Shown piece after piece: positions 1 to 57,901 of a DNA stretch of 57,901 bases. The stretch covers positions 1-57,901 of the forward strand of contig JAFYWH010000136.1 of the NCBI GenBank assembly GCA_017558175.1, in the 5' to 3' direction. Position numbers and translations under genes: made by a program. Origin of the DNA: Bacteroidaceae bacterium (lineage in GTDB: Bacteria > Bacteroidota > Bacteroidia > Bacteroidales > Bacteroidaceae). Positions within the stretch are counted from its first letter, which is position 1, and each line of letters starts with the position of its first letter. The notes beneath the pieces were generated by a model that searched no databases, was not told the DNA's origin, and saw nothing but the letters and a program-made list of their open reading frames with translations.

Positions 1-20
1 AACCACTCGAGCATCTCTCC
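1..20 (-). tRNA. 5' end of a tRNA, probably tRNA-Ser (cut by window edge)
   Basis: Reverse complement of 1-20 is GGAGAGATGCTCGAGTGGTT, a typical acceptor stem and D-arm start of bacterial tRNA-Ser; the anticodon lies outside the window. Confidence 0.65.
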
Positions 21-185
21 AAAACGGGATTTTTAGGGTATACTCTTCAAATCGGGTGCAAATTACAAAGAATTTTGGGAATAGCAAGCGATTTGAGTCA
101 CAAAAGTACCTTTTTTTTTCATCTTAGCCTCTTTTAGGGGGGATAATATTAAAAACACCCCCCTTTTTTAATATCTTTTAAAGAC

Positions 186-971
186 TTATTCAGAGATTTT
201 GAAGACTTTTAAGGCATTTACCGTAGTTTGGCGTTCTACTTCTCCGATTTCCTTTTCATATAGTTCGGCAAGCTTCACGGCCACCCTTTTCACATAGGCA
301 GATTCATTCCTTTTCCCGCGGAACGGCACAGGTGCCAGATACGGGGAGTCGGTTTCGAGTACCAAACGCTCCAGAGGCACATGCTTGAGAGCTTCGGGCA
401 AGGTACTTTTCTTGAAAGTTACCACCCCGTTGATACCTATCATGAAGCGGGTATAATCTACCAGTTGCAAGGCTTCGTCTATGGTACCGGTAAAGCTATG
501 GAAAACGCCCGTAAGGGGTGTATTCTTATAGGATTCCAGAAGGCTGAACAGTTCGGGAAAGGCATCGCGGCAGTGCAACACCACCGGCAAGTCCCACTCT
601 AATGCCCACTGAATCTGTTCTTCCAGCACCTGCTGCTGCTCCTTGAGCCAGGTCTTGTCCCAATAGAGGTCGAGACCCACTTCGCCAATGGCGATATAGG
701 AATGCCCTTCGACCAGGTGACGCTTCATGTGACGTACCTTATATATATCGTCGGGACCTTCTACCGAGGTGGGATGGAAACCGAGCATGGGATAGCAATA
801 TCCAGGATTCTGACGACAGGTGTCGAGCATGGCATCGAGGCTGGTATCGTCGATGTTCGGCAGGAACAGCTTCTGTACGCCCACTTCCTTGGCTCTGGCA
901 ATGGCTTCCGCACGGTCTTCCGCAAATTCTTCGGCAAAGATATGTGAGTGAGTATCTATCATAATTATCAT
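186..971 (-). CDS. tatD: TatD family deoxyribonuclease
   Basis: DTHSH, AIGEVGLD, LHCR, HSF and ETDSPY motifs. Confidence 0.95.
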   Translation of the reverse strand: MIIMIDTHSHIFAEEFAEDRAEAIARAKEVGVQKLFLPNIDDTSLDAMLDTCRQNPGYCYPMLGFHPTSVEGPDDIYKVRHMKRHLVEGHSYIAIGEVGLDLYWDKTWLKEQQQVLEEQIQWALEWDLPVVLHCRDAFPELFSLLESYKNTPLTGVFHSFTGTIDEALQLVDYTRFMIGINGVVTFKKSTLPEALKHVPLERLVLETDSPYLAPVPFRGKRNESAYVKRVAVKLAELYEKEIGEVERQTTVNALKVFKISE

Positions 972-974
972 TTT

Positions 975-1078
975 AATCCCCCTTGTGAAGGGGGCCAGGG
1001 GGATGTTCCATTGGACTAATATTACTCCATACCGCCATGCGGATGTTACATCCCCCTACCCCCTTCTTAAGGGGGATT
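975..1078. repeat. REP-doublet (REPIN-like) element, family A copy 1
   Basis: AATCCCCCTTGTGAAGGGGGCCAGGGGGATGT ... ACATCCCCCTACCCCCTTCTTAAGGGGGATT inverted arms; same arms at 3835 and 8267. Confidence 0.85.
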
Positions 1079-1100
1079 TCTTTTATTTTATCTTTTCAAA

Positions 1101-2087
1101 TCAAACTTTTCTACCCATCAGGCTACAAGCAAACTCCTTCAGCATAGCCTTACGTTCAGCCGATACTGACACTTTTTCCAAAACATCGAGGCCTTCGGCA
1201 TAAAGCGCTTCGATCTTTTCTTCGCAACGCTTGCCCACTCCTATCTCGTTGTAGATGGCAGTTACGGCAGCAATCTTTTCGGCCGGATCATAATCGAAGG
1301 CATTGAGCCATGATTCCAATGAGGCACGCTGCTCGTCGTTGGCCTGTTCGAGGGCGGTAATAAGCATGTAGGTCTTCTTGTTGCAGAGGATGTCTCCGCC
1401 AATGTTCTTTCCGAATACCTTCGGGTCGCCATACACATCGAGCCAGTCATCTTGCAACTGAAAGGCCAACCCCATCTTTACGCCGAATTCGTACAAAAGG
1501 GCAGCATCTTCGGCAGGAGCACCGGCCATATAGGCACCAATCTTCAAGGCTGCAGCCAAGAGAACGGATGTCTTGAGGCGAATCATCTCGATGTACTCGT
1601 CTACCTTCACATCCATGCGTTTTTCGAACTCCATGTCCCACTGCTGTCCTTCGCAGATTTCCATGGTGGTTTCGGTAAAGATGTGCAGCACTTCGGCCAG
1701 CTTGTCTTGCGGACAGTCGGCCATCAGTCGGTAAGCAAGGATGAGCATGGCATCGCCGGAGAGGATGGCGGTATTCTCGTTCCACACGTTATGCACGGTG
1801 GGTTTGTTACGACGCATATCCGCCTTATCCATCACATCGTCGTGCAGAAGGGTGTGGTTGTGATAGGTTTCCAACCCTACGGCTTGCGAGAGGATGGCGT
1901 CCACGTTTTCCTGATAGAGATTATAGGCCATGAGCATGAGCACGGGGCGGATGCGCTTGCCTCCCAACGAGAGTTCATAGGCGATAGGTTCGTAAAGTCC
2001 TTTCGGCGGACGGGAATAAGGCATGCTCTTCAAGTAGGCATTTACCTTATCCAACAATTGGGTAGCGGTATATGTCATCATTGTCAT
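1101..2087 (-). CDS. ispA: Polyprenyl (farnesyl/geranylgeranyl) diphosphate synthase
   Basis: GGKRIRP, LHDDVMD..RR and FQLQDD motifs. Confidence 0.9.
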   Translation of the reverse strand: MTMMTYTATQLLDKVNAYLKSMPYSRPPKGLYEPIAYELSLGGKRIRPVLMLMAYNLYQENVDAILSQAVGLETYHNHTLLHDDVMDKADMRRNKPTVHNVWNENTAILSGDAMLILAYRLMADCPQDKLAEVLHIFTETTMEICEGQQWDMEFEKRMDVKVDEYIEMIRLKTSVLLAAALKIGAYMAGAPAEDAALLYEFGVKMGLAFQLQDDWLDVYGDPKVFGKNIGGDILCNKKTYMLITALEQANDEQRASLESWLNAFDYDPAEKIAAVTAIYNEIGVGKRCEEKIEALYAEGLDVLEKVSVSAERKAMLKEFACSLMGRKV

Positions 2088-2109
2088 CAGTTTCAGTTAT
2101 TCATTTATG

Positions 2110-2140
2110 AAAAAAGAGAGGCTGCCTTTCGGGCAACCTC
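2110..2140 (-). terminator. Intrinsic terminator after tonB
   Basis: Minus strand GAGGTTGCCC-GAAA-GGCAGCCTC followed by TCTTTTTT. Confidence 0.7.
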
Positions 2141-2164
2141 CCTCTTGATATACGATTTCTAGTA

Positions 2165-2851
2165 TTACTGCAAGCGGAACATTACAGGCAAAGTATACTT
2201 AACGCGTACTTCCTTACCACGTTGCTTACCTGGCTTCCACTTAGGCATTTGGCCTACTACGCGGAGAGCTTCCTTGTCCAAGTATGGGTCTACGCCACGT
2301 GCTACTTGAGCGTCAACGATAGAACCGTCCTTGTTAACCACGAACTGGATGATTACACGGCCTTGTACACCGTTTTCCTGAGAGATAGTTGGGTACTTGA
2401 TGTTCTTACTCAACCACTTCATACATTCACCCATACCACCTGGGAATTCAGGCATTTCTTCTACCACCTGGAAAATCTGCTGTTCTTCCACTTCTTCTTC
2501 TTCCACTTCTACCGGAGTATACTTGATTTCTACTGCAGCCTGAGTATCATCCGATGCCTGGATAGTAGATTCTTCAACCTTAGAGTCGTTGTCCATGATT
2601 TCCAACACTTCTTCTACCTTCGGAGCTTCTGGCGGTGGAGGAGCTTGCTTAGGTTGTTCCTGTTCTGTGATAGGAATAATTTCTTCTTCAAACACAACGT
2701 CAACGAGACCTGAGTCAGTTGTCACCTGCTTGTCGCGTTCACTCCATTCGAACCCAACAAAGAGGACAGCCAAAATCATGATCGCACCGACTAACAGATT
2801 GGTGGTCTTTTTGTTCTCCAAATCTGCCTTAGGGGATTTTTTAACTTCCAT
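2165..2851 (-). CDS. tonB: Energy transducer TonB
   Basis: N-terminal TM, Pro/Glu-rich linker, C-terminal YP..GVQGRV..LDKEALRVV..WKPG TonB_C domain. Confidence 0.92.
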   Translation of the reverse strand: MEVKKSPKADLENKKTTNLLVGAIMILAVLFVGFEWSERDKQVTTDSGLVDVVFEEEIIPITEQEQPKQAPPPPEAPKVEEVLEIMDNDSKVEESTIQASDDTQAAVEIKYTPVEVEEEEVEEQQIFQVVEEMPEFPGGMGECMKWLSKNIKYPTISQENGVQGRVIIQFVVNKDGSIVDAQVARGVDPYLDKEALRVVGQMPKWKPGKQRGKEVRVKYTLPVMFRLQ

Positions 2852-3017
2852 AAAAATTTATTTAAAAAATTAGTGTGATTTCCACGTTATCTGCGCAAAT
2901 GTAGCATATTTATTTCAATTAAAAAGCATTTATACATAAAAAATATACTAAAAACTCAGTTTTTTCCCGGATTCTGGTGAACGAGCGGTTGTTTTTGTTA
3001 TCTTTGTACATCTTTCA

Positions 3018-3102
3018 TGTCATCCAGAGCGAAGCGAAGGATCTCGAGAGCATATAGTGGATGTCTCCAAGATTCTTCCTCCCTTCGGTCGTCTGAATGA
3101 CA
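3018..3102. repeat. TGTCAT...ATGACA REP-like element, family B copy 1
   Basis: TGTCATCCAGAGCGAAGCGAAGGATCTC ... GATTCTTCCTCCCTTCGGTCGTCTGAATGACA; right end is homologous to the element at 4823-4932. Confidence 0.7.
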
Positions 3103-3133
3103 AGCACAAAAAAACCAAATTTATATTATATAT

Positions 3134-3823
3134 ATGAAGAAAATAACAATCGCCATCGACGGATATTCGTCTTGCGGAAAGAGCACCATGGCCAAGGATT
3201 TGGCTCGTGAAGTGGGTTACATCTATATAGACAGCGGTGCCATGTATCGCGCCGTAACTTTGTATTGTTTGCAGAACGGCCTATTTACTGAAGCAGGCAT
3301 CGATGCTGCAAGCTTGGAAGCTGCCATGCCACAGGTCCGCATCTCCTTCCAGCTGAATCCGGAAACCCAACGCCCGATGACTTTCCTCAACGGCGAGAAT
3401 GTGGAAGACCTCATCCGCACCATGGAGGTATCGAACCACGTGAGTCCGGTAGCTGCTCTTCCTTTCGTTCGCGAAGCCATGGTGAAACTTCAACAGGACA
3501 TGGGCAAGGAAAAGGGTATCGTGATGGACGGACGCGACATTGGTACAGCCGTATTCCCGGATGCCGAGCTGAAGATTTTCGTAACCGCATCGGCCGAAAT
3601 CCGCGCTCAACGTCGCTACGACGAACTGAAGGCTAAGGGACAGGAAGCATCGTTCGAAGAAATCCTAACCAACGTGAAGGAACGCGACTACATCGACCAG
3701 AACCGTGCCGTCAGTCCGCTCCGCCAAGCCGAAGATGCTCTTTTGTTGGACAATAGTAACCTCACCATCGAGGAACAGAAGCAATGGCTGGCTGAACGCT
3801 TTAAGGAAGCGGTGAAGGAGTAA
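3134..3823 (+). CDS. cmk: Cytidylate kinase
   Basis: IAIDG..SCGKST, DSGAMYR and MDGRDIGT motifs. Confidence 0.97.
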
Positions 3824-3834
3824 ACCCATACTAC

Positions 3835-3929
3835 ATCCCCCTTATGAAGGGGGCCAGGGGGATGTTTCACAAGACAGGGCAAAACAAAGCCAACGGAACA
3901 TCCCCCCTACCCCCTTCACAAGGGGGATT
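3835..3929. repeat. REP-doublet element, family A copy 2
   Basis: ATCCCCCTTATGAAGGGGGCCAGGGGGATGTT ... AACATCCCCCCTACCCCCTTCACAAGGGGGATT. Confidence 0.85.
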
Positions 3930-3954
3930 AAACCCAAAAATAAGAAAAAGACCA

Positions 3955-4815
3955 ATGCTTAACATAGAAATAGACTCAGGTTCGGGATTCTGCTTCGGGG
4001 TGACTACCGCCATTCAAAAAGCCGAAGAAGAATTGGCCAAGGGCAATACACTCTATTGCCTGGGCGACATCGTGCATAATGGTCAAGAGTGCGAACGGCT
4101 GAAAGCCATGGGCCTCATCACCATCAACCACGAGGAGTTTGCCCAACTGCATGATGTAAAGGTACTGCTCCGCGCACATGGTGAACCGCCCGCCACCTAC
4201 GAGCTGGCACGAAAAAACAACATCGAAATCATCGATGCCACATGTCCGGTGGTGCTCCGCTTGCAAAAACGCATCAAGCAGGAATACGACAAGGCATCCG
4301 GCCAACAGATCGTGATCTATGGAAAGAACGGTCATGCCGAGGTTTTGGGATTGGTAGGACAAACCAACGGAGAGGCCATCGTCATCGAGGGTTTGAAGGA
4401 GGTAAACCGCTTGGATTTCTCGAAAGACATCCGCCTGTACTCGCAAACCACCAAGTCACTTGATGAGTTCCGTCAGATAGTGGAGTACATCCAGGAGCAC
4501 ATCGCACCAGATGCCACATTCGAGTATCACGATACCATCTGCCGACAGGTGGCCAATCGTATGCCGAACATCCGCCAGTTTGCCGCAAGCCACGACCTGA
4601 TTTTCTTTGTATGCGGACGAAAGAGCTCGAACGGAAAAATCCTTTTCCATGAATGCAAGCAGGTAAACCCGAACACGTACCTCATCGACCAACCGGGAGA
4701 GATAGACCGCAACGTGCTCGAAGGAGCCAAATCCATCGGTATCTGCGGAGCGACTTCTACCCCCAAGTGGCTGATGGAAGAGTGCAAGAAAGTGATATTA
4801 GAAGGAAAACAATAA
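3955..4815 (+). CDS. ispH: 4-hydroxy-3-methylbut-2-enyl diphosphate reductase
   Basis: GFCFGV, IVHN, RAHG, DATCP, SQTT, DTIC, SSN and GATSTP motifs; start moved to ATG 3955 because the upstream extension is repeat-derived. Confidence 0.96.
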   Translation: MLNIEIDSGSGFCFGVTTAIQKAEEELAKGNTLYCLGDIVHNGQECERLKAMGLITINHEEFAQLHDVKVLLRAHGEPPATYELARKNNIEIIDATCPVVLRLQKRIKQEYDKASGQQIVIYGKNGHAEVLGLVGQTNGEAIVIEGLKEVNRLDFSKDIRLYSQTTKSLDEFRQIVEYIQEHIAPDATFEYHDTICRQVANRMPNIRQFAASHDLIFFVCGRKSSNGKILFHECKQVNPNTYLIDQPGEIDRNVLEGAKSIGICGATSTPKWLMEECKKVILEGKQ

Positions 4816-4822
4816 AAAAAAA

Positions 4823-4932
4823 TGTCATTCAGACCGAGACGAAGACGTGTTGTTGAGGGCTTGCCCGAAAAATATCGAAGACAACCACTCTATGTTAACG
4901 AGACCCTTCTTCCCTATGGTCGTCCGAATGAC
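4823..4932. repeat. TGTCAT...ATGACA REP-like element, family B copy 2
   Basis: TGTCATTCAGAC ... CCCTATGGTCGTCCGAATGACA terminal inverted repeat. Confidence 0.65.
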
Positions 4933-4970
4933 AACTATTTAGCAAAATATAACTATAAAACATAACAATT

Positions 4971-5951
4971 ATGGCAAGAATTAATTCTATCGGTATTTTG
5001 ACATCCGGAGGCGATGCTCCCGGTATGAATGCTGCTATCCGTGCGGTGACCCGTGCGGCTATTTGCAACGGTTTGAAAGTATACGGTATCTATAGAGGAT
5101 ATAAAGGTTTGGTGACCGACGAAATTGTAGAATTCAAGTCTCAGAACGTAAGTAACATCATCCAGATGGGTGGTACCATCTTGAAGACTGCACGCTGCCA
5201 GGAATTCAAGACTGCTGAAGGTCGTGCTCAGGCTTATGAAAACATGAAGAAGCATGGCATCGATGCCTTGGTAGTGATTGGTGGTGACGGTTCGTTAACC
5301 GGTGCCCGCATCCTCGCTCAGGAATTCGACATCCCATGTATCGGTTTGCCAGGCACTATCGACAACGACTTGTATGGAACAGATACCACCATTGGTTACG
5401 ATACAGCCTTGAACACCATCCTCGATGCAGTAGACAAGATTCGCGATACTGCCACATCGCACGAACGTTTGTTCTTCGTGGAAGTCATGGGTCGTGACGC
5501 TGGTTTCTTGGCATTGAACGGCGCAATTGCTGCCGGTGCCGAAGCAGCCATCATCCCGGAATTCAGTACTGAAGTCGACCAGTTGGAACAATTCATCAAC
5601 CATGGTTTCAAGAAGTCTAAGAGCAGTAGTATTGTGTTGGTAGCCGAAAGTGAATTGACTGGTGGCGCTATGCACTATGCAGAACGTGTGAAGAACGAAT
5701 ATCCACAATACGATGTACGTGTAACTATCCTCGGTCACTTGCAACGTGGTGGTCGTCCTACAGCTCACGACCGTATCATTGCTAGCCGTATGGGTGTGGC
5801 AAGTATCCAAGCCCTCTTGGAAGGCCAACGCAACGTGATGATCGGTATTGAAAACGACAAGATTGTGTATGTACCATTCGCCAAGGCTATCAAGAACGAC
5901 AAACCTATCGACAGAGAATTGGTGAATGTGTTGGCAGAATTGTCAATCTAA
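4971..5951 (+). CDS. pfkA: ATP-dependent 6-phosphofructokinase
   Basis: [27 protein letters not shown] and LGHLQRGG motifs. Confidence 0.98.
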
Positions 5952-5959
5952 CAAAATAG

Positions 5960-5988
5960 AAAAGAGAGCTAAAAGCTCTCTTTTTTTT
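5960..5988. terminator. Bidirectional terminator between convergent pfkA and meaB
   Basis: AAAAGAGAGCT-AAA-AGCTCTCTTTTTTTT. Confidence 0.8.
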
Positions 5989-7087
5989 ATTTCAATAATT
6001 GGAAATAAGTGTCCAACAAATGCTTGGCTGCCACGAAGGATGTCTGCTGACCATTGAGCACTTCCTTTTCCTTGGCCATGAGCATAGTCTCGATGGTAGG
6101 ATTGTTGTAGAAGCTATCGCGCAGATGCTCGTTGATGGTTTCGTACATCCAATACTTGGCCTGCTCGTTACGGCGGTAATCGAAGTAGCCATTCTTCTTC
6201 ACGAACACGAAGTATTCATCAATCATGTCCCAAATTTCCTTGATGCCCAAGCCGTAGAATCCGGAGTATGTGAGTACCTTCGGTGTCCATCCTGAATCGG
6301 GTGTAGGGAACAGGTGGAGCGCATTGCGGAAGTGGCTGGCTGCCAACTTCGCCTTCTCTATATTACTACCGTCCGCCTTATTGATTACGATGCCGTCCGC
6401 CATTTCCATGATACCGCGCTTGATGCCTTGAAGCTCATCGCCAGTGCCTGCCAACTGAATGAGCAGGAAGAAATCGACCATGGAGTGAACAGCTGTTTCG
6501 CTCTGTCCTACCCCTACGGTTTCCACAAAAATCTTATCGAATCCGGCTGCCTCGCAAAGAATGATGGTCTCGCGGGTCTTGCGGGCTACCCCACCCAACG
6601 AACCAGCCGATGGACTAGGACGAATAAATGCCTTGGGATGAACGGAAAGCTTCTCCATACGAGTCTTGTCGCCCAAGATACTGCCCTTGGTTCGTTCGCT
6701 ACTCGGATCGATGGCCAATACTGCCAACTTGCCTCCTTGTTCCAATACATGAAGGCCGAACACATCGATGGACGTACTCTTTCCGGCACCCGGAACGCCA
6801 CTGATACCGATACGTACCGATTTTCCCGAATACGGCAAACATTTCTCAATCACTTCCTGCGCAATGGCCTGATGTTCCGGTTTCAAGCTTTCCACCATGG
6901 TCACCGCCTGACTAAGAACTGTTACATTGCCTTGCACAATGCCTTCTACAAACTCGGACACCGAATATTCCTTACGCTTCGGCTTCTTGCGGAGTTTGAG
7001 ATATGGATTGACAATGGAAGGCTGTTCGATACCTGCATTTACGGTCAAGCCTTTATATTCTTCACTGTTTTCGGGATGTTCCATCAT
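5987..7087 (-). CDS. meaB: Methylmalonyl-CoA mutase-associated GTPase MeaB/ArgK
   Basis: GVPGAGKST, AIDPSS..GSILGDKTRM, ETVGVGQSE and NKAD motifs. Confidence 0.95.
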   Translation of the reverse strand: MMEHPENSEEYKGLTVNAGIEQPSIVNPYLKLRKKPKRKEYSVSEFVEGIVQGNVTVLSQAVTMVESLKPEHQAIAQEVIEKCLPYSGKSVRIGISGVPGAGKSTSIDVFGLHVLEQGGKLAVLAIDPSSERTKGSILGDKTRMEKLSVHPKAFIRPSPSAGSLGGVARKTRETIILCEAAGFDKIFVETVGVGQSETAVHSMVDFFLLIQLAGTGDELQGIKRGIMEMADGIVINKADGSNIEKAKLAASHFRNALHLFPTPDSGWTPKVLTYSGFYGLGIKEIWDMIDEYFVFVKKNGYFDYRRNEQAKYWMYETINEHLRDSFYNNPTIETMLMAKEKEVLNGQQTSFVAAKHLLDTYFQLLK

Positions 7088-7094
7088 AGCAATA

Positions 7095-8168
7095 TCATTT
7101 AGCGGTTACTTTCACTTTTACGATGACCTTCGGGCAATTCGGGTCGTTGGTAATCATCAATACACGCGGTGTACCCTTTACCTTCTTCAAGAATTTGCCG
7201 TAAGCTGTAATCTTCATCTTCGTACTTGCCCCCGGTTTCAAGACGCGCTTCTTGAGCTGTACGCCCAAAGCCGAATTGAACACCTGCAAATCGGTAATTT
7301 CCAAATCGCTCTTGCCCACATTAGTCACCACCACTTTCTGCGATTTCTTTTCATTCTCAGCCAATGCCGGGAAGACGAGTTCCTCGGCCGACAATTCCAC
7401 AGCCGGCGGATTCAAGCGTTGTTCCTGACTCATGTTGCTGAAATCGGGCAAAAGAACAGCCGATACCGGAATGGAGTTTTCATCGCTTACCTTATCGCCT
7501 GGGAAACGCGAGAGGTAGACGGTAGCCGTAGTCAAACCGAACTTCGGCAACTTGTCGGTATCGAGGGTTACCTTAATCTTACCTGTAGCCTTCTTGCCGA
7601 TGCGTTCCGGTATAGCTACTGCTTCCAAGTATGGAGGCAAGTGCATGAGCACCGGTGTATAGACTTCGCTGGTGGTATTCGCTACCTGGATTTCCATGGT
7701 CGGCTTATCGCCCTTGTGGGTATCGTCGAACTCGATGGCATCCTTATCCAAACGAATGGCACCGATTTCTATCGGATGCGTCAAGGTATAGTTCTTAGGA
7801 TCGGCACTTACCTCTCCGCTGATCATCAAGTAAATGGGGCGGTCGGACGCATTGCAATACACGCCGATGTCTTTATAAAAATGTCCCAACGCCTTGGCAT
7901 CGAAAGTGGTTGTTACAGTTCCTTTGGATCCTGGTGCAATGGGATCCTTAGTCCAATCGGCCAAGGTACAACCGCAAGAGGTAGTGACATTGGAGATGAC
8001 CAACGGCTTGTCGCCATCGTTCTTCACCGTGAATGTAGCGGTAGCAGGATGCTTCCACAGCACCACTCCAAACTCATGTACCTTCTTGTCAAAAGTCGCC
8101 TTGGCTTGAGCGAAACCTGCTGCACAAGCTGCCGTCCAAAGCAATATCGTCATTAAAACTTGTTTCAT
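7095..8168 (-). CDS. DUF1573 Ig-like repeat secreted protein
   Basis: Signal peptide; N.GDKPLVI..V.TSCGCT motif; repeated Ig-like segments. Confidence 0.85.
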   Translation of the reverse strand: MKQVLMTILLWTAACAAGFAQAKATFDKKVHEFGVVLWKHPATATFTVKNDGDKPLVISNVTTSCGCTLADWTKDPIAPGSKGTVTTTFDAKALGHFYKDIGVYCNASDRPIYLMISGEVSADPKNYTLTHPIEIGAIRLDKDAIEFDDTHKGDKPTMEIQVANTTSEVYTPVLMHLPPYLEAVAIPERIGKKATGKIKVTLDTDKLPKFGLTTATVYLSRFPGDKVSDENSIPVSAVLLPDFSNMSQEQRLNPPAVELSAEELVFPALAENEKKSQKVVVTNVGKSDLEITDLQVFNSALGVQLKKRVLKPGASTKMKITAYGKFLKKVKGTPRVLMITNDPNCPKVIVKVKVTAK

Positions 8169-8266
8169 CTTTTCATAATTCTTGTTACAGATAGCAAAGA
8201 TACATATTTATTTCGGGAATCCTTTTTGTTTTCTGATTATTTCCTTAGAATGCAAAGGATAAACGT

Positions 8267-8369
8267 AATCCCCCTTGTGAAGGGGGCAGGGGGATGTTTC
8301 TTAGGACATGCCGAAAGCCACTGCTCCTATCCTATGGAACATCCCCCTACACCCCCTTCACAAGGGGGA
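8267..8369. repeat. REP-doublet element, family A copy 3
   Basis: AATCCCCCTTGTGAAGGGGGCAGGGGGATGTT ... AACATCCCCCTACACCCCCTTCACAAGGGGGA. Confidence 0.85.
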
Positions 8370-8375
8370 GGAGTA

Positions 8376-11300
8376 CTATTCTACCACCAACCGCCCACCT
8401 TCGCCATGACCGCCAAATTCGGGTGCATAAACCGACTGAACCATAGCGATGCCTTGCTGATACACTCCCGAGGAAGTGACATACACCTGGTACGAGAATT
8501 CATAAATACCCTTGCGCATCTGGTCGATATAGAAAGCCGTGGACGAATCCTTGGTTTCCTGATAATATCCGATACGGTTGTTCCATCGGTAACCCGAGAG
8601 AGCATCCACCGGCTCCATACAAGCAGCACGCTCGTCCTTCACCTGCACGAAATCCATGTCTCGATCGGCCACCACAGTAAGGCGAATCTCCAACTTATCG
8701 CCTACCATCAAGGCATCTCCTTCGGCCAATGGTTTGCCATCTTTATAGATGGTGCGAGCTACCTTCAAGGCATTACCTTGGGCGGAAACCTTATCCATAT
8801 CTTCCTCGAATTCAGCATAAACGGCTCCCCAACCGATGCCAGCCGATTCTTTGGTAACCGTTGCTTGACGAATCTTCAAGACATTACCGGAAACTTCCTG
8901 ACGGACATATCCCAACGCATCGGCAGGAGTCTGAATCACTTCCTTACCCACACGGATGACTGCTGCACTTGAATTGTCCAACCAATCCTTGCCCGTGGTG
9001 AGCAAAGCATAAACGGCATCGGTAGTAGCTACCGGCGTTTCCCAAGCCTGTGTCTGCTTCTGCTTCAGGAGCCATTGCTTCATTTCTTCCAATATCTGCT
9101 CATCACCCGTTATCCGCTTGATAGCTTCGATGGCTGCTACCTGAGTCGGAATTCGGTAACTGAACCACGAATAATGCGCCTTGGGCGAATCGAAATAGCG
9201 ACCCATTTCCTCGTTGGATACGGTATATTGCATCAACGACTCGAGGAATTCCTTGGCCATGACTTCCTTGCCTGCCTCCTTTAAGACGATGGCCGACAAA
9301 GCTTTGCCGTAGATGGTCAATCGTGCTGACATACCTTCCAACTTGCAGATGAGGTAGTTCCGAATATCCACCGGAATGCGAAGGTTCTTCTCCAAAGCAT
9401 CGGTATAGAGACATTGCAAAGCCACTTCCGAAGGTCTGATATCCTTGGCACCCTTCTTTTCGGCTTCCTTCATTTCTTGCACTTCTTCGGCCAACCGCTT
9501 GTTCAGATAGCCCCATGCCTGCTGGTTCATCTTCACGACTTCGGTATCCACAAAACCACCGGTCAGCTGCTGCAAGCGAGCTATGAGTTGGGTGATGGAG
9601 GTCGTGATATACAAGCTTCCACCCATGCCTTTGTACCAGCTCCACGAGCCATCTGTATGCTGCAAGTCCTTCAGTTTCAAGGTCGCTTCCGCCAGTTTGG
9701 CATCCATACCCTCCACCTTGAGCGAATCGGCTATGCGAGGTTCCGCCTTGGCGAGATGCGCCAACAAAGCATTGGCATAGTAAGCCGAAGCCCACGAAAG
9801 AGCATTGTCGTTTTCAGGATTGGCCACCACCTTCAAGGCTTGAACGGCATACCACACCGGATTGCCCGTGAACTCGACCACCATCTTCGGACGGCTTACC
9901 GACGAGCTATGATGATTGAACAAGCTCTCCAACGAATAAGTGAACGTACCCTTGCCATTGGTATTCAGCAAGATGCTTTCCGTGAGCTTCTGCTTGTCGC
10001 TGAGCACCGGCAGATAACGTTGTTCGCCATCGCTGAACGTATTGCCATCGGCCACCATGCGAACGGCCAATCCTTCGTACTTGTCGCTCACTTGGAAGCT
10101 GAAAGATACCTTGCCCGTTTCTCCGGCCTTCACCACAAACGGAGATTTCTGCGACAAGATAACCTTTTCGGTATCGGGCACAAAGATTTCCATTCTTGCC
10201 ACACCCTTCGCCTCTTTATCGGAAAGGTTGATGAGCGAAGCCGAAATGTTCACCTGATCGCCCACCCTCACGAAGCGCGGAAGATTGGACTGAAGCATGA
10301 ATTCCTTGCTGGCCACCACCTTGTCCACAAGGCTTCCGTAATCCATATCCTTGGTATGCGCCAACCCCATGAACTTCCATTCGGTAAGGCTTTCGGGAAG
10401 TGTAAACTCGATGCTCACTTCGCCATTGGCATCCGTACGGAGCTGCGGATAGAAGAAGGCGGTCTCTGCAAAGTTGGTACGAAGCTGAACCTTATCGGTG
10501 GATTCCAAAATCGCTTCTTCTATCGCCGAATTTTGCTGCACTATCGGAACGATTTCCTCCTCAAAGACTACCATATCTTCTGTATTTCTCACGCTTCCGA
10601 AAGCCGCAGCTGCTTTGTACACCCGCATGCCTTGAAGTTCCGCCATGTGGTTCTTCGGAATTTCCAGCGTACTATATGACAAAGGGTTAAACTCCAGCAT
10701 CTTGATAGGGAAATAGAAGTACCAATAAGGAGAATACGCATATTCAGTCATCCAATCAAAATTAGGGAAACGTCTTGCAAAGTTCAACCCGAAATGCCAT
10801 GCATGTGGTGCCAACCGATCGAGAGAGGCATCGTACATGGTTGCCAACAATTGGGCATCGGCCGGTTTTCCGTCCGGACGGAGGATGCTCAAGGTCCATG
10901 TTTCCTTCGCTCCTGGCTGCAACTTGTCGCGGAAGGTCTTCCACTTCAATTGCAGAGCCTTATTGGGCTTCGGTTTCTGAATGATCACTTCCTTGGTATG
11001 CAATTTTCCATTCTTCAAGAAGGCGAAAGAGCATCGCAAGCCATCGCCATATTCTTCGCGATAGGTGTAACGGAAGCTTAGCAACGAATCGGAAAACTCC
11101 AGATGCTTACGTTCCATCTTACCATTGCCCGACATCACATCATAGAACAGATAGACATCCTTCTCGCTGCTTCCGAAATAAACGGTAGCCGTTCCGGCTG
11201 TTCCAAACTCCTCACTTGGCTGATAGCACCAGACGTCTGTTCCTTCCGGCAAATGCTTGTCGTTCAGCGACAAAAGGGTAAATGTTACCGTTTGGTCATT

Positions 11301-13688
11301 TTCCATCCCTTGTTCATCCCTTACCCTTGCCTTCAGCTGATAGCACCCCGATGGCAAGGCATAGATATCCTCCGGAATGAAAGGCTTGTTCGATGCCTGC
11401 TTGCCTTGAAGCACGACTTTTCCTTGCGAGAGGACTTCGTATTCCACCTCCGCATCCATCGGTACGTTCATCAGATTGCTCACGCGGAAGGTCAACTGCT
11501 TGGGGTATTCCTTGATCATGGTTTTTCCTTCCCAATCGGGGATGAAGAGCTTCAACGACGAACTGCCCAACGGCAAATCCAACGTGCCTTCTTGTGTCTC
11601 GCCTGCCAAGCTGGTCACATCGGCCGACACCTCGTAAGTGTAATACCAACTCCGCACGCCTTCCTTGATCGGGAGGAAATACACCGGTACTTCGAAACGT
11701 CCTTCATTATCGGTCACAGCCTCACCGGCCACCCGATTCGTTTCTGTGCCTCTTATTCGCCAATAGCTGTTTTCCAATCGGACTACTTGGTATTTCACCT
11801 TCGCGCCTTGTACCGGTGCTCCGGCAAAGGTACGTGCCATTCCCGTCACAAGAATGGAATCGCCTGCCCGATAGCTTGTCCGGACGGTATCGAAAGTCAC
11901 CTCGAAAGTAGGACGCTTGTATTCCTCCACACGGAAATCGCTCAATGCACCCTTTGTCTGCAAGCGCCAATGACCCATCTTTCCCGACTTCGGCAACTCG
12001 AGCGTACCCGAGAAGCTTCCATAGGCATCGGTCTTGACTTCCCCCTTCTCCACCAGCTTGCCATCCGCATCCATCAAGCTAATGGTATAAGTTGACCCTT
12101 CCTTAGCCCGTGTCTCATCCTTCCGCTGGCTATAGACGATGCCCGAATAATGTAGGGTCTGCCCCGGTCGATAGATTCCACGGTCGGTGATAAGCTCGAC
12201 ATGCTCTTCGGTCTTGTCTGTCACCTTGTAGTTGTTATCTCCCATCCACGAGTGAGAAATAGGCATGCCCTTATCCATGGCTGTCTGTGCCTGCAGACAA
12301 ACACTTCGCTCCTTGCCCTTCGGCAGCATCACCACACCTTCGGCATTGGCAACATGACTTTCCTTCAATTCATAGCCTCCACCCTTGACCTGATAGACTC
12401 TGACTTCTGCTCCCGGAACCGGATGTCCGCTACGCTTGTCCAGCACTACGATTTCCTGTTTATTCTCCGGCAAGGCCCGATGAATCATCTGCAAGCCTGT
12501 GACGTGTATCAGCACCCCTACTTCGGCATCCCGATGTCCGTCGGGTGTAGCCAAGGCGTAATAAAGTCCCAGTTCCAAGCCTTCAAGGGTTATCGCATCC
12601 TTACGCATCTCATAGTCGGGAGTGGCCGGAAGGTCGAAATGCTTGTCACGAATCAAGGTGCCGTATTCACCGATTGTCTTGGAAAAAGAGGTTTTTCTCA
12701 ACGAAGGCGATTCCACCGGAAGGTTCACCCGATATACCTTCAACTGGATGCCCGACAGGTTGGCGTGACTCGCCTCTATCCGTATCGGACTTTCGGGATA
12801 AACGGCTCCCAACTCCAATTGCAATCGAGGATTCAAAATCTTCCGTTCCTCGTTCTTCAAGGCATTGATGCGGTTGTAATGCGGATATCGGCGGATAGCC
12901 TCTTGAAGCAAGGCCAAACGTTCTTTCGTCTTCAGCTTCATCCCGGCATTGGCCAATCGAAGATACACCTCGGCACACACATCGAGGTTGGCGTACTCCT
13001 TCATCCACTCGCGGAGCTGCTTCTCGTCAGCTTGCGGATAGGCATCGAGGGCGGTCAGGAGCCATGCCGAACGCATGCCCTTAGCCTTGTACAAATGCAA
13101 CAACGACTGGTAGGTATCGCGGATGGATGCCCGCACCTTTTCCTGTTCCACCTGCCACTGATGGCGCTCCCAAAGCAAGACGGCACGACGGGCCAGGAGG
13201 TCGTAAAGGTTGTTATCGAAATAGAGTCGGCTGGTCTCTCCCGTCTTCACCATAGGCACGAGCTTATCGGCCGGATAGGATACCAGCTTCAGGCTGTCCT
13301 TCAAGGAAAGATTCAGGTATTGGTTTCCCTTGGCAAAGTCTTCGCGGATAAAGATGCCACCGAGAATGGAATGCAGCACCGCCTTGTCCTGAACCGCCAA
13401 GTCCGGCTCTTGCGCCCATGCCTCCAAGCCTTTCACATCCACGGCCACGCTATCGGGCGAGATGCTTCCTCGCCACTCCATCATCGTGAGGTAGGCCTTC
13501 ATCATCTGCGGCACGTTGCGTTCGGCCTTGGCCTTTTGGTATATCTTGTTGGCCTCAGCTATCACAGATTTCGGCAGGTCCTGCTGCCCCATCTGCTCCA
13601 CGTTCTTCCACAGCTGAGGGTATGTCTGCGCCTGCAAGGTTATGGCAAGCACCAGCGAGAGGGCGAGTAAGAATATTCTAGTCTTCAT
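8376..13688 (-). CDS. Bacterial alpha-2-macroglobulin family protein
   Basis: Signal peptide; TDRGIYRPG, FRVEEYKRPTFEV, RTNFAETAFF, LPESLTEW and LPRFVRVGD motifs; likely start MKTRIF at 13688. Confidence 0.92.
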   Translation of the reverse strand: MKTRIFLLALSLVLAITLQAQTYPQLWKNVEQMGQQDLPKSVIAEANKIYQKAKAERNVPQMMKAYLTMMEWRGSISPDSVAVDVKGLEAWAQEPDLAVQDKAVLHSILGGIFIREDFAKGNQYLNLSLKDSLKLVSYPADKLVPMVKTGETSRLYFDNNLYDLLARRAVLLWERHQWQVEQEKVRASIRDTYQSLLHLYKAKGMRSAWLLTALDAYPQADEKQLREWMKEYANLDVCAEVYLRLANAGMKLKTKERLALLQEAIRRYPHYNRINALKNEERKILNPRLQLELGAVYPESPIRIEASHANLSGIQLKVYRVNLPVESPSLRKTSFSKTIGEYGTLIRDKHFDLPATPDYEMRKDAITLEGLELGLYYALATPDGHRDAEVGVLIHVTGLQMIHRALPENKQEIVVLDKRSGHPVPGAEVRVYQVKGGGYELKESHVANAEGVVMLPKGKERSVCLQAQTAMDKGMPISHSWMGDNNYKVTDKTEEHVELITDRGIYRPGQTLHYSGIVYSQRKDETRAKEGSTYTISLMDADGKLVEKGEVKTDAYGSFSGTLELPKSGKMGHWRLQTKGALSDFRVEEYKRPTFEVTFDTVRTSYRAGDSILVTGMARTFAGAPVQGAKVKYQVVRLENSYWRIRGTETNRVAGEAVTDNEGRFEVPVYFLPIKEGVRSWYYTYEVSADVTSLAGETQEGTLDLPLGSSSLKLFIPDWEGKTMIKEYPKQLTFRVSNLMNVPMDAEVEYEVLSQGKVVLQGKQASNKPFIPEDIYALPSGCYQLKARVRDEQGMENDQTVTFTLLSLNDKHLPEGTDVWCYQPSEEFGTAGTATVYFGSSEKDVYLFYDVMSGNGKMERKHLEFSDSLLSFRYTYREEYGDGLRCSFAFLKNGKLHTKEVIIQKPKPNKALQLKWKTFRDKLQPGAKETWTLSILRPDGKPADAQLLATMYDASLDRLAPHAWHFGLNFARRFPNFDWMTEYAYSPYWYFYFPIKMLEFNPLSYSTLEIPKNHMAELQGMRVYKAAAAFGSVRNTEDMVVFEEEIVPIVQQNSAIEEAILESTDKVQLRTNFAETAFFYPQLRTDANGEVSIEFTLPESLTEWKFMGLAHTKDMDYGSLVDKVVASKEFMLQSNLPRFVRVGDQVNISASLINLSDKEAKGVARMEIFVPDTEKVILSQKSPFVVKAGETGKVSFSFQVSDKYEGLAVRMVADGNTFSDGEQRYLPVLSDKQKLTESILLNTNGKGTFTYSLESLFNHHSSSVSRPKMVVEFTGNPVWYAVQALKVVANPENDNALSWASAYYANALLAHLAKAEPRIADSLKVEGMDAKLAEATLKLKDLQHTDGSWSWYKGMGGSLYITTSITQLIARLQQLTGGFVDTEVVKMNQQAWGYLNKRLAEEVQEMKEAEKKGAKDIRPSEVALQCLYTDALEKNLRIPVDIRNYLICKLEGMSARLTIYGKALSAIVLKEAGKEVMAKEFLESLMQYTVSNEEMGRYFDSPKAHYSWFSYRIPTQVAAIEAIKRITGDEQILEEMKQWLLKQKQTQAWETPVATTDAVYALLTTGKDWLDNSSAAVIRVGKEVIQTPADALGYVRQEVSGNVLKIRQATVTKESAGIGWGAVYAEFEEDMDKVSAQGNALKVARTIYKDGKPLAEGDALMVGDKLEIRLTVVADRDMDFVQVKDERAACMEPVDALSGYRWNNRIGYYQETKDSSTAFYIDQMRKGIYEFSYQVYVTSSGVYQQGIAMVQSVYAPEFGGHGEGGRLVVE

Positions 13689-13818
13689 AATTTCAAACGG
13701 CATTGGTGAATAAACAAATATACGGATTTTTGCTCGGACAGCGGGGATTACGTGTGTTAATTATCGCAAAGAAGGTGTAAATCCTCCGGCAATGTGCTGC
13801 ATGCGTGATTTAGCAGAA

Positions 13819-13853
13819 GCAACCGAAGTTGCGGGTTGCGGGTTGCGTTTTTT
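13819..13853 (-). repeat. (CGCAACC)3 iteron cluster 1
   Basis: GCAACCGAAGTTGCGGGTTGCGGGTTGCGTTTT; near-perfect inverted copy at 15616-15649. Confidence 0.85.
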
Positions 13854-13958
13854 CCCGATGTTCATATATAGCTTGGGGGTTAAGGTTCGTAATTAGTGTG
13901 TGCATTTTGTGATCTTCGAAGAATCACTATGCAAAGATAATACATGCCGAAAGCGCAA

Positions 13959-14008
13959 TGTCCGTTTTTGTCTGTTTTTGTCCGTTAATGTCGGTTTTTG
14001 TCTGTTTT
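13959..14008. repeat. Five tandem 10-bp repeats TGTCYGTTTT upstream of DUF4248
   Basis: TGTCCGTTTT TGTCTGTTTT TGTCCGTTAA TGTCGGTTTT TGTCTGTTTT. Confidence 0.85.
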
Positions 14009-14096
14009 AAGGTGAAATCGACGGAGTTATATTTGGATAAGTGGTAATAATTTCGTATCTTTATACCATAAGTCAAACCTAAAAAATCCTGTAAAC

Positions 14097-14309
14097 ATGT
14101 TCACATCACGTACCTATGGCAAGGCCGAACTGGCTTTGCTTTACCAACCATGCAGTAATCCCGACAGCGCCGTGAAGACCTTAACCCGATGGATCAACGG
14201 TTGTCCGCTGTTGCAGGAGGAACTCAAGTCGATGCACTACAATCCTCGTCGGCATACCTTCCTCAAGCCGGAAGTGGAAGCCATTGTCCGACATTTGGGA
14301 GAGCCGTAA
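14097..14309 (+). CDS. DUF4248 small DNA-binding-like protein
   Basis: YGKAELALLY.P..A...L.RWI...V..IV.HLGEP pattern typical of Bacteroidales DUF4248. Confidence 0.85.
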   Translation: MFTSRTYGKAELALLYQPCSNPDSAVKTLTRWINGCPLLQEELKSMHYNPRRHTFLKPEVEAIVRHLGEP

Positions 14310-14425
14310 CCTCCCCCATTGGGAAGCAATTCCATCTTTGCCTCATAGGTTCAAAGCATCTTGCATAAAACATGGATACACTTGCAAAACATCCCAAAAA
14401 TCGGACACCGGCGAAGGGGTGAAAG

Positions 14426-14661
14426 GTTGCGCTTTCCGTGAGGTAGTTGCGCCTTGTTTGGAGGGTTCAAAAACGCAACCCGCAACCCGCAACTTTTTTT
14501 GACTTTCCTTTGGCGTGCGCGTGTGCGTGCGTGTACCTTATATATATAAAATAAAATTAAAAAAAATAATATACTATATAGAGTTGCGTTGCGCAGGCCT
14601 CATAGAGTAGGTGAAAATAGAATGCAAAAACAAAAACGCAACCGGGTTGCGGGTTGCGTTT
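14426..14661. repeat. Bidirectional CGCAAC iterons around an AT-rich core (origin-like)
   Basis: GTTGCG x2, (CGCAACC)x3 at 14469-14496, A/T-rich tract about 14538-14580, then GTTGCG x2 and a CGCAACC/GGTTGCG dyad at 14632-14661. Confidence 0.75.
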
Positions 14662-14680
14662 CTGTGGTTAAGCTATACGA

Positions 14681-15508
14681 TTACTCTTCTATCGGAATCT
14701 GAATAATGGATAGCCATTTCTCCGGGTCTTCCTGGTTCCAGATGCCATCGACGTAGCAAGTGCGAGGATGGCCGGCTATCTTGTAGCCTTTCTCCTCGAG
14801 GTAAGCAAAAGCTTCGGTGAACGACTCGTAGAAACGTTCGTACGGGCCGTAGTGCTTCATGCAGAGTGCTTTCGGCACTTCCGGAAGGCGCTTGAACTGA
14901 ATGATACTGCTATCTGCACCCATTTCTTCCACTTGTTCGCAGTACTCGATGTCGATGTTCGTAGGCGTGTATTCTTGCTGGTGTTCGATGGTGAAACAAT
15001 AGCCCGGAGGCGGACATTTGCACCCCAACCGTTGCATTTCCGGACCGATAACGCTATAACACAACATGCCTAATGCGGAATAGTCGGCAATGACTTCACG
15101 ATGCGAAGCCACAATGACTTCCGGCAATGATTGGATACTGAATTTTTCCATAATCTTTACTTCTTTACGAGAGTCCACCCACTCCTGCAGTTGACAGCGT
15201 CGTATCAGGAGTTGCTGAAGCAGCTTTTCCGTTTCCTCAATCTTCATCGTCAGTTGCTCAATGCTTGGTACATGCGACTCGCCCTCGAACAAATCCTTGA
15301 TCTCTTCGAGCGAGAACCCGAGCCGTTGCAATTGGCGTATGGAGTTCAGCCTCAGCATTTGGCCGATGCTGTAGAAGCGGTATCCCGTCCATGGGTCCAC
15401 TTCCTCTGGTATCAGCAGTCCTTTTTGCTCGTAATGACGCAAGGTCTTGACCGTCACCTGCATCAAGCGCGAAAACTCTCCGATTTTTAATCTTGTTTTG
15501 AATCTCAT
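14681..15508 (-). CDS. MerR family regulator with GyrI-like effector domain
   Basis: KIGEFSRL..VTVKTLRHYE..GLL.P..VDPWTGYRFY; C-terminal HYGPY GyrI-like domain; likely start ATG 15508. Confidence 0.92.
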   Translation of the reverse strand: MRFKTRLKIGEFSRLMQVTVKTLRHYEQKGLLIPEEVDPWTGYRFYSIGQMLRLNSIRQLQRLGFSLEEIKDLFEGESHVPSIEQLTMKIEETEKLLQQLLIRRCQLQEWVDSRKEVKIMEKFSIQSLPEVIVASHREVIADYSALGMLCYSVIGPEMQRLGCKCPPPGYCFTIEHQQEYTPTNIDIEYCEQVEEMGADSSIIQFKRLPEVPKALCMKHYGPYERFYESFTEAFAYLEEKGYKIAGHPRTCYVDGIWNQEDPEKWLSIIQIPIEE

Positions 15509-15534
15509 ACTCGTACGTTTTTTAGCTAGCAAGT

Positions 15535-15568
15535 GCAAAGTTAGGCCATGACCCAAGGTTCGAGTCAA
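15535..15568 (-). promoter_or_regulatory. Promoter of merR with imperfect dyad (candidate MerR operator)
   Basis: Minus strand TTGACTCGAACCTTGGGTCATGGCCTAACTTTG: TAACTTTG matches the Bacteroidetes -7 box (TAnnTTTG), with a TGACTCGA/TTGGGTCA dyad upstream. Confidence 0.5.
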
Positions 15569-15615
15569 GCGAAAATCGAATTATTTTCAAGAAAAATTCT
15601 TTTTTAGCGCTGGTG

Positions 15616-15649
15616 AAAACGCAACCCGCAACCCGCAACTTTCGGTTGC
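15616..15649 (+). repeat. (CGCAACC)3 iteron cluster
   Basis: AAAACGCAACCCGCAACCCGCAACTTTCGGTTGC. Confidence 0.85.
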
Positions 15650-15695
15650 AAGTCACAAAATACACCTAAAAGAGATATATTGCTAAACAGCAAAT

Positions 15696-16616
15696 TTAAT
15701 CACATGGAAGCAAATAACGTCGAATAAGATATTCAGTCCATTCATTGCCATTTTCCACTTTGAGGTACTTCTTCATCAAGTCAAAAAGTTCTTCATAAGT
15801 CAACGGAATAAACGAATTCACACCGGTATCGGACAACAATTCTTTATATTTGGGCATTGCATCATTGTAGAAGTGCACATTCGCCTTAGGGAAAATAGTC
15901 ATACTGGTGAATTTTGCAATATCCCCCTTCAGGACCATCGAAGCTCCAAGAATATGGTTTCTCCAAATTTGTCTAAATTTATTCGATATAAGAGCATCAT
16001 AAGAGACATCTTCTCTAAAATATCCACTATTTACCGTAGCGTTAAGATAGTTTGCGAAAAGACGTGTATTTCCGTTTTCATCCTTTATATGGTTATATTC
16101 GCTGGTACCCTTCTTCAACGGATACTCTTTTTCCGTATATTTTACTTCAACTCCAATGCCACATGCCATGCCTTTTACATCTATATACGAAATATAAACA
16201 TCAAAAGCTGTATGATCGGATAAGTAATTTTCAATCGGTTCCGGATGGAATTCTATTTGAATATCTGTAACCTTCGATATTTCATCTCTACCCATGATAT
16301 GGTTAAATAAGGCAGCACACCCCTCCTTGTCTTTACTCATGGGGAAAAATATATTGTATGGGATATGTTCGCTCCTTAACAGATTTGCAAGCATTTGTCC
16401 ACTTGGAGCAGACGAAGTATTGGGTATTGGCTTTTTAAGTTCTGCCAATATTTCATCCCTGAAACGCTCATAAAATACTAGTCCTTTCCGTGCATCAGCA
16501 TAATTGAGAACATTGGGATATTTATAGTATCCAACCTTCAATTCTTTTTCTCTAAAATCTACTTGATGCGCTCTTGCACGCCTTTTAAACTCTGCATAAC
16601 TTAAGGATTTAGACAT
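15696..16616 (-). CDS. PD-(D/E)xK nuclease, PGN_0703-like putative restriction endonuclease
   Basis: NLLRSEH, YLSDHTAFDV...GIGVEVKYTE and QIWRNH motifs; visibly AT-rich compared with neighbours. Confidence 0.7.
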   Translation of the reverse strand: MSKSLSYAEFKRRARAHQVDFREKELKVGYYKYPNVLNYADARKGLVFYERFRDEILAELKKPIPNTSSAPSGQMLANLLRSEHIPYNIFFPMSKDKEGCAALFNHIMGRDEISKVTDIQIEFHPEPIENYLSDHTAFDVYISYIDVKGMACGIGVEVKYTEKEYPLKKGTSEYNHIKDENGNTRLFANYLNATVNSGYFREDVSYDALISNKFRQIWRNHILGASMVLKGDIAKFTSMTIFPKANVHFYNDAMPKYKELLSDTGVNSFIPLTYEELFDLMKKYLKVENGNEWTEYLIRRYLLPCD

Positions 16617-16698
16617 GGCTTACCAACTATTATAGTTAAAACAAAAATTACATCATAAGGCACTTAACACCTGCTACAAATATACAACTTATTTTGTT

Positions 16699-16816
16699 CT
16701 AATACGGATAAATGACATGTTTTCCACTTTTCTAATACGGATAAAATGCATGTTTTACCTAATCCTAATACGGATAAATGACATATTTCCCATCTTCCCA
16801 ATTCGGACAAAACGCA
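16699..16816. repeat. 33-bp-period degenerate tandem repeat (about 3.5 copies)
   Basis: CTAATACGGATAAA at 16699, 16732 and 16765; degenerate CCAATTCGGACAAA at 16798. Confidence 0.85.
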
Positions 16817-16836
16817 ACCCGCAACCCGCAACTTTC
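16809..16836 (+). repeat. (CGCAACC)3 iteron cluster
   Basis: AAAACGCAACCCGCAACCCGCAACTTTC. Confidence 0.85.
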
Positions 16837-16873
16837 ATCGAACATCACTTTTCAACCCTACCACAGAGCACAC

Positions 16874-16903
16874 AAAAAGGGGCCCCAAAAAAGAGCCCCC
16901 CCC
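16874..16903 (-). terminator. Intrinsic terminator after pepD
   Basis: Minus strand GGGGCTC-TTTTTTG-GGGCCCC followed by TTTTT. Confidence 0.6.
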
Positions 16904-16926
16904 TTCCGTTTATTTATACCTTGAAA

Positions 16927-18387
16927 TTATTCCTTTACCGGTGCGTTAGCCAAAGTAGCCACGAGGAAGTCGTAGAACTTCTGTACGGTAGGAATCAAGC
17001 AACGTTCGTCTGGTGAGTGAGGAGAACGGAGTGTAGGACCGAATGAAATCATGTCCAAACCTGGCATTACAGCACCGATGATACCGCATTCCAAACCAGC
17101 GTGGATAACCTTAACGGCAGGTTCAACACCGAATTGAGCCTTGTAAGATTCCTTCATAGCCTTCAAGATAGGTGAGTTCACGTTTGGTTCCCAACCAGAG
17201 TAGCTACCAGAGCGAACAACTTCCATACCAGCCATTGAGAAACAGCTTTCGATGCTGGTGTTCAAGTAGTCCTTCATTGAGTCGCGTGAGCTACGAGTCA
17301 ACACCTTGATAGCAGCCTTACCTTCGCCGATAGTGATGATAGCGAGGTTGTTCGATGTTTCAACTGTATCAGGGATAGTAGGAATCATGCGGAGAACGCC
17401 GTTGTGGCAAGCGTAGATAGCATCTACCAAGTTGTCGCGGATTTCTGCAGGAACCATGTACTTAGGCAATTCCACGCGTTCTGCCTTGAAGCTGATTGGT
17501 GTTTCGTGTACGTGGTATTCTTCGTTCCACAAAGTTTCGCATTCCTGTACGTATGCCAATACATCTTCTTCTTCCGATGCAGGGATAGTAATAACTGCTT
17601 CACATTCGCGTGGGATAGCGTTACGCATGTTACCGCCGTTCCAAGAAACGAGGCAAGCTTCGTCGCAAGCAATCACCTGGCTGATGAAACGAGCCATCAA
17701 CTTGTTGGCATTAGCACGACCTTCGTTGATTTCCAAACCTGAGTGACCACCGCGGAGACCCTTCAAAGTTACCTTCAAAGCTACGTCTTCCGGATCAGTT
17801 TCCACTTCCTTGTATTCCAAAGTAGCGCTGAGGTCTTCACCACCTGCACAACCGATGTAAAGTTCGCCTTCGTCTTCAGAGTCGAGGTTCAAGAGGATAT
17901 CGCCGTTCACTGTACCTGGCTTCAAGCCGAATGCACCGTACATACCAGTTTCTTCGTCAGAAGTAATCAACGCTTCCAACGGACCGTGTACCAATGTGTT
18001 GTCTTCGAATACAGCCATGATAGCAGCTACACCCATACCATTGTCGGCACCGAGAGTAGTACCCTTAGCCTTCAACCATTCGCCATCAACGTATGTTTGG
18101 ATAGGGTCGTTCACGAAATCGTGTACAGTATCGTTGTTCTTCTGTGGCACCATGTCCATGTGAGCCTGAAGAATGATAGTCTTACGGTTTTCCATACCCG
18201 GAGTAGCAGGCTTGCGATAGATGATGTTGCCTACTTCGTCCATTGAAGTTTCTACACCAATACTCTTCCCGAAGTCCAGCAAGAATGCCTGAACCTTTTC
18301 CAGATGACCGGAAGGACGAGGTATTTGAGTCAACGAATGAAAATGCTTCCACACATTCTGCGGAGCAAGAGAAAGAATTGTGTCCAT
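16927..18387 (-). CDS. pepD: Aminoacyl-histidine (Xaa-His) dipeptidase, M20C
   Basis: QAHMDMV, TTLGADNG, DEETG, NLDSED, GGHSG, HAGLECG and HSPDE motifs. Confidence 0.96.
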   Translation of the reverse strand: MDTILSLAPQNVWKHFHSLTQIPRPSGHLEKVQAFLLDFGKSIGVETSMDEVGNIIYRKPATPGMENRKTIILQAHMDMVPQKNNDTVHDFVNDPIQTYVDGEWLKAKGTTLGADNGMGVAAIMAVFEDNTLVHGPLEALITSDEETGMYGAFGLKPGTVNGDILLNLDSEDEGELYIGCAGGEDLSATLEYKEVETDPEDVALKVTLKGLRGGHSGLEINEGRANANKLMARFISQVIACDEACLVSWNGGNMRNAIPRECEAVITIPASEEEDVLAYVQECETLWNEEYHVHETPISFKAERVELPKYMVPAEIRDNLVDAIYACHNGVLRMIPTIPDTVETSNNLAIITIGEGKAAIKVLTRSSRDSMKDYLNTSIESCFSMAGMEVVRSGSYSGWEPNVNSPILKAMKESYKAQFGVEPAVKVIHAGLECGIIGAVMPGLDMISFGPTLRSPHSPDERCLIPTVQKFYDFLVATLANAPVKE

Positions 18388-18389
18388 AG

Positions 18390-19388
18390 TTATTTAGTTT
18401 TATTAATGAATGGCAAAGCCAATAATCCATATATTCCCAACAAAATTAGTAAAAAGGTTTGAATTCCATGCACTAAAAGCGCAAAAATTCCTGCATCTTC
18501 TTTTCTAACCCCATAAAGCACCATCATGGTCATCACCGCAAAGTGCCACGGTCCGGCCCCGTTGGGAGTGGGCACAATGACTGCCAGAGTGCCTACCACG
18601 AACATGACCAGTCCGGCCGAGAGACCCAAATGGGCGGAGAAGCCGAAGGCATAGAAGGTGAGGTAGAACTCCAGGAAGTAGCACACCCAGATGCCTATCG
18701 TGTACATTATATATATAGGAATCTGCTTGATGTCCTTCAAGGCTACGATGCCTTGCCACACGTTGTGAAGAATGCCCTTCAGCTTGGCAAAAAGGGCCAC
18801 ATTGCGTATCAGGAAGAACACCAGCAGGAGGGCTGCAAGGGCACAAACCACGATGAGGTAGAAATGTCCGGAGGTAAGCACCTCGGCATATCGGCTCACA
18901 TTGGTTCCCGTTTCGGCAAAGAAAGTGGCGAAAACCGGCATCTGCGACACGAGTACCAAGCCGGTAATCAGGCCTACACAAAGGGTATCGATCATGCGTT
19001 CAGACACCACCGTACCCAAGGATTTGGAGAACGACACGCCATCGTACTTCGAGAGCACACCACATCGGCTCACCTCACCCACACGCGGAATCACGAGGTT
19101 CGAGGCATAAGAGATGAAGATGGCATACACGCAATTGGCCATTTTGGGATGTTCGTTCAAGGGTTCCAACGCCAGTTTCCATCGCCAGCCGCGGAAAAGG
19201 TTGGCAAAAACACCGAAAACAAGCGAAAGGGCTATCCATCCGTAGTCCATTCCGCCGGTCAGCACCTCTCCTACCCGCTGGAAATTGAAGTCACGATAGA
19301 CCCAAACGAGTATAAACAGCCCCAACAGAAGCGGAAAAACCACCTGCAAGACCTTCTTGATTATCTTTTTTCTTTCAGTTCCTTCCAA
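18390..19388 (-). CDS. Lysylphosphatidylglycerol synthase TM-domain (flippase-like, UPF0104) protein
   Basis: RGWRW, PRVGEVSR, GTVVSER..D and PTPNGAGPWH motifs; multi-TM. Confidence 0.85.
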   Translation of the reverse strand: MEGTERKKIIKKVLQVVFPLLLGLFILVWVYRDFNFQRVGEVLTGGMDYGWIALSLVFGVFANLFRGWRWKLALEPLNEHPKMANCVYAIFISYASNLVIPRVGEVSRCGVLSKYDGVSFSKSLGTVVSERMIDTLCVGLITGLVLVSQMPVFATFFAETGTNVSRYAEVLTSGHFYLIVVCALAALLLVFFLIRNVALFAKLKGILHNVWQGIVALKDIKQIPIYIMYTIGIWVCYFLEFYLTFYAFGFSAHLGLSAGLVMFVVGTLAVIVPTPNGAGPWHFAVMTMMVLYGVRKEDAGIFALLVHGIQTFLLILLGIYGLLALPFINKTK

Positions 19389-19488
19389 AATAAGACGATT
19401 TTTTAAATTACAATGCTTATATTTGCATGATGCAAAGATAGTATCTTAGAAACAAACCGAATCATTCACTTAAGCAAAAAATATTAAA

Positions 19489-20289
19489 ATGGGACTCGTT
19501 AAACCGAAAAAATTCTTAGGACAACACTTTTTGAGGGATTTAGGTATCGCAAAAGACATAGCCGATACGGTAGACACGTGTCCTGATCTCCCTATTTTGG
19601 AAGTAGGTCCGGGCATGGGGGTACTCACCCAATTCCTGATGCAGAAGAACCGTGAAGTGAAGGTCGTGGAACTGGACTTCGAATCGGTGGCTTATCTGAA
19701 GGAGAACTTCGCAGCATTGGAAGGCCACATCATCGAAGACGACTTCCTGAAGCTGAAGTTGGAAAACACTTTCGAGGGAAATCCGTTTGTACTGACGGGC
19801 AACTACCCTTATAACATATCGAGCCAGATTTTCTTCAAGATGCTGGACTACAAGGACCTCATTCCTTGCTGTACGGGCATGATTCAGAAGGAAGTGGCCG
19901 AACGCATTGCAGCCGGTCCGGGAAGCAAGACTTACGGCATCTTGAGCGTGCTGATCCAGGCTTGGTACAAGGTGGAATATCTCTTTACGGTGCACGAACA
20001 CGTGTTCAATCCGCCTCCAAAGGTGAAGAGTGCCGTCATCCGCATGACCCGCAACGAGACTACCGACTTGGGATGCGACGAGAAGCTCTTCAAGCTGATT
20101 GTAAAGACCACCTTCAACCAGCGACGTAAGACGCTCCGCAACTCCATTGCAAGCATCTTGGACAAGAGCCATCCGCTGAGCGCCGACCCGATTTTCAACA
20201 AGCGACCGGAACAACTCTCCGTTCAGGAGTTCGTGGAGCTGACCAACCGCGTGGAAGCTGCCTTGGCCGAAAGCCGTCAGCAGCAGTAA
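19489..20289 (+). CDS. rsmA: 16S rRNA dimethyladenosine transferase
   Basis: KKFLGQHFL, EVGPGMG, GNYPYNISS, QKEVAER and FNQRRK motifs. Confidence 0.97.
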   Translation: MGLVKPKKFLGQHFLRDLGIAKDIADTVDTCPDLPILEVGPGMGVLTQFLMQKNREVKVVELDFESVAYLKENFAALEGHIIEDDFLKLKLENTFEGNPFVLTGNYPYNISSQIFFKMLDYKDLIPCCTGMIQKEVAERIAAGPGSKTYGILSVLIQAWYKVEYLFTVHEHVFNPPPKVKSAVIRMTRNETTDLGCDEKLFKLIVKTTFNQRRKTLRNSIASILDKSHPLSADPIFNKRPEQLSVQEFVELTNRVEAALAESRQQQ

Positions 20290-20328
20290 AAAGAACCTTT
20301 GTTATACATTTAAATAAGAACGTGTAGG

Positions 20329-21678
20329 ATGAAAGAATGGGAAGAATTGGAATTTGACCAAATCAAAGAGCTGATTGAGCAAAAGGATGCGAAAGCCATC
20401 AAGGAATTGCTCGTCGACCTGCACCCTGCGGATATAGCAGAACTTTGTGACGAACTGGATGTGGAAGAAGCACGCTTCATCTACACTCAACTCGATAATG
20501 AAACGGCAGCTCAGGTGCTGACCGAAATGGATGAGGACGCCCGTAAGGACTTCCTCGACATCCTCCCGTCTGAAACCATCGCCAAACGGTTCGTGGACTA
20601 CATGGACTCCGACGATGCGGTAGACATTATCCGTGAGATGGACGAAGAGAAGCAGGAGGAAATCCTCTCGCACATCGAAGACATCGAACAAGCGGGCGAC
20701 ATCGTAGACCTCTTGAAGTACGACGAAGATACCGCCGGTGGTCTCATGGGTACGGAAATGGTCATCGTGAAGGAGAACTGGAGTATGCCGGAATGTCTTC
20801 GCGAAATGCGTATCCAAGCCGAAGAAATGGACGAAATCTACTACGTTTATGTGGTAGACGATGAAGAGCGCCTCCGTGGTGTATTCCCATTGAAGCGGAT
20901 GATTACCAGTCCTTCCGTTTCGAAAGTAAAGCACGTCATGCGCAAGGAGCCTATCTCCGTTCACGTTGATACACCGGTGGACGAAGTGATCCAGACCATC
21001 GAGAAGTACAACCTCGTGGCCGTTCCGGTAGTCGACAGCATCGGTCGCCTCGTGGGCCGAATCACCGTAGACGACGTGATGGACGAAGTTCGTCAACAGG
21101 CCGAACGCGATTACCAGTTGGCTTCCGGTCTCTCGCAGGACGTAGAAACGGACGACAGCGTTTTGCGTCAAACGTCGGCACGTTTGCCTTGGTTGCTCAT
21201 CGGTATGTTGGGGGGTATCGGAAACTCCATGATTTTGGGTAATTTCGACTCTACCTTTGCCGCTCATCCCGAAATGGCACTCTACATTCCATTGATTGGT
21301 GGTACCGGGGGTAACGTGGGTACACAATCGTCGGCGTTGGTGGTACAAGGTTTGGCCAACAGCTCCCTCGATGCCAACAACACCTGGAAGCAGATTCTGA
21401 AAGAATCGGTAGTAGCATTGATCAATGCCACCATCATCTCCATGCTGGTGTATATTTATAACTTCATACGTTTTGGAGCTACAGCTACGGTATCTTATTC
21501 GGTATCACTCAGTTTGTTTGCCGTAGTAATGTTCGCTTCCATCTTCGGAACCCTTGTCCCGATGACCTTGGAAAAGCTCAAAATAGACCCAGCTATCGCT
21601 ACTGGTCCGTTTATCTCCATTACAAACGACATTATCGGCATGATGCTATACATGGGTATTACCGTACTTTTATCTTAA
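20329..21678 (+). CDS. mgtE: Magnesium transporter MgtE
   Basis: HPADIA N-domain, CBS pair, RLPWL, GGNVGTQS and DPAIATGPFI motifs. Confidence 0.96.
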   Translation: MKEWEELEFDQIKELIEQKDAKAIKELLVDLHPADIAELCDELDVEEARFIYTQLDNETAAQVLTEMDEDARKDFLDILPSETIAKRFVDYMDSDDAVDIIREMDEEKQEEILSHIEDIEQAGDIVDLLKYDEDTAGGLMGTEMVIVKENWSMPECLREMRIQAEEMDEIYYVYVVDDEERLRGVFPLKRMITSPSVSKVKHVMRKEPISVHVDTPVDEVIQTIEKYNLVAVPVVDSIGRLVGRITVDDVMDEVRQQAERDYQLASGLSQDVETDDSVLRQTSARLPWLLIGMLGGIGNSMILGNFDSTFAAHPEMALYIPLIGGTGGNVGTQSSALVVQGLANSSLDANNTWKQILKESVVALINATIISMLVYIYNFIRFGATATVSYSVSLSLFAVVMFASIFGTLVPMTLEKLKIDPAIATGPFISITNDIIGMMLYMGITVLLS

Positions 21679-21794
21679 AAAGTATAACGGATAAACGAAA
21701 AAACGCCCCAAAAGTTATGAAATACTAAAATATTTCGCTTATTTTGTAAAACGTATGTTTATACATACAATGATAGTTGACCTTTAAAATCTAT

Positions 21795-23579
21795 ATGATG
21801 GACTCAAATGAAAATCGCCCCTTAACTGAAGTTGCCGTACAAGAAGCAGCCGAAGTAGCAGCAGTAGCCGAAGTTACTGCCACTCCTATCCAATCGAAGG
21901 AAGATGTTATTGCCCGTTTACAAGCCCTTAACCAACAGGAAGAACCAGCGGACAAGACCGAACTTGATGCATTGAAACAAACATTCTACCGCCTGCGTAA
22001 TGCCGAAGTAGAAGCCGCTCGTAAGTCATTCGAAGAGAACGGTGGCAATCCGGAAGCATTCGTCAGCCCTAAGGATGAGTCTGAAATACAGTTCAAAGAA
22101 ATCATGGGGTCCATCAAAGAAAAATTGAACGCTTTGAAAGCTGAAGAAGAACAGGAAAAGCTTGAAAACTTGGAAAAGAAGCTGGCTATCATTGAACGCA
22201 TGAAGGAGTTGGCCGAATCTCCGGAAGAAGCCAACAAGGCATACAACGAATTCAAGAAACTCCAGGCAGAATGGAACGAAATCAAGAACATTCCGGCTGC
22301 CAAGGTAAACGAAATATGGAAAAGCTACCAATTGCAGACCGAAAAGTTCTACGATTTGCTCAAGCTCAACCACGAATTCCGCGAATACGACTTCAAGAAG
22401 AACCTTGAAATCAAGCTCGGCCTTTGCGAAGCTGCCGAAAAGTTGACTCAAGAGGAAGATGTGATTTCTGCTTTCCATCAGTTGCAGAAGCTTCATCAGG
22501 AATTCCGCGAAGCCGGTCCGGTAGCCAAGGAACAACGCGAAGAAATCTGGAACCGGTTCAAGGCGGCATCTACCATCATCAACCGTCGTCATCAGCAGCA
22601 TTTCGAGGAAATCAAGGAAAGAGAACAACGCAATTTGGACGAAAAGACCGTCATCTGCGAAATCGTGGAAGCGATGGAGTACGACAAGATGATCACTTTC
22701 CAAGATTGGCACGACAAAACCGAAGAAGTATTGGCTCTCCAAGCTAAATGGAAGACCATCGGTTTTGCACCTCAGAAGATGAACACCAAGATTTTCGAAC
22801 GTTTCCGTACAGCTTGCGACGATTTCTTCAAGCGTAAGGCAGACCACTTCAAGACTTTGAAGGGCAGCATGAACGACAACTTGGAAAAGAAGAAACAGAT
22901 GTGCGAAAAGGCAGAATCGTTGAAAGACAGCACCGATTGGAAAGCTACAGCCGACATCCTCACCAAGCTTCAGAAGGAATGGAAGGAAGTAGGTCCGGTA
23001 GCCAAGAAGTTCTCTGAACCTATCTGGAAACGTTTCGTAACCGCTTGCGACTACTTCTTCGAACAGAAGAGCAAGGCCGAAGCCGTTCATCGTACAGCCG
23101 AACAAGAAAACTTGGATAAGAAGAAGACTATCATCGAAAAACTGAACGCCATCAATAAAGAAGAGTCTCCATCGGAAAAGAGCGGTAACATCATCCGCGA
23201 ATTGATGAAAGAATGGAACAGCATCGGTCATGTACCGTTTAAGGACAAGGATAAGATCTACAAGCAATACCGTACTGTAGTAGATGCATTGTTCGACAAA
23301 TTGAACTTGTCGGCTTCAAAGAAGAAGTTGAACAACTTCAAATCGAACATCAACAAGGAGACAAACTTACTCCGCGAACGCGAAAAATTGGTTCGTGCTT
23401 ACGAAAATATGAAGAGCGAAATCAAGACTTACGAAAACAACATCGGCTTCTTGACCAGTTCTTCCAAGAAGGGCAATAGCCTCGTCAGCGAATTGAACCG
23501 CAAGATAGACAAATTGAAAGCAGATTTGGAATTGATTACCCAGAAAATTGCAGTAATCGACGAATCCATCAAAGAATAA
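21795..23579 (+). CDS. DUF349 repeat coiled-coil protein
   Basis: Repeated ENL.KK..I.E...LQ.EW..IG.V.....IW.RF...C..FF units. Confidence 0.88.
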   Translation: MMDSNENRPLTEVAVQEAAEVAAVAEVTATPIQSKEDVIARLQALNQQEEPADKTELDALKQTFYRLRNAEVEAARKSFEENGGNPEAFVSPKDESEIQFKEIMGSIKEKLNALKAEEEQEKLENLEKKLAIIERMKELAESPEEANKAYNEFKKLQAEWNEIKNIPAAKVNEIWKSYQLQTEKFYDLLKLNHEFREYDFKKNLEIKLGLCEAAEKLTQEEDVISAFHQLQKLHQEFREAGPVAKEQREEIWNRFKAASTIINRRHQQHFEEIKEREQRNLDEKTVICEIVEAMEYDKMITFQDWHDKTEEVLALQAKWKTIGFAPQKMNTKIFERFRTACDDFFKRKADHFKTLKGSMNDNLEKKKQMCEKAESLKDSTDWKATADILTKLQKEWKEVGPVAKKFSEPIWKRFVTACDYFFEQKSKAEAVHRTAEQENLDKKKTIIEKLNAINKEESPSEKSGNIIRELMKEWNSIGHVPFKDKDKIYKQYRTVVDALFDKLNLSASKKKLNNFKSNINKETNLLREREKLVRAYENMKSEIKTYENNIGFLTSSSKKGNSLVSELNRKIDKLKADLELITQKIAVIDESIKE

Positions 23580-23584
23580 AAAAG

Positions 23585-23613
23585 AAAAGGTGAGGCATTA
23601 AGCTTCACCTTTA
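23585..23613. terminator. Probable bidirectional terminator
   Basis: AAAAGGTGAGGC-ATTAA-GCTTCACCTTTA between the DUF349 gene and the convergent tRNA. Confidence 0.65.
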
Positions 23614-23705
23614 TTTATATTATATACTCAAATCCTTCTTACCTCCACCCTTCTTGTTAGAACTTAGACATAAAAAAAGTGCAGAAGAAAACCTCTGCAC
23701 TTCAG

Positions 23706-23776
23706 TTGGACTACCAGGACTCGAACCTGGAAAAACAGGACCAGAATCTGTTGTGTTACCATTACACCATAGTCCA
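23706..23776 (-). tRNA. tRNA-Gln (CTG)
   Basis: Minus strand TGGACTATGGTGTAATGGTAACACAACAGATT-CTG-GTCCTGTTTTTCCAGGTTCGAGTCCTGGTAGTCCAA: acceptor stem, D arm, T loop GTTCGAG. Confidence 0.95.
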
Positions 23777-24020
23777 ATCTTTCATCAGAACCACCCGTTC
23801 TGTTTTGACGATGCAAAGATACTGCTTTTTTAGCACACTCCAAATTTTTCCACTACTTTTTTCGAAAAAAAATGATTTTCTTGGTTTTTTGGCCTTAAAA
23901 AATCAAAAACAAGGCAGATTTCACCCCCTTTTTTTCATTCATAAAGCAAAACCAAGTATCTTTGTACTTTGTTTTTTACCCCAAAGAACAAACTTTATTT
24001 CAGTTGACAATAAAACAAGA

Positions 24021-24380
24021 ATGAATCAAACAGAATTATTAGTAAAAAAGATAACAGAAGGTATCCAGGAAAAGAAAGGTCAAAAAATCGTAGTTGCCGA
24101 TTTGACTGAAATCAACGATACCATTTGCAACTATTTTGTAATCTGCCAAGGGAACTCCCCAAGCCAAGTATCCGTCATTACCGATTCGGTATGGGACATC
24201 GTACACGAAGAAACTGGCGAGAAGCCATCTGCTATCGACGGAGTTCGCAATGCACAATGGGTAGCCATGGATTATAGCGACGTATTGGTACACATCTTCC
24301 TGCCCGAAGTGAGAGAATTCTATAATTTGGAAAATTTGTGGGCAGACGCCAAATTGACTTACATTCCAGACATTGACTAA
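24021..24380 (+). CDS. rsfS: Ribosome silencing factor
   Basis: EKKG..IVVADL, YFVIC.G.S..QV and WVAMDY.DVLVHIF..REFYNLE.LW motifs; start ATG 24021. Confidence 0.95.
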   Translation: MNQTELLVKKITEGIQEKKGQKIVVADLTEINDTICNYFVICQGNSPSQVSVITDSVWDIVHEETGEKPSAIDGVRNAQWVAMDYSDVLVHIFLPEVREFYNLENLWADAKLTYIPDID

Positions 24381-24400
24381 CTATTCATTATAAATAAGAA

Positions 24401-26383
24401 ATGAACGAAACAAACAACAATAAACCCAAGATGAACATGCCACGCTTCAACTTAAGCTGGTTGTACATGTTCATAGCAATGACCATTGCATACCTTTATT
24501 TTACGAGTGACGGAAGTTCCGGCATCGACAAGCAATTGTCGTACACCGAATTCAAGACCATGGTAAACAAGGGATATGCCAGCAAGATCATTGCCTACAA
24601 CGACAATACGGTAGATATGTTCATCAAGCCGGAATTCGTAAAGGAAGTATTCAAGGACGATTATAAAAAGGTAGGCAGAAGTCCATCTATGCACGTGGAA
24701 GTAGGTTCGATGGAAACATTGGACAAGTTCCTCGAAAAAGCACAAGAAGATGGTAACTTCACCGGCGAAATCAGCTATGAAAAGAAATCCGACATGTTCG
24801 GTACAATCTTCTGGAACATCGCTCCTATCTTCTTCATCATTGCCATCTGGATATTCATCATGCGTCGCATGGGAGGTGGTGGCGGAGGTGGTGTCAACCC
24901 ATTCTCTGTAGGCAAGAGCAAAGCACAAGTTTATGAGAAAGGGAACAATGCCATCAAGATTACCTTTAAAGATGTAGCCGGACAAGAAGGTGCCAAGCAA
25001 GAAATTCAGGAAATTGTCGATTTCTTGAAGCAACCACAAAAATATACCGAATTGGGTGGTAAGATTCCTAAAGGAGCTTTGTTGGTAGGCCCTCCGGGAA
25101 CCGGTAAGACCTTGTTGGCCAAAGCCGTAGCTGGCGAAGCCGATGTTCCATTCTTCTCCATGTCGGGTTCCGACTTCGTAGAAATGTTCGTGGGTGTAGG
25201 TGCATCTCGCGTACGCGACTTGTTCCGTCAAGCTAAAGAAAAGGCTCCTTGTATCATCTTCATCGACGAAATCGATGCAGTAGGTCGTGCCCGTAGCAAG
25301 GGTCCAAACATGGGAGGTAACGACGAACGCGAGAACACGTTGAACCAGTTGCTCACCGAGATGGATGGTTTCGGCACCAATAGTGGTGTCATCATTTTGG
25401 CAGCTACCAATCGCGCCGACATTTTGGACAAGGCACTTCTTCGTGCCGGACGTTTCGACCGACAGATTCATGTAGACTTGCCTGACTTGAACGAACGTAA
25501 GGCAGTATTCGAAGTACACTTGAAGCCATTGAAACTGGACAACACTGTAGATCCTGATACCCTTGCCCGCCAAACACCGGGATTCAGTGGTGCGGACATT
25601 GCGAATGTATGTAACGAAGCAGCCTTGATTGCTGCCCGCCATAAGAAGAATGCTGTAGGCAAACAAGATTTCTTGGATGCCGTAGACCGCATTATCGGTG
25701 GTTTGGAAAAGAAGACCAAGATCATGACCATGCATGAAAAGCGTTCTATCGCCCTTCATGAGGCTGGTCACGCTACCATTTCTTGGTTCTTGGAACACGC
25801 CAATCCATTGATTAAGGTAACCATCGTACCTCGTGGACGTGCTTTGGGAGCAGCTTGGTACATGCCGGAAGAACGCCAAATCACTACCAAAGAACAGATG
25901 TTGGATGAAATGTGTGCTACCTTAGGTGGTCGTGCAGCTGAAGAATTGTTCATCGGACATATTTCAACCGGCGCCATGAACGACTTGGAAAGAGTAACCA
26001 AGCAAGCGTATGGCATGATTGCTTATGCTGGCATGAGCGACAAGTTGCCAAACGTCTGCTATTATAATAATGAAGAGTATTCATTCAACAAACCATATAG
26101 TGAACGTACAGCAGAGTTGATTGATGAAGAAGTAAAGCGCATGATCAACGAACAATACGAACGCGCCAAGGAAGTATTGACTACCCACAAGGAAGGTCAC
26201 AACCAATTGGCCCAATTGTTGATTGAAAAGGAAGTGATTTTTGCGGAAGATGTAGAAAAAATCTTTGGCAAGCGTCCTTGGACATCACGTTCGGAAGAAA
26301 TCATGAACCAGAAGGAAGAAAGCGTTTTGCCGGAAGAAACAACTCCGGAAGAAACACCATTATTGGAAAACAAAGAAGCATAA
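24401..26383 (+). CDS. ftsH: ATP-dependent zinc metalloprotease FtsH
   Basis: Two TMs, [39 protein letters not shown]. Confidence 0.98.
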
Positions 26384-26407
26384 AAATTACTTAACACCCA
26401 TACTGAC

Positions 26408-27244
26408 ATGAAAAATTTTATTCAACGCGCAATTACAGGTCTGATATTCGTAGCCGTATTGATAGGCTGTATGATTGGAGGTCCGTTGTCTTTCGGATTG
26501 TTGTTCTGCATCATCAGTGCTTTGGCAACAGCTGAGTTCTGCAACTTGATGAACCAACAGGAAGGAGTTAAAATGAACCGCAATATTTGCGTGTTGGGTA
26601 GCGTATCCTTGTTCCTCTGCTTCTTCTACTATGGCATGAATCCGGCTCAAACCGGCATCTTCATTCCATACCTTATTATTATTATCTATTTAATGATAAG
26701 CGAGCTTTATTTGAAGAAGGAAAATCCATTGAACAGTTGGGCATACGCCATGTTCAGCCAGCTTTATGTAGGTCTTCCATTCGCCTTGTTGAATGTATTA
26801 GCCTTCCATTCCAACGATTGGGAATCGGCTTCGCAATACCAATTCATCCTTCCATTGTCTATCTTCATCTTCAATTGGGTGAACGACTCGGGCGCTTATT
26901 GCACAGGCGTATTGTTCGGCAAGCATCCGTTGTTCAAGCGTGTTTCTCCTAAGAAGTCATGGGAAGGTTCAATTGGTGGAGCTACCCTTAGTATCGCAGC
27001 TTCGTTTGCATTGGCACACTTCTTCCCTATCATGTCGACAGCAGCTTGGGTAGGTATGTCGTTGGTAGTGGTGGTATTCGGTACATGGGGAGACTTGACC
27101 GAATCATTGATGAAGCGCCACTTGGGTATCAAGGATTCAGGAAACTTGCTTCCAGGGCATGGAGGCGCACTCGACCGCTTCGACAGTACCATTATGGCAG
27201 TTCCAGCGGCCGTAGTATACCTCTATTTCATTACTCTTTTCTAA
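26408..27244 (+). CDS. cdsA: Phosphatidate cytidylyltransferase
   Basis: SPKKSWEG and GDL.ES.MKR..GIKDSG..LPGHGG.LDRFDS motifs. Confidence 0.96.
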   Translation: MKNFIQRAITGLIFVAVLIGCMIGGPLSFGLLFCIISALATAEFCNLMNQQEGVKMNRNICVLGSVSLFLCFFYYGMNPAQTGIFIPYLIIIIYLMISELYLKKENPLNSWAYAMFSQLYVGLPFALLNVLAFHSNDWESASQYQFILPLSIFIFNWVNDSGAYCTGVLFGKHPLFKRVSPKKSWEGSIGGATLSIAASFALAHFFPIMSTAAWVGMSLVVVVFGTWGDLTESLMKRHLGIKDSGNLLPGHGGALDRFDSTIMAVPAAVVYLYFITLF

Positions 27245-28379
27245 CAGAAAGCAATTCAATCATTTTCGATGCGGCCTGGTGGGATGCTCCTGCCGGGCCT
27301 AATATTTTTATCATCCGGTCGTATTCCTTCAGCATCTGTTCACGATATTCCTCATCGTTAAGCAAAGCATTTAATTGGGAACGAACGTTAGCTACCGTCA
27401 TAGTATCGGCTACCAATTCACGAACGACTTCCTTGTTTGCCACCAAATTGACCAAAGAAATGTACTTCACCTTCAAGATATGGCGACGCAAGAAAGCAAT
27501 CAATTTGCCCACCGGCGTGTAATAACAAACCGCCTGAGGCACACGGAAGAGTGCTGTTTCCAACGTAGCTGTACCCGATGTGACCAATGCACCACTGGCT
27601 TGTTGCAACAAACGATAAGTCTGTCCGAAAATAATCTTCACCGGCACATCGTTACCCACATACTCCTGATAATAAATCGGATCGATGCCCGGAGCACCGG
27701 CCAATACCAACTGATACTTATCCACAAAAGGCTTGGCAGCCTCCAACATCATCGGAAGATTATCCTTGATTTCTTGCTTTCGGCTACCGGCCAACAAAGC
27801 TACAATCGGCTTGCCTGACAAAGAATTGGATGCTACAAACTCTTCGAAAGTCTCGGCATGATTCTTCTGATAGGTATCAACCGCATCTACGCACGGATTT
27901 CCCACATAATGAATGGGATACTGGTGCCCCTTGAAAAAGTCCACCTCGAAAGGAAGAATGGAAAAAAGCTCGTCCACATCCCGCTTGATGTTCTTGATGC
28001 GATATTCCTTCCATGCCCAAATCTTGGGAGAGATATAATAATAAATAGGTATAGTGGTGTTCTTCTTGATATATTCGGCTATCTTCAAGTTGAACCCCGG
28101 ATAATCCACCAAAATGACCACATCCGGTTGCCAAGCGACGATATCCTGCTTACAATAGTCCATGTTCTTGAAGATGGTTCGCAGATGCAAAAGCACTGGA
28201 ATGAATCCCATATAGGCCAAGTCCTTGTAATGCTTCACAAGGGTTCCACCTACGCCTTTCATCAAATCGCCACCAAAGAAACGGAAATCCGCTTGAGGAT
28301 CACGCTCCTTTAAGGCACGCATCAAATTGGATGCATGCAAGTCTCCAGAAGCCTCGCCTACTATCAAATAATATTTCAT
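27231..28379 (-). CDS. lpxB: Lipid-A-disaccharide synthase
   Basis: GEASGD, DYPGFN, SPKIWAW, ILPFE, GSRKQE and SGTATLE motifs. Confidence 0.97.
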   Translation of the reverse strand: MKYYLIVGEASGDLHASNLMRALKERDPQADFRFFGGDLMKGVGGTLVKHYKDLAYMGFIPVLLHLRTIFKNMDYCKQDIVAWQPDVVILVDYPGFNLKIAEYIKKNTTIPIYYYISPKIWAWKEYRIKNIKRDVDELFSILPFEVDFFKGHQYPIHYVGNPCVDAVDTYQKNHAETFEEFVASNSLSGKPIVALLAGSRKQEIKDNLPMMLEAAKPFVDKYQLVLAGAPGIDPIYYQEYVGNDVPVKIIFGQTYRLLQQASGALVTSGTATLETALFRVPQAVCYYTPVGKLIAFLRRHILKVKYISLVNLVANKEVVRELVADTMTVANVRSQLNALLNDEEYREQMLKEYDRMIKILGPAGASHQAASKMIELLSVRKE

Positions 28380-29149
28380 ACGTTCAAGTTCCAGTTTCTC
28401 AGTTCATTAATCATGGCATAAGCCGTCATATCTATCTGAATAGGGGTAATGGCTACATATCCATGCTCCAATGCCCAACGATCGGATTCCTCTGCTTCGG
28501 GTTCATTGTTCGTGAACTTTCCGGTGAGCCAAAAGTATTCTCCTCCCTTAGGATGTTGGCCACGAGCCCATTCGTTTCCCCAGCTGGCATCGGTCATTCT
28601 ACAGATACGAACACCTTTCAATTCGGCACCCTTCGGTGCATTTACATTCAGACAAGTGCCTTTCGGGAGACCATGAGTCAAGACTTCTTCGGCAATGCGA
28701 CGAACGTAAGGCAACATCGGAGTGAAATCGGCATCGGCATCATGGTCACACAAGGAATAGCCGATGGCTGGAACACCCTTCATACAACCTTCGAGAACCA
28801 CACCCATGGTGCCCGAATAGTGAACGTTCACGGCCGAATTGTCGCCATGATTGATTCCACCAATCACCAAATCCGGACAACGGGGCAAGAGATCGAACAT
28901 GGCGAGCTTCACACAATCCACCGGAGTACCCGTACATTTATAGATAGACAAGTCTTTTTCTTCCTTTACCTTATAATAACGGACGGGGAATTCGGAAGTA
29001 ATCGCAGCCGAAGCACCCGATCGAGGTCCGTCCGGAGCCATTACCACAATTTCACCCAAACCTGCAAGCGTTTCGACCAAAACGCCGAGGCCCTTTGACG
29101 AAAACCCGTCGTCGTTCGATATCAATATCAATGGTTTTTCATTCTTCAT
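28376..29149 (-). CDS. surE: 5'/3'-nucleotidase SurE
   Basis: ISNDDG, GTPVDCV and GINHG.N....YSGT motifs; start ATG 29149. Confidence 0.97.
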   Translation of the reverse strand: MKNEKPLILISNDDGFSSKGLGVLVETLAGLGEIVVMAPDGPRSGASAAITSEFPVRYYKVKEEKDLSIYKCTGTPVDCVKLAMFDLLPRCPDLVIGGINHGDNSAVNVHYSGTMGVVLEGCMKGVPAIGYSLCDHDADADFTPMLPYVRRIAEEVLTHGLPKGTCLNVNAPKGAELKGVRICRMTDASWGNEWARGQHPKGGEYFWLTGKFTNNEPEAEESDRWALEHGYVAITPIQIDMTAYAMINELRNWNLNV

Positions 29150-29348
29150 AATTATTCCTTTCCTTCTTAATATTCCGTAAAGATACAACCTTTCGACGAA
29201 CTTCCGGCATGAGTTTTAGAAAATTTACTTATCTTTGCCACGTTAGTTATTAACAAAACCCTTGAGTTATCAACAGTTTTGCGAAAGTCTGCCCAAATTA
29301 GTAGGTGCTCTCACCGATTATTTGTTATTTCGCACCGAGAAAAACTAG

Positions 29349-30122
29349 ATGATTATGGGAAAAATTATTGCTTTAGCCAATCAGAAAGGTGGCGTGGGAA
29401 AGACAACAACAACCATCAACCTCGCTGCATCTCTGGCTACATTGGAGAAGAAGGTACTGGTGATTGATGCTGACCCTCAGGCGAATGCATCGTCCGGATT
29501 GGGTGTGGACTTGAAGGAAGTGGAATGTTCGGTATACGAATGCCTTATCAACCAAACGGACATCAGAGAAGCAATTTATACAACCGACATCGACGGATTG
29601 GACATCATTCCTTCGCACATCGACCTCGTAGGTGCGGAGATCGAAATGCTGAACCTCGACAGTCGGGAAAACATTATGAAGAAACTATTGGCACCGATGA
29701 AGAACGAGTACGACTATATCCTCATAGACTGCTCTCCTTCGTTAGGACTGATTACCATTAATGCACTTACTGCGGCCGATTCGGTCATCATTCCTGTGCA
29801 ATGCGAATATTTCGCCTTGGAAGGAATCAGCAAGTTGCTGAATACGATAAAGATTATCAAGTCGAAACTGAATCCAGCTTTGGAAATCGAAGGTTTCCTG
29901 CTCACCATGTTCGATTCGCGCCTCCGTTTGGCCAATCAGATATACGATGAAGTGAAGAGACATTTTCAGGAACTGGTATTCAAGACGATTATACACCGCA
30001 ATGTCAAGCTGAGCGAAGCGCCCAGCCACGGGATTCCCGCTATTCTTTACGATGCGGACTCCAACGGCGCAAAGAACCATTTGGCATTGGCGAAGGAAAT
30101 TATCACTAAGAACAACAAGTAA
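29349..30122 (+). CDS. parA: Chromosome partitioning ATPase ParA/Soj
   Basis: NQKGGVGKTTT, DADPQANAS, DCSPSLG and PVQCEYFALEG motifs. Confidence 0.97.
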   Translation: MIMGKIIALANQKGGVGKTTTTINLAASLATLEKKVLVIDADPQANASSGLGVDLKEVECSVYECLINQTDIREAIYTTDIDGLDIIPSHIDLVGAEIEMLNLDSRENIMKKLLAPMKNEYDYILIDCSPSLGLITINALTAADSVIIPVQCEYFALEGISKLLNTIKIIKSKLNPALEIEGFLLTMFDSRLRLANQIYDEVKRHFQELVFKTIIHRNVKLSEAPSHGIPAILYDADSNGAKNHLALAKEIITKNNK

Positions 30123-30131
30123 GAAAACGAT

Positions 30132-31028
30132 ATGGCAGTACAGAAGAAATTTGCTTTGGGACGCGGATTGGACGCCTTGATTTCTACCGAAGAAGTCAAG
30201 ACATCGGGTTCCTCATCCATCAACGAAATCGAGCTGAGCAAAATCTCCGTCAATCCCAACCAGCCACGCCGTGAGTTCGATCCGGTGGCCTTGCAGGAGT
30301 TGGCCGACTCTATTGCCGAAATCGGAATCATCCAGCCGATTACCCTTCGCCAATTGAGCGAAGATTCCTATCAGATCATTGCCGGCGAACGTAGATATCG
30401 TGCTTCCATCCAAGCCGGATTGAGAAGCGTACCAGCCTACATCCGCACCGCCGACGATGAGAATGTAATGGAAATGGCGTTGATAGAGAACATCCAGCGT
30501 GAAGACCTCAATTCGTTGGAAATCGCATTGGCCTATCAGCACCTTTTGGAACAGTACGGCCTCACTCAGGAGCGACTCAGCGAACGAGTAGGCAAAAAGC
30601 GCACCACCATTGCCAACTATTTGCGCTTGTTGAAGCTCCCTGCCCTTATTCAAGTGGCACTGAAGAACAAGGAAATAGACATGGGACATGCCCGTGCCCT
30701 CTTGGCTTTGGACGACCCCAAAATACAAATCCGTATTTTCAACGAAATCCAGTCACAAGGCTATTCCGTGCGGAAGGTGGAAGAAATTGTCAAGGCTCTT
30801 ACAGCCGGCGAAACCATCGAAAGCGGTGGAAAGAAAATCAAGGCCGCAGGCAGCAAATTGTCCGAAGAATACATGATGTTACAACAACATCTGTGCGGAT
30901 TCTTCGGTTCAAAAGTACAGTTGTCCTGTACAGCCAAAGGTAAAGGAAAAATCAGTATACCATTCAACAATGAAGAGGATTTGGAACGCATCATGGAAAT
31001 CCTCGACTCATTAAAAAAAGAGAACTAA
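30132..31028 (+). CDS. parB: Chromosome partitioning protein ParB/Spo0J
   Basis: LGRGLDAL, QPR, IAGERRYRA, ENIQREDL and HTH. Confidence 0.97.
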   Translation: MAVQKKFALGRGLDALISTEEVKTSGSSSINEIELSKISVNPNQPRREFDPVALQELADSIAEIGIIQPITLRQLSEDSYQIIAGERRYRASIQAGLRSVPAYIRTADDENVMEMALIENIQREDLNSLEIALAYQHLLEQYGLTQERLSERVGKKRTTIANYLRLLKLPALIQVALKNKEIDMGHARALLALDDPKIQIRIFNEIQSQGYSVRKVEEIVKALTAGETIESGGKKIKAAGSKLSEEYMMLQQHLCGFFGSKVQLSCTAKGKGKISIPFNNEEDLERIMEILDSLKKEN

Positions 31029-31031
31029 GTT

Positions 31032-31817
31032 TTGGGAAAGATACGGACTACATATATCATGATACTCATCAGCCTCCTGTTCCAGTTCGGTATGGGAGGC
31101 TTGGAAGCATCTGCTCAGAACGCCTTGCAACGACGTAAGGGCATCCCTCGAGATTCCTTGAAGGCATCGGCAGTTACCCTCCCGAAAGACTCCATCTTGG
31201 CAGATAGTTTGGGTAGAAGAAACAAGCAAGAGTTGGAATTGTTGCAGGCTCCGATAGACACTACGGATATGGTTATGGAGGCAACCTCCATCAATCAAAC
31301 GCCAACTTCATTGCCAAAGAAACGATTCGTGCCCGACTCGAACCGTTCCGTATGGTTAGCCATGGTATTCCCAGGTGGCGGACAAATATATAACCGCAAG
31401 TATTGGAAACTCCCTATCGTATACGGTGGTTTCGTAGGATGTGCATACGCCCTGAACTGGAACAACCAGATGTACAAGGATTATTCGCAGGCTTATCTGG
31501 ACATCATGGACGATGATGTAAACACCAAGAGCTACGAAGACTTCCTCCCACCAAGCTACAACATTGCGGGAGAAGAAGAACGATTCAAGGAAATCTTCAA
31601 GAAAAGAAAGGATGCCTATCGTCGTCAGCGCGACATGAGTATCTTTGCTTTCATCGGAGTATACCTCTTGTCGGTTATCGACGCATACGTTGACGCCGAG
31701 TTATCGGATTTTGATATCACCAAAGATCTCGGATTAAAAGTAGAGCCCACTTTCTTCAACGATGGAAGAAGTAGGGACTTCAATTCTGTAGGCTTGCAAT
31801 GCAGCCTCAAATTCTAA
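31032..31817 (+). CDS. DUF5683 family protein
   Basis: PGGGQIYNRKYWKLPIVYG and DAYVDAEL.DFD motifs; conserved position after parB. Confidence 0.8.
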   Translation: MGKIRTTYIMILISLLFQFGMGGLEASAQNALQRRKGIPRDSLKASAVTLPKDSILADSLGRRNKQELELLQAPIDTTDMVMEATSINQTPTSLPKKRFVPDSNRSVWLAMVFPGGGQIYNRKYWKLPIVYGGFVGCAYALNWNNQMYKDYSQAYLDIMDDDVNTKSYEDFLPPSYNIAGEEERFKEIFKKRKDAYRRQRDMSIFAFIGVYLLSVIDAYVDAELSDFDITKDLGLKVEPTFFNDGRSRDFNSVGLQCSLKF

Positions 31818-31830
31818 AAAGAAAAAGAGC

Positions 31831-33051
31831 ATGAAAAACCTATTTGTCGCTATCGCCTTATTGTGTGGAACCATCTGTGCCCAAGCACAAACCACAAAAG
31901 AAGAACTTTCGGAATTCCCGGAAACTATGCTTTCCGATATGGACAGCTTGTATTACGACTGGCAATCCAAGAACTTCATCAACTTGGATGAGAACTGCCG
32001 TATGCTTCCCGAAGGTCCGGTTGTGAGCGATTCGGTATATATCGACCGCCTCTCGCGCATCCCGTCTATCATCGAGATGCCTTATAATGATGTGGTTAAG
32101 AAATACATCGAAGCTTACACAGGCCGATTGCGCAATAAAGTTTCATTCATGTTGGCAGCTGCCAATTTCTACATGCCGATGTTCGAAGAAGCTCTCGAAG
32201 CCTACGACCTCCCTATGGAGTTGAAGTATCTGCCTATCATTGAATCGGCTTTGAATCCTAAGGCCATTTCTCGCCAACGTGCTACCGGCTTGTGGCAATT
32301 CATGCTTCGCACCAGCCAAAGCTATGGTTTGGAAACCAACAGTTTGGTAGAAGAACGCTTCGACCCACAGAAGTCAACTTGGGCAGCTGTACGCTACTTG
32401 AAGGACTTGTTCGAAATCTATAAGGACTGGAACTTGGTTTTGGCAGCTTATAATTGCGGACCGGGCAATGTAAACAAAGCCATCCGTCGTGCCGGCGGTT
32501 CTACAGACTATTGGGAACTTTATCCATACTTGCCGAAGGAAACCCGCGGATATGTACCGGGCTTCATTGCGGTGAACTATGTCATGACCTACTATTGCGA
32601 ACACGGCATCTGCCCGATGGACTCGCAATTGCCGGCCGTATCAGACACCGTTCATATCAACAAGGACTTGCACTTGCAACAAGTAGCCGGTGTATGCAAC
32701 ATCGACATCGAGCAGCTCCGTAGCTTGAATCCTCAATACAAGAAGGACTTGATTCCGGGCAAAAGCAAAGTCTATGCCTTGCGCTTGCCTAACAACATGG
32801 CTACAACTTTCATCGAACGCGAAGACTCTATCTATGCATACGAAGCACAGAAATACTTGAACAAGCGTACTACCGTAGCCGTGAGCGATGGCAGCACCAA
32901 CACCAAGGGTGCCAAGTATCACAAGATCAAGTCGGGTGAAACACTTGGAGGCATTGCAGCTCGCTATGGAGTATCTGTCAAGCAAATCCGCAACCTGAAC
33001 GGCATTAGCGGTAACAATATCCGTGCCGGAAAGACCATCCGAGTGCGCTAA
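31831..33051 (+). CDS. mltD: Lytic murein transglycosylase with LysM (MltD-like)
   Basis: IIES, GLWQFM, AAYNCG and ETRGYV SLT motifs; C-terminal LysM. Confidence 0.9.
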   Translation: MKNLFVAIALLCGTICAQAQTTKEELSEFPETMLSDMDSLYYDWQSKNFINLDENCRMLPEGPVVSDSVYIDRLSRIPSIIEMPYNDVVKKYIEAYTGRLRNKVSFMLAAANFYMPMFEEALEAYDLPMELKYLPIIESALNPKAISRQRATGLWQFMLRTSQSYGLETNSLVEERFDPQKSTWAAVRYLKDLFEIYKDWNLVLAAYNCGPGNVNKAIRRAGGSTDYWELYPYLPKETRGYVPGFIAVNYVMTYYCEHGICPMDSQLPAVSDTVHINKDLHLQQVAGVCNIDIEQLRSLNPQYKKDLIPGKSKVYALRLPNNMATTFIEREDSIYAYEAQKYLNKRTTVAVSDGSTNTKGAKYHKIKSGETLGGIAARYGVSVKQIRNLNGISGNNIRAGKTIRVR

Positions 33052-33141
33052 AAAAGTTTTTTGCAATAGAATCTCATAAAATGCTTGCATAAGTACGTTT
33101 TTTGGCTAATTTTGCAGAAAAGTACAGAAGGAGGCATTTTT

Positions 33142-35418
33142 ATGACTGATGAAAAACTCAAACAGGAACAAGCTGATGAAGAGATGATAAACAAAGCGTT
33201 TGAACATCTCTTACAAAGTTACCTTACAAGCAAGCATCGCCGCAAGGTAGAAATAATTACCAAAGCATTCAATTTTGCCAAGCAAGCGCACAAAGGGGTG
33301 AAGCGTCGCTCGGGCGAACCATATATTATGCACCCCATTGCCGTAGCACAAATTGCCTGCTCCGAAATCGGATTGGGCTCTACTTCTATCTGTGCTGCAT
33401 TGCTTCACGACGTAGTGGAAGATACCGACTACACGGTAGAAGATATCGAGAACTTGTTCGGTCCGAAAGTCGCACAGATTGTCGACGGATTGACCAAGAT
33501 TTCGGGCGGTATCTTTGGTGACCGCGCCTCGGCACAGGCCGAAAACTTCAAGAAACTTCTTCTGACCATGAACGATGACATCCGTGTCATCCTCATCAAG
33601 ATAGCCGACCGCTTGCACAACATGAGAACCCTTGGCTCCATGCTTCCTAACAAGCAGTACAAGATTGCAGGCGAAACCTTATATATCTATGCTCCTATCG
33701 CCAACCGCTTGGGCTTGAACAAGATCAAGACAGAGTTGGAAGACCTCAGTTTCAAGTACGAGCATCCGGAAGAATATGCCCACATCGAGTCGTTATTGGG
33801 AGAAACCCAACGCGAACGCGATGCACTTTTCCAAGAATTCACGGCTCCTATCCGTGCACAATTGGACAAGATGGGCTTCAAGTACCGCATCCTGGCCCGC
33901 ATCAAGTCTCCTTATTCTATCTGGAACAAGATGCAGACCAAGCATATCCCGTTCGAGGAAATCTACGACATCTTGGCCGTACGCATCATCTTCGAACCAA
34001 GCGAACTCGAAAAAGAATCCAGCGAATGTTTCGGCATCTACGTATCCTTGTCTCAAATATACAAGCCTCATCCCGACCGCTTGCGCGACTGGGTGAACCA
34101 TCCAAAATCGAATGGTTATCAGGCACTTCATGTTACCCTCATGAGTAACAAGGGACAATGGATAGAGGTACAGATTCGAAGCGAGCGCATGAACGACATT
34201 GCCGAACAAGGCTTTGCCGCTCATTGGAAATACAAGGATGGCCCGACTCAAGAGGACGAAGGCGAATTGGAAAAGTGGCTCCGTACCATCAAGGAAATCC
34301 TCGACGACCCACAACCGGACGCTATGGACTTCCTTGACACCATCAAGCTCAATCTGTTTGCATCCGAAATATTTATCTTCACCCCGAAGGGCGAAATCAA
34401 GACCATGCCTCAGAACTGTACGGCACTGGACTTCGCATTCTCCCTCCACACCTTCTTGGGCAGCCATTGTATCGGTGCCAAGGTAAACCACAAGCTGGTG
34501 CCTCTGAGCCACAAGTTGAAGAGTGGCGACCAGGTGGAAATCCTTACCTCGAAGTCACAACGTGTGCAACCGTCATGGATTAACTTCGCTACTACCGCCA
34601 AGGCCAAGGCCAAAATAGCCGGCATCTTGAAGCGCGAACAGCGAGCTATGCAACAGGTGGGCGAAGAAAAGCTTCACGAATTTTTCAAGAACGAAGAGAT
34701 TGAAGCAAATGACGAAAACATCCAGAAACTTTGCGAACTTCACGAGATGAAGACTCCGGAAGAACTCTATGCCGCTATCGGATTCAAGACTCTCCTTTTG
34801 GGTGAAGCCGACCGCACCGAACTGAAGAAGGAAAAACCGGCAGCACCGGGTGGCTGGAAGAAGTTCATCCCTCTGCCATTCATCGGTGGCAAACCAACCA
34901 AGGAAAAGAAGCAACCTAAGGAAAAGGCTTCTGCTCAGAAGATTGATAGCAAGAAGGTATTGAAACTCACACCTGAAGCCCTTCAGAAGAACTTCATCAT
35001 AGCCGATTGTTGTAAGCCTATCCCGGGCGATGATGCTTTGGGCTTCATCGACGATCAGGACCGCGTGGTTATCCACAAGCGCAAGTGTCCATTGGCCGAC
35101 AAGCTGAAGGCCGGCTTCGGCAACCGCATCTTGGCCGTAGAATGGGAAACTGGTAAGGCATTGGAATTCCCTGTGAATCTGTATCTGCAAGGTATCGACA
35201 CCATGGGTATCCTCCACCAGATAAGCGACATTGTGAGCGAGCAGTTGAACGTATACATCCGCAAGATCTTCATCGAAACCATGGATGGCGTGTTCGAAGG
35301 TCACATCCAGCTCTATGTACACGATGTGGAAGATGTGAACACCATTATCACTAACCTCCAGAAGATGGAAGAAATGAAGAAGGTGGTTCGCGTAGAACAT
35401 TTCGAAGACAAGCCTTGA
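33142..35418 (+). CDS. spoT: Bifunctional (p)ppGpp synthetase/hydrolase, long RSH
   Basis: HD domain (LLHDVVED), synthetase (RIKSPYSI, NGYQALH, EVQIR), TGS, CCKP and ACT; start ATG 33142. Confidence 0.95.
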   Translation: MTDEKLKQEQADEEMINKAFEHLLQSYLTSKHRRKVEIITKAFNFAKQAHKGVKRRSGEPYIMHPIAVAQIACSEIGLGSTSICAALLHDVVEDTDYTVEDIENLFGPKVAQIVDGLTKISGGIFGDRASAQAENFKKLLLTMNDDIRVILIKIADRLHNMRTLGSMLPNKQYKIAGETLYIYAPIANRLGLNKIKTELEDLSFKYEHPEEYAHIESLLGETQRERDALFQEFTAPIRAQLDKMGFKYRILARIKSPYSIWNKMQTKHIPFEEIYDILAVRIIFEPSELEKESSECFGIYVSLSQIYKPHPDRLRDWVNHPKSNGYQALHVTLMSNKGQWIEVQIRSERMNDIAEQGFAAHWKYKDGPTQEDEGELEKWLRTIKEILDDPQPDAMDFLDTIKLNLFASEIFIFTPKGEIKTMPQNCTALDFAFSLHTFLGSHCIGAKVNHKLVPLSHKLKSGDQVEILTSKSQRVQPSWINFATTAKAKAKIAGILKREQRAMQQVGEEKLHEFFKNEEIEANDENIQKLCELHEMKTPEELYAAIGFKTLLLGEADRTELKKEKPAAPGGWKKFIPLPFIGGKPTKEKKQPKEKASAQKIDSKKVLKLTPEALQKNFIIADCCKPIPGDDALGFIDDQDRVVIHKRKCPLADKLKAGFGNRILAVEWETGKALEFPVNLYLQGIDTMGILHQISDIVSEQLNVYIRKIFIETMDGVFEGHIQLYVHDVEDVNTIITNLQKMEEMKKVVRVEHFEDKP

Positions 35419-35447
35419 TTCTCATACTTTCAAGATAATACTATTCG

Positions 35448-35485
35448 AAGTGGGAGTGCTTTCTGCACTCCCACTTTTCTTTTTT
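35448..35485 (+). terminator. Intrinsic terminator of the parA-spoT operon
   Basis: AAGTGGGAGTGC-TTTCT-GCACTCCCACTT followed by TTCTTTTTT. Confidence 0.9.
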
Positions 35486-35525
35486 ACACAAATATTCATT
35501 GCTTTTCTAATCAAAATTGGCAGAT

Positions 35526-35591
35526 ATGGCAACTGTCGCAAAATTTGCGATAATTCAAAGTGAAGGAAGTAGAACCGTCACCCGGAAACAG
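35526..35591 (+). pseudogene. Short RhuM-family fragment
   Basis: Encodes ATVAKFAIIQSEGSRTVTR, resembling the ATVAKFATVQ.EG.R.V.R motif of RhuM proteins; the rest of the gene is absent. Confidence 0.55.
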
Positions 35592-35715
35592 CGACTCACA
35601 TGTCGCCTTCTTCATCCCGATAGCCCTAAGGCAGTCGGGACATTTTTGTATGTACCCAGCATGTCAAATGTTTTTTTTTCTTTATCTTTGTGTTCATATC
35701 ATCAAGCATAAAGAT

Positions 35716-37632
35716 ATGAAGAAACTATACAGCCTGATTGTACTCCTTGTAGTACTACTCTTTGGGGCATGTAGCGACCCCAAGCATGTTACCGAACCCT
35801 TGCATCGTGCCGAGGCACTGATGAACGAACATCCCGACTCTGCCTTGAACCTGCTGAAAGGCATTGCGCAGACCGAGTTGCAGACTCAGGCACATCATGC
35901 CCGTTATGCCCTGCTCTACAGCCAGGCGCTGGACAAGAACTATATCGACCTTACCAACGACTCACTGATAAACATTGCCGTGGACTACTACAAAGACCGC
36001 GACGATGTAAGAGCCAAGTTCTTCTCCTTTTATTATTTGGGACGCATCTATACTAATGCCAATAACCCTACTCAGGCTACATTGGCCTATATAGAGGCGG
36101 AACAACTGGTAGATGAGTTGGGTGATGACTATGCTGCCGGATTGCTATATAAGCAAATAGGACTCGTCTATTATTCTTATTATGATTTTTCCAAAAGCTT
36201 GCAAGCACACCAGCAAGCCATCGAGCATTTTACCAAAGCGGGTAAACCTATTCACAAAATACAGGCCCAGCTAACCCTTAGTAGTGTCTATAGAAGTCTG
36301 AACGAAGAAGAAAATAGCTACAAGGTCTTACAAAATGCATTAATGGAATCTCATAATCTGAACAATCAAGGTCTTGTTAAATCATGTATATGCAATCTAA
36401 TAGTAGCTTGTATAGACTTGGAGAAGTGGGAAGAAGCCACACAATGGTATCAGGAATATCAGAAGAACAACGGTCGCGACTATCCGTCCATAGCGTTCTA
36501 TGGTTACATAGCCCGACTTCATGCAAAGAATCGGAATTTTAAAGACGCTTTTATGCTCTTGGATGAAATCAAGAAGAAAACTGAAAACCTACAAGATTCC
36601 ATCAACCTATACTATGCCGAATCCCAAGTTCATCAGATGAATGGTTCGTGGGAAGAAGCCTATCGCAGCATGAATAAAAGCGTCAGCCATCAAAATAGAA
36701 TCGTTCGGAAATCCTTGCAACAGCCCGTATTGACCACCCAGAACAACTATTTGAATCAGGAACTGGAATTTAAAGCTTATAAACTCCGTATAGAAAAGAC
36801 ACTACGGACAGTAAGTATTTCCTTAATTTCATTCATTGCTGTAGTTACGGTTTTCTTAATCTGGAAAAAACTCCGTAAGGACTATTTGAACAAACTAAAA
36901 AAACTGGAGATTGAAAACGGACTGCAAATAGAGAAGATACAACTTGAAGCTGAAGAACGGGAACAAAGCCTTCAGTCCATTGTCCGTCTCTTAGAACATA
37001 AATTGAAGGAAGAAAAGTATCTTTCATCACAAAATATGGACAAATTGAGAACGGAACTGGAAGCCACACAACACCATATCAAGGAAAGCCAAAAAGTCCA
37101 GCAAGAGATGGCAAACTATATCAAAGAGCTTTGCCAGCAGAAACAGACACTCAAAGATGAACTGGAAAACCGAACAGTCATCATCAGAGAACTGGAGCAA
37201 GAGAACCGCACTACCCATATCAGCAATAATTTGAAAAGCAAGCTTCTCAAAAGATATTTCACACTGATGGAAGATATGATAACTTTGTCTTCCAGAAAAT
37301 TTAAAAAGGATGAAGACAAACATGAAGCGCTTTCCAAACAATACAAAGAAGCCATAAACAATTTTAGTGGTAACAAGAGTACGGATACTAAATTGGAGAA
37401 GATGGTCAATGAATGCAATGACGATATTATGAAACATCTACGGGAAGAAATAAACCTACCCGATCATACTTATTATCAGTTAGCATGTTATCTATTAGCT
37501 GGATATTCGGTTAACGTCATAGCCTGTGCTTTGGGAGAAACGACAAACACCATCTATAAGAGGAGAGACAAGATTCGTTCCATTATCATGGAATCCGAGG
37601 CTAATCATAAAGATTTATTTTTACAGATATAA
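35716..37632 (+). CDS. TPR-sensor / TM / coiled-coil / LuxR-like HTH one-component regulator
   Basis: Signal with LFGAC lipobox-like motif, TPR helices, TM (VSISLISFIAVVTVFLIW), long coiled coil, C-terminal GYSVNVIACALGETTNTIYKRRDKIR HTH; TATCTTTG -7 box at 35683. Confidence 0.8.
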   Translation: MKKLYSLIVLLVVLLFGACSDPKHVTEPLHRAEALMNEHPDSALNLLKGIAQTELQTQAHHARYALLYSQALDKNYIDLTNDSLINIAVDYYKDRDDVRAKFFSFYYLGRIYTNANNPTQATLAYIEAEQLVDELGDDYAAGLLYKQIGLVYYSYYDFSKSLQAHQQAIEHFTKAGKPIHKIQAQLTLSSVYRSLNEEENSYKVLQNALMESHNLNNQGLVKSCICNLIVACIDLEKWEEATQWYQEYQKNNGRDYPSIAFYGYIARLHAKNRNFKDAFMLLDEIKKKTENLQDSINLYYAESQVHQMNGSWEEAYRSMNKSVSHQNRIVRKSLQQPVLTTQNNYLNQELEFKAYKLRIEKTLRTVSISLISFIAVVTVFLIWKKLRKDYLNKLKKLEIENGLQIEKIQLEAEEREQSLQSIVRLLEHKLKEEKYLSSQNMDKLRTELEATQHHIKESQKVQQEMANYIKELCQQKQTLKDELENRTVIIRELEQENRTTHISNNLKSKLLKRYFTLMEDMITLSSRKFKKDEDKHEALSKQYKEAINNFSGNKSTDTKLEKMVNECNDDIMKHLREEINLPDHTYYQLACYLLAGYSVNVIACALGETTNTIYKRRDKIRSIIMESEANHKDLFLQI

Positions 37633-37647
37633 TTTTACATCATTGAT

Positions 37648-37863
37648 AATCAACAACTTGTATTACCCCCCCCCTAAATAATAATTCGTTACGCATACTG
37701 TATATTACTGAATATCAATAGATTACAAATTGCCCGTGTGTAGGCTAAAGAATATTTTTTAGTCTACACATTAAGTACAGATTATCAATTAGTTAGCAAT
37801 CCGTTTAGGCGAAACAATAATTCGTCTGAACGGATTTAATTTTTCCTTTAATTTATAAATTTG
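37648..37863 (+). promoter_or_regulatory. Complex promoter of the peptide cluster
   Basis: Three WATCAAnnnnTTR sites (37648, 37713, 37783), two long dyads (37737-37770, 37798-37836), a C9 tract and a TAAATTTG -7 box at 37856. Confidence 0.6.
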
Positions 37864-37892
37864 CAAACATGAAAAACATAAAAAACAATATT

Positions 37893-38279
37893 ATGAGAAC
37901 TACAATTTTAATTCTACTATGGGCTTTTATCGATTCATTTTCCGGTTTTGCAAACAGTTATTATGATGAAGATGAAAACAAGACAGACATAATTATAGAA
38001 AAAGGGGAAGGAGATGACACAAACAAACATGCTCGCATTCCCATATATGATCCAATAACTTGTTATTATATGAAAGGAAATATCTATGTCACTACTTTGA
38101 CTGATTTAGGGGAAATCCAGATTAGTATAACCTGTCTGGAAACAGGAAGTTTCTGGAAATCTGTCAACGACTCTAATTCAGGAACAATCTGTGTCCCGAC
38201 TTCATCAGCTAATGGCAACTATATGGTAAGGATTGTTACAGCAAACGGTGATGTCTATTACGGTTATTACAATCTATAA
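37893..38279 (+). CDS. DUF3244-like secreted Ig-fold protein
   Basis: Signal peptide, RIP motif, C-terminal GNYMVRIVTANGDVYYGYYNL; usual partner of TPR-HTH regulators in Bacteroidales; ATG 37893 preferred because ATG 37869 sits at the predicted transcription start. Confidence 0.72.
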   Translation: MRTTILILLWAFIDSFSGFANSYYDEDENKTDIIIEKGEGDDTNKHARIPIYDPITCYYMKGNIYVTTLTDLGEIQISITCLETGSFWKSVNDSNSGTICVPTSSANGNYMVRIVTANGDVYYGYYNL

Positions 38280-38290
38280 ACTCTTCATCC

Positions 38291-40582
38291 ATGAAAATAG
38301 GAATTGTATATTTGGCAACGGGTGCTTACAATAGCTTTTGGAAAGACTTTTATCATACTTGTGAGCAGTATTTCTGTGTGGACGCAGAGAAAGGCTATGA
38401 ACTTTTCACCGATTCACCAGAAAACATGAAGAATATACTATCTGCCAATGTACATATCCGACAGATAGAAGATTTAGGTTGGATAGTCAATACTTCCTAC
38501 AAATCGGAATATATTTTCAGCATCCGTAAAGAACTGGAGGCATACGATTACGTATTCTATATCAATAGTAACTTCCTGTTCACTGCTCCCATTTATGCAG
38601 ACGAAATATTACCCAAAGCCTCCGACAGCTATCTGACGGCCTTATCTTTCGACCATTATTTAAACGTAGATGTCCGGAATTATCCATACGACCGGAATCC
38701 CGATTGTTTGGCATTCATTCACACTGGAGCAGGAAAGCGGTACTATCAAGGTGGCTTCTATGGTGGAAGGACTAAAGAAATGCTTCTTCTGTCGGAGTGG
38801 TGTAAGGCAGCCATCGCACAGGATTTCAACAAGAAAATCATAGCCCGTTTTCATGATGAATCCTATATCAACCGATATTTAATAGACAAGAACCCCAAGG
38901 TCCTGAATGATGAATATGCCTTGCAGCACATTTGGCCCTACCATGGTCCTTACAAGGCTGTCATCAGAAACAAAGAGGAAGTCTTGGGTTCACAGACATT
39001 GGGACAACTGAAAGATGTCTATACAGACACTTCCCTATCCTTCCTTTTGGACGAACATCTATGTTTCCGCCCTGGAGGTATCGTAAACCTATATGGAGGA
39101 TTAGGAAACCAGATGTTCGGTTATGCATTCTGTCTGTATATGCAGAAACAGGATGCCAAACGCCGTTGGTGGATAGATGCCTATGCCTGCATGAAACCTC
39201 ATATTCATAACGGCTATGAACTTAGCAAAGTATTTACCGACATAGATACTACACTAGAAATAGGTGAAGAGAATCGTATCAAAGTAGCACAAGTACAGGA
39301 TAATCACAAAGCCACGATCAAGGAACATCATTTGTCCAAGGTACAATCTTTTACATTATCGGATAAGCCATTGACTATCTATACAGGTTGCTGGCAGTGC
39401 TACCCATACATAGAAGCCTGTGCCGATGAACTTCGTCACCAATTCCAATTTAATGAACAACGGCTCAATGAAAAGTCCAAGCAACTCTTGGACGTAATCA
39501 GAAACCGCTGTTCTGTCAGTGTACATATCCGCCGGGGTGACTATACAAAGAAAAACAATGAATGGCTGTATGGTGGTATTTGTACGATAGATTATTATCA
39601 GGCAGCCATGCAACGGTTGGAAAGTATACTTCCAGAAAAACCAATCTATTTATTCTTCAGCGACGACCCAGCTTGGGTAAAAGAACATTTCAACATACCT
39701 GATTGCGAAATCATTGATTGGAATAAAAAAGAAGAAAGTTGGCAAGATCTTTGCTTAATGGCGGCATGCCGCCACCACATCATCGCCAATAGTAGTTTCA
39801 GTTGGTGGGGAGCTTGGTTGGGGCAACATGAAGGTACCCTAACCATAGCACCGGACGTTTGGTACAATACCACTCATACTCCCGACCTATTGCCGTCTGA
39901 ATGGATAAGAATTCCTATTCCACCCTCATCGGAACTACTCCAACGGCTATGCAATGACTTGATTTTGCGGAGTAGCTATCTGGATTCGTTGGGATTACAA
40001 CAGGGTAAGATGGGAGCAGTATTGTTCTTTTTCCATTATGCACGACATACAGGGAACACTCTTTATGAAAACTATGCCGAAGAATTGTTCGATGAAGTTT
40101 ACAACGATGTAAACAAGGGTGTATCATACGGTTTTATCAATGGTTTATGCGGTATCGGTTGGGCTGTGGAATACCTAGTAAAACATAATTTCATTGAAGG
40201 AGATACGGATGATGCCTTGGAAGAAATAGACCGACAAGTGATGGTTTACGCTCCTACCCGGCTCACCGATTATTCGTTTGCTAATGGATTGGAGGGTATC
40301 GTTTGTTACGTTTTGTCCCGTCTTCTCTCGCCTAGAGCATCAAAAGCTTCTTTACCTTTTGATGAAAGATACCGAAAGGAGTTGTATCTGGCTTGTAAAA
40401 ATATACCAAAAGAAGAACAAACAACTTATATCCGTTCATTAATAGATTTAGTGGAAAAGGGGAAGTGTATCTATTCATTTGATAAAGTTATTGAACAATT
40501 ATTTGAGTTGTCAGAAGATGTTTTCAATATGAAAGGTATGACTTGGGAAACTGGTATAAAAATGATGAAGCGTGTTAACTAA
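38291..40582 (+). CDS. Fusion: GT6 glycosyltransferase + GT11 alpha-1,2-fucosyltransferase + LanC-like domain
   Basis: GT6: KIGIVYLATGAY..FW..F, FTD, NSN, YYQGGFYGG, FHDES. GT11: GGLGNQMF, VHIRRGDY, FSDD, IIANSSFSWWGAWL. LanC-like: GL..GKMG..LFFFHYAR, GLCGIGW..EYL, F.NGLEGI. Confidence 0.85.
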   Translation: MKIGIVYLATGAYNSFWKDFYHTCEQYFCVDAEKGYELFTDSPENMKNILSANVHIRQIEDLGWIVNTSYKSEYIFSIRKELEAYDYVFYINSNFLFTAPIYADEILPKASDSYLTALSFDHYLNVDVRNYPYDRNPDCLAFIHTGAGKRYYQGGFYGGRTKEMLLLSEWCKAAIAQDFNKKIIARFHDESYINRYLIDKNPKVLNDEYALQHIWPYHGPYKAVIRNKEEVLGSQTLGQLKDVYTDTSLSFLLDEHLCFRPGGIVNLYGGLGNQMFGYAFCLYMQKQDAKRRWWIDAYACMKPHIHNGYELSKVFTDIDTTLEIGEENRIKVAQVQDNHKATIKEHHLSKVQSFTLSDKPLTIYTGCWQCYPYIEACADELRHQFQFNEQRLNEKSKQLLDVIRNRCSVSVHIRRGDYTKKNNEWLYGGICTIDYYQAAMQRLESILPEKPIYLFFSDDPAWVKEHFNIPDCEIIDWNKKEESWQDLCLMAACRHHIIANSSFSWWGAWLGQHEGTLTIAPDVWYNTTHTPDLLPSEWIRIPIPPSSELLQRLCNDLILRSSYLDSLGLQQGKMGAVLFFFHYARHTGNTLYENYAEELFDEVYNDVNKGVSYGFINGLCGIGWAVEYLVKHNFIEGDTDDALEEIDRQVMVYAPTRLTDYSFANGLEGIVCYVLSRLLSPRASKASLPFDERYRKELYLACKNIPKEEQTTYIRSLIDLVEKGKCIYSFDKVIEQLFELSEDVFNMKGMTWETGIKMMKRVN

Positions 40583-40611
40583 TATAATATTCACTTTTAT
40601 TTTAGAGACTT

Positions 40612-40851
40612 ATGAAACTTAAAAAGATTATACTACATGATGGTAATGAAGTTTTGCAACAGAATGAAATGAAGATGATTAAAGGAGGTGATGGAGAAAC
40701 AAAAAGTTGTAATAGTTCGTCCTGTACTGGCTCTTGCAGAGAACTTGTTCCTATATGGAATATTTACAAAGATGGTGTTTGTCAATGGAATTCTATATAT
40801 GATAGTGAAAAGAATGAATATTTAGTCTGTGAATGTAAATTGAAATTATGA
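40612..40851 (+). CDS. Double-glycine leader peptide precursor 1 (GG-Bacteroidales/TIGR04149-like), 6 Cys
   Basis: 26-aa leader ending EMKMIKGG; 53-aa core with Cx4Cx3C...GxC...CxC. Confidence 0.88.
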   Translation: MKLKKIILHDGNEVLQQNEMKMIKGGDGETKSCNSSSCTGSCRELVPIWNIYKDGVCQWNSIYDSEKNEYLVCECKLKL

Positions 40852-40969
40852 GAGCTATTTTTACCATAATGATTGTGGTTAATTACATCAAAGTCTTGAA
40901 TGAATCACAGATGTGAAATTCCAGGAGAAGAGGGCAACCCAATTCTATTTATAAGTTGAAATGATAAAT

Positions 40970-42211
40970 ATGAAAAAGACAATTTTCATCGGAGCATTAG
41001 CACTAGCATTGGAGGCATGTTCAATGGCTTCGCAGAAGAACGAAGCACAAGGACAGATAGACATTCAGTTCGCATTCGAGAACCCAACGGAACTGAAAGT
41101 TTCGCACTTGGGCAAGAACATCCGATATGTTCCATTGGAAACGATCGACTCATCGCTAATAGGTGAAATGTATGGCATTAAGTTATTGGACGACAAGATT
41201 TTGGTGACCAGTGCTGCCAATTGCCTTCTTTTTGATAAGCGGACTGGAAATTTTTTGTGCAAGGTTAGCGGTAAAGGGCAAGGTCCTAAAGAATATTTAA
41301 ACAGTATTTCGTATGTTCATCCACAGACGGGTGACATTTATTTCAATCGTACCCCATGGAGGATGATTAGATTCAACCAACAAGGCAAGTATTTAGACGA
41401 TTTGCAATTACCTTTCAAGTGGGACTACGGATGTTTCCTGACCTTTAAGGGTAATGAAGCCATTGTACATCGTACTCTTGGAATGAATCAAATCCATCGC
41501 TTCAACATGACAGGAGCAGCAATAGATTCCATCGCATTGCCTTCCAACCGGGAATGGGATTATGGAGACATCAAGACACCTATCATAGCAGAAGGTCCTG
41601 CCAGCTCTTTGATGGGGGCAGGAATGTTTACAACTAATGGGTTTTACATTATTCAATATAAAACAGAAAAAAGGCAAGATCTTCTTACCGTACACTACCC
41701 TTCCATTTACCTCTATAAGGACGAAATGCGTTTCCATGAAGCCTATAACGATACCATTTATCGTATAGACGGAAATACACTTGTTCCACAATGGGTATTC
41801 CACACAGGCGAATGTCATACACCGAGAGAACTGTATGGCAATGTAGAAGAAAGCAAGAAGCGTATGGTAGTAACCTACATAGCCGAAACGGAAGACCTAC
41901 TTTTCTTTGAATGCGCCAAAGAATGGTTTACTCAAAAGAAACCGGATCTCCGCTATGGCATCTATCAAAAGAAAAATGGTATAACCATGATAGGACAAAC
42001 TTACGAACGTATCACGGATGACTTGACTCAGTTCATTCCTTTCTATCCTACGACCCATTCTGTAAAAGGAGAGTTTGCTGGAACATTAAGTATCGAACAA
42101 ATTCAAAAATGGTTAGAAGAGCATCCCGATGTAAAACTGGAAGGTGCATTGGCTCCGCTTAAAAGCTTGGCAGATGATGCAAATCCAGTTGTGGTGATTG
42201 TGGAACCTTAA
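40970..42211 (+). CDS. Six-bladed beta-propeller lipoprotein 1 (DUF4934/DUF5128-like)
   Basis: Lipobox LEAC; IRYVPLET...LI, GKGQGPKEY, NDTIY and C-terminal DDANPVV. Confidence 0.82.
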   Translation: MKKTIFIGALALALEACSMASQKNEAQGQIDIQFAFENPTELKVSHLGKNIRYVPLETIDSSLIGEMYGIKLLDDKILVTSAANCLLFDKRTGNFLCKVSGKGQGPKEYLNSISYVHPQTGDIYFNRTPWRMIRFNQQGKYLDDLQLPFKWDYGCFLTFKGNEAIVHRTLGMNQIHRFNMTGAAIDSIALPSNREWDYGDIKTPIIAEGPASSLMGAGMFTTNGFYIIQYKTEKRQDLLTVHYPSIYLYKDEMRFHEAYNDTIYRIDGNTLVPQWVFHTGECHTPRELYGNVEESKKRMVVTYIAETEDLLFFECAKEWFTQKKPDLRYGIYQKKNGITMIGQTYERITDDLTQFIPFYPTTHSVKGEFAGTLSIEQIQKWLEEHPDVKLEGALAPLKSLADDANPVVVIVEP

Positions 42212-42267
42212 AAAATTAAAATGATGAACCGTATTAAATAAATTATTCACTTTTAACTTTAAAAATT

Positions 42268-42519
42268 ATGAAGCAATTGAAGAAAATGGCTCTTAAAGAA
42301 GCCGAAATTTTGACAGACAAGGAAAAGAAAATGGTATTAGGTGGTAATCTTGAAGGCGATACATGTAATGTAAGTACAACATGTGACGATGGTACTGTAT
42401 TGGCTATTTATGACTGTAAAGGTGTGTGTAGTTCACTTCCTGGTCAGTTTGTAGAATGTGTAGGACAGTCAAAGACTTTAACAAAATCATGTGGAGGAAC
42501 TGGTAATGAGGTACAATAA
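42268..42519 (+). CDS. Double-glycine leader peptide precursor 2, 6 Cys
   Basis: 26-aa leader ending EKKMVLGG; 57-aa core with 6 Cys. Confidence 0.88.
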   Translation: MKQLKKMALKEAEILTDKEKKMVLGGNLEGDTCNVSTTCDDGTVLAIYDCKGVCSSLPGQFVECVGQSKTLTKSCGGTGNEVQ

Positions 42520-43678
42520 AATACAGTTGATTACGGTATTAATATCTTTCGTGGTTACAGCATGTAACCACGAAAAAAAAATATTGTCCGACCTTATTTA
42601 TTTGAACTGTGAGAATGCAGAAAATCGGGAGGCTCCTAAACTTTCTTTGTTATTGAAGGACATACGTTATGTCGCTTTGGAAACCAAGGACACTTGTCTG
42701 TTGAACAGACCGACCAATATCACCTTGACGGACAAGTACATCGTGATGGATGGCGGACACGAGACGGAATGCTTCGTGTTCGACAAGCAGAATGGCAAAT
42801 ACGTCCGCACTATCGGCATGCGCGAGGATCCTGGACCTACAGGATATTACATGTGTACGTATCCAATCTATGTTCAAGGCGATGAAATGTATTTGAAGGT
42901 AGATTGGCTTGGCAATAAGTATAAGGTTTTTTCCTTGGATAATGGAAGCTTGTTGAGAACCATCGATGAAAAGACAGAAGGACAAAGATGGCCCAGCGAT
43001 TACCTTTATCCGCTGAACGATTCCACCATGTTGCAATATGCTAACAACAGATATGGAAACCGCAAGTATGGCTTGCAAGTATGTACTTGGTCGGGGAACA
43101 TCCTGAAGAAATTCCCTTCGCTCAACAATTTTAAGAGGAACGAAGCTTTGGATTATACTATCGCTTACCACAATGAAATGAATTTCTACAGATATAACGA
43201 GCAAGTGTATTTCCACGAGTTCACATCAGACACTATCTTCCGTTTGAACGAGTCTTTGGACGTAGAACCAGTCTATGTAGTGGGTAAGGGGGATAAGATT
43301 CCTGTGCCGGAATTGCGGAACGAAGTAGATCAAGAGACAAAGTACAAGAAACTTATTAAATTCGATTACATAATGGAAACCGACCATCACTTGTTGATGA
43401 TGGGTAATCGATGGAATGAAGTAGCCTACATTTACGACAAGCAAACTGGTGAGACCAGCCGTCTGGAAGAAGAAAATGCAACCTTTTTTAACGATTTGAA
43501 CGGATTCCTACCTTTTTGGCCTATTGGGCGTGGACGTGATGGAGCAGAGAACGAGGTATGGGCATTGATTCAACCGGACCAGTATATGGAAGGTGTAAAA
43601 GCAACGGGTGTAAATCCATTAGGATTTGATTTAAAGTTTGATGATAATCCGGTAATTGCAATAGGAACGTTAAAATAA
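42506..43678 (+). CDS. Six-bladed beta-propeller lipoprotein 2
   Basis: Lipobox VTAC; IRYVALET..CLL, FD...GKYVRTIG..PGP..Y, SDTIF and DDNPVI; ATG 42506 overlaps precursor 2 by 14 nt. Confidence 0.82.
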   Translation: MRYNKIQLITVLISFVVTACNHEKKILSDLIYLNCENAENREAPKLSLLLKDIRYVALETKDTCLLNRPTNITLTDKYIVMDGGHETECFVFDKQNGKYVRTIGMREDPGPTGYYMCTYPIYVQGDEMYLKVDWLGNKYKVFSLDNGSLLRTIDEKTEGQRWPSDYLYPLNDSTMLQYANNRYGNRKYGLQVCTWSGNILKKFPSLNNFKRNEALDYTIAYHNEMNFYRYNEQVYFHEFTSDTIFRLNESLDVEPVYVVGKGDKIPVPELRNEVDQETKYKKLIKFDYIMETDHHLLMMGNRWNEVAYIYDKQTGETSRLEEENATFFNDLNGFLPFWPIGRGRDGAENEVWALIQPDQYMEGVKATGVNPLGFDLKFDDNPVIAIGTLK

Positions 43679-43722
43679 AGTAAATGATAATCGTCAAACA
43701 TTAATGTTAAAATATAGGTTTT

Positions 43723-44925
43723 ATGAAACACTACTACCTGTTCAATAATGCCAGCCGGGCAGCACAATATGGTATCGGTACTTACCTCAACCAATTATGT
43801 AATGGATTGAAGGAAGAAGTTTCGGTAAGTATCATAGCTATTAATTCGGAGGAAGAGGAAGTAAAAAGGACAGAAGAGGACGGAGTTTGTACCATTCACA
43901 TCCCCGAAATCTCCTATAAGAATGCACCAGAGAACTTCGAACGCTATTACCGCAATCTGGTCTATCTGCTGAAAACGTATATCGACAAGAATGAAGAAGC
44001 AGTATTTGTGTTGAACTACCTATATATGACACCACTGGTAAAATTGCTTCATGAGCACTTCCCTAATTGCAAGGTAGCAACCGTTGTGCATTATTTGAAC
44101 TGGTGTTTCGCATTGAACGGTAACGTAAGCAAGTTCCATCAATTGCTAGAAAATAATCATAGGGACGAAAAGGGACAAGCCCTTTACAAAGAATACCAAA
44201 ACGACAGAAAACTGCTTCAAGAAGTAGACAAGGTTGTCTGCTTATCGCAATCTACCCGTAACTTACTGATTGCAGACTATCAATTGAAGCTAGAAAAGAC
44301 GACCGTCATTTACAATGGACTGAAAGACGAGGGAATAATGACAATCACATCGGAAGAACGGAAAAAACTGAAACAATCCTTGTCCTTTGATGCAGAGGAT
44401 TCGATAATATTGTTTGTCGGTCGGTTGGATAGTATTAAGGGAGTAGATTTCCTGATCAAAGCCTTCCGAAAAGTATTGGAAATATGTCCACATGCCCGTC
44501 TGTTATTGGCTGGTGATGGAGATTACAACGCCTATTTGAAAGAATGTAACGGCATCCGTACTCGGATTACTTTTACAGGTAAAGTAAAAAAAGAAGAACT
44601 GTACCAATATTATCAAATAGCCGATGTAGGTGTAATGCCATCCTTCCATGAGCAATGCAGCTATGTAGGCATTGAGATGATGATGCATGGTGTACCTTTA
44701 ATCGGAACCAATAGTACCGGATTGGGTGAAATGACAATGGATGAACTAAAGGTAGAATTAGATGAAAATAAAGAAGAACAACTTTCAGTAGAACTGCTTG
44801 CAAACAAGATTATAAAAGTTCTGACTTCACAACAAACAATCTGGAGAGAAGCAAGTCGCAAACGATATGAACGTTGTTATACACAAGAAAACATGAAAAA
44901 AAAATACTTGAATCTATTTACTTGA
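43723..44925 (+). CDS. GT4 glycosyltransferase, GG-Bacteroidales peptide system type (TIGR04157-like)
   Basis: N-terminal SRAAQYGIGTY signature; ILFVGRL..IKG; PSFHEQCSYVGIEMM.HG (EX7E). Confidence 0.88.
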   Translation: MKHYYLFNNASRAAQYGIGTYLNQLCNGLKEEVSVSIIAINSEEEEVKRTEEDGVCTIHIPEISYKNAPENFERYYRNLVYLLKTYIDKNEEAVFVLNYLYMTPLVKLLHEHFPNCKVATVVHYLNWCFALNGNVSKFHQLLENNHRDEKGQALYKEYQNDRKLLQEVDKVVCLSQSTRNLLIADYQLKLEKTTVIYNGLKDEGIMTITSEERKKLKQSLSFDAEDSIILFVGRLDSIKGVDFLIKAFRKVLEICPHARLLLAGDGDYNAYLKECNGIRTRITFTGKVKKEELYQYYQIADVGVMPSFHEQCSYVGIEMMMHGVPLIGTNSTGLGEMTMDELKVELDENKEEQLSVELLANKIIKVLTSQQTIWREASRKRYERCYTQENMKKKYLNLFT

Positions 44926-44938
44926 GACATAGAGAATC

Positions 44939-46489
44939 ATGAACAATATTTTGACATCATTTCTGAAAGCACTACATGTAAAATACACTTCGGCTTATGC
45001 GGAGAAACTCTATGAAGAACATCCGCATAAGTATAATCTGTATGGCCTCTCCAAAATGCTGGAAGAATATGGGATAGCTAATGCCGGCGTGCGTATAAAC
45101 GACAAAAACATACGATCATTGAAAACACCATTCATCGCGCACATCGGCAATGATTTTGTGGTAGTAAACAAAGTGACGGACAAGCAAGTCAGCTATCATT
45201 GGAGAGATAAAGAAATCAATGTAACCGAAGATCAATTCAAGAACTTGTGGAGCGGTGTGGTACTCATTGCCGAAACGGATGAAAATTCCATCGAACCGGA
45301 TTATCTGCAACATAGAAAACACTATCTTTTGAATCTTTGTCAAAACATTCTACTGGCAGCGATTCCCTTAATTGCCTTGTTGTGGATATACAGCAAGCAA
45401 GAGTTCCATATCGCTAATGCCTTTTTATTTCTACTTTATGCAATCGGTGCATTGACTAGTTTACTGCTGGTGCAGAAACAGATTTATGCACACGGACAAT
45501 ATGCTGATAAAATCTGTTCGTTGTTCAAGCAGAAGGATTGCAACAATGTATTGGAATCCGATGCAGCAAAAGTATTCGGTTGGGTTAGTTGGAGTGAAAT
45601 AGGGCTTGGCTATTTTCTTTCCAACTTATTGTTAATGGCAGTATGTCCTGCATTGATTCCTTATTTAATCCTCATCAACCTTCTTGCTCTACCTTATACG
45701 ATATGGAGTGTATGGTATCAGTATAAGGTAGTGAAGCAATGGTGTATGCTTTGCATGGTGGTACAAGGAATTTTGTGGTTGTCTGCGCTGACCGGATGCA
45801 TAGGAGGAATGATACAACTGCCTGGTTTTAATCTCATGGATATATGCAAAGTAGGAATGATTTATATATTCCCTACATTGGCGGTAAACAAAATATCTTC
45901 CTGGTTGGCTTCAGAGAAAAAAACGAGACATATCACACAAGAATTAAACAGTCTGAAGACGACAGAAGAAGTTTTCAAGGCATTGTTGGAGAAACAACCT
46001 TATCATTCCGTTGATGTTACGGATTCATGCATTCTGTTCGGAAATCCAGAAGCTCCGCTTCGTATCAGCATTCTTACCAATCCTCATTGTGAGCCATGTG
46101 CAAAAATGCATACTCGGGTTGAAAAACTGTTGCAAAAGGCTGGTGACAAACTATGTATACAATACATTTTTTCAGCATTCAACAATGACCTATTAAAAAG
46201 CAATCGTTTCTTGATTGCAGCCTATCAGAATGAATCGAGGGAAAAGGCAGAGGCTATTTATCATCGATGGTATGAAAAAGAGAAGTACCATGCGGTTTCC
46301 TATATAGAAAGTTTTGGTTATGATATTACAACCGAAACGGTAACAGAAGAATTGAAACGGCACAACGATTGGAAAGAAACAAACAAATTGTCCGCTACAC
46401 CTACTATTCTTGTGAATGGTTATCTACTTCCAGATCATTATCAGATAGAAGATATGGCAGAGTTTGTGGATTCTGCTATCAATAATTAA
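44939..46489 (+). CDS. Inactive C39-like domain + VKOR + thioredoxin/DsbA-like fusion
   Basis: C39-like N-terminus without the QxxxxDCG motif; VKOR loop CSLFKQKDCNNVL and WCMLC; Trx NPHCEPC and TPTILVNG. Confidence 0.88.
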   Translation: MNNILTSFLKALHVKYTSAYAEKLYEEHPHKYNLYGLSKMLEEYGIANAGVRINDKNIRSLKTPFIAHIGNDFVVVNKVTDKQVSYHWRDKEINVTEDQFKNLWSGVVLIAETDENSIEPDYLQHRKHYLLNLCQNILLAAIPLIALLWIYSKQEFHIANAFLFLLYAIGALTSLLLVQKQIYAHGQYADKICSLFKQKDCNNVLESDAAKVFGWVSWSEIGLGYFLSNLLLMAVCPALIPYLILINLLALPYTIWSVWYQYKVVKQWCMLCMVVQGILWLSALTGCIGGMIQLPGFNLMDICKVGMIYIFPTLAVNKISSWLASEKKTRHITQELNSLKTTEEVFKALLEKQPYHSVDVTDSCILFGNPEAPLRISILTNPHCEPCAKMHTRVEKLLQKAGDKLCIQYIFSAFNNDLLKSNRFLIAAYQNESREKAEAIYHRWYEKEKYHAVSYIESFGYDITTETVTEELKRHNDWKETNKLSATPTILVNGYLLPDHYQIEDMAEFVDSAINN

Positions 46490-46517
46490 CTATTTTATTC
46501 ATTTAAATTCTAACTTT

Positions 46518-46727
46518 ATGAAACAGAAAAAAATTGTATTAAAAGAAGGGATGAATCAGCTTCTTGATTCTGAATTGAAAGCCTTGAAAGGTGGTAGTAA
46601 AGTAATGTATACATACTGCCATTGTTACGGTCTAACAGAAGGATTGGAAGCTACAGGTTGCGACCAATGTGAAAAATTATGTAAAAATGCCGGTGGTGTC
46701 CAAAACTGTAATTATGTGATTGCATAA
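46518..46727 (+). CDS. Double-glycine leader peptide precursor 3, 6 Cys
   Basis: 26-aa leader ending ELKALKGG; 43-aa core with CxC...CxxCxxxC...C. Confidence 0.88.
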   Translation: MKQKKIVLKEGMNQLLDSELKALKGGSKVMYTYCHCYGLTEGLEATGCDQCEKLCKNAGGVQNCNYVIA

Positions 46728-46754
46728 AGCTCGCATTTTTAGTATGAGTAAAAC

Positions 46755-46782
46755 TAGTCGGTGTGTATTTGCACACCGACTA
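46755..46782 (+). other. Strong intergenic hairpin without U-tract
   Basis: TAGTCGGTGTG-TATTTG-CACACCGACTA, 11-bp perfect stem. Confidence 0.7.
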
Positions 46783-46798
46783 AATAGCATGTATAAAT

Positions 46799-48106
46799 AT
46801 GATTAATAAAGTTAAATTCTTATATTGTATAATTGCAGTCTTTGTAGGACTCGGATGCTCCGATACTAAAAAAACAGGAAATGTTGAAAATGTACAACAA
46901 GCTGTGGCAATAGAACAAACTACCCTAAAAGTAGAAATACCAAGCGAACCTAAAAAGCAGAACGAACCCAAACATAGTAAGGACAATACTCCTCAAAAAG
47001 AAGTCCAAAAGAAAAAGAACCCTGACGGCTACTATAACATTCCTTATGATAAGAAAGCACGCAATATCAAAGTGGAGGATTTGTTCAAAAACGTCAGATT
47101 TGTACGTCTAGAAACCAACGAGAACTGTCTGGTGAATGAAAATAGGAATAAAATTGAATGTAAAAATGGAATAATATACATGCAGAATGACCGTCCGTCT
47201 ATTACTGAATTCCTATTATTCAATAAAGAAGGGAAATATTTAAGAAGCATCTGCAAACAAGGGGAAGGGCCAGAAGAGTATAGTAATGCTATGAATATAG
47301 CGATTAATAGTAAGGGAGACATTTCTGTGGCAGATTGTACGGGAGCTACTGGACGAATTGTAACTTATAGTTCGGACGGGAATTTCATATCGCACATTAA
47401 ATTGCCGGGGATTGCCTCCGAAACCCCTTTAACCGACCTACTTGACATTACTTATTTGAATGACAGTGTCCTTCTAATTAAAGGTGACCGTGGATGGGTA
47501 ACAAAGAATCAGTATCAAACTTTCAATATATATACTAAAAAGGTGATTAGGAATATGCATTTGGTAAAGCGTCGTCCTTACCACATGTACTTTCCAGAGG
47601 GATTTGTCACCTATCAAAGCAAAGCAATAATAGCAAGCTATCAAAGCAATCAAATATTAGAAGCCACGGAAGATACCGTCAGAGTGAAATACACGTTCAA
47701 CATTGGTAACAAAATGCCTCCAGCAGGTTTTTGGGAAGAACAACCGTCCTATGAAGTTACCAAAAAAGAAGAGGTTTCGAACGAATATATTGGCCATATA
47801 CCATTCTTTGCAGAGAATGACCGATATATGTTCATCAGTTTTATGGGAAGCTTGGGTGTAGGAAATTTGCAAAGCCTGGCTTTGGTGGAAAAGGCGACAG
47901 GCAAGTCTAGAACGTTCAAAAGAATTGTATTGGCTGATAATATGATGATTGAACCTATAGATTTTTTCTGGCAAAGCAATGGAGAAATAATCATTCCAAT
48001 TTGGCCTCATGAGATTATAGAAAGCGAAAACAAAGAATTTCTATCCCAATTCCCTGACTTAAAAGAAGATGACAATCCTATATTGTTAATCGGAGAATTA
48101 ATATAA
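46799..48106 (+). CDS. Six-bladed beta-propeller lipoprotein 3
   Basis: Lipobox GLGC, K/Q/P-rich tether, VRFVRLETNENCLV, GKYLRSI.KQGEGPEEY and EDDNPIL. Confidence 0.82.
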   Translation: MINKVKFLYCIIAVFVGLGCSDTKKTGNVENVQQAVAIEQTTLKVEIPSEPKKQNEPKHSKDNTPQKEVQKKKNPDGYYNIPYDKKARNIKVEDLFKNVRFVRLETNENCLVNENRNKIECKNGIIYMQNDRPSITEFLLFNKEGKYLRSICKQGEGPEEYSNAMNIAINSKGDISVADCTGATGRIVTYSSDGNFISHIKLPGIASETPLTDLLDITYLNDSVLLIKGDRGWVTKNQYQTFNIYTKKVIRNMHLVKRRPYHMYFPEGFVTYQSKAIIASYQSNQILEATEDTVRVKYTFNIGNKMPPAGFWEEQPSYEVTKKEEVSNEYIGHIPFFAENDRYMFISFMGSLGVGNLQSLALVEKATGKSRTFKRIVLADNMMIEPIDFFWQSNGEIIIPIWPHEIIESENKEFLSQFPDLKEDDNPILLIGELI

Positions 48107-48125
48107 ACATTAAAGCAACCAAGGC

Positions 48126-50333
48126 ATGAAACGCTTCCCCCACTACCTCCAGCACGATGCGATGGACTGCGGTCCTACCTGCTTGCGGATGATTGCCAAA
48201 TACTACGGCAAGAACTATTCGCTACAGACACTGCGTGAACGCTCTTTCATTACCCGTGAAGGAGTGTCGATGCTCGGCATCAGCGATGCAGCGGAAAGTA
48301 TCGGGTTTCGCACCTTGGGCGTGCGTATCTCCTTAAAGCAACTACAGGAGGATATGCCCCTGCCCTGCATCTTGCACTGGAACCAGAACCACTTTGTGGT
48401 GTTGCATGACATCCGCAAGCGACGGGACGGGTATCGCTATTACATTGCCGACCCGGATTCGCAACTCATTGCCTATACCGAAACGGAGATGCGCAAGTGT
48501 TGGTTAGTGACCAAGACCGACGGCGAGGAGAAGGGGGCGGCGTTGGCATTGGAACCGTCGCCGCAGTTCTACGAGAAGAAGGACGAGACGGAGAAACATA
48601 CGGGTAAGGGATTGTTGTTCTTTGCCAAATACCTTTTCCCTTACCGGAAAGAGTTCGTGCAGTTGCTGTTGGGAATGCTGGTGGGTACATTGCTGCAACT
48701 AGTATTTCCGTTCCTTACGCAGTCGTTGGTGGATGTGGGGATTCGTGACGGAAATCTTTCGTTCATCACCTTGATATTGGTGGCTCAACTGGTGGTGTCG
48801 GTTTCGCAACTGTCAGTGGAGTTCATCCGCAGCTGGATATTGTTGCATGTGAACACACGTATCAACATTTCACTGATTTCGGACTTCCTGATCAAGCTGA
48901 TGAAACTACCTCTCCGTTTCTTCGACACGAAGATGGTGGGCGACATCATGCAGCGCATCGGCGACCATAACCGCATCGAGTCGTTCCTCACTGGCTCTTC
49001 CGTCAGTACGCTGTTCTCGTTCGTGAACTTCTTCATCTTCGGGGCGATATTGGCGTACTACAATCCGCTGATACTGGGTATCTTCTTGTTTGGGAACACG
49101 CTGTATGTGGCGTGGGTAATGGTATTCATGAAGTACCGCCGGGAGTTGGATATCCGTCGCTTCGCACAGGCATCAAGTGAGCAAAGCAGCCTGATACAAT
49201 TAGTCACGGGGATGCAGGAAATCAAGCTGAACAACTGTGAGCGGCAGAAGCGTTGGCAGTGGGAACGCATACAGGTGAAGCTGTTCCGCATCAGCGTGAA
49301 GGGAACGGCACTGGGGCAGGTACAGCAGGTAGGATCGGTATTCTTCAACCAGACTACGAACATCCTTATCTCGTTCATCGCCGCCAAGTCGGTGGTGGAA
49401 GGGCAGATGACCTTGGGGATGATGATGTCGCTCACCTACATCATCGGACAACTGAATGCACCGGTAAGTGCGTTCATCGGCTTCGCACGTCAGCTGCAGG
49501 ACGCGAAAATCAGTCTGGAGCGTCTGAACGAGATTCACGGACGGGAAGACGAGGAACAGCAGATAGAAAGCAAGCTGGCCGTACTGCCCGAACGGAAGGA
49601 CATCACGGTGAACCACCTTTCGTTCAGCTATGACGGAGCAGACCGCGACTATGTGCTGGATGACGTGTGTCTGGAGATACCGGAAAAGGAAATTACCGCC
49701 ATTGTGGGGGCAAGCGGTAGCGGAAAGACGACGCTACTGAAACTGATATTGGGATTCTATGAACCGAACAAGGGGGACATCCGCATGGGGGATACACCCA
49801 TCGGCCTCATCAATCCGCACTTATGGCGGGCGAAGAGTGGGGCGGTGATGCAGGACGGTTTCATCTTTTCGGATACGATAGCAAACAACATTGCCGTAAA
49901 CACGGACCAAATAGACATTGAGCGGTTGCGTCATGCCGTGACGGTAGCGAACATCCGGGACTTCATCGACTCGCTGCCTTTGGGCTACAATACAAAAATC
50001 GGTATGGAGGGAAACGGCATCAGTCAAGGTCAGCGACAACGGTTGCTCATTGCCAGGGCGGTGTATAAGAATCCGGAGTTCCTGTTTTTCGATGAGGCGA
50101 CAAACGCACTGGATGCCAACAACGAGAAGGAAATCATGGAGCATCTGAACGAGTTCTACCGAGGAAAGACGGTGGTGGTCGTGGCACATCGCCTGAGTAC
50201 GGTGAAGCATGCAGACAAGATTGTGGTGCTGGACAAGGGAAAGGTGGCGGAAGAAGGTACGCATCAGGAATTGACCGAACGGAAGGGATTGTATTACAAA
50301 TTGGTGAAGAACCAGTTGGAGTTGGGGAATTGA
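48126..50333 (+). CDS. Peptidase C39-containing ABC transporter (PCAT)
   Basis: QHDAMDCGPTC, HWNQNHFVV, TM domain, GASGSGKT, ISQGQRQR, FFDEATNALD and AHRLST. Confidence 0.96.
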   Translation: MKRFPHYLQHDAMDCGPTCLRMIAKYYGKNYSLQTLRERSFITREGVSMLGISDAAESIGFRTLGVRISLKQLQEDMPLPCILHWNQNHFVVLHDIRKRRDGYRYYIADPDSQLIAYTETEMRKCWLVTKTDGEEKGAALALEPSPQFYEKKDETEKHTGKGLLFFAKYLFPYRKEFVQLLLGMLVGTLLQLVFPFLTQSLVDVGIRDGNLSFITLILVAQLVVSVSQLSVEFIRSWILLHVNTRINISLISDFLIKLMKLPLRFFDTKMVGDIMQRIGDHNRIESFLTGSSVSTLFSFVNFFIFGAILAYYNPLILGIFLFGNTLYVAWVMVFMKYRRELDIRRFAQASSEQSSLIQLVTGMQEIKLNNCERQKRWQWERIQVKLFRISVKGTALGQVQQVGSVFFNQTTNILISFIAAKSVVEGQMTLGMMMSLTYIIGQLNAPVSAFIGFARQLQDAKISLERLNEIHGREDEEQQIESKLAVLPERKDITVNHLSFSYDGADRDYVLDDVCLEIPEKEITAIVGASGSGKTTLLKLILGFYEPNKGDIRMGDTPIGLINPHLWRAKSGAVMQDGFIFSDTIANNIAVNTDQIDIERLRHAVTVANIRDFIDSLPLGYNTKIGMEGNGISQGQRQRLLIARAVYKNPEFLFFDEATNALDANNEKEIMEHLNEFYRGKTVVVVAHRLSTVKHADKIVVLDKGKVAEEGTHQELTERKGLYYKLVKNQLELGN

Positions 50334-50334
50334 T

Positions 50335-51288
50335 ATGGAACAACATTATAAAGACATCGAGCTACGGAGCGAAGAGGTGCAGGAGGTGATGAACCGGGTC
50401 CCTCCCGCCATTCTGCGTTACGGCATTGGGATATTGACAACCATCGTTATGGTACTGCTCATAGGGAGTGCGCTGTTCAGTTATCCCGAATCGGTTCAGG
50501 TGGAGGTAACACTGTCTCCACATAATCCTCCGGCCTACGTCAAGTGCACAGGCGGTGGAAAACTGGAAAGGCTGTATGTGGCCAACGGGCAAGAAGTGAA
50601 GAAGGGCGATATGCTGGCAGTGATGGAAAACGTGGCCAATACGGAAGATATTCTTCTGTTGAGGACGCGCCTGTCCGACTGGCAGGAAAGAGGGGCAAGA
50701 CCGGAACAGTTAGGTATGATTTTCTTCCATCGTTTGCCAAGGTTGGGTAGTGTGCAAGGAACGTATGCCTCCTGCCTCTCGTCATGGAACAACTATCTGC
50801 AACATGCCCATGAGAACCGCATTCACGAAACGGAACTGAACAACGCCGTGGCACAACTGATGACTGCCCTCGGTGAATGGGAAACGGCCTGTTTGCCAAC
50901 CGCTCCCGTGGACGGAAAAGTGGCCTTCATGCAAATCTGGAAGAAGGGGCAGTATGTGAATGCCGGAGAAACCTTGTTTGTGATAGTGCCCGACGGGGAA
51001 TCGGAGTTCACAGGAAAGGCTTTGCTCCCCATGCAGGGTTCGGGCAAGGTACGGACGAGACAGCGGGTCGTCGTCCGGCTGTCTGGATTTCCCGAACAGG
51101 AATACGGTCGGATAGAGGGGGAAGTGGCTTCCATCTCGCCTGTTCCTGATGAGGAAGGCAACTATGTGGTGGAAATCCGGCTTACCCGTATGTCCGTCAA
51201 GCAACCGCCCGTCCTGAAAGTGATGAGCGGAACGGCGGAAATCATCGTCCGCGAACAGAGTTTACTGAAAAGAATCTTTAACCATTAA
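50335..51288 (+). CDS. HlyD family membrane fusion protein
   Basis: RSEEVQEV, one TM, V.NGQEVKKGD..A lipoyl half, APVDGKV, FPEQEYG. Confidence 0.88.
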   Translation: MEQHYKDIELRSEEVQEVMNRVPPAILRYGIGILTTIVMVLLIGSALFSYPESVQVEVTLSPHNPPAYVKCTGGGKLERLYVANGQEVKKGDMLAVMENVANTEDILLLRTRLSDWQERGARPEQLGMIFFHRLPRLGSVQGTYASCLSSWNNYLQHAHENRIHETELNNAVAQLMTALGEWETACLPTAPVDGKVAFMQIWKKGQYVNAGETLFVIVPDGESEFTGKALLPMQGSGKVRTRQRVVVRLSGFPEQEYGRIEGEVASISPVPDEEGNYVVEIRLTRMSVKQPPVLKVMSGTAEIIVREQSLLKRIFNH

Positions 51289-51300
51289 AAATATAAGGAC

Positions 51301-51471
51301 ATGGAACAAGAACAACAAGATATACGGAAAGAACTGAATGGACTGATTGAAACCTATTACGACGGCTCCTTCGCCCGACTGGTGCAAGAGTACATCCGCG
51401 CTTCCGGCATGTCGGAAGAAGAAAGGGAGATGCTGATGGAAGCGATTCATTACATGAAAGAAAATGTTTAA
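51301..51471 (+). CDS. 56-aa protein resembling the BlaI/MecI/CopY C-terminal dimerisation domain
   Basis: Not in the ORF track. MEQEQQDIRKELNGLIETYYDGSFARLVQEYIRASGMSEEEREMLMEAIHYMKENV, 12 nt after the hlyD stop, A-rich upstream. Confidence 0.55.
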   Translation: MEQEQQDIRKELNGLIETYYDGSFARLVQEYIRASGMSEEEREMLMEAIHYMKENV

Positions 51472-51479
51472 AACCATTG

Positions 51480-51599
51480 TTTTCTATACATCTCTACATG
51501 GTTATATGTAAAACACTGCCAATCAGCATCTAAAACTCGTAAAAAGACATGCAAAGAACATATAGGAAACTTATTTCTATACATATTCCTTACATCCAT
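51480..51599. repeat. TACAT-iteron block, left arm of diverged inverted repeat around virE
   Basis: Aligns by eye with the reverse complement of 53967-54069. Confidence 0.65.
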
Positions 51600-51649
51600 A
51601 AATAAAATCATGGATACCGCGTAATATAATTGGTTGATATTCAATATAT

Positions 51650-51703
51650 AACCTCTATTCAAAACATAATGAATGGTCATTCAAAATGTTTTGAATAGAG
51701 GTT
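51650..51703. repeat. 54-bp near-perfect palindrome
   Basis: AACCTCTATTCAAAACAT-AA-TGAATG-GT-CATTCA-AA-ATGTTTTGAATAGAGGTT. Confidence 0.85.
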
Positions 51704-51885
51704 CGCAATATTCTGAATATTGATTCAATGTATTATAAACAGGAATTACACCAAGATTCTACAACATATTCATGTAGAGAAAAAGTGATTGGAGCATATT
51801 TTCATGAAGAATAATGGGCTAAATACTTGACTTTCGATGCTGTATTTTGTATATTTGTAGAAAATAGTGCGACAAACAAAAAAAC

Positions 51886-53970
51886 ATGAAAATAGGAGTA
51901 ATTCGACAGGAAAATGCGACCGAAGTGTGCAGCACCTGTTCCATAGAAACGTTTATGGAGAAAGTAAAGAAGGGAACCAAAGGGAAGTATATTTCGCTAT
52001 TGAGGGAAAGTCTGCCTTCCCTTCAGGGTACCAAGGAGCGTTTTACCTACCTGGACAAGATACCACGCATCTACCCGGTGGCAGAGTATCAACGTACAGC
52101 GGACAGCAGCTGGAAATTCAAGCAATATAATGGTATCGTACTGATAGAGGTGAACCGCCTTTCGGGACAGGCAGAAGCGGAATTCGTCAAATCGAAGGCT
52201 GCGCTTCTGCCACAAACTTTCGCAGCCTTGGTGGGGTCAAGCGGCCGAAGCGTCAAGATATGGGTACGTTTCTCCCTACCTGACGGCAGCTTGCCGGAAA
52301 GCGAAGAAATGGCTTCACTATTTCATGCCCAAGCCTATAGGGTAGCGATACAATGTTACCAACCGCTCATCCCTTTCTCCATCACACTGAAGGAACCTTC
52401 CTTGCGACAGAGTTTCCGCATGACAGTGGACAAAACACCTTATTATCATCCCGGTGCAGCGGCTTTCTGCATAGAGCAGCCGGCTGGCCTGAGCGACGGG
52501 ACTTCTTTCCGCGAACAGAAGCTGGCAGAAGAGAACCCGCTGGCCCGTATGGATCTGACATACGATTCCTACCACACACTGACCGTGACATACCAAGCTG
52601 CACTGAAACGTGCACTCGACACATTGGAGGATTGGAAGAGGGGGGATGAACTCTTCCCGCTGCTGGCTCCGCTGGCCGAGGAGTGCTTCAAGTCCGGCAT
52701 CCCCGAAGAGGAGGCCGTGTGTCGTACCCAGCGACATTTCACCTATCACAAGGACGAAGCAGGCTTGCGTGCAACCTTCCGGAACGTCTATACGGAAATG
52801 AAAGGATTCGGGAAGCGAACTTCCGTAACCCGCGAACAGGATACGGCCCTACGCTTGGAAGAGTTTCTGAAACGACGATACGAAATCCGTTTCAACTCAA
52901 TGACCGACGATGTGGAATACCGCGAACGGAACAGTACCCGTTTCTGTTTCTCCACCCTGGACAAGCGTGCACGCAACAGCATAGCCATCAATGCCCTGAA
53001 AGAGGGTATCCAAGCATGGGACAGGGACATAGACCGCTTCCTGCATTCCAACTATGTACCTATTTATAACCCTGTGGAGGAATACCTATACGAAGTGGGC
53101 GAATGGGACGGACGTGACCGTATCCGTGAACTGGCGGACAGGGTGACATGCCGCCACCCTCACTGGCAAGACTTGTTCTACCGCTGGTTCCTGAGCATGG
53201 TAGCACACTGGTTGGGGCGCGACAAGCAGCATGGCAATGCCACTACCCCAGTGCTTATCGGTCCGCAAGGATATCGCAAGTCTACCTTCTGCCGCATCCT
53301 GTTACCTCCCGAACTCCGTTTCGGCTATACAGACAGCCTGGATTTCAGCAGTAAACGGGATGCCGAACGCTACCTGGGTCGCTTCTTCCTTGTAAATCTG
53401 GATGAATTCGACCAAATAAGTGTGAACCAACAGGCTTTCTTGAAGCACCTGTTGCAGAAACCGTCGGCCAGCCTCCGCAAGCCATACGGCACAAGCATTC
53501 AGGAAGTGCGACGATATGCCTCGTTCATTGCCACAAGCAACCACAAAGACTTGCTCTCCGACCTTTCGGGCAACCGACGTTTCATCTGCGTGGAGGTAAC
53601 GGCACCCATCGACACAAACATTACCGTCAATTACAGACAGCTCTATGCACAGGCTTTCCATGCGGTAATGCACGGTGAACGATACTGGCTGGACGATGCC
53701 GATGAGGCTCTGTTGAAAGAGAGCAACGAGGAATTCCGACAGGTATCCCCGCTGGAACATTTGCTGTTGAGCCGATTCAGTATGGCTTCGCCCGAAAATG
53801 AAGACGGTGAATGGCTGATGACCATCGAGATATTCAACACCCTACAGGAAGGTGTTCGGGAAAGACTGCCCATGGGCAAGCTGACACACTTGGGAAGATT
53901 GCTCAAAAAGTGGAACACTCCCCACAAAAGAACGGAAAAAGGCAGCCTTTATTACTTGAAAAAGCAATGA
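51886..53970 (+). CDS. VirE-like primase/helicase-type protein (BT4734-like N-domain + VirE P-loop + C-terminal DUF3874-like)
   Basis: YNGIVLIEV, GSSGRSVKIWV, GPQGYRKSTF (Walker A), NLDEFD and ASFIATSN..GNRRF. Confidence 0.85.
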   Translation: MKIGVIRQENATEVCSTCSIETFMEKVKKGTKGKYISLLRESLPSLQGTKERFTYLDKIPRIYPVAEYQRTADSSWKFKQYNGIVLIEVNRLSGQAEAEFVKSKAALLPQTFAALVGSSGRSVKIWVRFSLPDGSLPESEEMASLFHAQAYRVAIQCYQPLIPFSITLKEPSLRQSFRMTVDKTPYYHPGAAAFCIEQPAGLSDGTSFREQKLAEENPLARMDLTYDSYHTLTVTYQAALKRALDTLEDWKRGDELFPLLAPLAEECFKSGIPEEEAVCRTQRHFTYHKDEAGLRATFRNVYTEMKGFGKRTSVTREQDTALRLEEFLKRRYEIRFNSMTDDVEYRERNSTRFCFSTLDKRARNSIAINALKEGIQAWDRDIDRFLHSNYVPIYNPVEEYLYEVGEWDGRDRIRELADRVTCRHPHWQDLFYRWFLSMVAHWLGRDKQHGNATTPVLIGPQGYRKSTFCRILLPPELRFGYTDSLDFSSKRDAERYLGRFFLVNLDEFDQISVNQQAFLKHLLQKPSASLRKPYGTSIQEVRRYASFIATSNHKDLLSDLSGNRRFICVEVTAPIDTNITVNYRQLYAQAFHAVMHGERYWLDDADEALLKESNEEFRQVSPLEHLLLSRFSMASPENEDGEWLMTIEIFNTLQEGVRERLPMGKLTHLGRLLKKWNTPHKRTEKGSLYYLKKQ

Positions 53971-54069
53971 ATGTAGGGATTCATGTAAAGAAACAAGGAC
54001 TCTACATTTTCTCTACATGGATAAAGCATTGATATTCAGTAAACATGTAAAGATGTAGAGATGTAGAAA
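53967..54069. repeat. ATGTAG/CTACAT iteron block, right arm
   Basis: ATGTAGGG, CATGTAAAG, TCTACAT x2, then CATGTAAAGATGTAGAGATGTAGA. Confidence 0.75.
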
Positions 54070-54090
54070 GAAAAATAAATAAAGAAGCGC

Positions 54091-54714
54091 ATGGCAAAAT
54101 ATATCAAACAAGAAGTGCCCGACATGCAGAAAACGGGCGAACAGAAAGCCTTTTACAGGCTGAAGATAGAACACAATGTGGATTTTCAGGAGTTTGTCGA
54201 GAAACTATGCTCGCACCATTCGGGCATCAGCCGTGGAGAGGCTTTGCGAGTACTGGTCAGTGCTTCGGAAGTACTGGCCAAACTGCTGGGCGAAGGCTAT
54301 TCGGTGACATTGGACGATTGGGGTACCTTCAAGGCAACCATCGGGCTAGAGAAAGGCAAGGAAATGGACACCATAGACGGAAGCGAGAGCAAACGAAATG
54401 CGCGCAGCCTTTGCCTGAACGGGGTAAGCTTTCTGGCCGACAAGAAATTGGTGCAGCAGGCTAAGCGACATTGCAAACTGGAGCGTGCCGGCATTGTCCG
54501 TATACATCGTTCACCATATGATAAAGAGGAACGTTTGCAGAAAGCCCTTGACTACTTAGAGAAGAACAAAGTTTTGAAGGTCGGCCAATACATGAAACTT
54601 ACCGGACTGGCACATACCACAGCGGCCTGCGAACTCCGTGCCTTCAGCCAGGATGATTCGTCGGGCATCGGTTCGGTAGGACGCGGTTCGGCAGTGGTGT
54701 ATGTGAAAAAGTAA
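54091..54714 (+). CDS. Bacteroidales HU-like DNA-binding protein with C-terminal winged helix
   Basis: SRGE...VL......L.EGYSVTLDDWGTF HU-like fold; C-terminal Y..LTGL..TTA..EL. Confidence 0.8.
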   Translation: MAKYIKQEVPDMQKTGEQKAFYRLKIEHNVDFQEFVEKLCSHHSGISRGEALRVLVSASEVLAKLLGEGYSVTLDDWGTFKATIGLEKGKEMDTIDGSESKRNARSLCLNGVSFLADKKLVQQAKRHCKLERAGIVRIHRSPYDKEERLQKALDYLEKNKVLKVGQYMKLTGLAHTTAACELRAFSQDDSSGIGSVGRGSAVVYVKK

Positions 54715-54723
54715 AGAACTATC

Positions 54724-55071
54724 TCAGGTGAGGTAGTCCAAACTCTTGCGGAGCTTGACCAACTCCTCGCGGATTTCCTTCAAGCGACTGACCACCTCGG
54801 CGGTCTGGGCGGTTTTCTCCTTATTCATTTTCAAGCGTTGCTTGGCGCCTTGCAGGGTCATGCCTTTTTCCTTGACCAGATGATAGACTAAACGGATGTT
54901 CTCGATGTCTTCCTTGCGGTACTGACGGATATTGCCACCTGCTTTCTTGGGGGAAATCATCGGAAATTCCTTCTCCCAATAGCGAAGCAACGACTCGTTT
55001 ACATCGAACATACGAGCCACCTCGCTGATGGAATAATACATCTTCAAATCCTTGTTGGGATTGTATGCCAT
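54724..55071 (-). CDS. Small MerR HTH protein
   Basis: YYSISEVARMFDVNESLLRYWEKEF and KGMTLQGAK. Confidence 0.9.
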   Translation of the reverse strand: MAYNPNKDLKMYYSISEVARMFDVNESLLRYWEKEFPMISPKKAGGNIRQYRKEDIENIRLVYHLVKEKGMTLQGAKQRLKMNKEKTAQTAEVVSRLKEIREELVKLRKSLDYLT

Positions 55072-55089
55072 AGTATGCCTCCCTCCTTT

Positions 55090-56058
55090 TTAGTCGAATA
55101 CCTTACCTTGGTTGGCTGCCAACTCAATCATCTTGTCGTAATCTTCGGCACTCAAGTCCATGAAGTAGTAGTTCACCGGATTCACGGCCTTGCCCTTCAA
55201 GCGCACTTCGTAATGCAAGTGAGGACCGGTACTCTTTCCGGTATTTCCCAACTTGCCGATTACCTCGCCGCGCTTTACCTTCTGACCTACACGGACACTA
55301 TAATCGTTGAGATGGGCATACCAGGTTTCATAACCGAAGCCATGGTTCACAATAATCAGCTTACCATATCCACTCTCCCAAGCAGCTTTCTTTACCACGC
55401 CATCGCCCGTAGCATATACCGGAGTACCGATATTGGCCGAGAAGTCCATGCCCGAATGGAATTTGACAGTCTTATAGATAGGGTCAATACGTGTTCCATA
55501 GCCCGAAGCGGTCTGCTTCAAGTTCTTGTTGGCCACCGGCTGAATGGCCGGGATAGATTGCAACATTTTGTCGTGGTCCTTGAAAAGGTTCACCACTTCG
55601 TCGAACGACTTCGACTGGATATAAAGCTGGCGGTTGAGCATATCCATCTTCTGAGTGGTATTCACTACCAAGTCAGAGTTCGCCATGTCCATCAATTCTT
55701 CGTAACGGTTGGTGCCTCCATAGCCGGCCTTGCGCACGGCATCAGCCACCGGATCGGCCTGCAACACCACTCGATATAAATTGTCGTCACGCTGCTGGAT
55801 ACCTTGCATCACGCCCAACGCCTCGTCCAATCGGCGTGACAAGACATTGTATTGGGCCAACAAACGGGAGTTCTCGATACGGAGTTGATTTTCCGATGGA
55901 GAACCGAAAATCCAGAGCAAGAGAATGAAGCTTCCGGCTCCAAAGCCCATGCCCACAAACAAGCGCTTCAAAATATGGATAACACGCTGACGGAAAGTGG
56001 GGTAAACACGATCGTATGCACGCGTTTTCGGGTTGTAGATATAGTAGACTTTTCGCAT
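55090..56058 (-). CDS. M23 family metallopeptidase
   Basis: HSGMDF, YAHL and STGPHLHYEV motifs. Confidence 0.93.
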   Translation of the reverse strand: MRKVYYIYNPKTRAYDRVYPTFRQRVIHILKRLFVGMGFGAGSFILLLWIFGSPSENQLRIENSRLLAQYNVLSRRLDEALGVMQGIQQRDDNLYRVVLQADPVADAVRKAGYGGTNRYEELMDMANSDLVVNTTQKMDMLNRQLYIQSKSFDEVVNLFKDHDKMLQSIPAIQPVANKNLKQTASGYGTRIDPIYKTVKFHSGMDFSANIGTPVYATGDGVVKKAAWESGYGKLIIVNHGFGYETWYAHLNDYSVRVGQKVKRGEVIGKLGNTGKSTGPHLHYEVRLKGKAVNPVNYYFMDLSAEDYDKMIELAANQGKVFD

Positions 56059-56187
56059 CTAATTCTTTTTTTACGTTTTTAAGGTACAAGCCAAGAAGTT
56101 TTTGCACCAACTTTGCGACAAAAATAATAAAACCAATTATCTTTGCAAACTGATTTTATGAATATTAACTACAAGACTATATAAAAG

Positions 56188-57901
56188 ATGATGACAGCTA
56201 AAGAAATTAGAGAATCTTTCAAGAGTTTCTTTGAGTCAAAAGGCCACCAAATCGTGCCTTCGGCTCCAATGGTCGTTAAGGATGACCCGACTTTGATGTT
56301 CACCAATGCAGGGATGAACCAGTTCAAGGATATTATCTTGGGCAATGCTCCGGCGAAATACAAGAGAGTGGCGGACTCTCAGAAATGTCTCCGCGTAAGT
56401 GGTAAGCACAATGACTTGGAGGAAGTAGGTCACGATACTTATCACCACACCATGTTCGAAATGCTCGGCAACTGGTCGTTCGGCGACTACTTCAAGGAAG
56501 AAGCGATTGCTTGGGCATGGGAATACTTGGTGGATGTATTGAAGTTGAACCCGGAAAACTTGTACGCAACCGTATTCGAAGGTAGCACAGAAGACGGCCT
56601 CGAACGCGACAACGAAGCAGCAGGTTACTGGGAAAAGTACCTTCCGAAAGACCACATCATCAACGGTAACAAGAAGGACAACTTCTGGGAAATGGGTGAT
56701 ACAGGTCCGTGCGGTCCTTGTTCGGAAATCCACATCGACCTCCGTCCGGCTGAAGAACGTGCACAAATCAGTGGTCGCGACCTCGTGAACCACGACCATC
56801 CGCAAGTAATCGAAATCTGGAACCTCGTGTTCATGCAGTTCAACCGCAAGGCTGACGGCTCACTCGAAGGTCTTCCTGCAAAGGTAATCGATACCGGTAT
56901 GGGCTTCGAACGTTTGTGTATGGCTATGCAGGGCAAGACATCGAACTACGATACTGACGTGTTCCAACCGATGATCAAAGCTATCGCTGCTATGGCAGGC
57001 ACTGAATATGGCAAGGACAAGCAACAAGACGTAGCTATGCGCGTTATCGCCGACCACATCCGTACCATTTCGTTCTCTATCACCGACGGTCAGTTGCCAA
57101 GCAACGCCAAGGCTGGTTACGTAATCCGTCGTATCCTCCGCCGTGCGGTTCGTTATGGTTACACATTCCTCGGCCAGAAGCAGGCATTCATGTACAAGTT
57201 GTTGCCGGTGTTAATTGAAAACATGGGCGAGGCTTATCCGGAATTGAAGGCTCAGCAGACATTGATTGAAAAGGTGATCAAGGAAGAAGAAGATTCATTC
57301 CTCCGCACTCTTGAAACTGGTATCCGTTTGCTCGAAAAGACTATGAACGAAGCAAAGGCTGCCGGCAAGCAGGAAATCAGCGGTGTAGATGGCTTTACTT
57401 TGTATGATACATTTGGTTTCCCACTCGACTTGACCGAATTGATTCTCCGTGAAAACGGTATGACCGTGAACGAAGCTGAATTCAACGCTGAAATGCAGAA
57501 GCAGAAAGAACGTGCACGCAACGCGGCTGCCGTAGAAACTGGCGACTGGATTACATTGAACGAAGGCGAAACTAACTTCGTGGGATACGACTATACTGAA
57601 TACGAAACCACTATCCTCCGCTACCGTCAGGTGAAGCAGAAGAACCAAACTCTTTACCAAATCGTATTGAGCGACACTCCGTTCTATGCAGAAAGCGGTG
57701 GTCAGGTAGGCGATACAGGTGTATTGTGCAGCGAATTCGAAACCATCGAAATCATCGATACCAAGAAGGAAAACAACCTTCCTATCCACATTGCCAAGAA
57801 GTTGCCGGAACATCCGGAAGCTCCGATGATGGCTTGTGTAGATACCGACAAGCGCAATGCTTGTGCAGCGAACCACTCTTGTACTCACTTGCTCGACGAA
57901 G
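56188..57901 (+). CDS. alaS: Alanine--tRNA ligase (partial, runs off window)
   Basis: Read directly from sequence: [18 protein letters not shown]....[42 protein letters not shown] and DTGMGFERL. Confidence 0.97.

Follow-up and report, generated by a model that had tools for sequence, protein, structure and literature searches.

How are GG-leader precursors matured where no radical SAM (rSAM) enzyme accompanies them, and what might the finished peptides do? These questions are raised by an island in a 57,901-nucleotide stretch of a Bacteroidaceae bacterium genome, the whole of which we call the window. Judging from the sequence, we give about an even chance to the reading that the island makes and secretes three disulfide-locked mini-proteins by a route built on a VKOR fusion and a PCAT, and that these are probably narrow-range antibacterial toxins. 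In the proposed mechanism, the dead peptidase domain of the VKOR fusion would grip the GG leader while, within the cell, the enzyme oxidises the six cysteines of the core and passes the electrons to menaquinone; the PCAT would cut after GG, the cores would be exported through HlyD and a TolC protein encoded elsewhere, and, once released, they would most likely act as such toxins.

Extent and gene order of the island

Open reading frame calls and family profiles over the window bear out the co-directional run of genes in the original prediction: all are present, in the order listed below, with open frames, and the HMM confirmation proposed there found a match for each family profile named in the list.

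35447 to 35477, + strand: terminator-like hairpin after spoT, the left edge of the insertion (z -8.4)
35716 to 37632, + strand: predicted one-component regulator, 638 aa, with lipobox (C19), TPR, one TM helix (about 365-383) and HTH-like C-terminus
37798 to 37836, + strand: strong hairpin between the regulator and DUF3244 genes (z -6.9)
37869 to 38279, + strand: DUF3244 protein, 136 aa (PF11589)
38291 to 40582, + strand: GT6 (1-228), GT11 (263-542; HxRRxD) and shortened LanC-like toroid (548-763) in one protein (PF03414+PF01531+PF05147)
40612 to 40851, + strand: precursor P1, six-Cys core of 53 aa (40690-40848) behind a 26-aa GG leader, Cys spacing 4-3-14-15-1, net charge -2
40961 to 42211, + strand: six-bladed propeller lipoprotein 1 (DUF5128/DUF4934)
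42268 to 42519, + strand: precursor P2, six-Cys core of 57 aa (42346-42516) behind a 26-aa GG leader, Cys spacing 5-10-3-9-10, net charge -4
42506 to 43678, + strand: propeller lipoprotein 2 (DUF5128/DUF4934), its ATG overlapping the P2 stop
43723 to 44925, + strand: GT4 glycosyltransferase (TIGR04157, 476.5 bits, cut-off 400), EX7E at 309-317
44939 to 46489, + strand: fusion of a dead C39-like domain (about 5-114), a membrane part of six predicted TM helices that carries VKOR Cys 193/201/269/272, and a DsbA-like domain (C384-E-P-C387) (PF03412+PF07884+PF13462)
46518 to 46727, + strand: precursor P3, six-Cys core of 43 aa (46596-46724) behind a 26-aa GG leader, Cys spacing 1-11-2-3-8, net charge -1
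46754 to 46783, + strand: 12-bp hairpin directly 3' of P3 (z -4.3)
46799 to 48106, + strand: propeller lipoprotein 3 (DUF5128/DUF4934)
48126 to 50333, + strand: PCAT (C39+ABC) with C15, H89 and D109, its Walker A/B and signature motifs intact
50335 to 51288, + strand: HlyD-type adaptor, short form, 317 aa (HlyD_3)
51301 to 54714, + strand: 56-aa ORF, VirE/BT4734-like and HU-like genes, the insertion tail outside the peptide pathway

The insertion at spoT is directly visible, running from about 35.5 to 54.7 kb (19 kb), and its site is empty in five of the ten relatives compared. The span first proposed for the cluster, 35716 to 51471, needs correction at its right end: the peptide cluster stops at HlyD (51288), and the 56-aa ORF that follows (51301-51471), with homologues next to other regulator/cargo genes on contigs C5 and C113, belongs to a generic scaffold. 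DUF3244 proteins stand beside similar regulators on contigs C113 and C114 of the same genome. A sigma-70 promoter scan of the island was uninformative (48 sites, 43 expected), and no hairpin above chance was found 3' of P1 (z 0.3). In two RNA runs the shares found were small: X19 has short pieces only, and X20 has one 6722-nt contig of a relative, GT6 to VKOR, which cannot show transcription and has about 1.7 kb where the island has a 3.5-kb two-cassette stretch.

Six-cysteine cores and the VKOR fusion

All three precursors score below the TIGR04149 cut-off of 25 bits (P1 24.4 bits, P3 19, P2 no match), and they are the only real-looking GG precursors among the six calls with at least two Cys returned by a genome-wide pattern scan. 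Their cores each carry six cysteines, are unrelated to one another, and use three different Cys spacings. Six Cys are found in 62 of 93 cores of rSAM-free loci against one of 17 in rSAM control loci, and the last Cys lies a median of 3 residues from the C-terminus in the former and 20.5 in the latter. That the products are three-disulfide peptides, as had been claimed, is likely. Dozens of unrelated six-Cys cores accompany the VKOR fusion, their net charge acidic (family median -2); the P2 core belongs to a widespread core family, and in the relative locus L016 a leader of the P2 type is joined to a core of the P1 type. The peptide cassettes of the island are swapped between relatives: in close relatives the enzymes are 77-92% identical, and the P2 and P3 cores and their propellers are 59-75% identical or replaced.

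The thiol oxidase foreseen among the tailoring enzymes is present; what had been missed is its most distinctive feature, a predicted cytoplasmic face combined with a dead leader-peptidase domain. Catalytic C15 and H89 of the PCAT align with non-catalytic positions of the C39-like domain of the fusion. VKOR membership is called from Pfam (PF07884, 51.4 against 27.5 bits) and from the four VKOR Cys, a loop pair and a CxxC, which all 82 homologues keep; neither the Foldseek matches listed for the fusion nor the PDB sequence search included a VKOR; the structure model has a pTM of 0.46, with pLDDT below 50 at 186-216, and the count of six helices depends on reading residues 220-255 as two. All six catalytic Cys are invariant in the 82 fusions. 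Lysines and arginines average 12.7 on the side of these cysteines against 1.0 on the opposite side, a bias with the same sign in 82/82, and the dead peptidase domain lies on the K/R-rich side just as consistently; no N-terminal hydrophobic signal was found on the fusions. This arrangement predicts a cytoplasm-facing, leader-guided oxidase, as opposed to the periplasm-facing VKOR type with its Cys on the outer face, the positive-inside count being a prediction that favours the cytoplasmic face throughout. We thus regard it as probable that such an oxidase forms the three disulfides. Oxidation in the cytoplasm would suit the type I route, since such a route skips the periplasm; that route, also part of the original prediction, is supported by the intact PCAT triad and ABC motifs and by the HlyD gene, and the genome has menB and, elsewhere, TolC-family genes. 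Of 400 genomes from the same family 36 have the fusion, and of 400 from the same order 18, which makes it about as common as the pseudo-rSAM cassette (23/400).

Glycosyltransferases, partner proteins and other readings of the peptides

The LanC-like domain keeps a shortened LanC-type fold (LicM2: Z 13.3, rmsd 3.3, 204 aligned; an atlas search returned LANC_like or unnamed clusters only), and WCxG and CHG, which we take to be the LanC Zn-ligand motifs, are found in none of 31 fusions and none of 40 stand-alone homologues. GG-Bacteroidales LanC-like proteins without Zn residues are also described in the available part of PMC10352776. A lanthipeptide reading was rejected. No dehydratase family matched any of the 14 cluster ORFs, as predicted; the genome-wide dehydratase search gave no match, but its controls gave none either. 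The GT6 domain resembles BoGT6a, as far as PMC3961637 is available, in fold (Z 30.8, rmsd 2.1, 231 aligned; 35% identity), NXN motif and catalytic Glu (N92-S-N94 and E190 here; N92, N94 and E190 in 31/31 fusions), and differs in its fusion to GT11 and LanC-like domains and in H122 and T134 of BoGT6a being F120 and P132 family-wide (F in 30/31, P in 27/31). A plain A-antigen product is consequently not assured, and its synthesis was rejected as the default reading. The gene contexts covered are those of four GT6-GT11-LanC fusions (the window, L016, L029 and L066), all reached via the VKOR gene, so that confinement to peptide clusters cannot be claimed; stand-alone GT6 genes occur in 4/300 family genomes, and a viral-contig scan for GT6-GT11 contexts gave 80 loci, almost all single-domain matches.

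The glycosyltransferases are present, as predicted, but the claim that they may glycosylate the peptides is less well supported. GT4 is found in only 17 of the 33 full-flank loci (those of the 94 VKOR-fusion loci with at least 8 kb on each side), and core Ser+Thr rises slightly with it (18.7%, against 14.3% without). Because six-Cys cores also occur in GT-free loci (7/8), the cores have no common acceptor motif (nor a spare Cys), and the GDP-fucose genes gmd and fkp were not found in the 86%-complete genome, glycosylation would be at most optional. In 41 of 56 loci GT4 has a LanC-like gene immediately upstream, and in one the two are fused; we tentatively suggest, at somewhat less than even probability, that GT4, aided by a non-catalytic LanC-like domain, puts the first sugar on Ser/Thr of the precursor and that GT11 and GT6 extend it.

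Alternatively, the peptides might be made and exported as proposed while the glycosyltransferases modify the partner lipoproteins or a self-protective surface glycan. BSAP-type toxins have a glycan replacement encoded beside the toxin gene. The GT sets are highly variable and occur alongside rSAM-type as well as six-Cys cores, which have no acceptor in common, GT6 has kept its donor residues and changed its acceptor residues, and BSAP-2/3 aim at O-antigen without an immunity protein (PMC11901371, in the part available). The fetched TIGR04157 loci, however, lie among peptide-cassette genes and not in polysaccharide loci, albeit mostly selected through cassette genes, the transferases have no signal peptide by eye, and the precursor is the obvious cytoplasmic substrate of the cassette; on balance we consider this alternative possible, if somewhat improbable.

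As for the partner proteins, behind 81 of the 100 precursors comes an envelope protein from one of four unrelated families; in the PDB, the propellers match NHL repeats and a single exported protein that is itself uncharacterised (4raa). It had been proposed that each propeller recognises its peptide, but the P2 core family stands before three propellers, three outer-membrane barrels and two TlpA-like proteins, which makes strict pairing doubtful. In L016 the propeller that comes after the P1 homologue is only 23% identical, and the weak core-propeller correlation (rho 0.18) is explicable by linkage. By analogy with toxin-immunity arrays, the chance that the envelope proteins downstream of the precursors shield the producer falls just short of even.

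The same biosynthesis could also yield strain-specific signals, which the TPR-TM-HTH regulator would sense or the partner import, and which would turn on the envelope proteins that follow them. The operon is headed by a regulator with an exported TPR domain, present in 7/33 full-flank loci; the cores are acidic; envelope proteins follow most precursors; and the genome has similar regulator and propeller loci without GG peptides. The regulator is BT3442-like by a match below cut-off, its HTH read by eye, and the literature, as far as available, describes BT3442 as a TPR protein heading a MACPF cluster and nothing more. Most loci, however, lack a regulator within the fetched DNA, one regulator stands ahead of three unrelated cores here, and conflict systems typically combine a constant leader with exchanged cores, so we find this unlikely. 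Less likely still would be peptides that bind or inhibit host or extracellular proteins instead of bacteria, as acidic and variable disulfide scaffolds, holders in animal-gut metagenomes and a GT6-GT11 pair related to blood-group enzymes might suggest; against it, the family is also widespread outside the source genus and family, and the BoGT6a acceptor residues are not kept.

That the cluster is rSAM-free, as predicted, stands: profile searches found no rSAM match on any of the 14 cluster ORFs, the sole CX3CX2C string in 35.4-54.75 kb is off-frame inside the first propeller gene, and TIGR04148 and the TIGR04150 pseudo-rSAM are absent from the cluster and were not found in the 86%-complete genome (best TIGR04148 score 47.5, cut-off 300). 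The intact SPASM enzymes of the genome are two, anSME and TIGR04133. This lack is the family norm and not decay, since rSAM accompanies just 4 of 94 VKOR-fusion loci (3 of the 33 full-flank ones); a TIGR04150 match is missing in 14 of the 18 VKOR-bearing genomes of the 400-genome order sample, and in a quick-method VKOR tree the four rSAM loci are scattered, from which we claim no order of events. The clustered N-terminal CxC and N..AN pattern, derived from our own control loci, is seen in 8/17 control cores, in 2/93 rSAM-free cores and in none of P1, P2 and P3. A degenerate rSAM cluster, its maturases lost or one used in trans, would account for the leader, GT4, LanC-like, propeller, PCAT and HlyD components common to rSAM clusters and for a decayed SPASM/PCAT remnant on contig C22 of this incomplete genome, but with every frame and catalytic residue of the island intact and its cores of another class we rejected it as scarcely credible.

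Comparison with known systems

Rather improbable in its entirety, though worth stating, is a widespread, undescribed Bacteroidales RiPP class in which a leader-reading VKOR-DsbA folds hypervariable three-disulfide mini-proteins in the cytoplasm, a GT4/LanC-like pair begins and GT11 and GT6 complete a fucosylated blood-group-like glycan on them, and the exported products form a polymorphic toxin array with exchangeable envelope protectors. If our main reading is right, gut anaerobes would produce a large library of disulfide mini-proteins via a cytoplasmic, leader-selecting oxidase, which would be new bacterial redox biology and possibly a tool for disulfide peptide production. Orphan Bacteroidales LanC-like proteins would gain a testable role as GT partners and not cyclases, and to the six diffusible Bacteroidales toxins that the available part of PMC11901371 lists, the peptides might add a new class.

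The original prediction knew of no characterised system with this composition; literature searches agree for the exact gene set, but its logic has precedents. In bacteroidetocin (class IIf) clusters, as described in the part of PMC6671954 available, a GG-leader Cys peptide of Bacteroidales likewise goes with a peptidase-containing ABC exporter and no rSAM; the dedicated thiol oxidoreductase and the TM protein, both required there, would have their functional counterparts in the single C39-like/VKOR/DsbA fusion of the island. According to the same text, their leader has 15 aa and not 26, and their basic core of about 42 aa has two to four Cys where the island has six and a net charge of -1 to -4; the fusion is set apart from their oxidase by description, and particular to the island are its glycosyltransferases, its HlyD adaptor and the partner gene that accompanies each peptide. 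Bacteroidetocins A and B are basic and the island cores acidic.

Sublancin has a GG leader and PCAT export, and SunS-like glycocin transferases are GT2 enzymes; the island has GT4, GT6 and GT11 only, with no such GT2 enzyme in the cluster. Glycocins share with it, in the accessible part of PMC10125368, a disulfide-bonded peptide, a cluster GT and a disulfide oxidoreductase, and differ in their two nested disulfides and spare Cys, where the island has six Cys in three spacings. The glycocin core is a helix-loop-helix whose sugar sits on a Ser, Thr or Cys. Export in the island would be of the Gram-negative type I, with oxidation predicted to be cytoplasmic. Set against the membrane topology of Synechococcus-type VKOR-thioredoxin fusions, with which it has the four VKOR Cys and a fused CxxC thioredoxin fold in common, the island fusion has one more helix at the N-terminus and, in addition, a dead C39 domain, so that all its Cys are predicted to be cytoplasmic and the enzyme to be tied to a leader-bearing substrate. 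An inverted VKOR/DsbB has been used for cytoplasmic oxidation (PMC4727284, in the part available).

Also close in gene content are the GG-Bacteroidales rSAM cassettes (TIGR04149/04148/04150/04157), of which BGC3-5 are described bioinformatically, with LanC-like, GT and precursor-plus-partner pairs, in the available part of PMC10352776. The leader type, TIGR04157 GT4, Zn-less LanC-like protein, precursor followed by partner, PCAT with MFP, and TPR regulator are in common; the VKOR fusion stands in place of rSAM and pseudo-rSAM, and six spread Cys in place of the clustered CxC and N..AN motif. The island would work like bacteroidetocin and glycocin clusters while belonging to neither, a widespread and apparently uncharacterised variant whose relatives are common and seem to have gone unstudied.

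Gene run and insertion site

The gene order of the original prediction was upheld by our list of open reading frames (ORFs) and by family scans of the window, and reads as follows:

35716-37632, TPR regulator
DUF3244 gene
38291-40582, GT6-GT11-LanC-like fusion
40612-40851 (+), precursor P1, then a propeller gene
42268-42519 (+), precursor P2, then a propeller gene
43723-44925, TIGR04157 GT4 (476.5 bits against a cut-off of 400)
44939-46489 (+), C39-like/VKOR/thioredoxin protein (VKOR fusion)
46518-46727 (+), precursor P3, then a propeller gene
48126-50333, PCAT, with C15, H89, D109 and the ABC motifs all retained
50335-51288, HlyD

The regulator and all three propellers carry lipobox-type N-termini, read by eye. 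The HlyD has only 317 aa, compared to about 430 in most related loci, and is also short in L028, L144 and others. The region of about 19 kb after spoT is an insertion, because in 5 of the 10 same-genus relatives fetched spoT directly adjoins a 115-aa MerR-like gene and an M23 peptidase (other genes follow in four, and one locus is incomplete), a pair found at 54.7-56.1 kb in the window. This insertion is a mosaic in GC content, with 38.6% from the regulator to the third propeller and 52.5% in PCAT-HlyD, in a 2.25-Mb, 86%-complete genome of 45.8%. Its 56-aa ORF and VirE/HU tail were found again at other loci. The VirE-like gene is surrounded by a 34-nt inverted repeat (51476-51509/54043-54076), with a 26-bp near-perfect palindrome upstream (51650-51703). 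A 1775-aa ORF occupies 8376-13703 (-).

Elsewhere in this genome, L280 (contig C114, 15982-22571) adds a second cassette of small proteins under this regulator type, where a paralogous TPR regulator and DUF3244 precede two small Cys-bearing proteins with an NVEALA-like motif, a lipoprotein and a signal-peptidase-like gene. L281 (C5, 667-4952) and C113 (28200-32072) hold a TPR regulator, lipoproteins and a homologue of the 56-aa ORF, and no GG precursor was found at either.

Six-cysteine cores and the VKOR fusion

All three precursors consist of a 26-aa leader that terminates in GG and a six-Cys core, with Cys spacings of 4-3-14-15-1 (P1), 5-10-3-9-10 (P2) and 1-11-2-3-8 (P3) and net charges of -2, -4 and -1. 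The family scan matched TIGR04149 only at scores under its cut-off. When precursors in related loci were called with a leader pattern of our own definition, six Cys were found in 62 of 93 cores from radical SAM (rSAM)-free loci, and an even number of at least four in 77. Among 20 control loci anchored on the pseudo-rSAM TIGR04150, where Cys bunch near the N-terminus, only 1 of 17 cores had six (nominal Fisher p 2.5e-6, overstated since kin are not independent). No control contained a VKOR gene as fetched, although several end at contig edges and L145 is about 10 kb from one. Because core Cys patterns differ in this way, one platform serves two peptide classes, with rSAM-type and disulfide-type cores.

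In the VKOR fusion, C193, C201, C269, C272, C384 and C387 are invariant in 82/82 full-length homologues. Its N-terminal domain aligns with the PCAT peptidase domain; it starts immediately ahead of where the catalytic Cys would be and carries Asp in place of the catalytic His. The structural model, weak at residues 186-216, matched the PCAT1 peptidase domain and, C-terminally, BdbD/DsbA; no solved VKOR structure was among the matches listed by the structure search or the PDB sequence search. Six helices (from model and hydropathy) and no signal peptide were seen, and the predicted topology places the C39-like domain, loop Cys, CxxC and DsbA-like domain on the same membrane side. That side averages 12.7 K+R against 1.0 opposite (density 0.16 against 0.03; direction identical in 82/82), with loop boundaries that we set and helices 3-4 unseparated by hydropathy. 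An inward-facing oxidase makes mechanistic sense, because PCAT-HlyD-TolC export, as is established (PMC8277102), bypasses the periplasm; TolC-family genes and menB are present in the genome. The oxidase, predicted to read leaders and to face inward, and the six-Cys class make up the solid part of the novelty. Shorter VKOR-like proteins (426-431 aa) stand beside convergent ABC transporter pairs in L184, L185 and L186, where no precursor was called.

Glycosylation, partner genes and mode of action

Full-length homologues of the GT6-GT11-LanC-like fusion are numerous and form a conserved family, in which some members have extra GT2 or GT7C domains; the fusion in the window retains the catalytic motifs of GT6 and GT11. 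With the longer fusions (P0017, P0052, P0057-P0072), a single protein might build a blood-group-like glycan. Among 56 distinct cases, in loci mostly selected through cassette genes, a LanC-like gene lay directly upstream of GT4 in 41 and was fused to it in one; in the window it is joined to GT6-GT11 instead. This domain keeps a shortened LanC toroid and lacks the Zn motifs, which would suit a scaffold role. Several loci (L060, L089, L092, L095, L098, L100, L101, L105 and others) encode a TIGR04157-type GT4 whose roughly 540 aa include a conserved helical extension at the C-terminus, and the gene order there is fixed as LanC-like, GT4, GT7C-like, VKOR.

Peptide glycosylation is plausible and would be at most optional: GT4 is confined to 17 of the 33 full-flank loci, and where GTs are missing 7 of 8 cores still have six Cys. 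Even Cys counts in 30/31 cores from GT4 loci leave no spare thiol, and no acceptor motif was visible in the cores compared. In the window's GT6, F and P stand in for H122 and T134 of the BoGT6a acceptor site, and searches of the incomplete genome turned up no gmd or fkp. On a separate axis from the other alternatives, it is possible, though less likely than not, that the glycosyltransferases act on a target other than the peptides.

Among 100 distinct cores with at least four Cys and a following gene, that gene encoded a TlpA-like protein (27, 26 of them with CxxC), a propeller (24), an outer-membrane barrel (19) or GLPGLI (11). In close relatives P2 and P3 keep their own propellers (74-75% and 60%; 39% in L066), but L016 pairs a P1 homologue with an unrelated propeller, and members of the P2 core family are found ahead of each of the three main partner types. 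Over 23 pairs, similarity between cores tracks that between propellers only weakly (rho 0.18, permutation p 0.019), as linkage alone would produce, and strict cognate pairing is doubtful. A direct repeat of about 60 nt (40556-40616 and 42215-42272), comprising the end of the LanC-like gene and the precursor 5' region, brackets the P1-propeller unit, and in L016 a P1-type core follows a P2-type leader; together these point to swapping of peptide cassettes at the leader. A TATTCA(C/T)TT motif lies upstream of all three precursors.

We propose that core Cys would be oxidized in the cytoplasm under leader guidance, that the peptides would optionally be glycosylated, and that leader cleavage and type I export would then release narrow-range toxins against which the next gene would protect the producer. 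The biosynthetic part is probable, while for the full reading we see even chances. That the peptides are instead signals sensed by the regulator appears unlikely, and a role as host-directed binders more unlikely still. By record, holders of the VKOR fusion are animal-gut metagenomes, and those of its relatives that have named records are nearly all Bacteroidales.

Absence of radical SAM enzymes and known systems

The claim that the cluster is rSAM-free was borne out, and this absence is by design. After merging 111 VKOR-fusion loci at 90% identity to 94, a peptide rSAM or pseudo-rSAM was present in 4 (3 of the 33 flanked by 8 kb or more on either side), counting as rSAM-free L103, which encodes an extra CX3CX2C protein missed by the profile. 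Among 33 additional family-level loci only L183 had one, alongside a VKOR-like gene and two-Cys cores; a TlpA-like protein comes after every one of these cores. TIGR04150 was unmatched in 14 of 18 VKOR-bearing genomes of a 400-genome order sample and, by profile search, in the window's 86%-complete genome, where the best TIGR04148 score was 47.5 against 300 bits, far under cut-off. Of the three SPASM matches there, one is an anaerobic sulfatase maturase, one a TIGR04133 enzyme and the third a fragment without rSAM core. A decayed rSAM cluster is thus very improbable as an explanation. L277 (contig C22, about 14200-18050) is a decayed peptide cassette with a SPASM-only fragment, an outer-membrane barrel, a 247-aa internally shortened PCAT and a HlyD stub.

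In a search mostly outside subscription literature, no published account was found of the six-Cys class, of the VKOR fusion or of the fusion of GT6, GT11 and LanC; PMC10352776 counts 36 stand-alone LanC areas, and its supplements may include such loci. The cluster is a real, intact and widespread variant, apparently uncharacterised. Bacteroidetocin and glycocin clusters are alike in working logic, but the window's cores fail the core-level tests of both; the maturases of the TIGR04149 rSAM cassettes are absent from this cluster, but the chassis is common to both.

Follow-up and report, generated by a model that had tools for sequence, protein, structure and literature searches.

The question raised by this locus is what GT6 and GT11 glycosyltransferase domains, joined in one protein, might do inside a cluster for exported peptides. 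Bacterial GT6 enzymes are familiar from the making of surface polysaccharides; this one lies, with GT11, in a cluster for peptide export. The gene comes from a gut member of the Bacteroidales and lies in a 57,901-nucleotide stretch of DNA (the window); an earlier note on it had proposed that a LanC-like domain docks a peptide or protein, with an ABO-like epitope being built on a ribosomal peptide.

A three-domain fusion within a peptide-export cluster

The claim that GT6, GT11, and LanC-like domains share one uninterrupted reading frame was confirmed by the ORF (Table 1) and by Pfam, in which all three exceeded the curated cut-offs: GT6 at aa 2-224 (E 8.5e-27), GT11 at aa 265-539 (E 9.1e-29), and LANC_like at aa 567-677 (E 1.7e-7), the last over profile positions 5-116 of 350 only. 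The predicted structure had a pLDDT of 90.2 and a pTM of 0.82; a fold search with the full model matched GT6 only, and no signal peptide was evident by eye. HMM domain calls with an architecture search, and read support, had been named as checks: the former gave these domains in a fusion that recurs across assemblies, and for the latter, contigs from two other studies cross the domain junctions. One (X6 record 26) spans 38774-40063, aligned in two pieces, and the other (X4 record 17) spans 38862-39955, reaching only 33 bases beyond the second junction. Misassembly is excluded because of these bridging contigs and full-length relatives in many other assemblies; the fusion is a genuine three-domain ORF. 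RNA run X10 also holds contigs within the gene, one without differences, of a kind that cannot show transcription.

Table 1. Features of the fusion gene and its cluster, in window coordinates
Feature	Position	Strand	Basis or remarks
TPR protein, likely cluster regulator	35560..37632	+	weak BT3442-family match, under cut-off
DUF3244 protein	37869..38279	+	domain call
GT6-GT11-half-LanC fusion	38291..40582	+	763 aa, ATG start, internal stops absent
GT6 domain, aa 1-230	38291..38980	+	Pfam, BoGT6a alignment, fold match
GT11 fucosyltransferase-family domain, aa 262-541	39074..39913	+	Pfam PF01531 over cut-off, motifs intact
Half-LanC helical domain, aa 545-763	39923..40579	+	ten helices, conserved acidic loop
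Precursor 1	40612..40851	+	26-aa double-glycine leader, 53-aa core, 6 Cys, 9 Ser/Thr
Six-bladed propeller 1 (DUF5128/DUF4934), likely lipoprotein	40961..42211	+	domain call
Precursor 2	42268..42519	+	double-glycine leader, 57-aa core, 6 Cys, 12 Ser/Thr
Six-bladed propeller 2, likely lipoprotein	42491..43678	+	likelier start ATG at 42506
GT4 of TIGR04157, candidate priming transferase	43723..44925	+	476.5 bits, cut-off 400
C39-like/VKOR/thioredoxin fusion, likely disulfide formation	44939..46489	+	domain call
Precursor 3	46518..46727	+	double-glycine leader, 43-aa core, 6 Cys, 4 Ser/Thr
Six-bladed propeller 3, likely lipoprotein	46799..48106	+	domain call
C39 peptidase-containing ABC exporter (PCAT)	48126..50333	+	domain/family calls
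HlyD-type membrane fusion protein	50335..51288	+	domain/family calls

In the window cluster, a propeller gene follows each peptide gene. Against TIGR04149 (cut-off 25), precursor 1 scored 24.4 bits and precursor 3 scored 18.9 bits; precursor 2 had no match in an NCBIfam profile search. The cluster contains no flippase, polymerase, or initiating transferase, no beta-galactosyltransferase candidate, no GT2 or dehydratase, and no rSAM/pseudo-rSAM pair; in the 86% complete host assembly, pseudo-rSAM had no match and rSAM a single match, at 24%. Homologs of the TPR protein precede the related clusters L113, L115, and L215, and rSAM genes occur in relatives L110 and L116. That the fusion belongs to a peptide cluster, as the earlier note held, is borne out by a peptide-pathway gene in 12 of 16 loci of its GT6 clade versus 0 of 34 other bacterial GT6 loci, a comparison in which many loci are near-duplicates rather than independent (L100-L107 form one lineage) and L142 is counted with the clade, outside the set of 34. 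Eight apparent PCATs near outside GT6 genes proved to be ordinary ABC transporters in which the C39 part is absent.

Bacteroidales clusters of the TIGR04149/TIGR04148/TIGR04150/TIGR04157 type (PMC10352776, PMC4573289) are alike in their double-glycine precursors, PCAT, and TIGR04157 GT4 but have the rSAM/pseudo-rSAM pair that the window cluster lacks. The accessible part of PMC10352776 makes no mention of GT6, GT11, or a half-barrel adaptor, the partly accessible literature offered no characterised product of TIGR04149/04157-type clusters, and our literature searches found no report of a GT6-GT11-half-LanC fusion.

The GT6 pocket and the GT11 domain

The GT6 domain resembles BoGT6a, the metal-independent A-antigen synthase of Bacteroides ovatus (PDB 4AYJ, 4CJB), whose donor-binding and catalytic residues have assigned roles (PMC3516806, PMC3961637). 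Its fold superimposes on 4cjb with a TM of 0.90 over the target length (rmsd 2.1, 35% identity), and the alignment (E 8.3e-38) places N92-S-N94 on N95-A-N97 and H188-D-E-S on H190-D-E192-S; the metal-independent NxN (NSN) and HDES motifs read previously are thus present. The UDP-binding T10 and Y13, N92-S-N94, D189, E190, and K228 (Lys231) are all kept. The domain has the GT-A fold, PF03414, NxN, Glu192, and Lys231 of metal-independent bacterial enzymes in CAZy family GT6; against NCBIfam NF041524 (Gltr_6), the fusion scored 213.6 bits, below the cut-off of 250. In a quick GT6 tree of 130 rows (64 from the clade and 66 others), N95 and E192 are invariant in the clade and K231 is kept in 58 of its 64 rows.

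The likeness, which the earlier note had extended to the product, fails at acceptor and donor positions: F120 replaces His122, a residue common to BoGT6a, GTA, and GTB, and H122, Q153, F187, and K71 stand for Gly124, Ala155, the acceptor-stacking Trp189, and Arg73. Throughout the clade, position 122 is Phe or Tyr (64/64, His in none) and position 155 is almost always Gln (63/64), while position 189 is Trp in 27/64. The small residue at Ala155 of A-type, UDP-GalNAc-using enzymes is absent; by analogy with Met266 of GTB and His280 of alpha3GT, Gln155 would disfavour GalNAc and argues for a Gal donor. The changes at His122, Trp189, and Gly124 and the Gln at Ala155 make an A antigen improbable and leave a true B antigen in doubt. 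Two further readings of residues were rejected: Thr134 to Pro, at first sight diagnostic, also occurs in 35 of the 66 outside GT6s, and loss of His122 is not an adaptation to peptides, as the nearest GT6s outside the clade, in LPS-core or Wzx loci, already lack it.

Both GT11 motifs were found, as previously claimed: GGLGNQ and HIRRGD, which we take to be the family motifs GxLGNQ and HxRRxD. The domain had no PDB sequence match; it is 38% identical to the GT11 of an LPS-type locus, L118. In the clade, GT11 is fused to GT6 in 57 of 64 rows, the HxRRxD-type motif being missing in 8 of these 57 (one of them truncated), and GT11 is present in 33 of the 34 outside GT6 loci.

This frequent pairing is one reason to consider a canonical A or B epitope on a peptide, as first proposed. 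Residue I225, placed by offset from K228, equals Ile228 of BoGT6a rather than Trp and would leave space for a 2'-fucose on the acceptor; the richer relatives L113, L115, L116, and L142 carry extra GT7C-like and GT2-GT10 genes; and a genome of another family (G676) encodes a GT6 in which His122 and Trp189 are present together with a GTB-like Met. The pocket residues of the clade argue otherwise, GT6 is combined with half-LanC but not with GT11 in five clade members, and the GT11 family also includes an alpha-1,3-fucosyltransferase. The earlier caveat that GT11 normally needs beta-Gal stands, the cluster having no beta-galactosyltransferase candidate, and GT7C, GT10, and GT32 probes of the host genome gave no match. 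We consider a canonical epitope unlikely.

The LPS-core and Wzx setting of the closest outside relatives, together with the GT11 likeness to L118, raises another alternative, namely that the fusion acts on LPS, capsule, or some other surface glycan built on a lipid, perhaps so as to mask a receptor for the cluster's own peptides or for phages. Receptor masking has a precedent among Bacteroidales toxin producers, and no peptide-pathway genes are visible in two clade loci of some length, L113 (20.7 kb) and L114 (13.8 kb). We judge this unlikely in view of the missing flippase, polymerase, and initiating transferase, and of the membrane-binding C-terminal tail of bacterial GT6s, such as BoGT6a from its surface-glycan locus, which GT11 and the half-LanC domain replace in the fusion. 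Bacterial O-antigen and capsule loci do contain the same GT6 and GT11 pairing (E. coli O86 WbnI/WbwK, PMC4202792), acting on lipid-linked polysaccharides, but without half-LanC or peptide genes nearby; none of the 34 GT6 loci of polysaccharide type showed a half-LanC. The pairing in such loci includes plain GT6-GT11 fusions, some 520-540 aa long, in which His122 is kept.

The half-LanC domain as a companion of glycosyltransferases

The LanC-like part measures 219 aa, a half-barrel of about 200 residues like its stand-alone homologs (about 200-250 aa), whereas a full LanC barrel has about 400. Neither this nor the divergence of the GT6 acceptor residues from BoGT6a had featured in the earlier account. 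The domain's best fold matches were LanC cyclases and LanCL proteins (NisC, MadC, LanCL1, CuvL, LicM2), with VIA Z scores of 9.5-11.1 and rmsd of 3.4-4.5; Z values below 13 may, for a helical domain, reflect a common arrangement. The top Foldseek rows were all LanC family, none reaching E 0.001, and there was no PDB sequence match. LanC and LanCL proteins have zinc ligands, but aa 545-763 contain no WCxG or CHG motif, the domain alignment has no Cys or His column 90% conserved, and the Cys-Cys-His triad is absent, in agreement with the earlier reading; a dehydratase is likewise missing from the cluster. The domain is likely a non-catalytic adaptor. Motif-less LanC proteins are abundant in Bacteroidales, some near CAZymes, and in the accessible part of PMC10352776 LanCs are read as endoglucanase-like and the role of the motif-less ones is left unexplained; our analysis offers a testable role for them.

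Half-LanC was found in 53 of 301 family genomes, and all 20 regions read contain a peptide-pathway gene. Of 15 short stand-alone copies, 13 immediately precede a TIGR04157 GT4, and among ten fused copies scanned, seven are joined to GT2 or GT4 and three to DUF707. In the GT6 tree the domain occurs in 51 of 64 clade rows versus 0 of 66 others, a sample enriched by the full-length query. Clusters of this type also hold UDP-galactopyranose mutase, epimerase, GT10, GT32, and GT7C-like genes. The domain is a companion of glycosyltransferases. For docking of a precursor, co-folding with precursor 2 scored 0.41 versus 0.13 for the best control (60% or more of the contacts common to the runs; partner pLDDT 57 or higher). 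In the benchmark, 116 of 157 solved pairs and 2 of 215 mismatched pairs attained the mark; because only 18 of these solved pairs, but both mismatched ones, scored 0.60 or lower, the predicted complex gives weak support.

The same regions bear on whether the acceptors could instead be exported cluster proteins (propeller lipoproteins or whatever replaces them) that receive their glycans before leaving the cell. Cytoplasmic glycosylation of adhesins is carried out by retaining GT4 enzymes that have non-catalytic partners, a TIGR04157 homolog has weak SdgA/GtfA matches, and propellers, paired with every peptide gene in the window, are seen at 10 of the 16 clade loci. They are present, however, in only 2 of the 20 half-LanC regions, with beta-barrel or thioredoxin-like proteins in their place, while peptides (12), GT4 (15), and C39-VKOR (13) persist. 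Propellers are a weaker acceptor candidate than peptides, and we regard this alternative as quite improbable.

A possible peptide glycosylation pathway and its spread

From the observed domains, residues, gene context, and spread, we infer catalytic steps, donor, acceptor, and docking as follows. Our tentative preference, at a little under even confidence, is for priming by GT4 at Ser/Thr of disulfide-rich peptides, followed by addition of fucose and alpha-galactose by the fusion. Counting against it are the lack of GDP-fucose gene matches over cut-off in the incomplete host assembly and the two long clade loci, L113 and L114, without visible peptide-pathway genes. The half-LanC domain would hold the lysine-rich leader, the nearby TIGR04157 GT4, or both; GT4 would put a first, alpha-linked sugar on Ser/Thr of the precursor, a site suggested because the six Cys of each of the three cores would be consumed by three disulfides. 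GT11 would add fucose to the primed peptide, and the metal-independent GT6 an alpha-1,3-galactose. Extension would take place in the cytoplasm, after which PCAT would cleave and export the peptide and the VKOR fusion form its disulfides. In clusters of the window type the product would be at most a trisaccharide, B-like in make-up and probably not a canonical antigen.

Glycocins (SunS type) and cacaoidin offer parallels in the double-glycine leader, disulfides, PCAT export, and cluster glycosyltransferase, but the SunS-type enzyme is a GT2, which the window cluster lacks. On known glycosylated RiPPs, GT2 or similar enzymes place one or two sugars, and we know of none whose pathway involves GT6, GT11, or an adaptor derived from LanC. 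If the fusion acts on peptides, RiPPs with branched, fucosylated, host-like glycans would be secreted in the gut, the presumed site of priming of anti-A, anti-B, and anti-alpha-Gal antibodies (PMC3516806). Whatever its role, a GT6 whose acceptor pocket is altered merits attention for glycan synthesis.

The cassette might also be a recent import that lies unused because this host has no GDP-fucose, or one of its domains might be decaying. GC over 36000-48100 is 0.383 versus 0.458 for the genome, and the cassette turned up in 1 of 108 genus genomes, its fused form in 1 of 401 family genomes. Neither gmd and Fkp nor galE was found over cut-off in the host assembly, while gmd is present in 8 of 12 same-genus genomes; some clade copies lack the GT11 motif, and the gene is split or truncated in L105 and L107. 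Set against this, the assembly is incomplete, the window copy has all motifs, and full-length members extend down to about 36% identity, which leaves this alternative very improbable in our view.

In an order-wide search of 400 genomes, the full triple fusion was found only in G000; a genome-collection scan with the full alignment, covering 7 of 64 parts, was dominated by ordinary GT11. Carriers elsewhere include cultured Bacteroides fragilis and B. congonensis strains, which open the fusion to experiment now. Independently of the clade, the canonical B-type-like GT6 of G676 lies with GT11 in a peptide cluster of the same kind (scanning its GT6-GT11 junction for promoters and terminators gave no terminator and no signal of note above chance). 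Peptide-export clusters of two separate lineages therefore contain a GT6 and GT11 pair. A broader reading, attractive but doubtful, would be a widespread, modular Bacteroidales system for oligosaccharides on exported ribosomal peptides, in which a zinc-less half-LanC serves as leader-binding adaptor for swappable glycosyltransferases, GT6 and GT11 (in some loci a Lewis-type GT10) having been recruited at least twice to give peptides, secreted by gut bacteria, with B-, alpha-Gal-, or Lewis-like host epitopes. Beyond cellular genomes, a viral scan returned 13 distant GT6 loci (24-39% identity), none of those in the tree falling in the clade, and a plasmid search returned two matches of the stand-alone type.

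The fusion protein and its glycosyltransferase domains

The three domains that the earlier note had read from one unbroken ORF were borne out: the ORF encodes 763 amino acids without interruption, Pfam places GT6 first, GT11 second, and LANC_like last, every one over its cut-off (the LANC_like match covers only one third of the profile), and contigs that span the domain junctions come from two other studies. A protein search gave 236 matches; among the 120 listed, dozens span 85 to 100% of the query, and named carriers are Bacteroides fragilis, B. hominis, B. congonensis, and Proteiniphilum. Given these near-full-length homologs, named carriers, and bridging contigs, the fusion is no assembly artifact. 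Among species representatives it is rare (1/108 genus genomes and 1/401 family genomes; five others of the 401 have a stand-alone GT6). The five-model prediction was confident throughout (pLDDT 90.2), and its N-terminal domain matched BoGT6a, the metal-independent A-antigen synthase of Bacteroides ovatus, with a TM score of 0.90.

BoGT6a residues, with roles as given in PMC3516806 and PMC3961637, were mapped onto the window GT6 by pairwise alignment. The donor and catalytic positions Thr10, Tyr13, Asn95, Asp191, Glu192, and Lys231 are kept, Arg73 is Lys, and three acceptor positions are altered (His122 to Phe, Gly124 to His, and Trp189 to Phe). In a quick-method tree of 130 GT6 domains (187 matches, 170 of them distinct, thinned at 90% identity), the window domain lies within a 64-row clade (SH-aLRT 100) in which the His122 position is Phe or Tyr in every row; of the other 66 rows, 60 retain His. 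At position 155, 63/64 clade rows carry Gln; because GTB has Met and alpha3GT has His here, both being users of UDP-Gal (PMC3516806, PMC4202792), UDP-Gal is by analogy the likelier donor. Ile228, which makes room for fucose in BoGT6a (PMC3516806), is matched by I225. Judged by its residues, the domain would act like a GT6, yet its sequence does not pass as that of an A/B synthase. The earlier interpretation, a blood-group-type glycan built on a ribosomal peptide, is partly supported: gene context supports its link to peptide clusters, and the acceptor residues do not support a BoGT6a-like product. A canonical A/B antigen on the peptide is improbable given those residues.

The GT11 motifs are intact in the window copy and in 49 of the 57 clade rows having GT11. 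In five clade members GT6 is fused to the half-LanC, the C-terminal zinc-less LanC-like domain, with GT11 absent, so that a fucosylation domain does not always accompany the clade GT6 within one polypeptide. Mixed forms (P0017, P0046, P0048, P0053, and P0064) include GT6-GT11-GT2-LanC (1,214 amino acids), GT2 ahead of GT6-GT11, GT6-GT11 with GT7C, and GT6-LanC without GT11.

Peptide clusters around the fusion and the half-LanC

The fusion gene is the first of a single-strand cluster, behind a TPR protein and DUF3244. The cluster holds three double-glycine precursors, with a gene for a propeller lipoprotein after each one, together with a TIGR04157 GT4, a C39-VKOR-thioredoxin fusion, a C39 peptidase-containing ABC exporter (PCAT), and HlyD; a domain profile scan of it found no rSAM, dehydratase, GT2, flippase, or polymerase. 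Each precursor core has six Cys and 4 to 12 Ser/Thr, and GC is 0.383 in the biosynthetic part versus 0.458 genome-wide. The cluster is a variant of a known but uncharacterized kind. PMC10352776 reports motif-less LanC proteins, termed endoglucanase-like, near CAZymes in Bacteroidales RiPP clusters, PMC7268733 points to unclassified LanC-like proteins as possible markers of an uncharacterized RiPP class, and PMC4573289 describes TIGR04149 clusters. Neither "fucosyl" nor "propeller" occurs in the main text of PMC10352776, and we found no report of the fusion in a literature search that covered subscription journals thinly.

PCAT and HlyD have a GC of 0.525 versus 0.383 in the biosynthetic block. 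The exporter of L110, a related cluster, is 93% identical to that of the window and its GT6 only 49%, and therefore exporters and cargo move separately. Directly after the cluster lie VapE/BT4734-like and HU-like genes, of a type common where Bacteroides genomes are mobile or variable. Outside the window, the genome has ten further propeller matches to DUF5128 (contigs C5, C19, C42, C43, C51, C74, C114, C125, and C142).

Eighteen clade loci were fetched first, and 16 were kept after the short L101 and L106 were left out. A peptide-pathway gene is present in 12/16, and half-LanC, peptide, true PCAT, or propeller in 0/34 outside GT6 loci of at least 10 kb, counts that are not independent because both sets include near-duplicate strains. 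The four clade loci lacking such a gene are L111 and L112 (short) and L113 and L114 (long); a six-Cys peptide is encoded in L142, which is closely related to L113. The closest relatives likewise have the three GT domains found in the window. L113, L115, L116, and L142 carry an extra GT2-GT10 fusion and GT7C-like domains, a gene set that resembles A/B-Lewis synthesis. In one lineage (L100, L105, and L107) a DDE transposase lies directly upstream of the fusion; the gene is split inside the half-LanC in L105 and cut after GT6 in L107.

GT11 is found in 33 of the 34 outside loci (near-duplicate strains included). The nearest GT6s outside the clade (L118 group, L265, and L267) adjoin GT11 in LPS-core or Wzx loci, and in place of His122 they already carry Trp or Phe. 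The GT6-GT11 pair therefore most likely derived from a surface-glycan locus, its acceptor pocket having changed beforehand. Decoration of LPS or capsule by the fusion is unlikely.

The half-LanC forms an independent domain of about 200 residues that also exists as stand-alone copies, and it is present in 53/301 family genomes. In its alignment, the residues conserved in every sequence are Gly, Leu, Ile, Asp, Tyr, and Arg, and none is Cys or His; its model has ten helices, and LanC-family structures rank first in fold searches with modest scores. In 20 regions from 19 of the 53 genomes, chosen among strong matches on longer contigs, a peptide, PCAT, C39-VKOR, or rSAM gene was always present (20/20). 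Their 28 half-LanC ORFs comprise 15 short stand-alone copies (of which 13 immediately precede a TIGR04157-like GT4), 2 longer ones preceding GT7C-like or GT2 genes, and 11 fusions, 10 of which were scanned (GT2 in 6, DUF707, presumably a GT, in 3, and GT4 in 1). The triple fusion directly adjoins GT4 in L108 and L109.

Proposed pathway and alternatives

The scheme that we consider most likely, though tentatively, is that GT4 would prime Ser/Thr, GT11 would add fucose, and GT6 alpha-galactose, with the half-LanC as a putative adaptor and the glycan steps preceding PCAT export. Cofolding of the half-LanC with precursor 2 scored 0.41 versus 0.13 for the best control (contact agreement at least 60%, partner pLDDT at least 57). 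This mark was reached by 116/157 solved and 2/215 mismatched pairs; because at scores of 0.60 or lower it was reached by only 18 solved pairs plus both mismatches, the model weakly suggests that the half-LanC holds precursor 2. A conserved acidic loop in the half-LanC and lysine-rich precursor leaders would fit such docking; a role as GT4 partner fits the gene order equally well. The propeller lipoproteins, encoded after each precursor, are quite improbable as acceptors. An idle cassette is more doubtful still. Speaking against the proposed scheme, the 86% complete assembly gave no gmd, Fkp, or full galE match, and gmd was over the cut-off in 14/20 relatives. Likewise, probes of the same genome found no beta-galactosyltransferase candidate of the richer-cluster kinds.

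A possible second recruitment and related clusters

G676, a genome from another family of the order, has a cluster with a GT7C/GT2-like gene, a 345-amino-acid LanC-like gene, C39-VKOR, three double-glycine peptides, thioredoxin-like proteins, PCAT, and HlyD. About 80 bases past it, on the same strand, lie a stand-alone GT6 gene and a GT11 gene, followed by a convergent unrelated gene. This GT6 falls outside the window's clade and is canonical (His122, Trp189, and Met at 155). This placement is a single instance that could have arisen by chance, but it is the best sign of blood-group-type chemistry in such peptide clusters, and the locus is the strongest candidate for a peptide that bears a true B-type epitope.

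Coordinates of the fusion, its neighbors, and related features
Feature	Sequence	Position	Strand
GT6-GT11-half-LanC fusion	window	38291-40582	+
PCAT and HlyD	window	48126-51288	
VapE/BT4734-like and HU-like genes	window	51886-54714	
GT2-GT10 fusion beside GT6-GT11 fusion	L113	13060-15714	
GT2-GT10 fusion beside GT6-GT11 fusion	L115	7284-9944	
GT2-GT10 fusion beside GT6-GT11 fusion	L116	10566-13214	
GT2-GT10 fusion beside GT6-GT11 fusion	L142	2799-5453	
DDE transposase	L100	8918-9970	
G676 cluster	contig C2	~1192700-1209750	
G676 cluster, as fetched	L269	10692-18139	
G676 cluster, as fetched	L266	846-10745	

The thioredoxin-like proteins of G676 occupy the propeller place; in L218, L219, L220, and L226 to L232, a protein of about 950 amino acids replaces the propeller after each peptide, and in L218 and L219 Pfam identifies it as an outer-membrane beta-barrel. 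UDP-galactopyranose mutase occurs in the half-LanC/GT4 peptide clusters L222, L223, and L227 (genomes G088, G212, and G142), which suggests galactofuranose on the peptide; an epimerase-family gene and a DUF707-LanC fusion accompany the mutase in L222, and a DUF4422 gene does so in L227.
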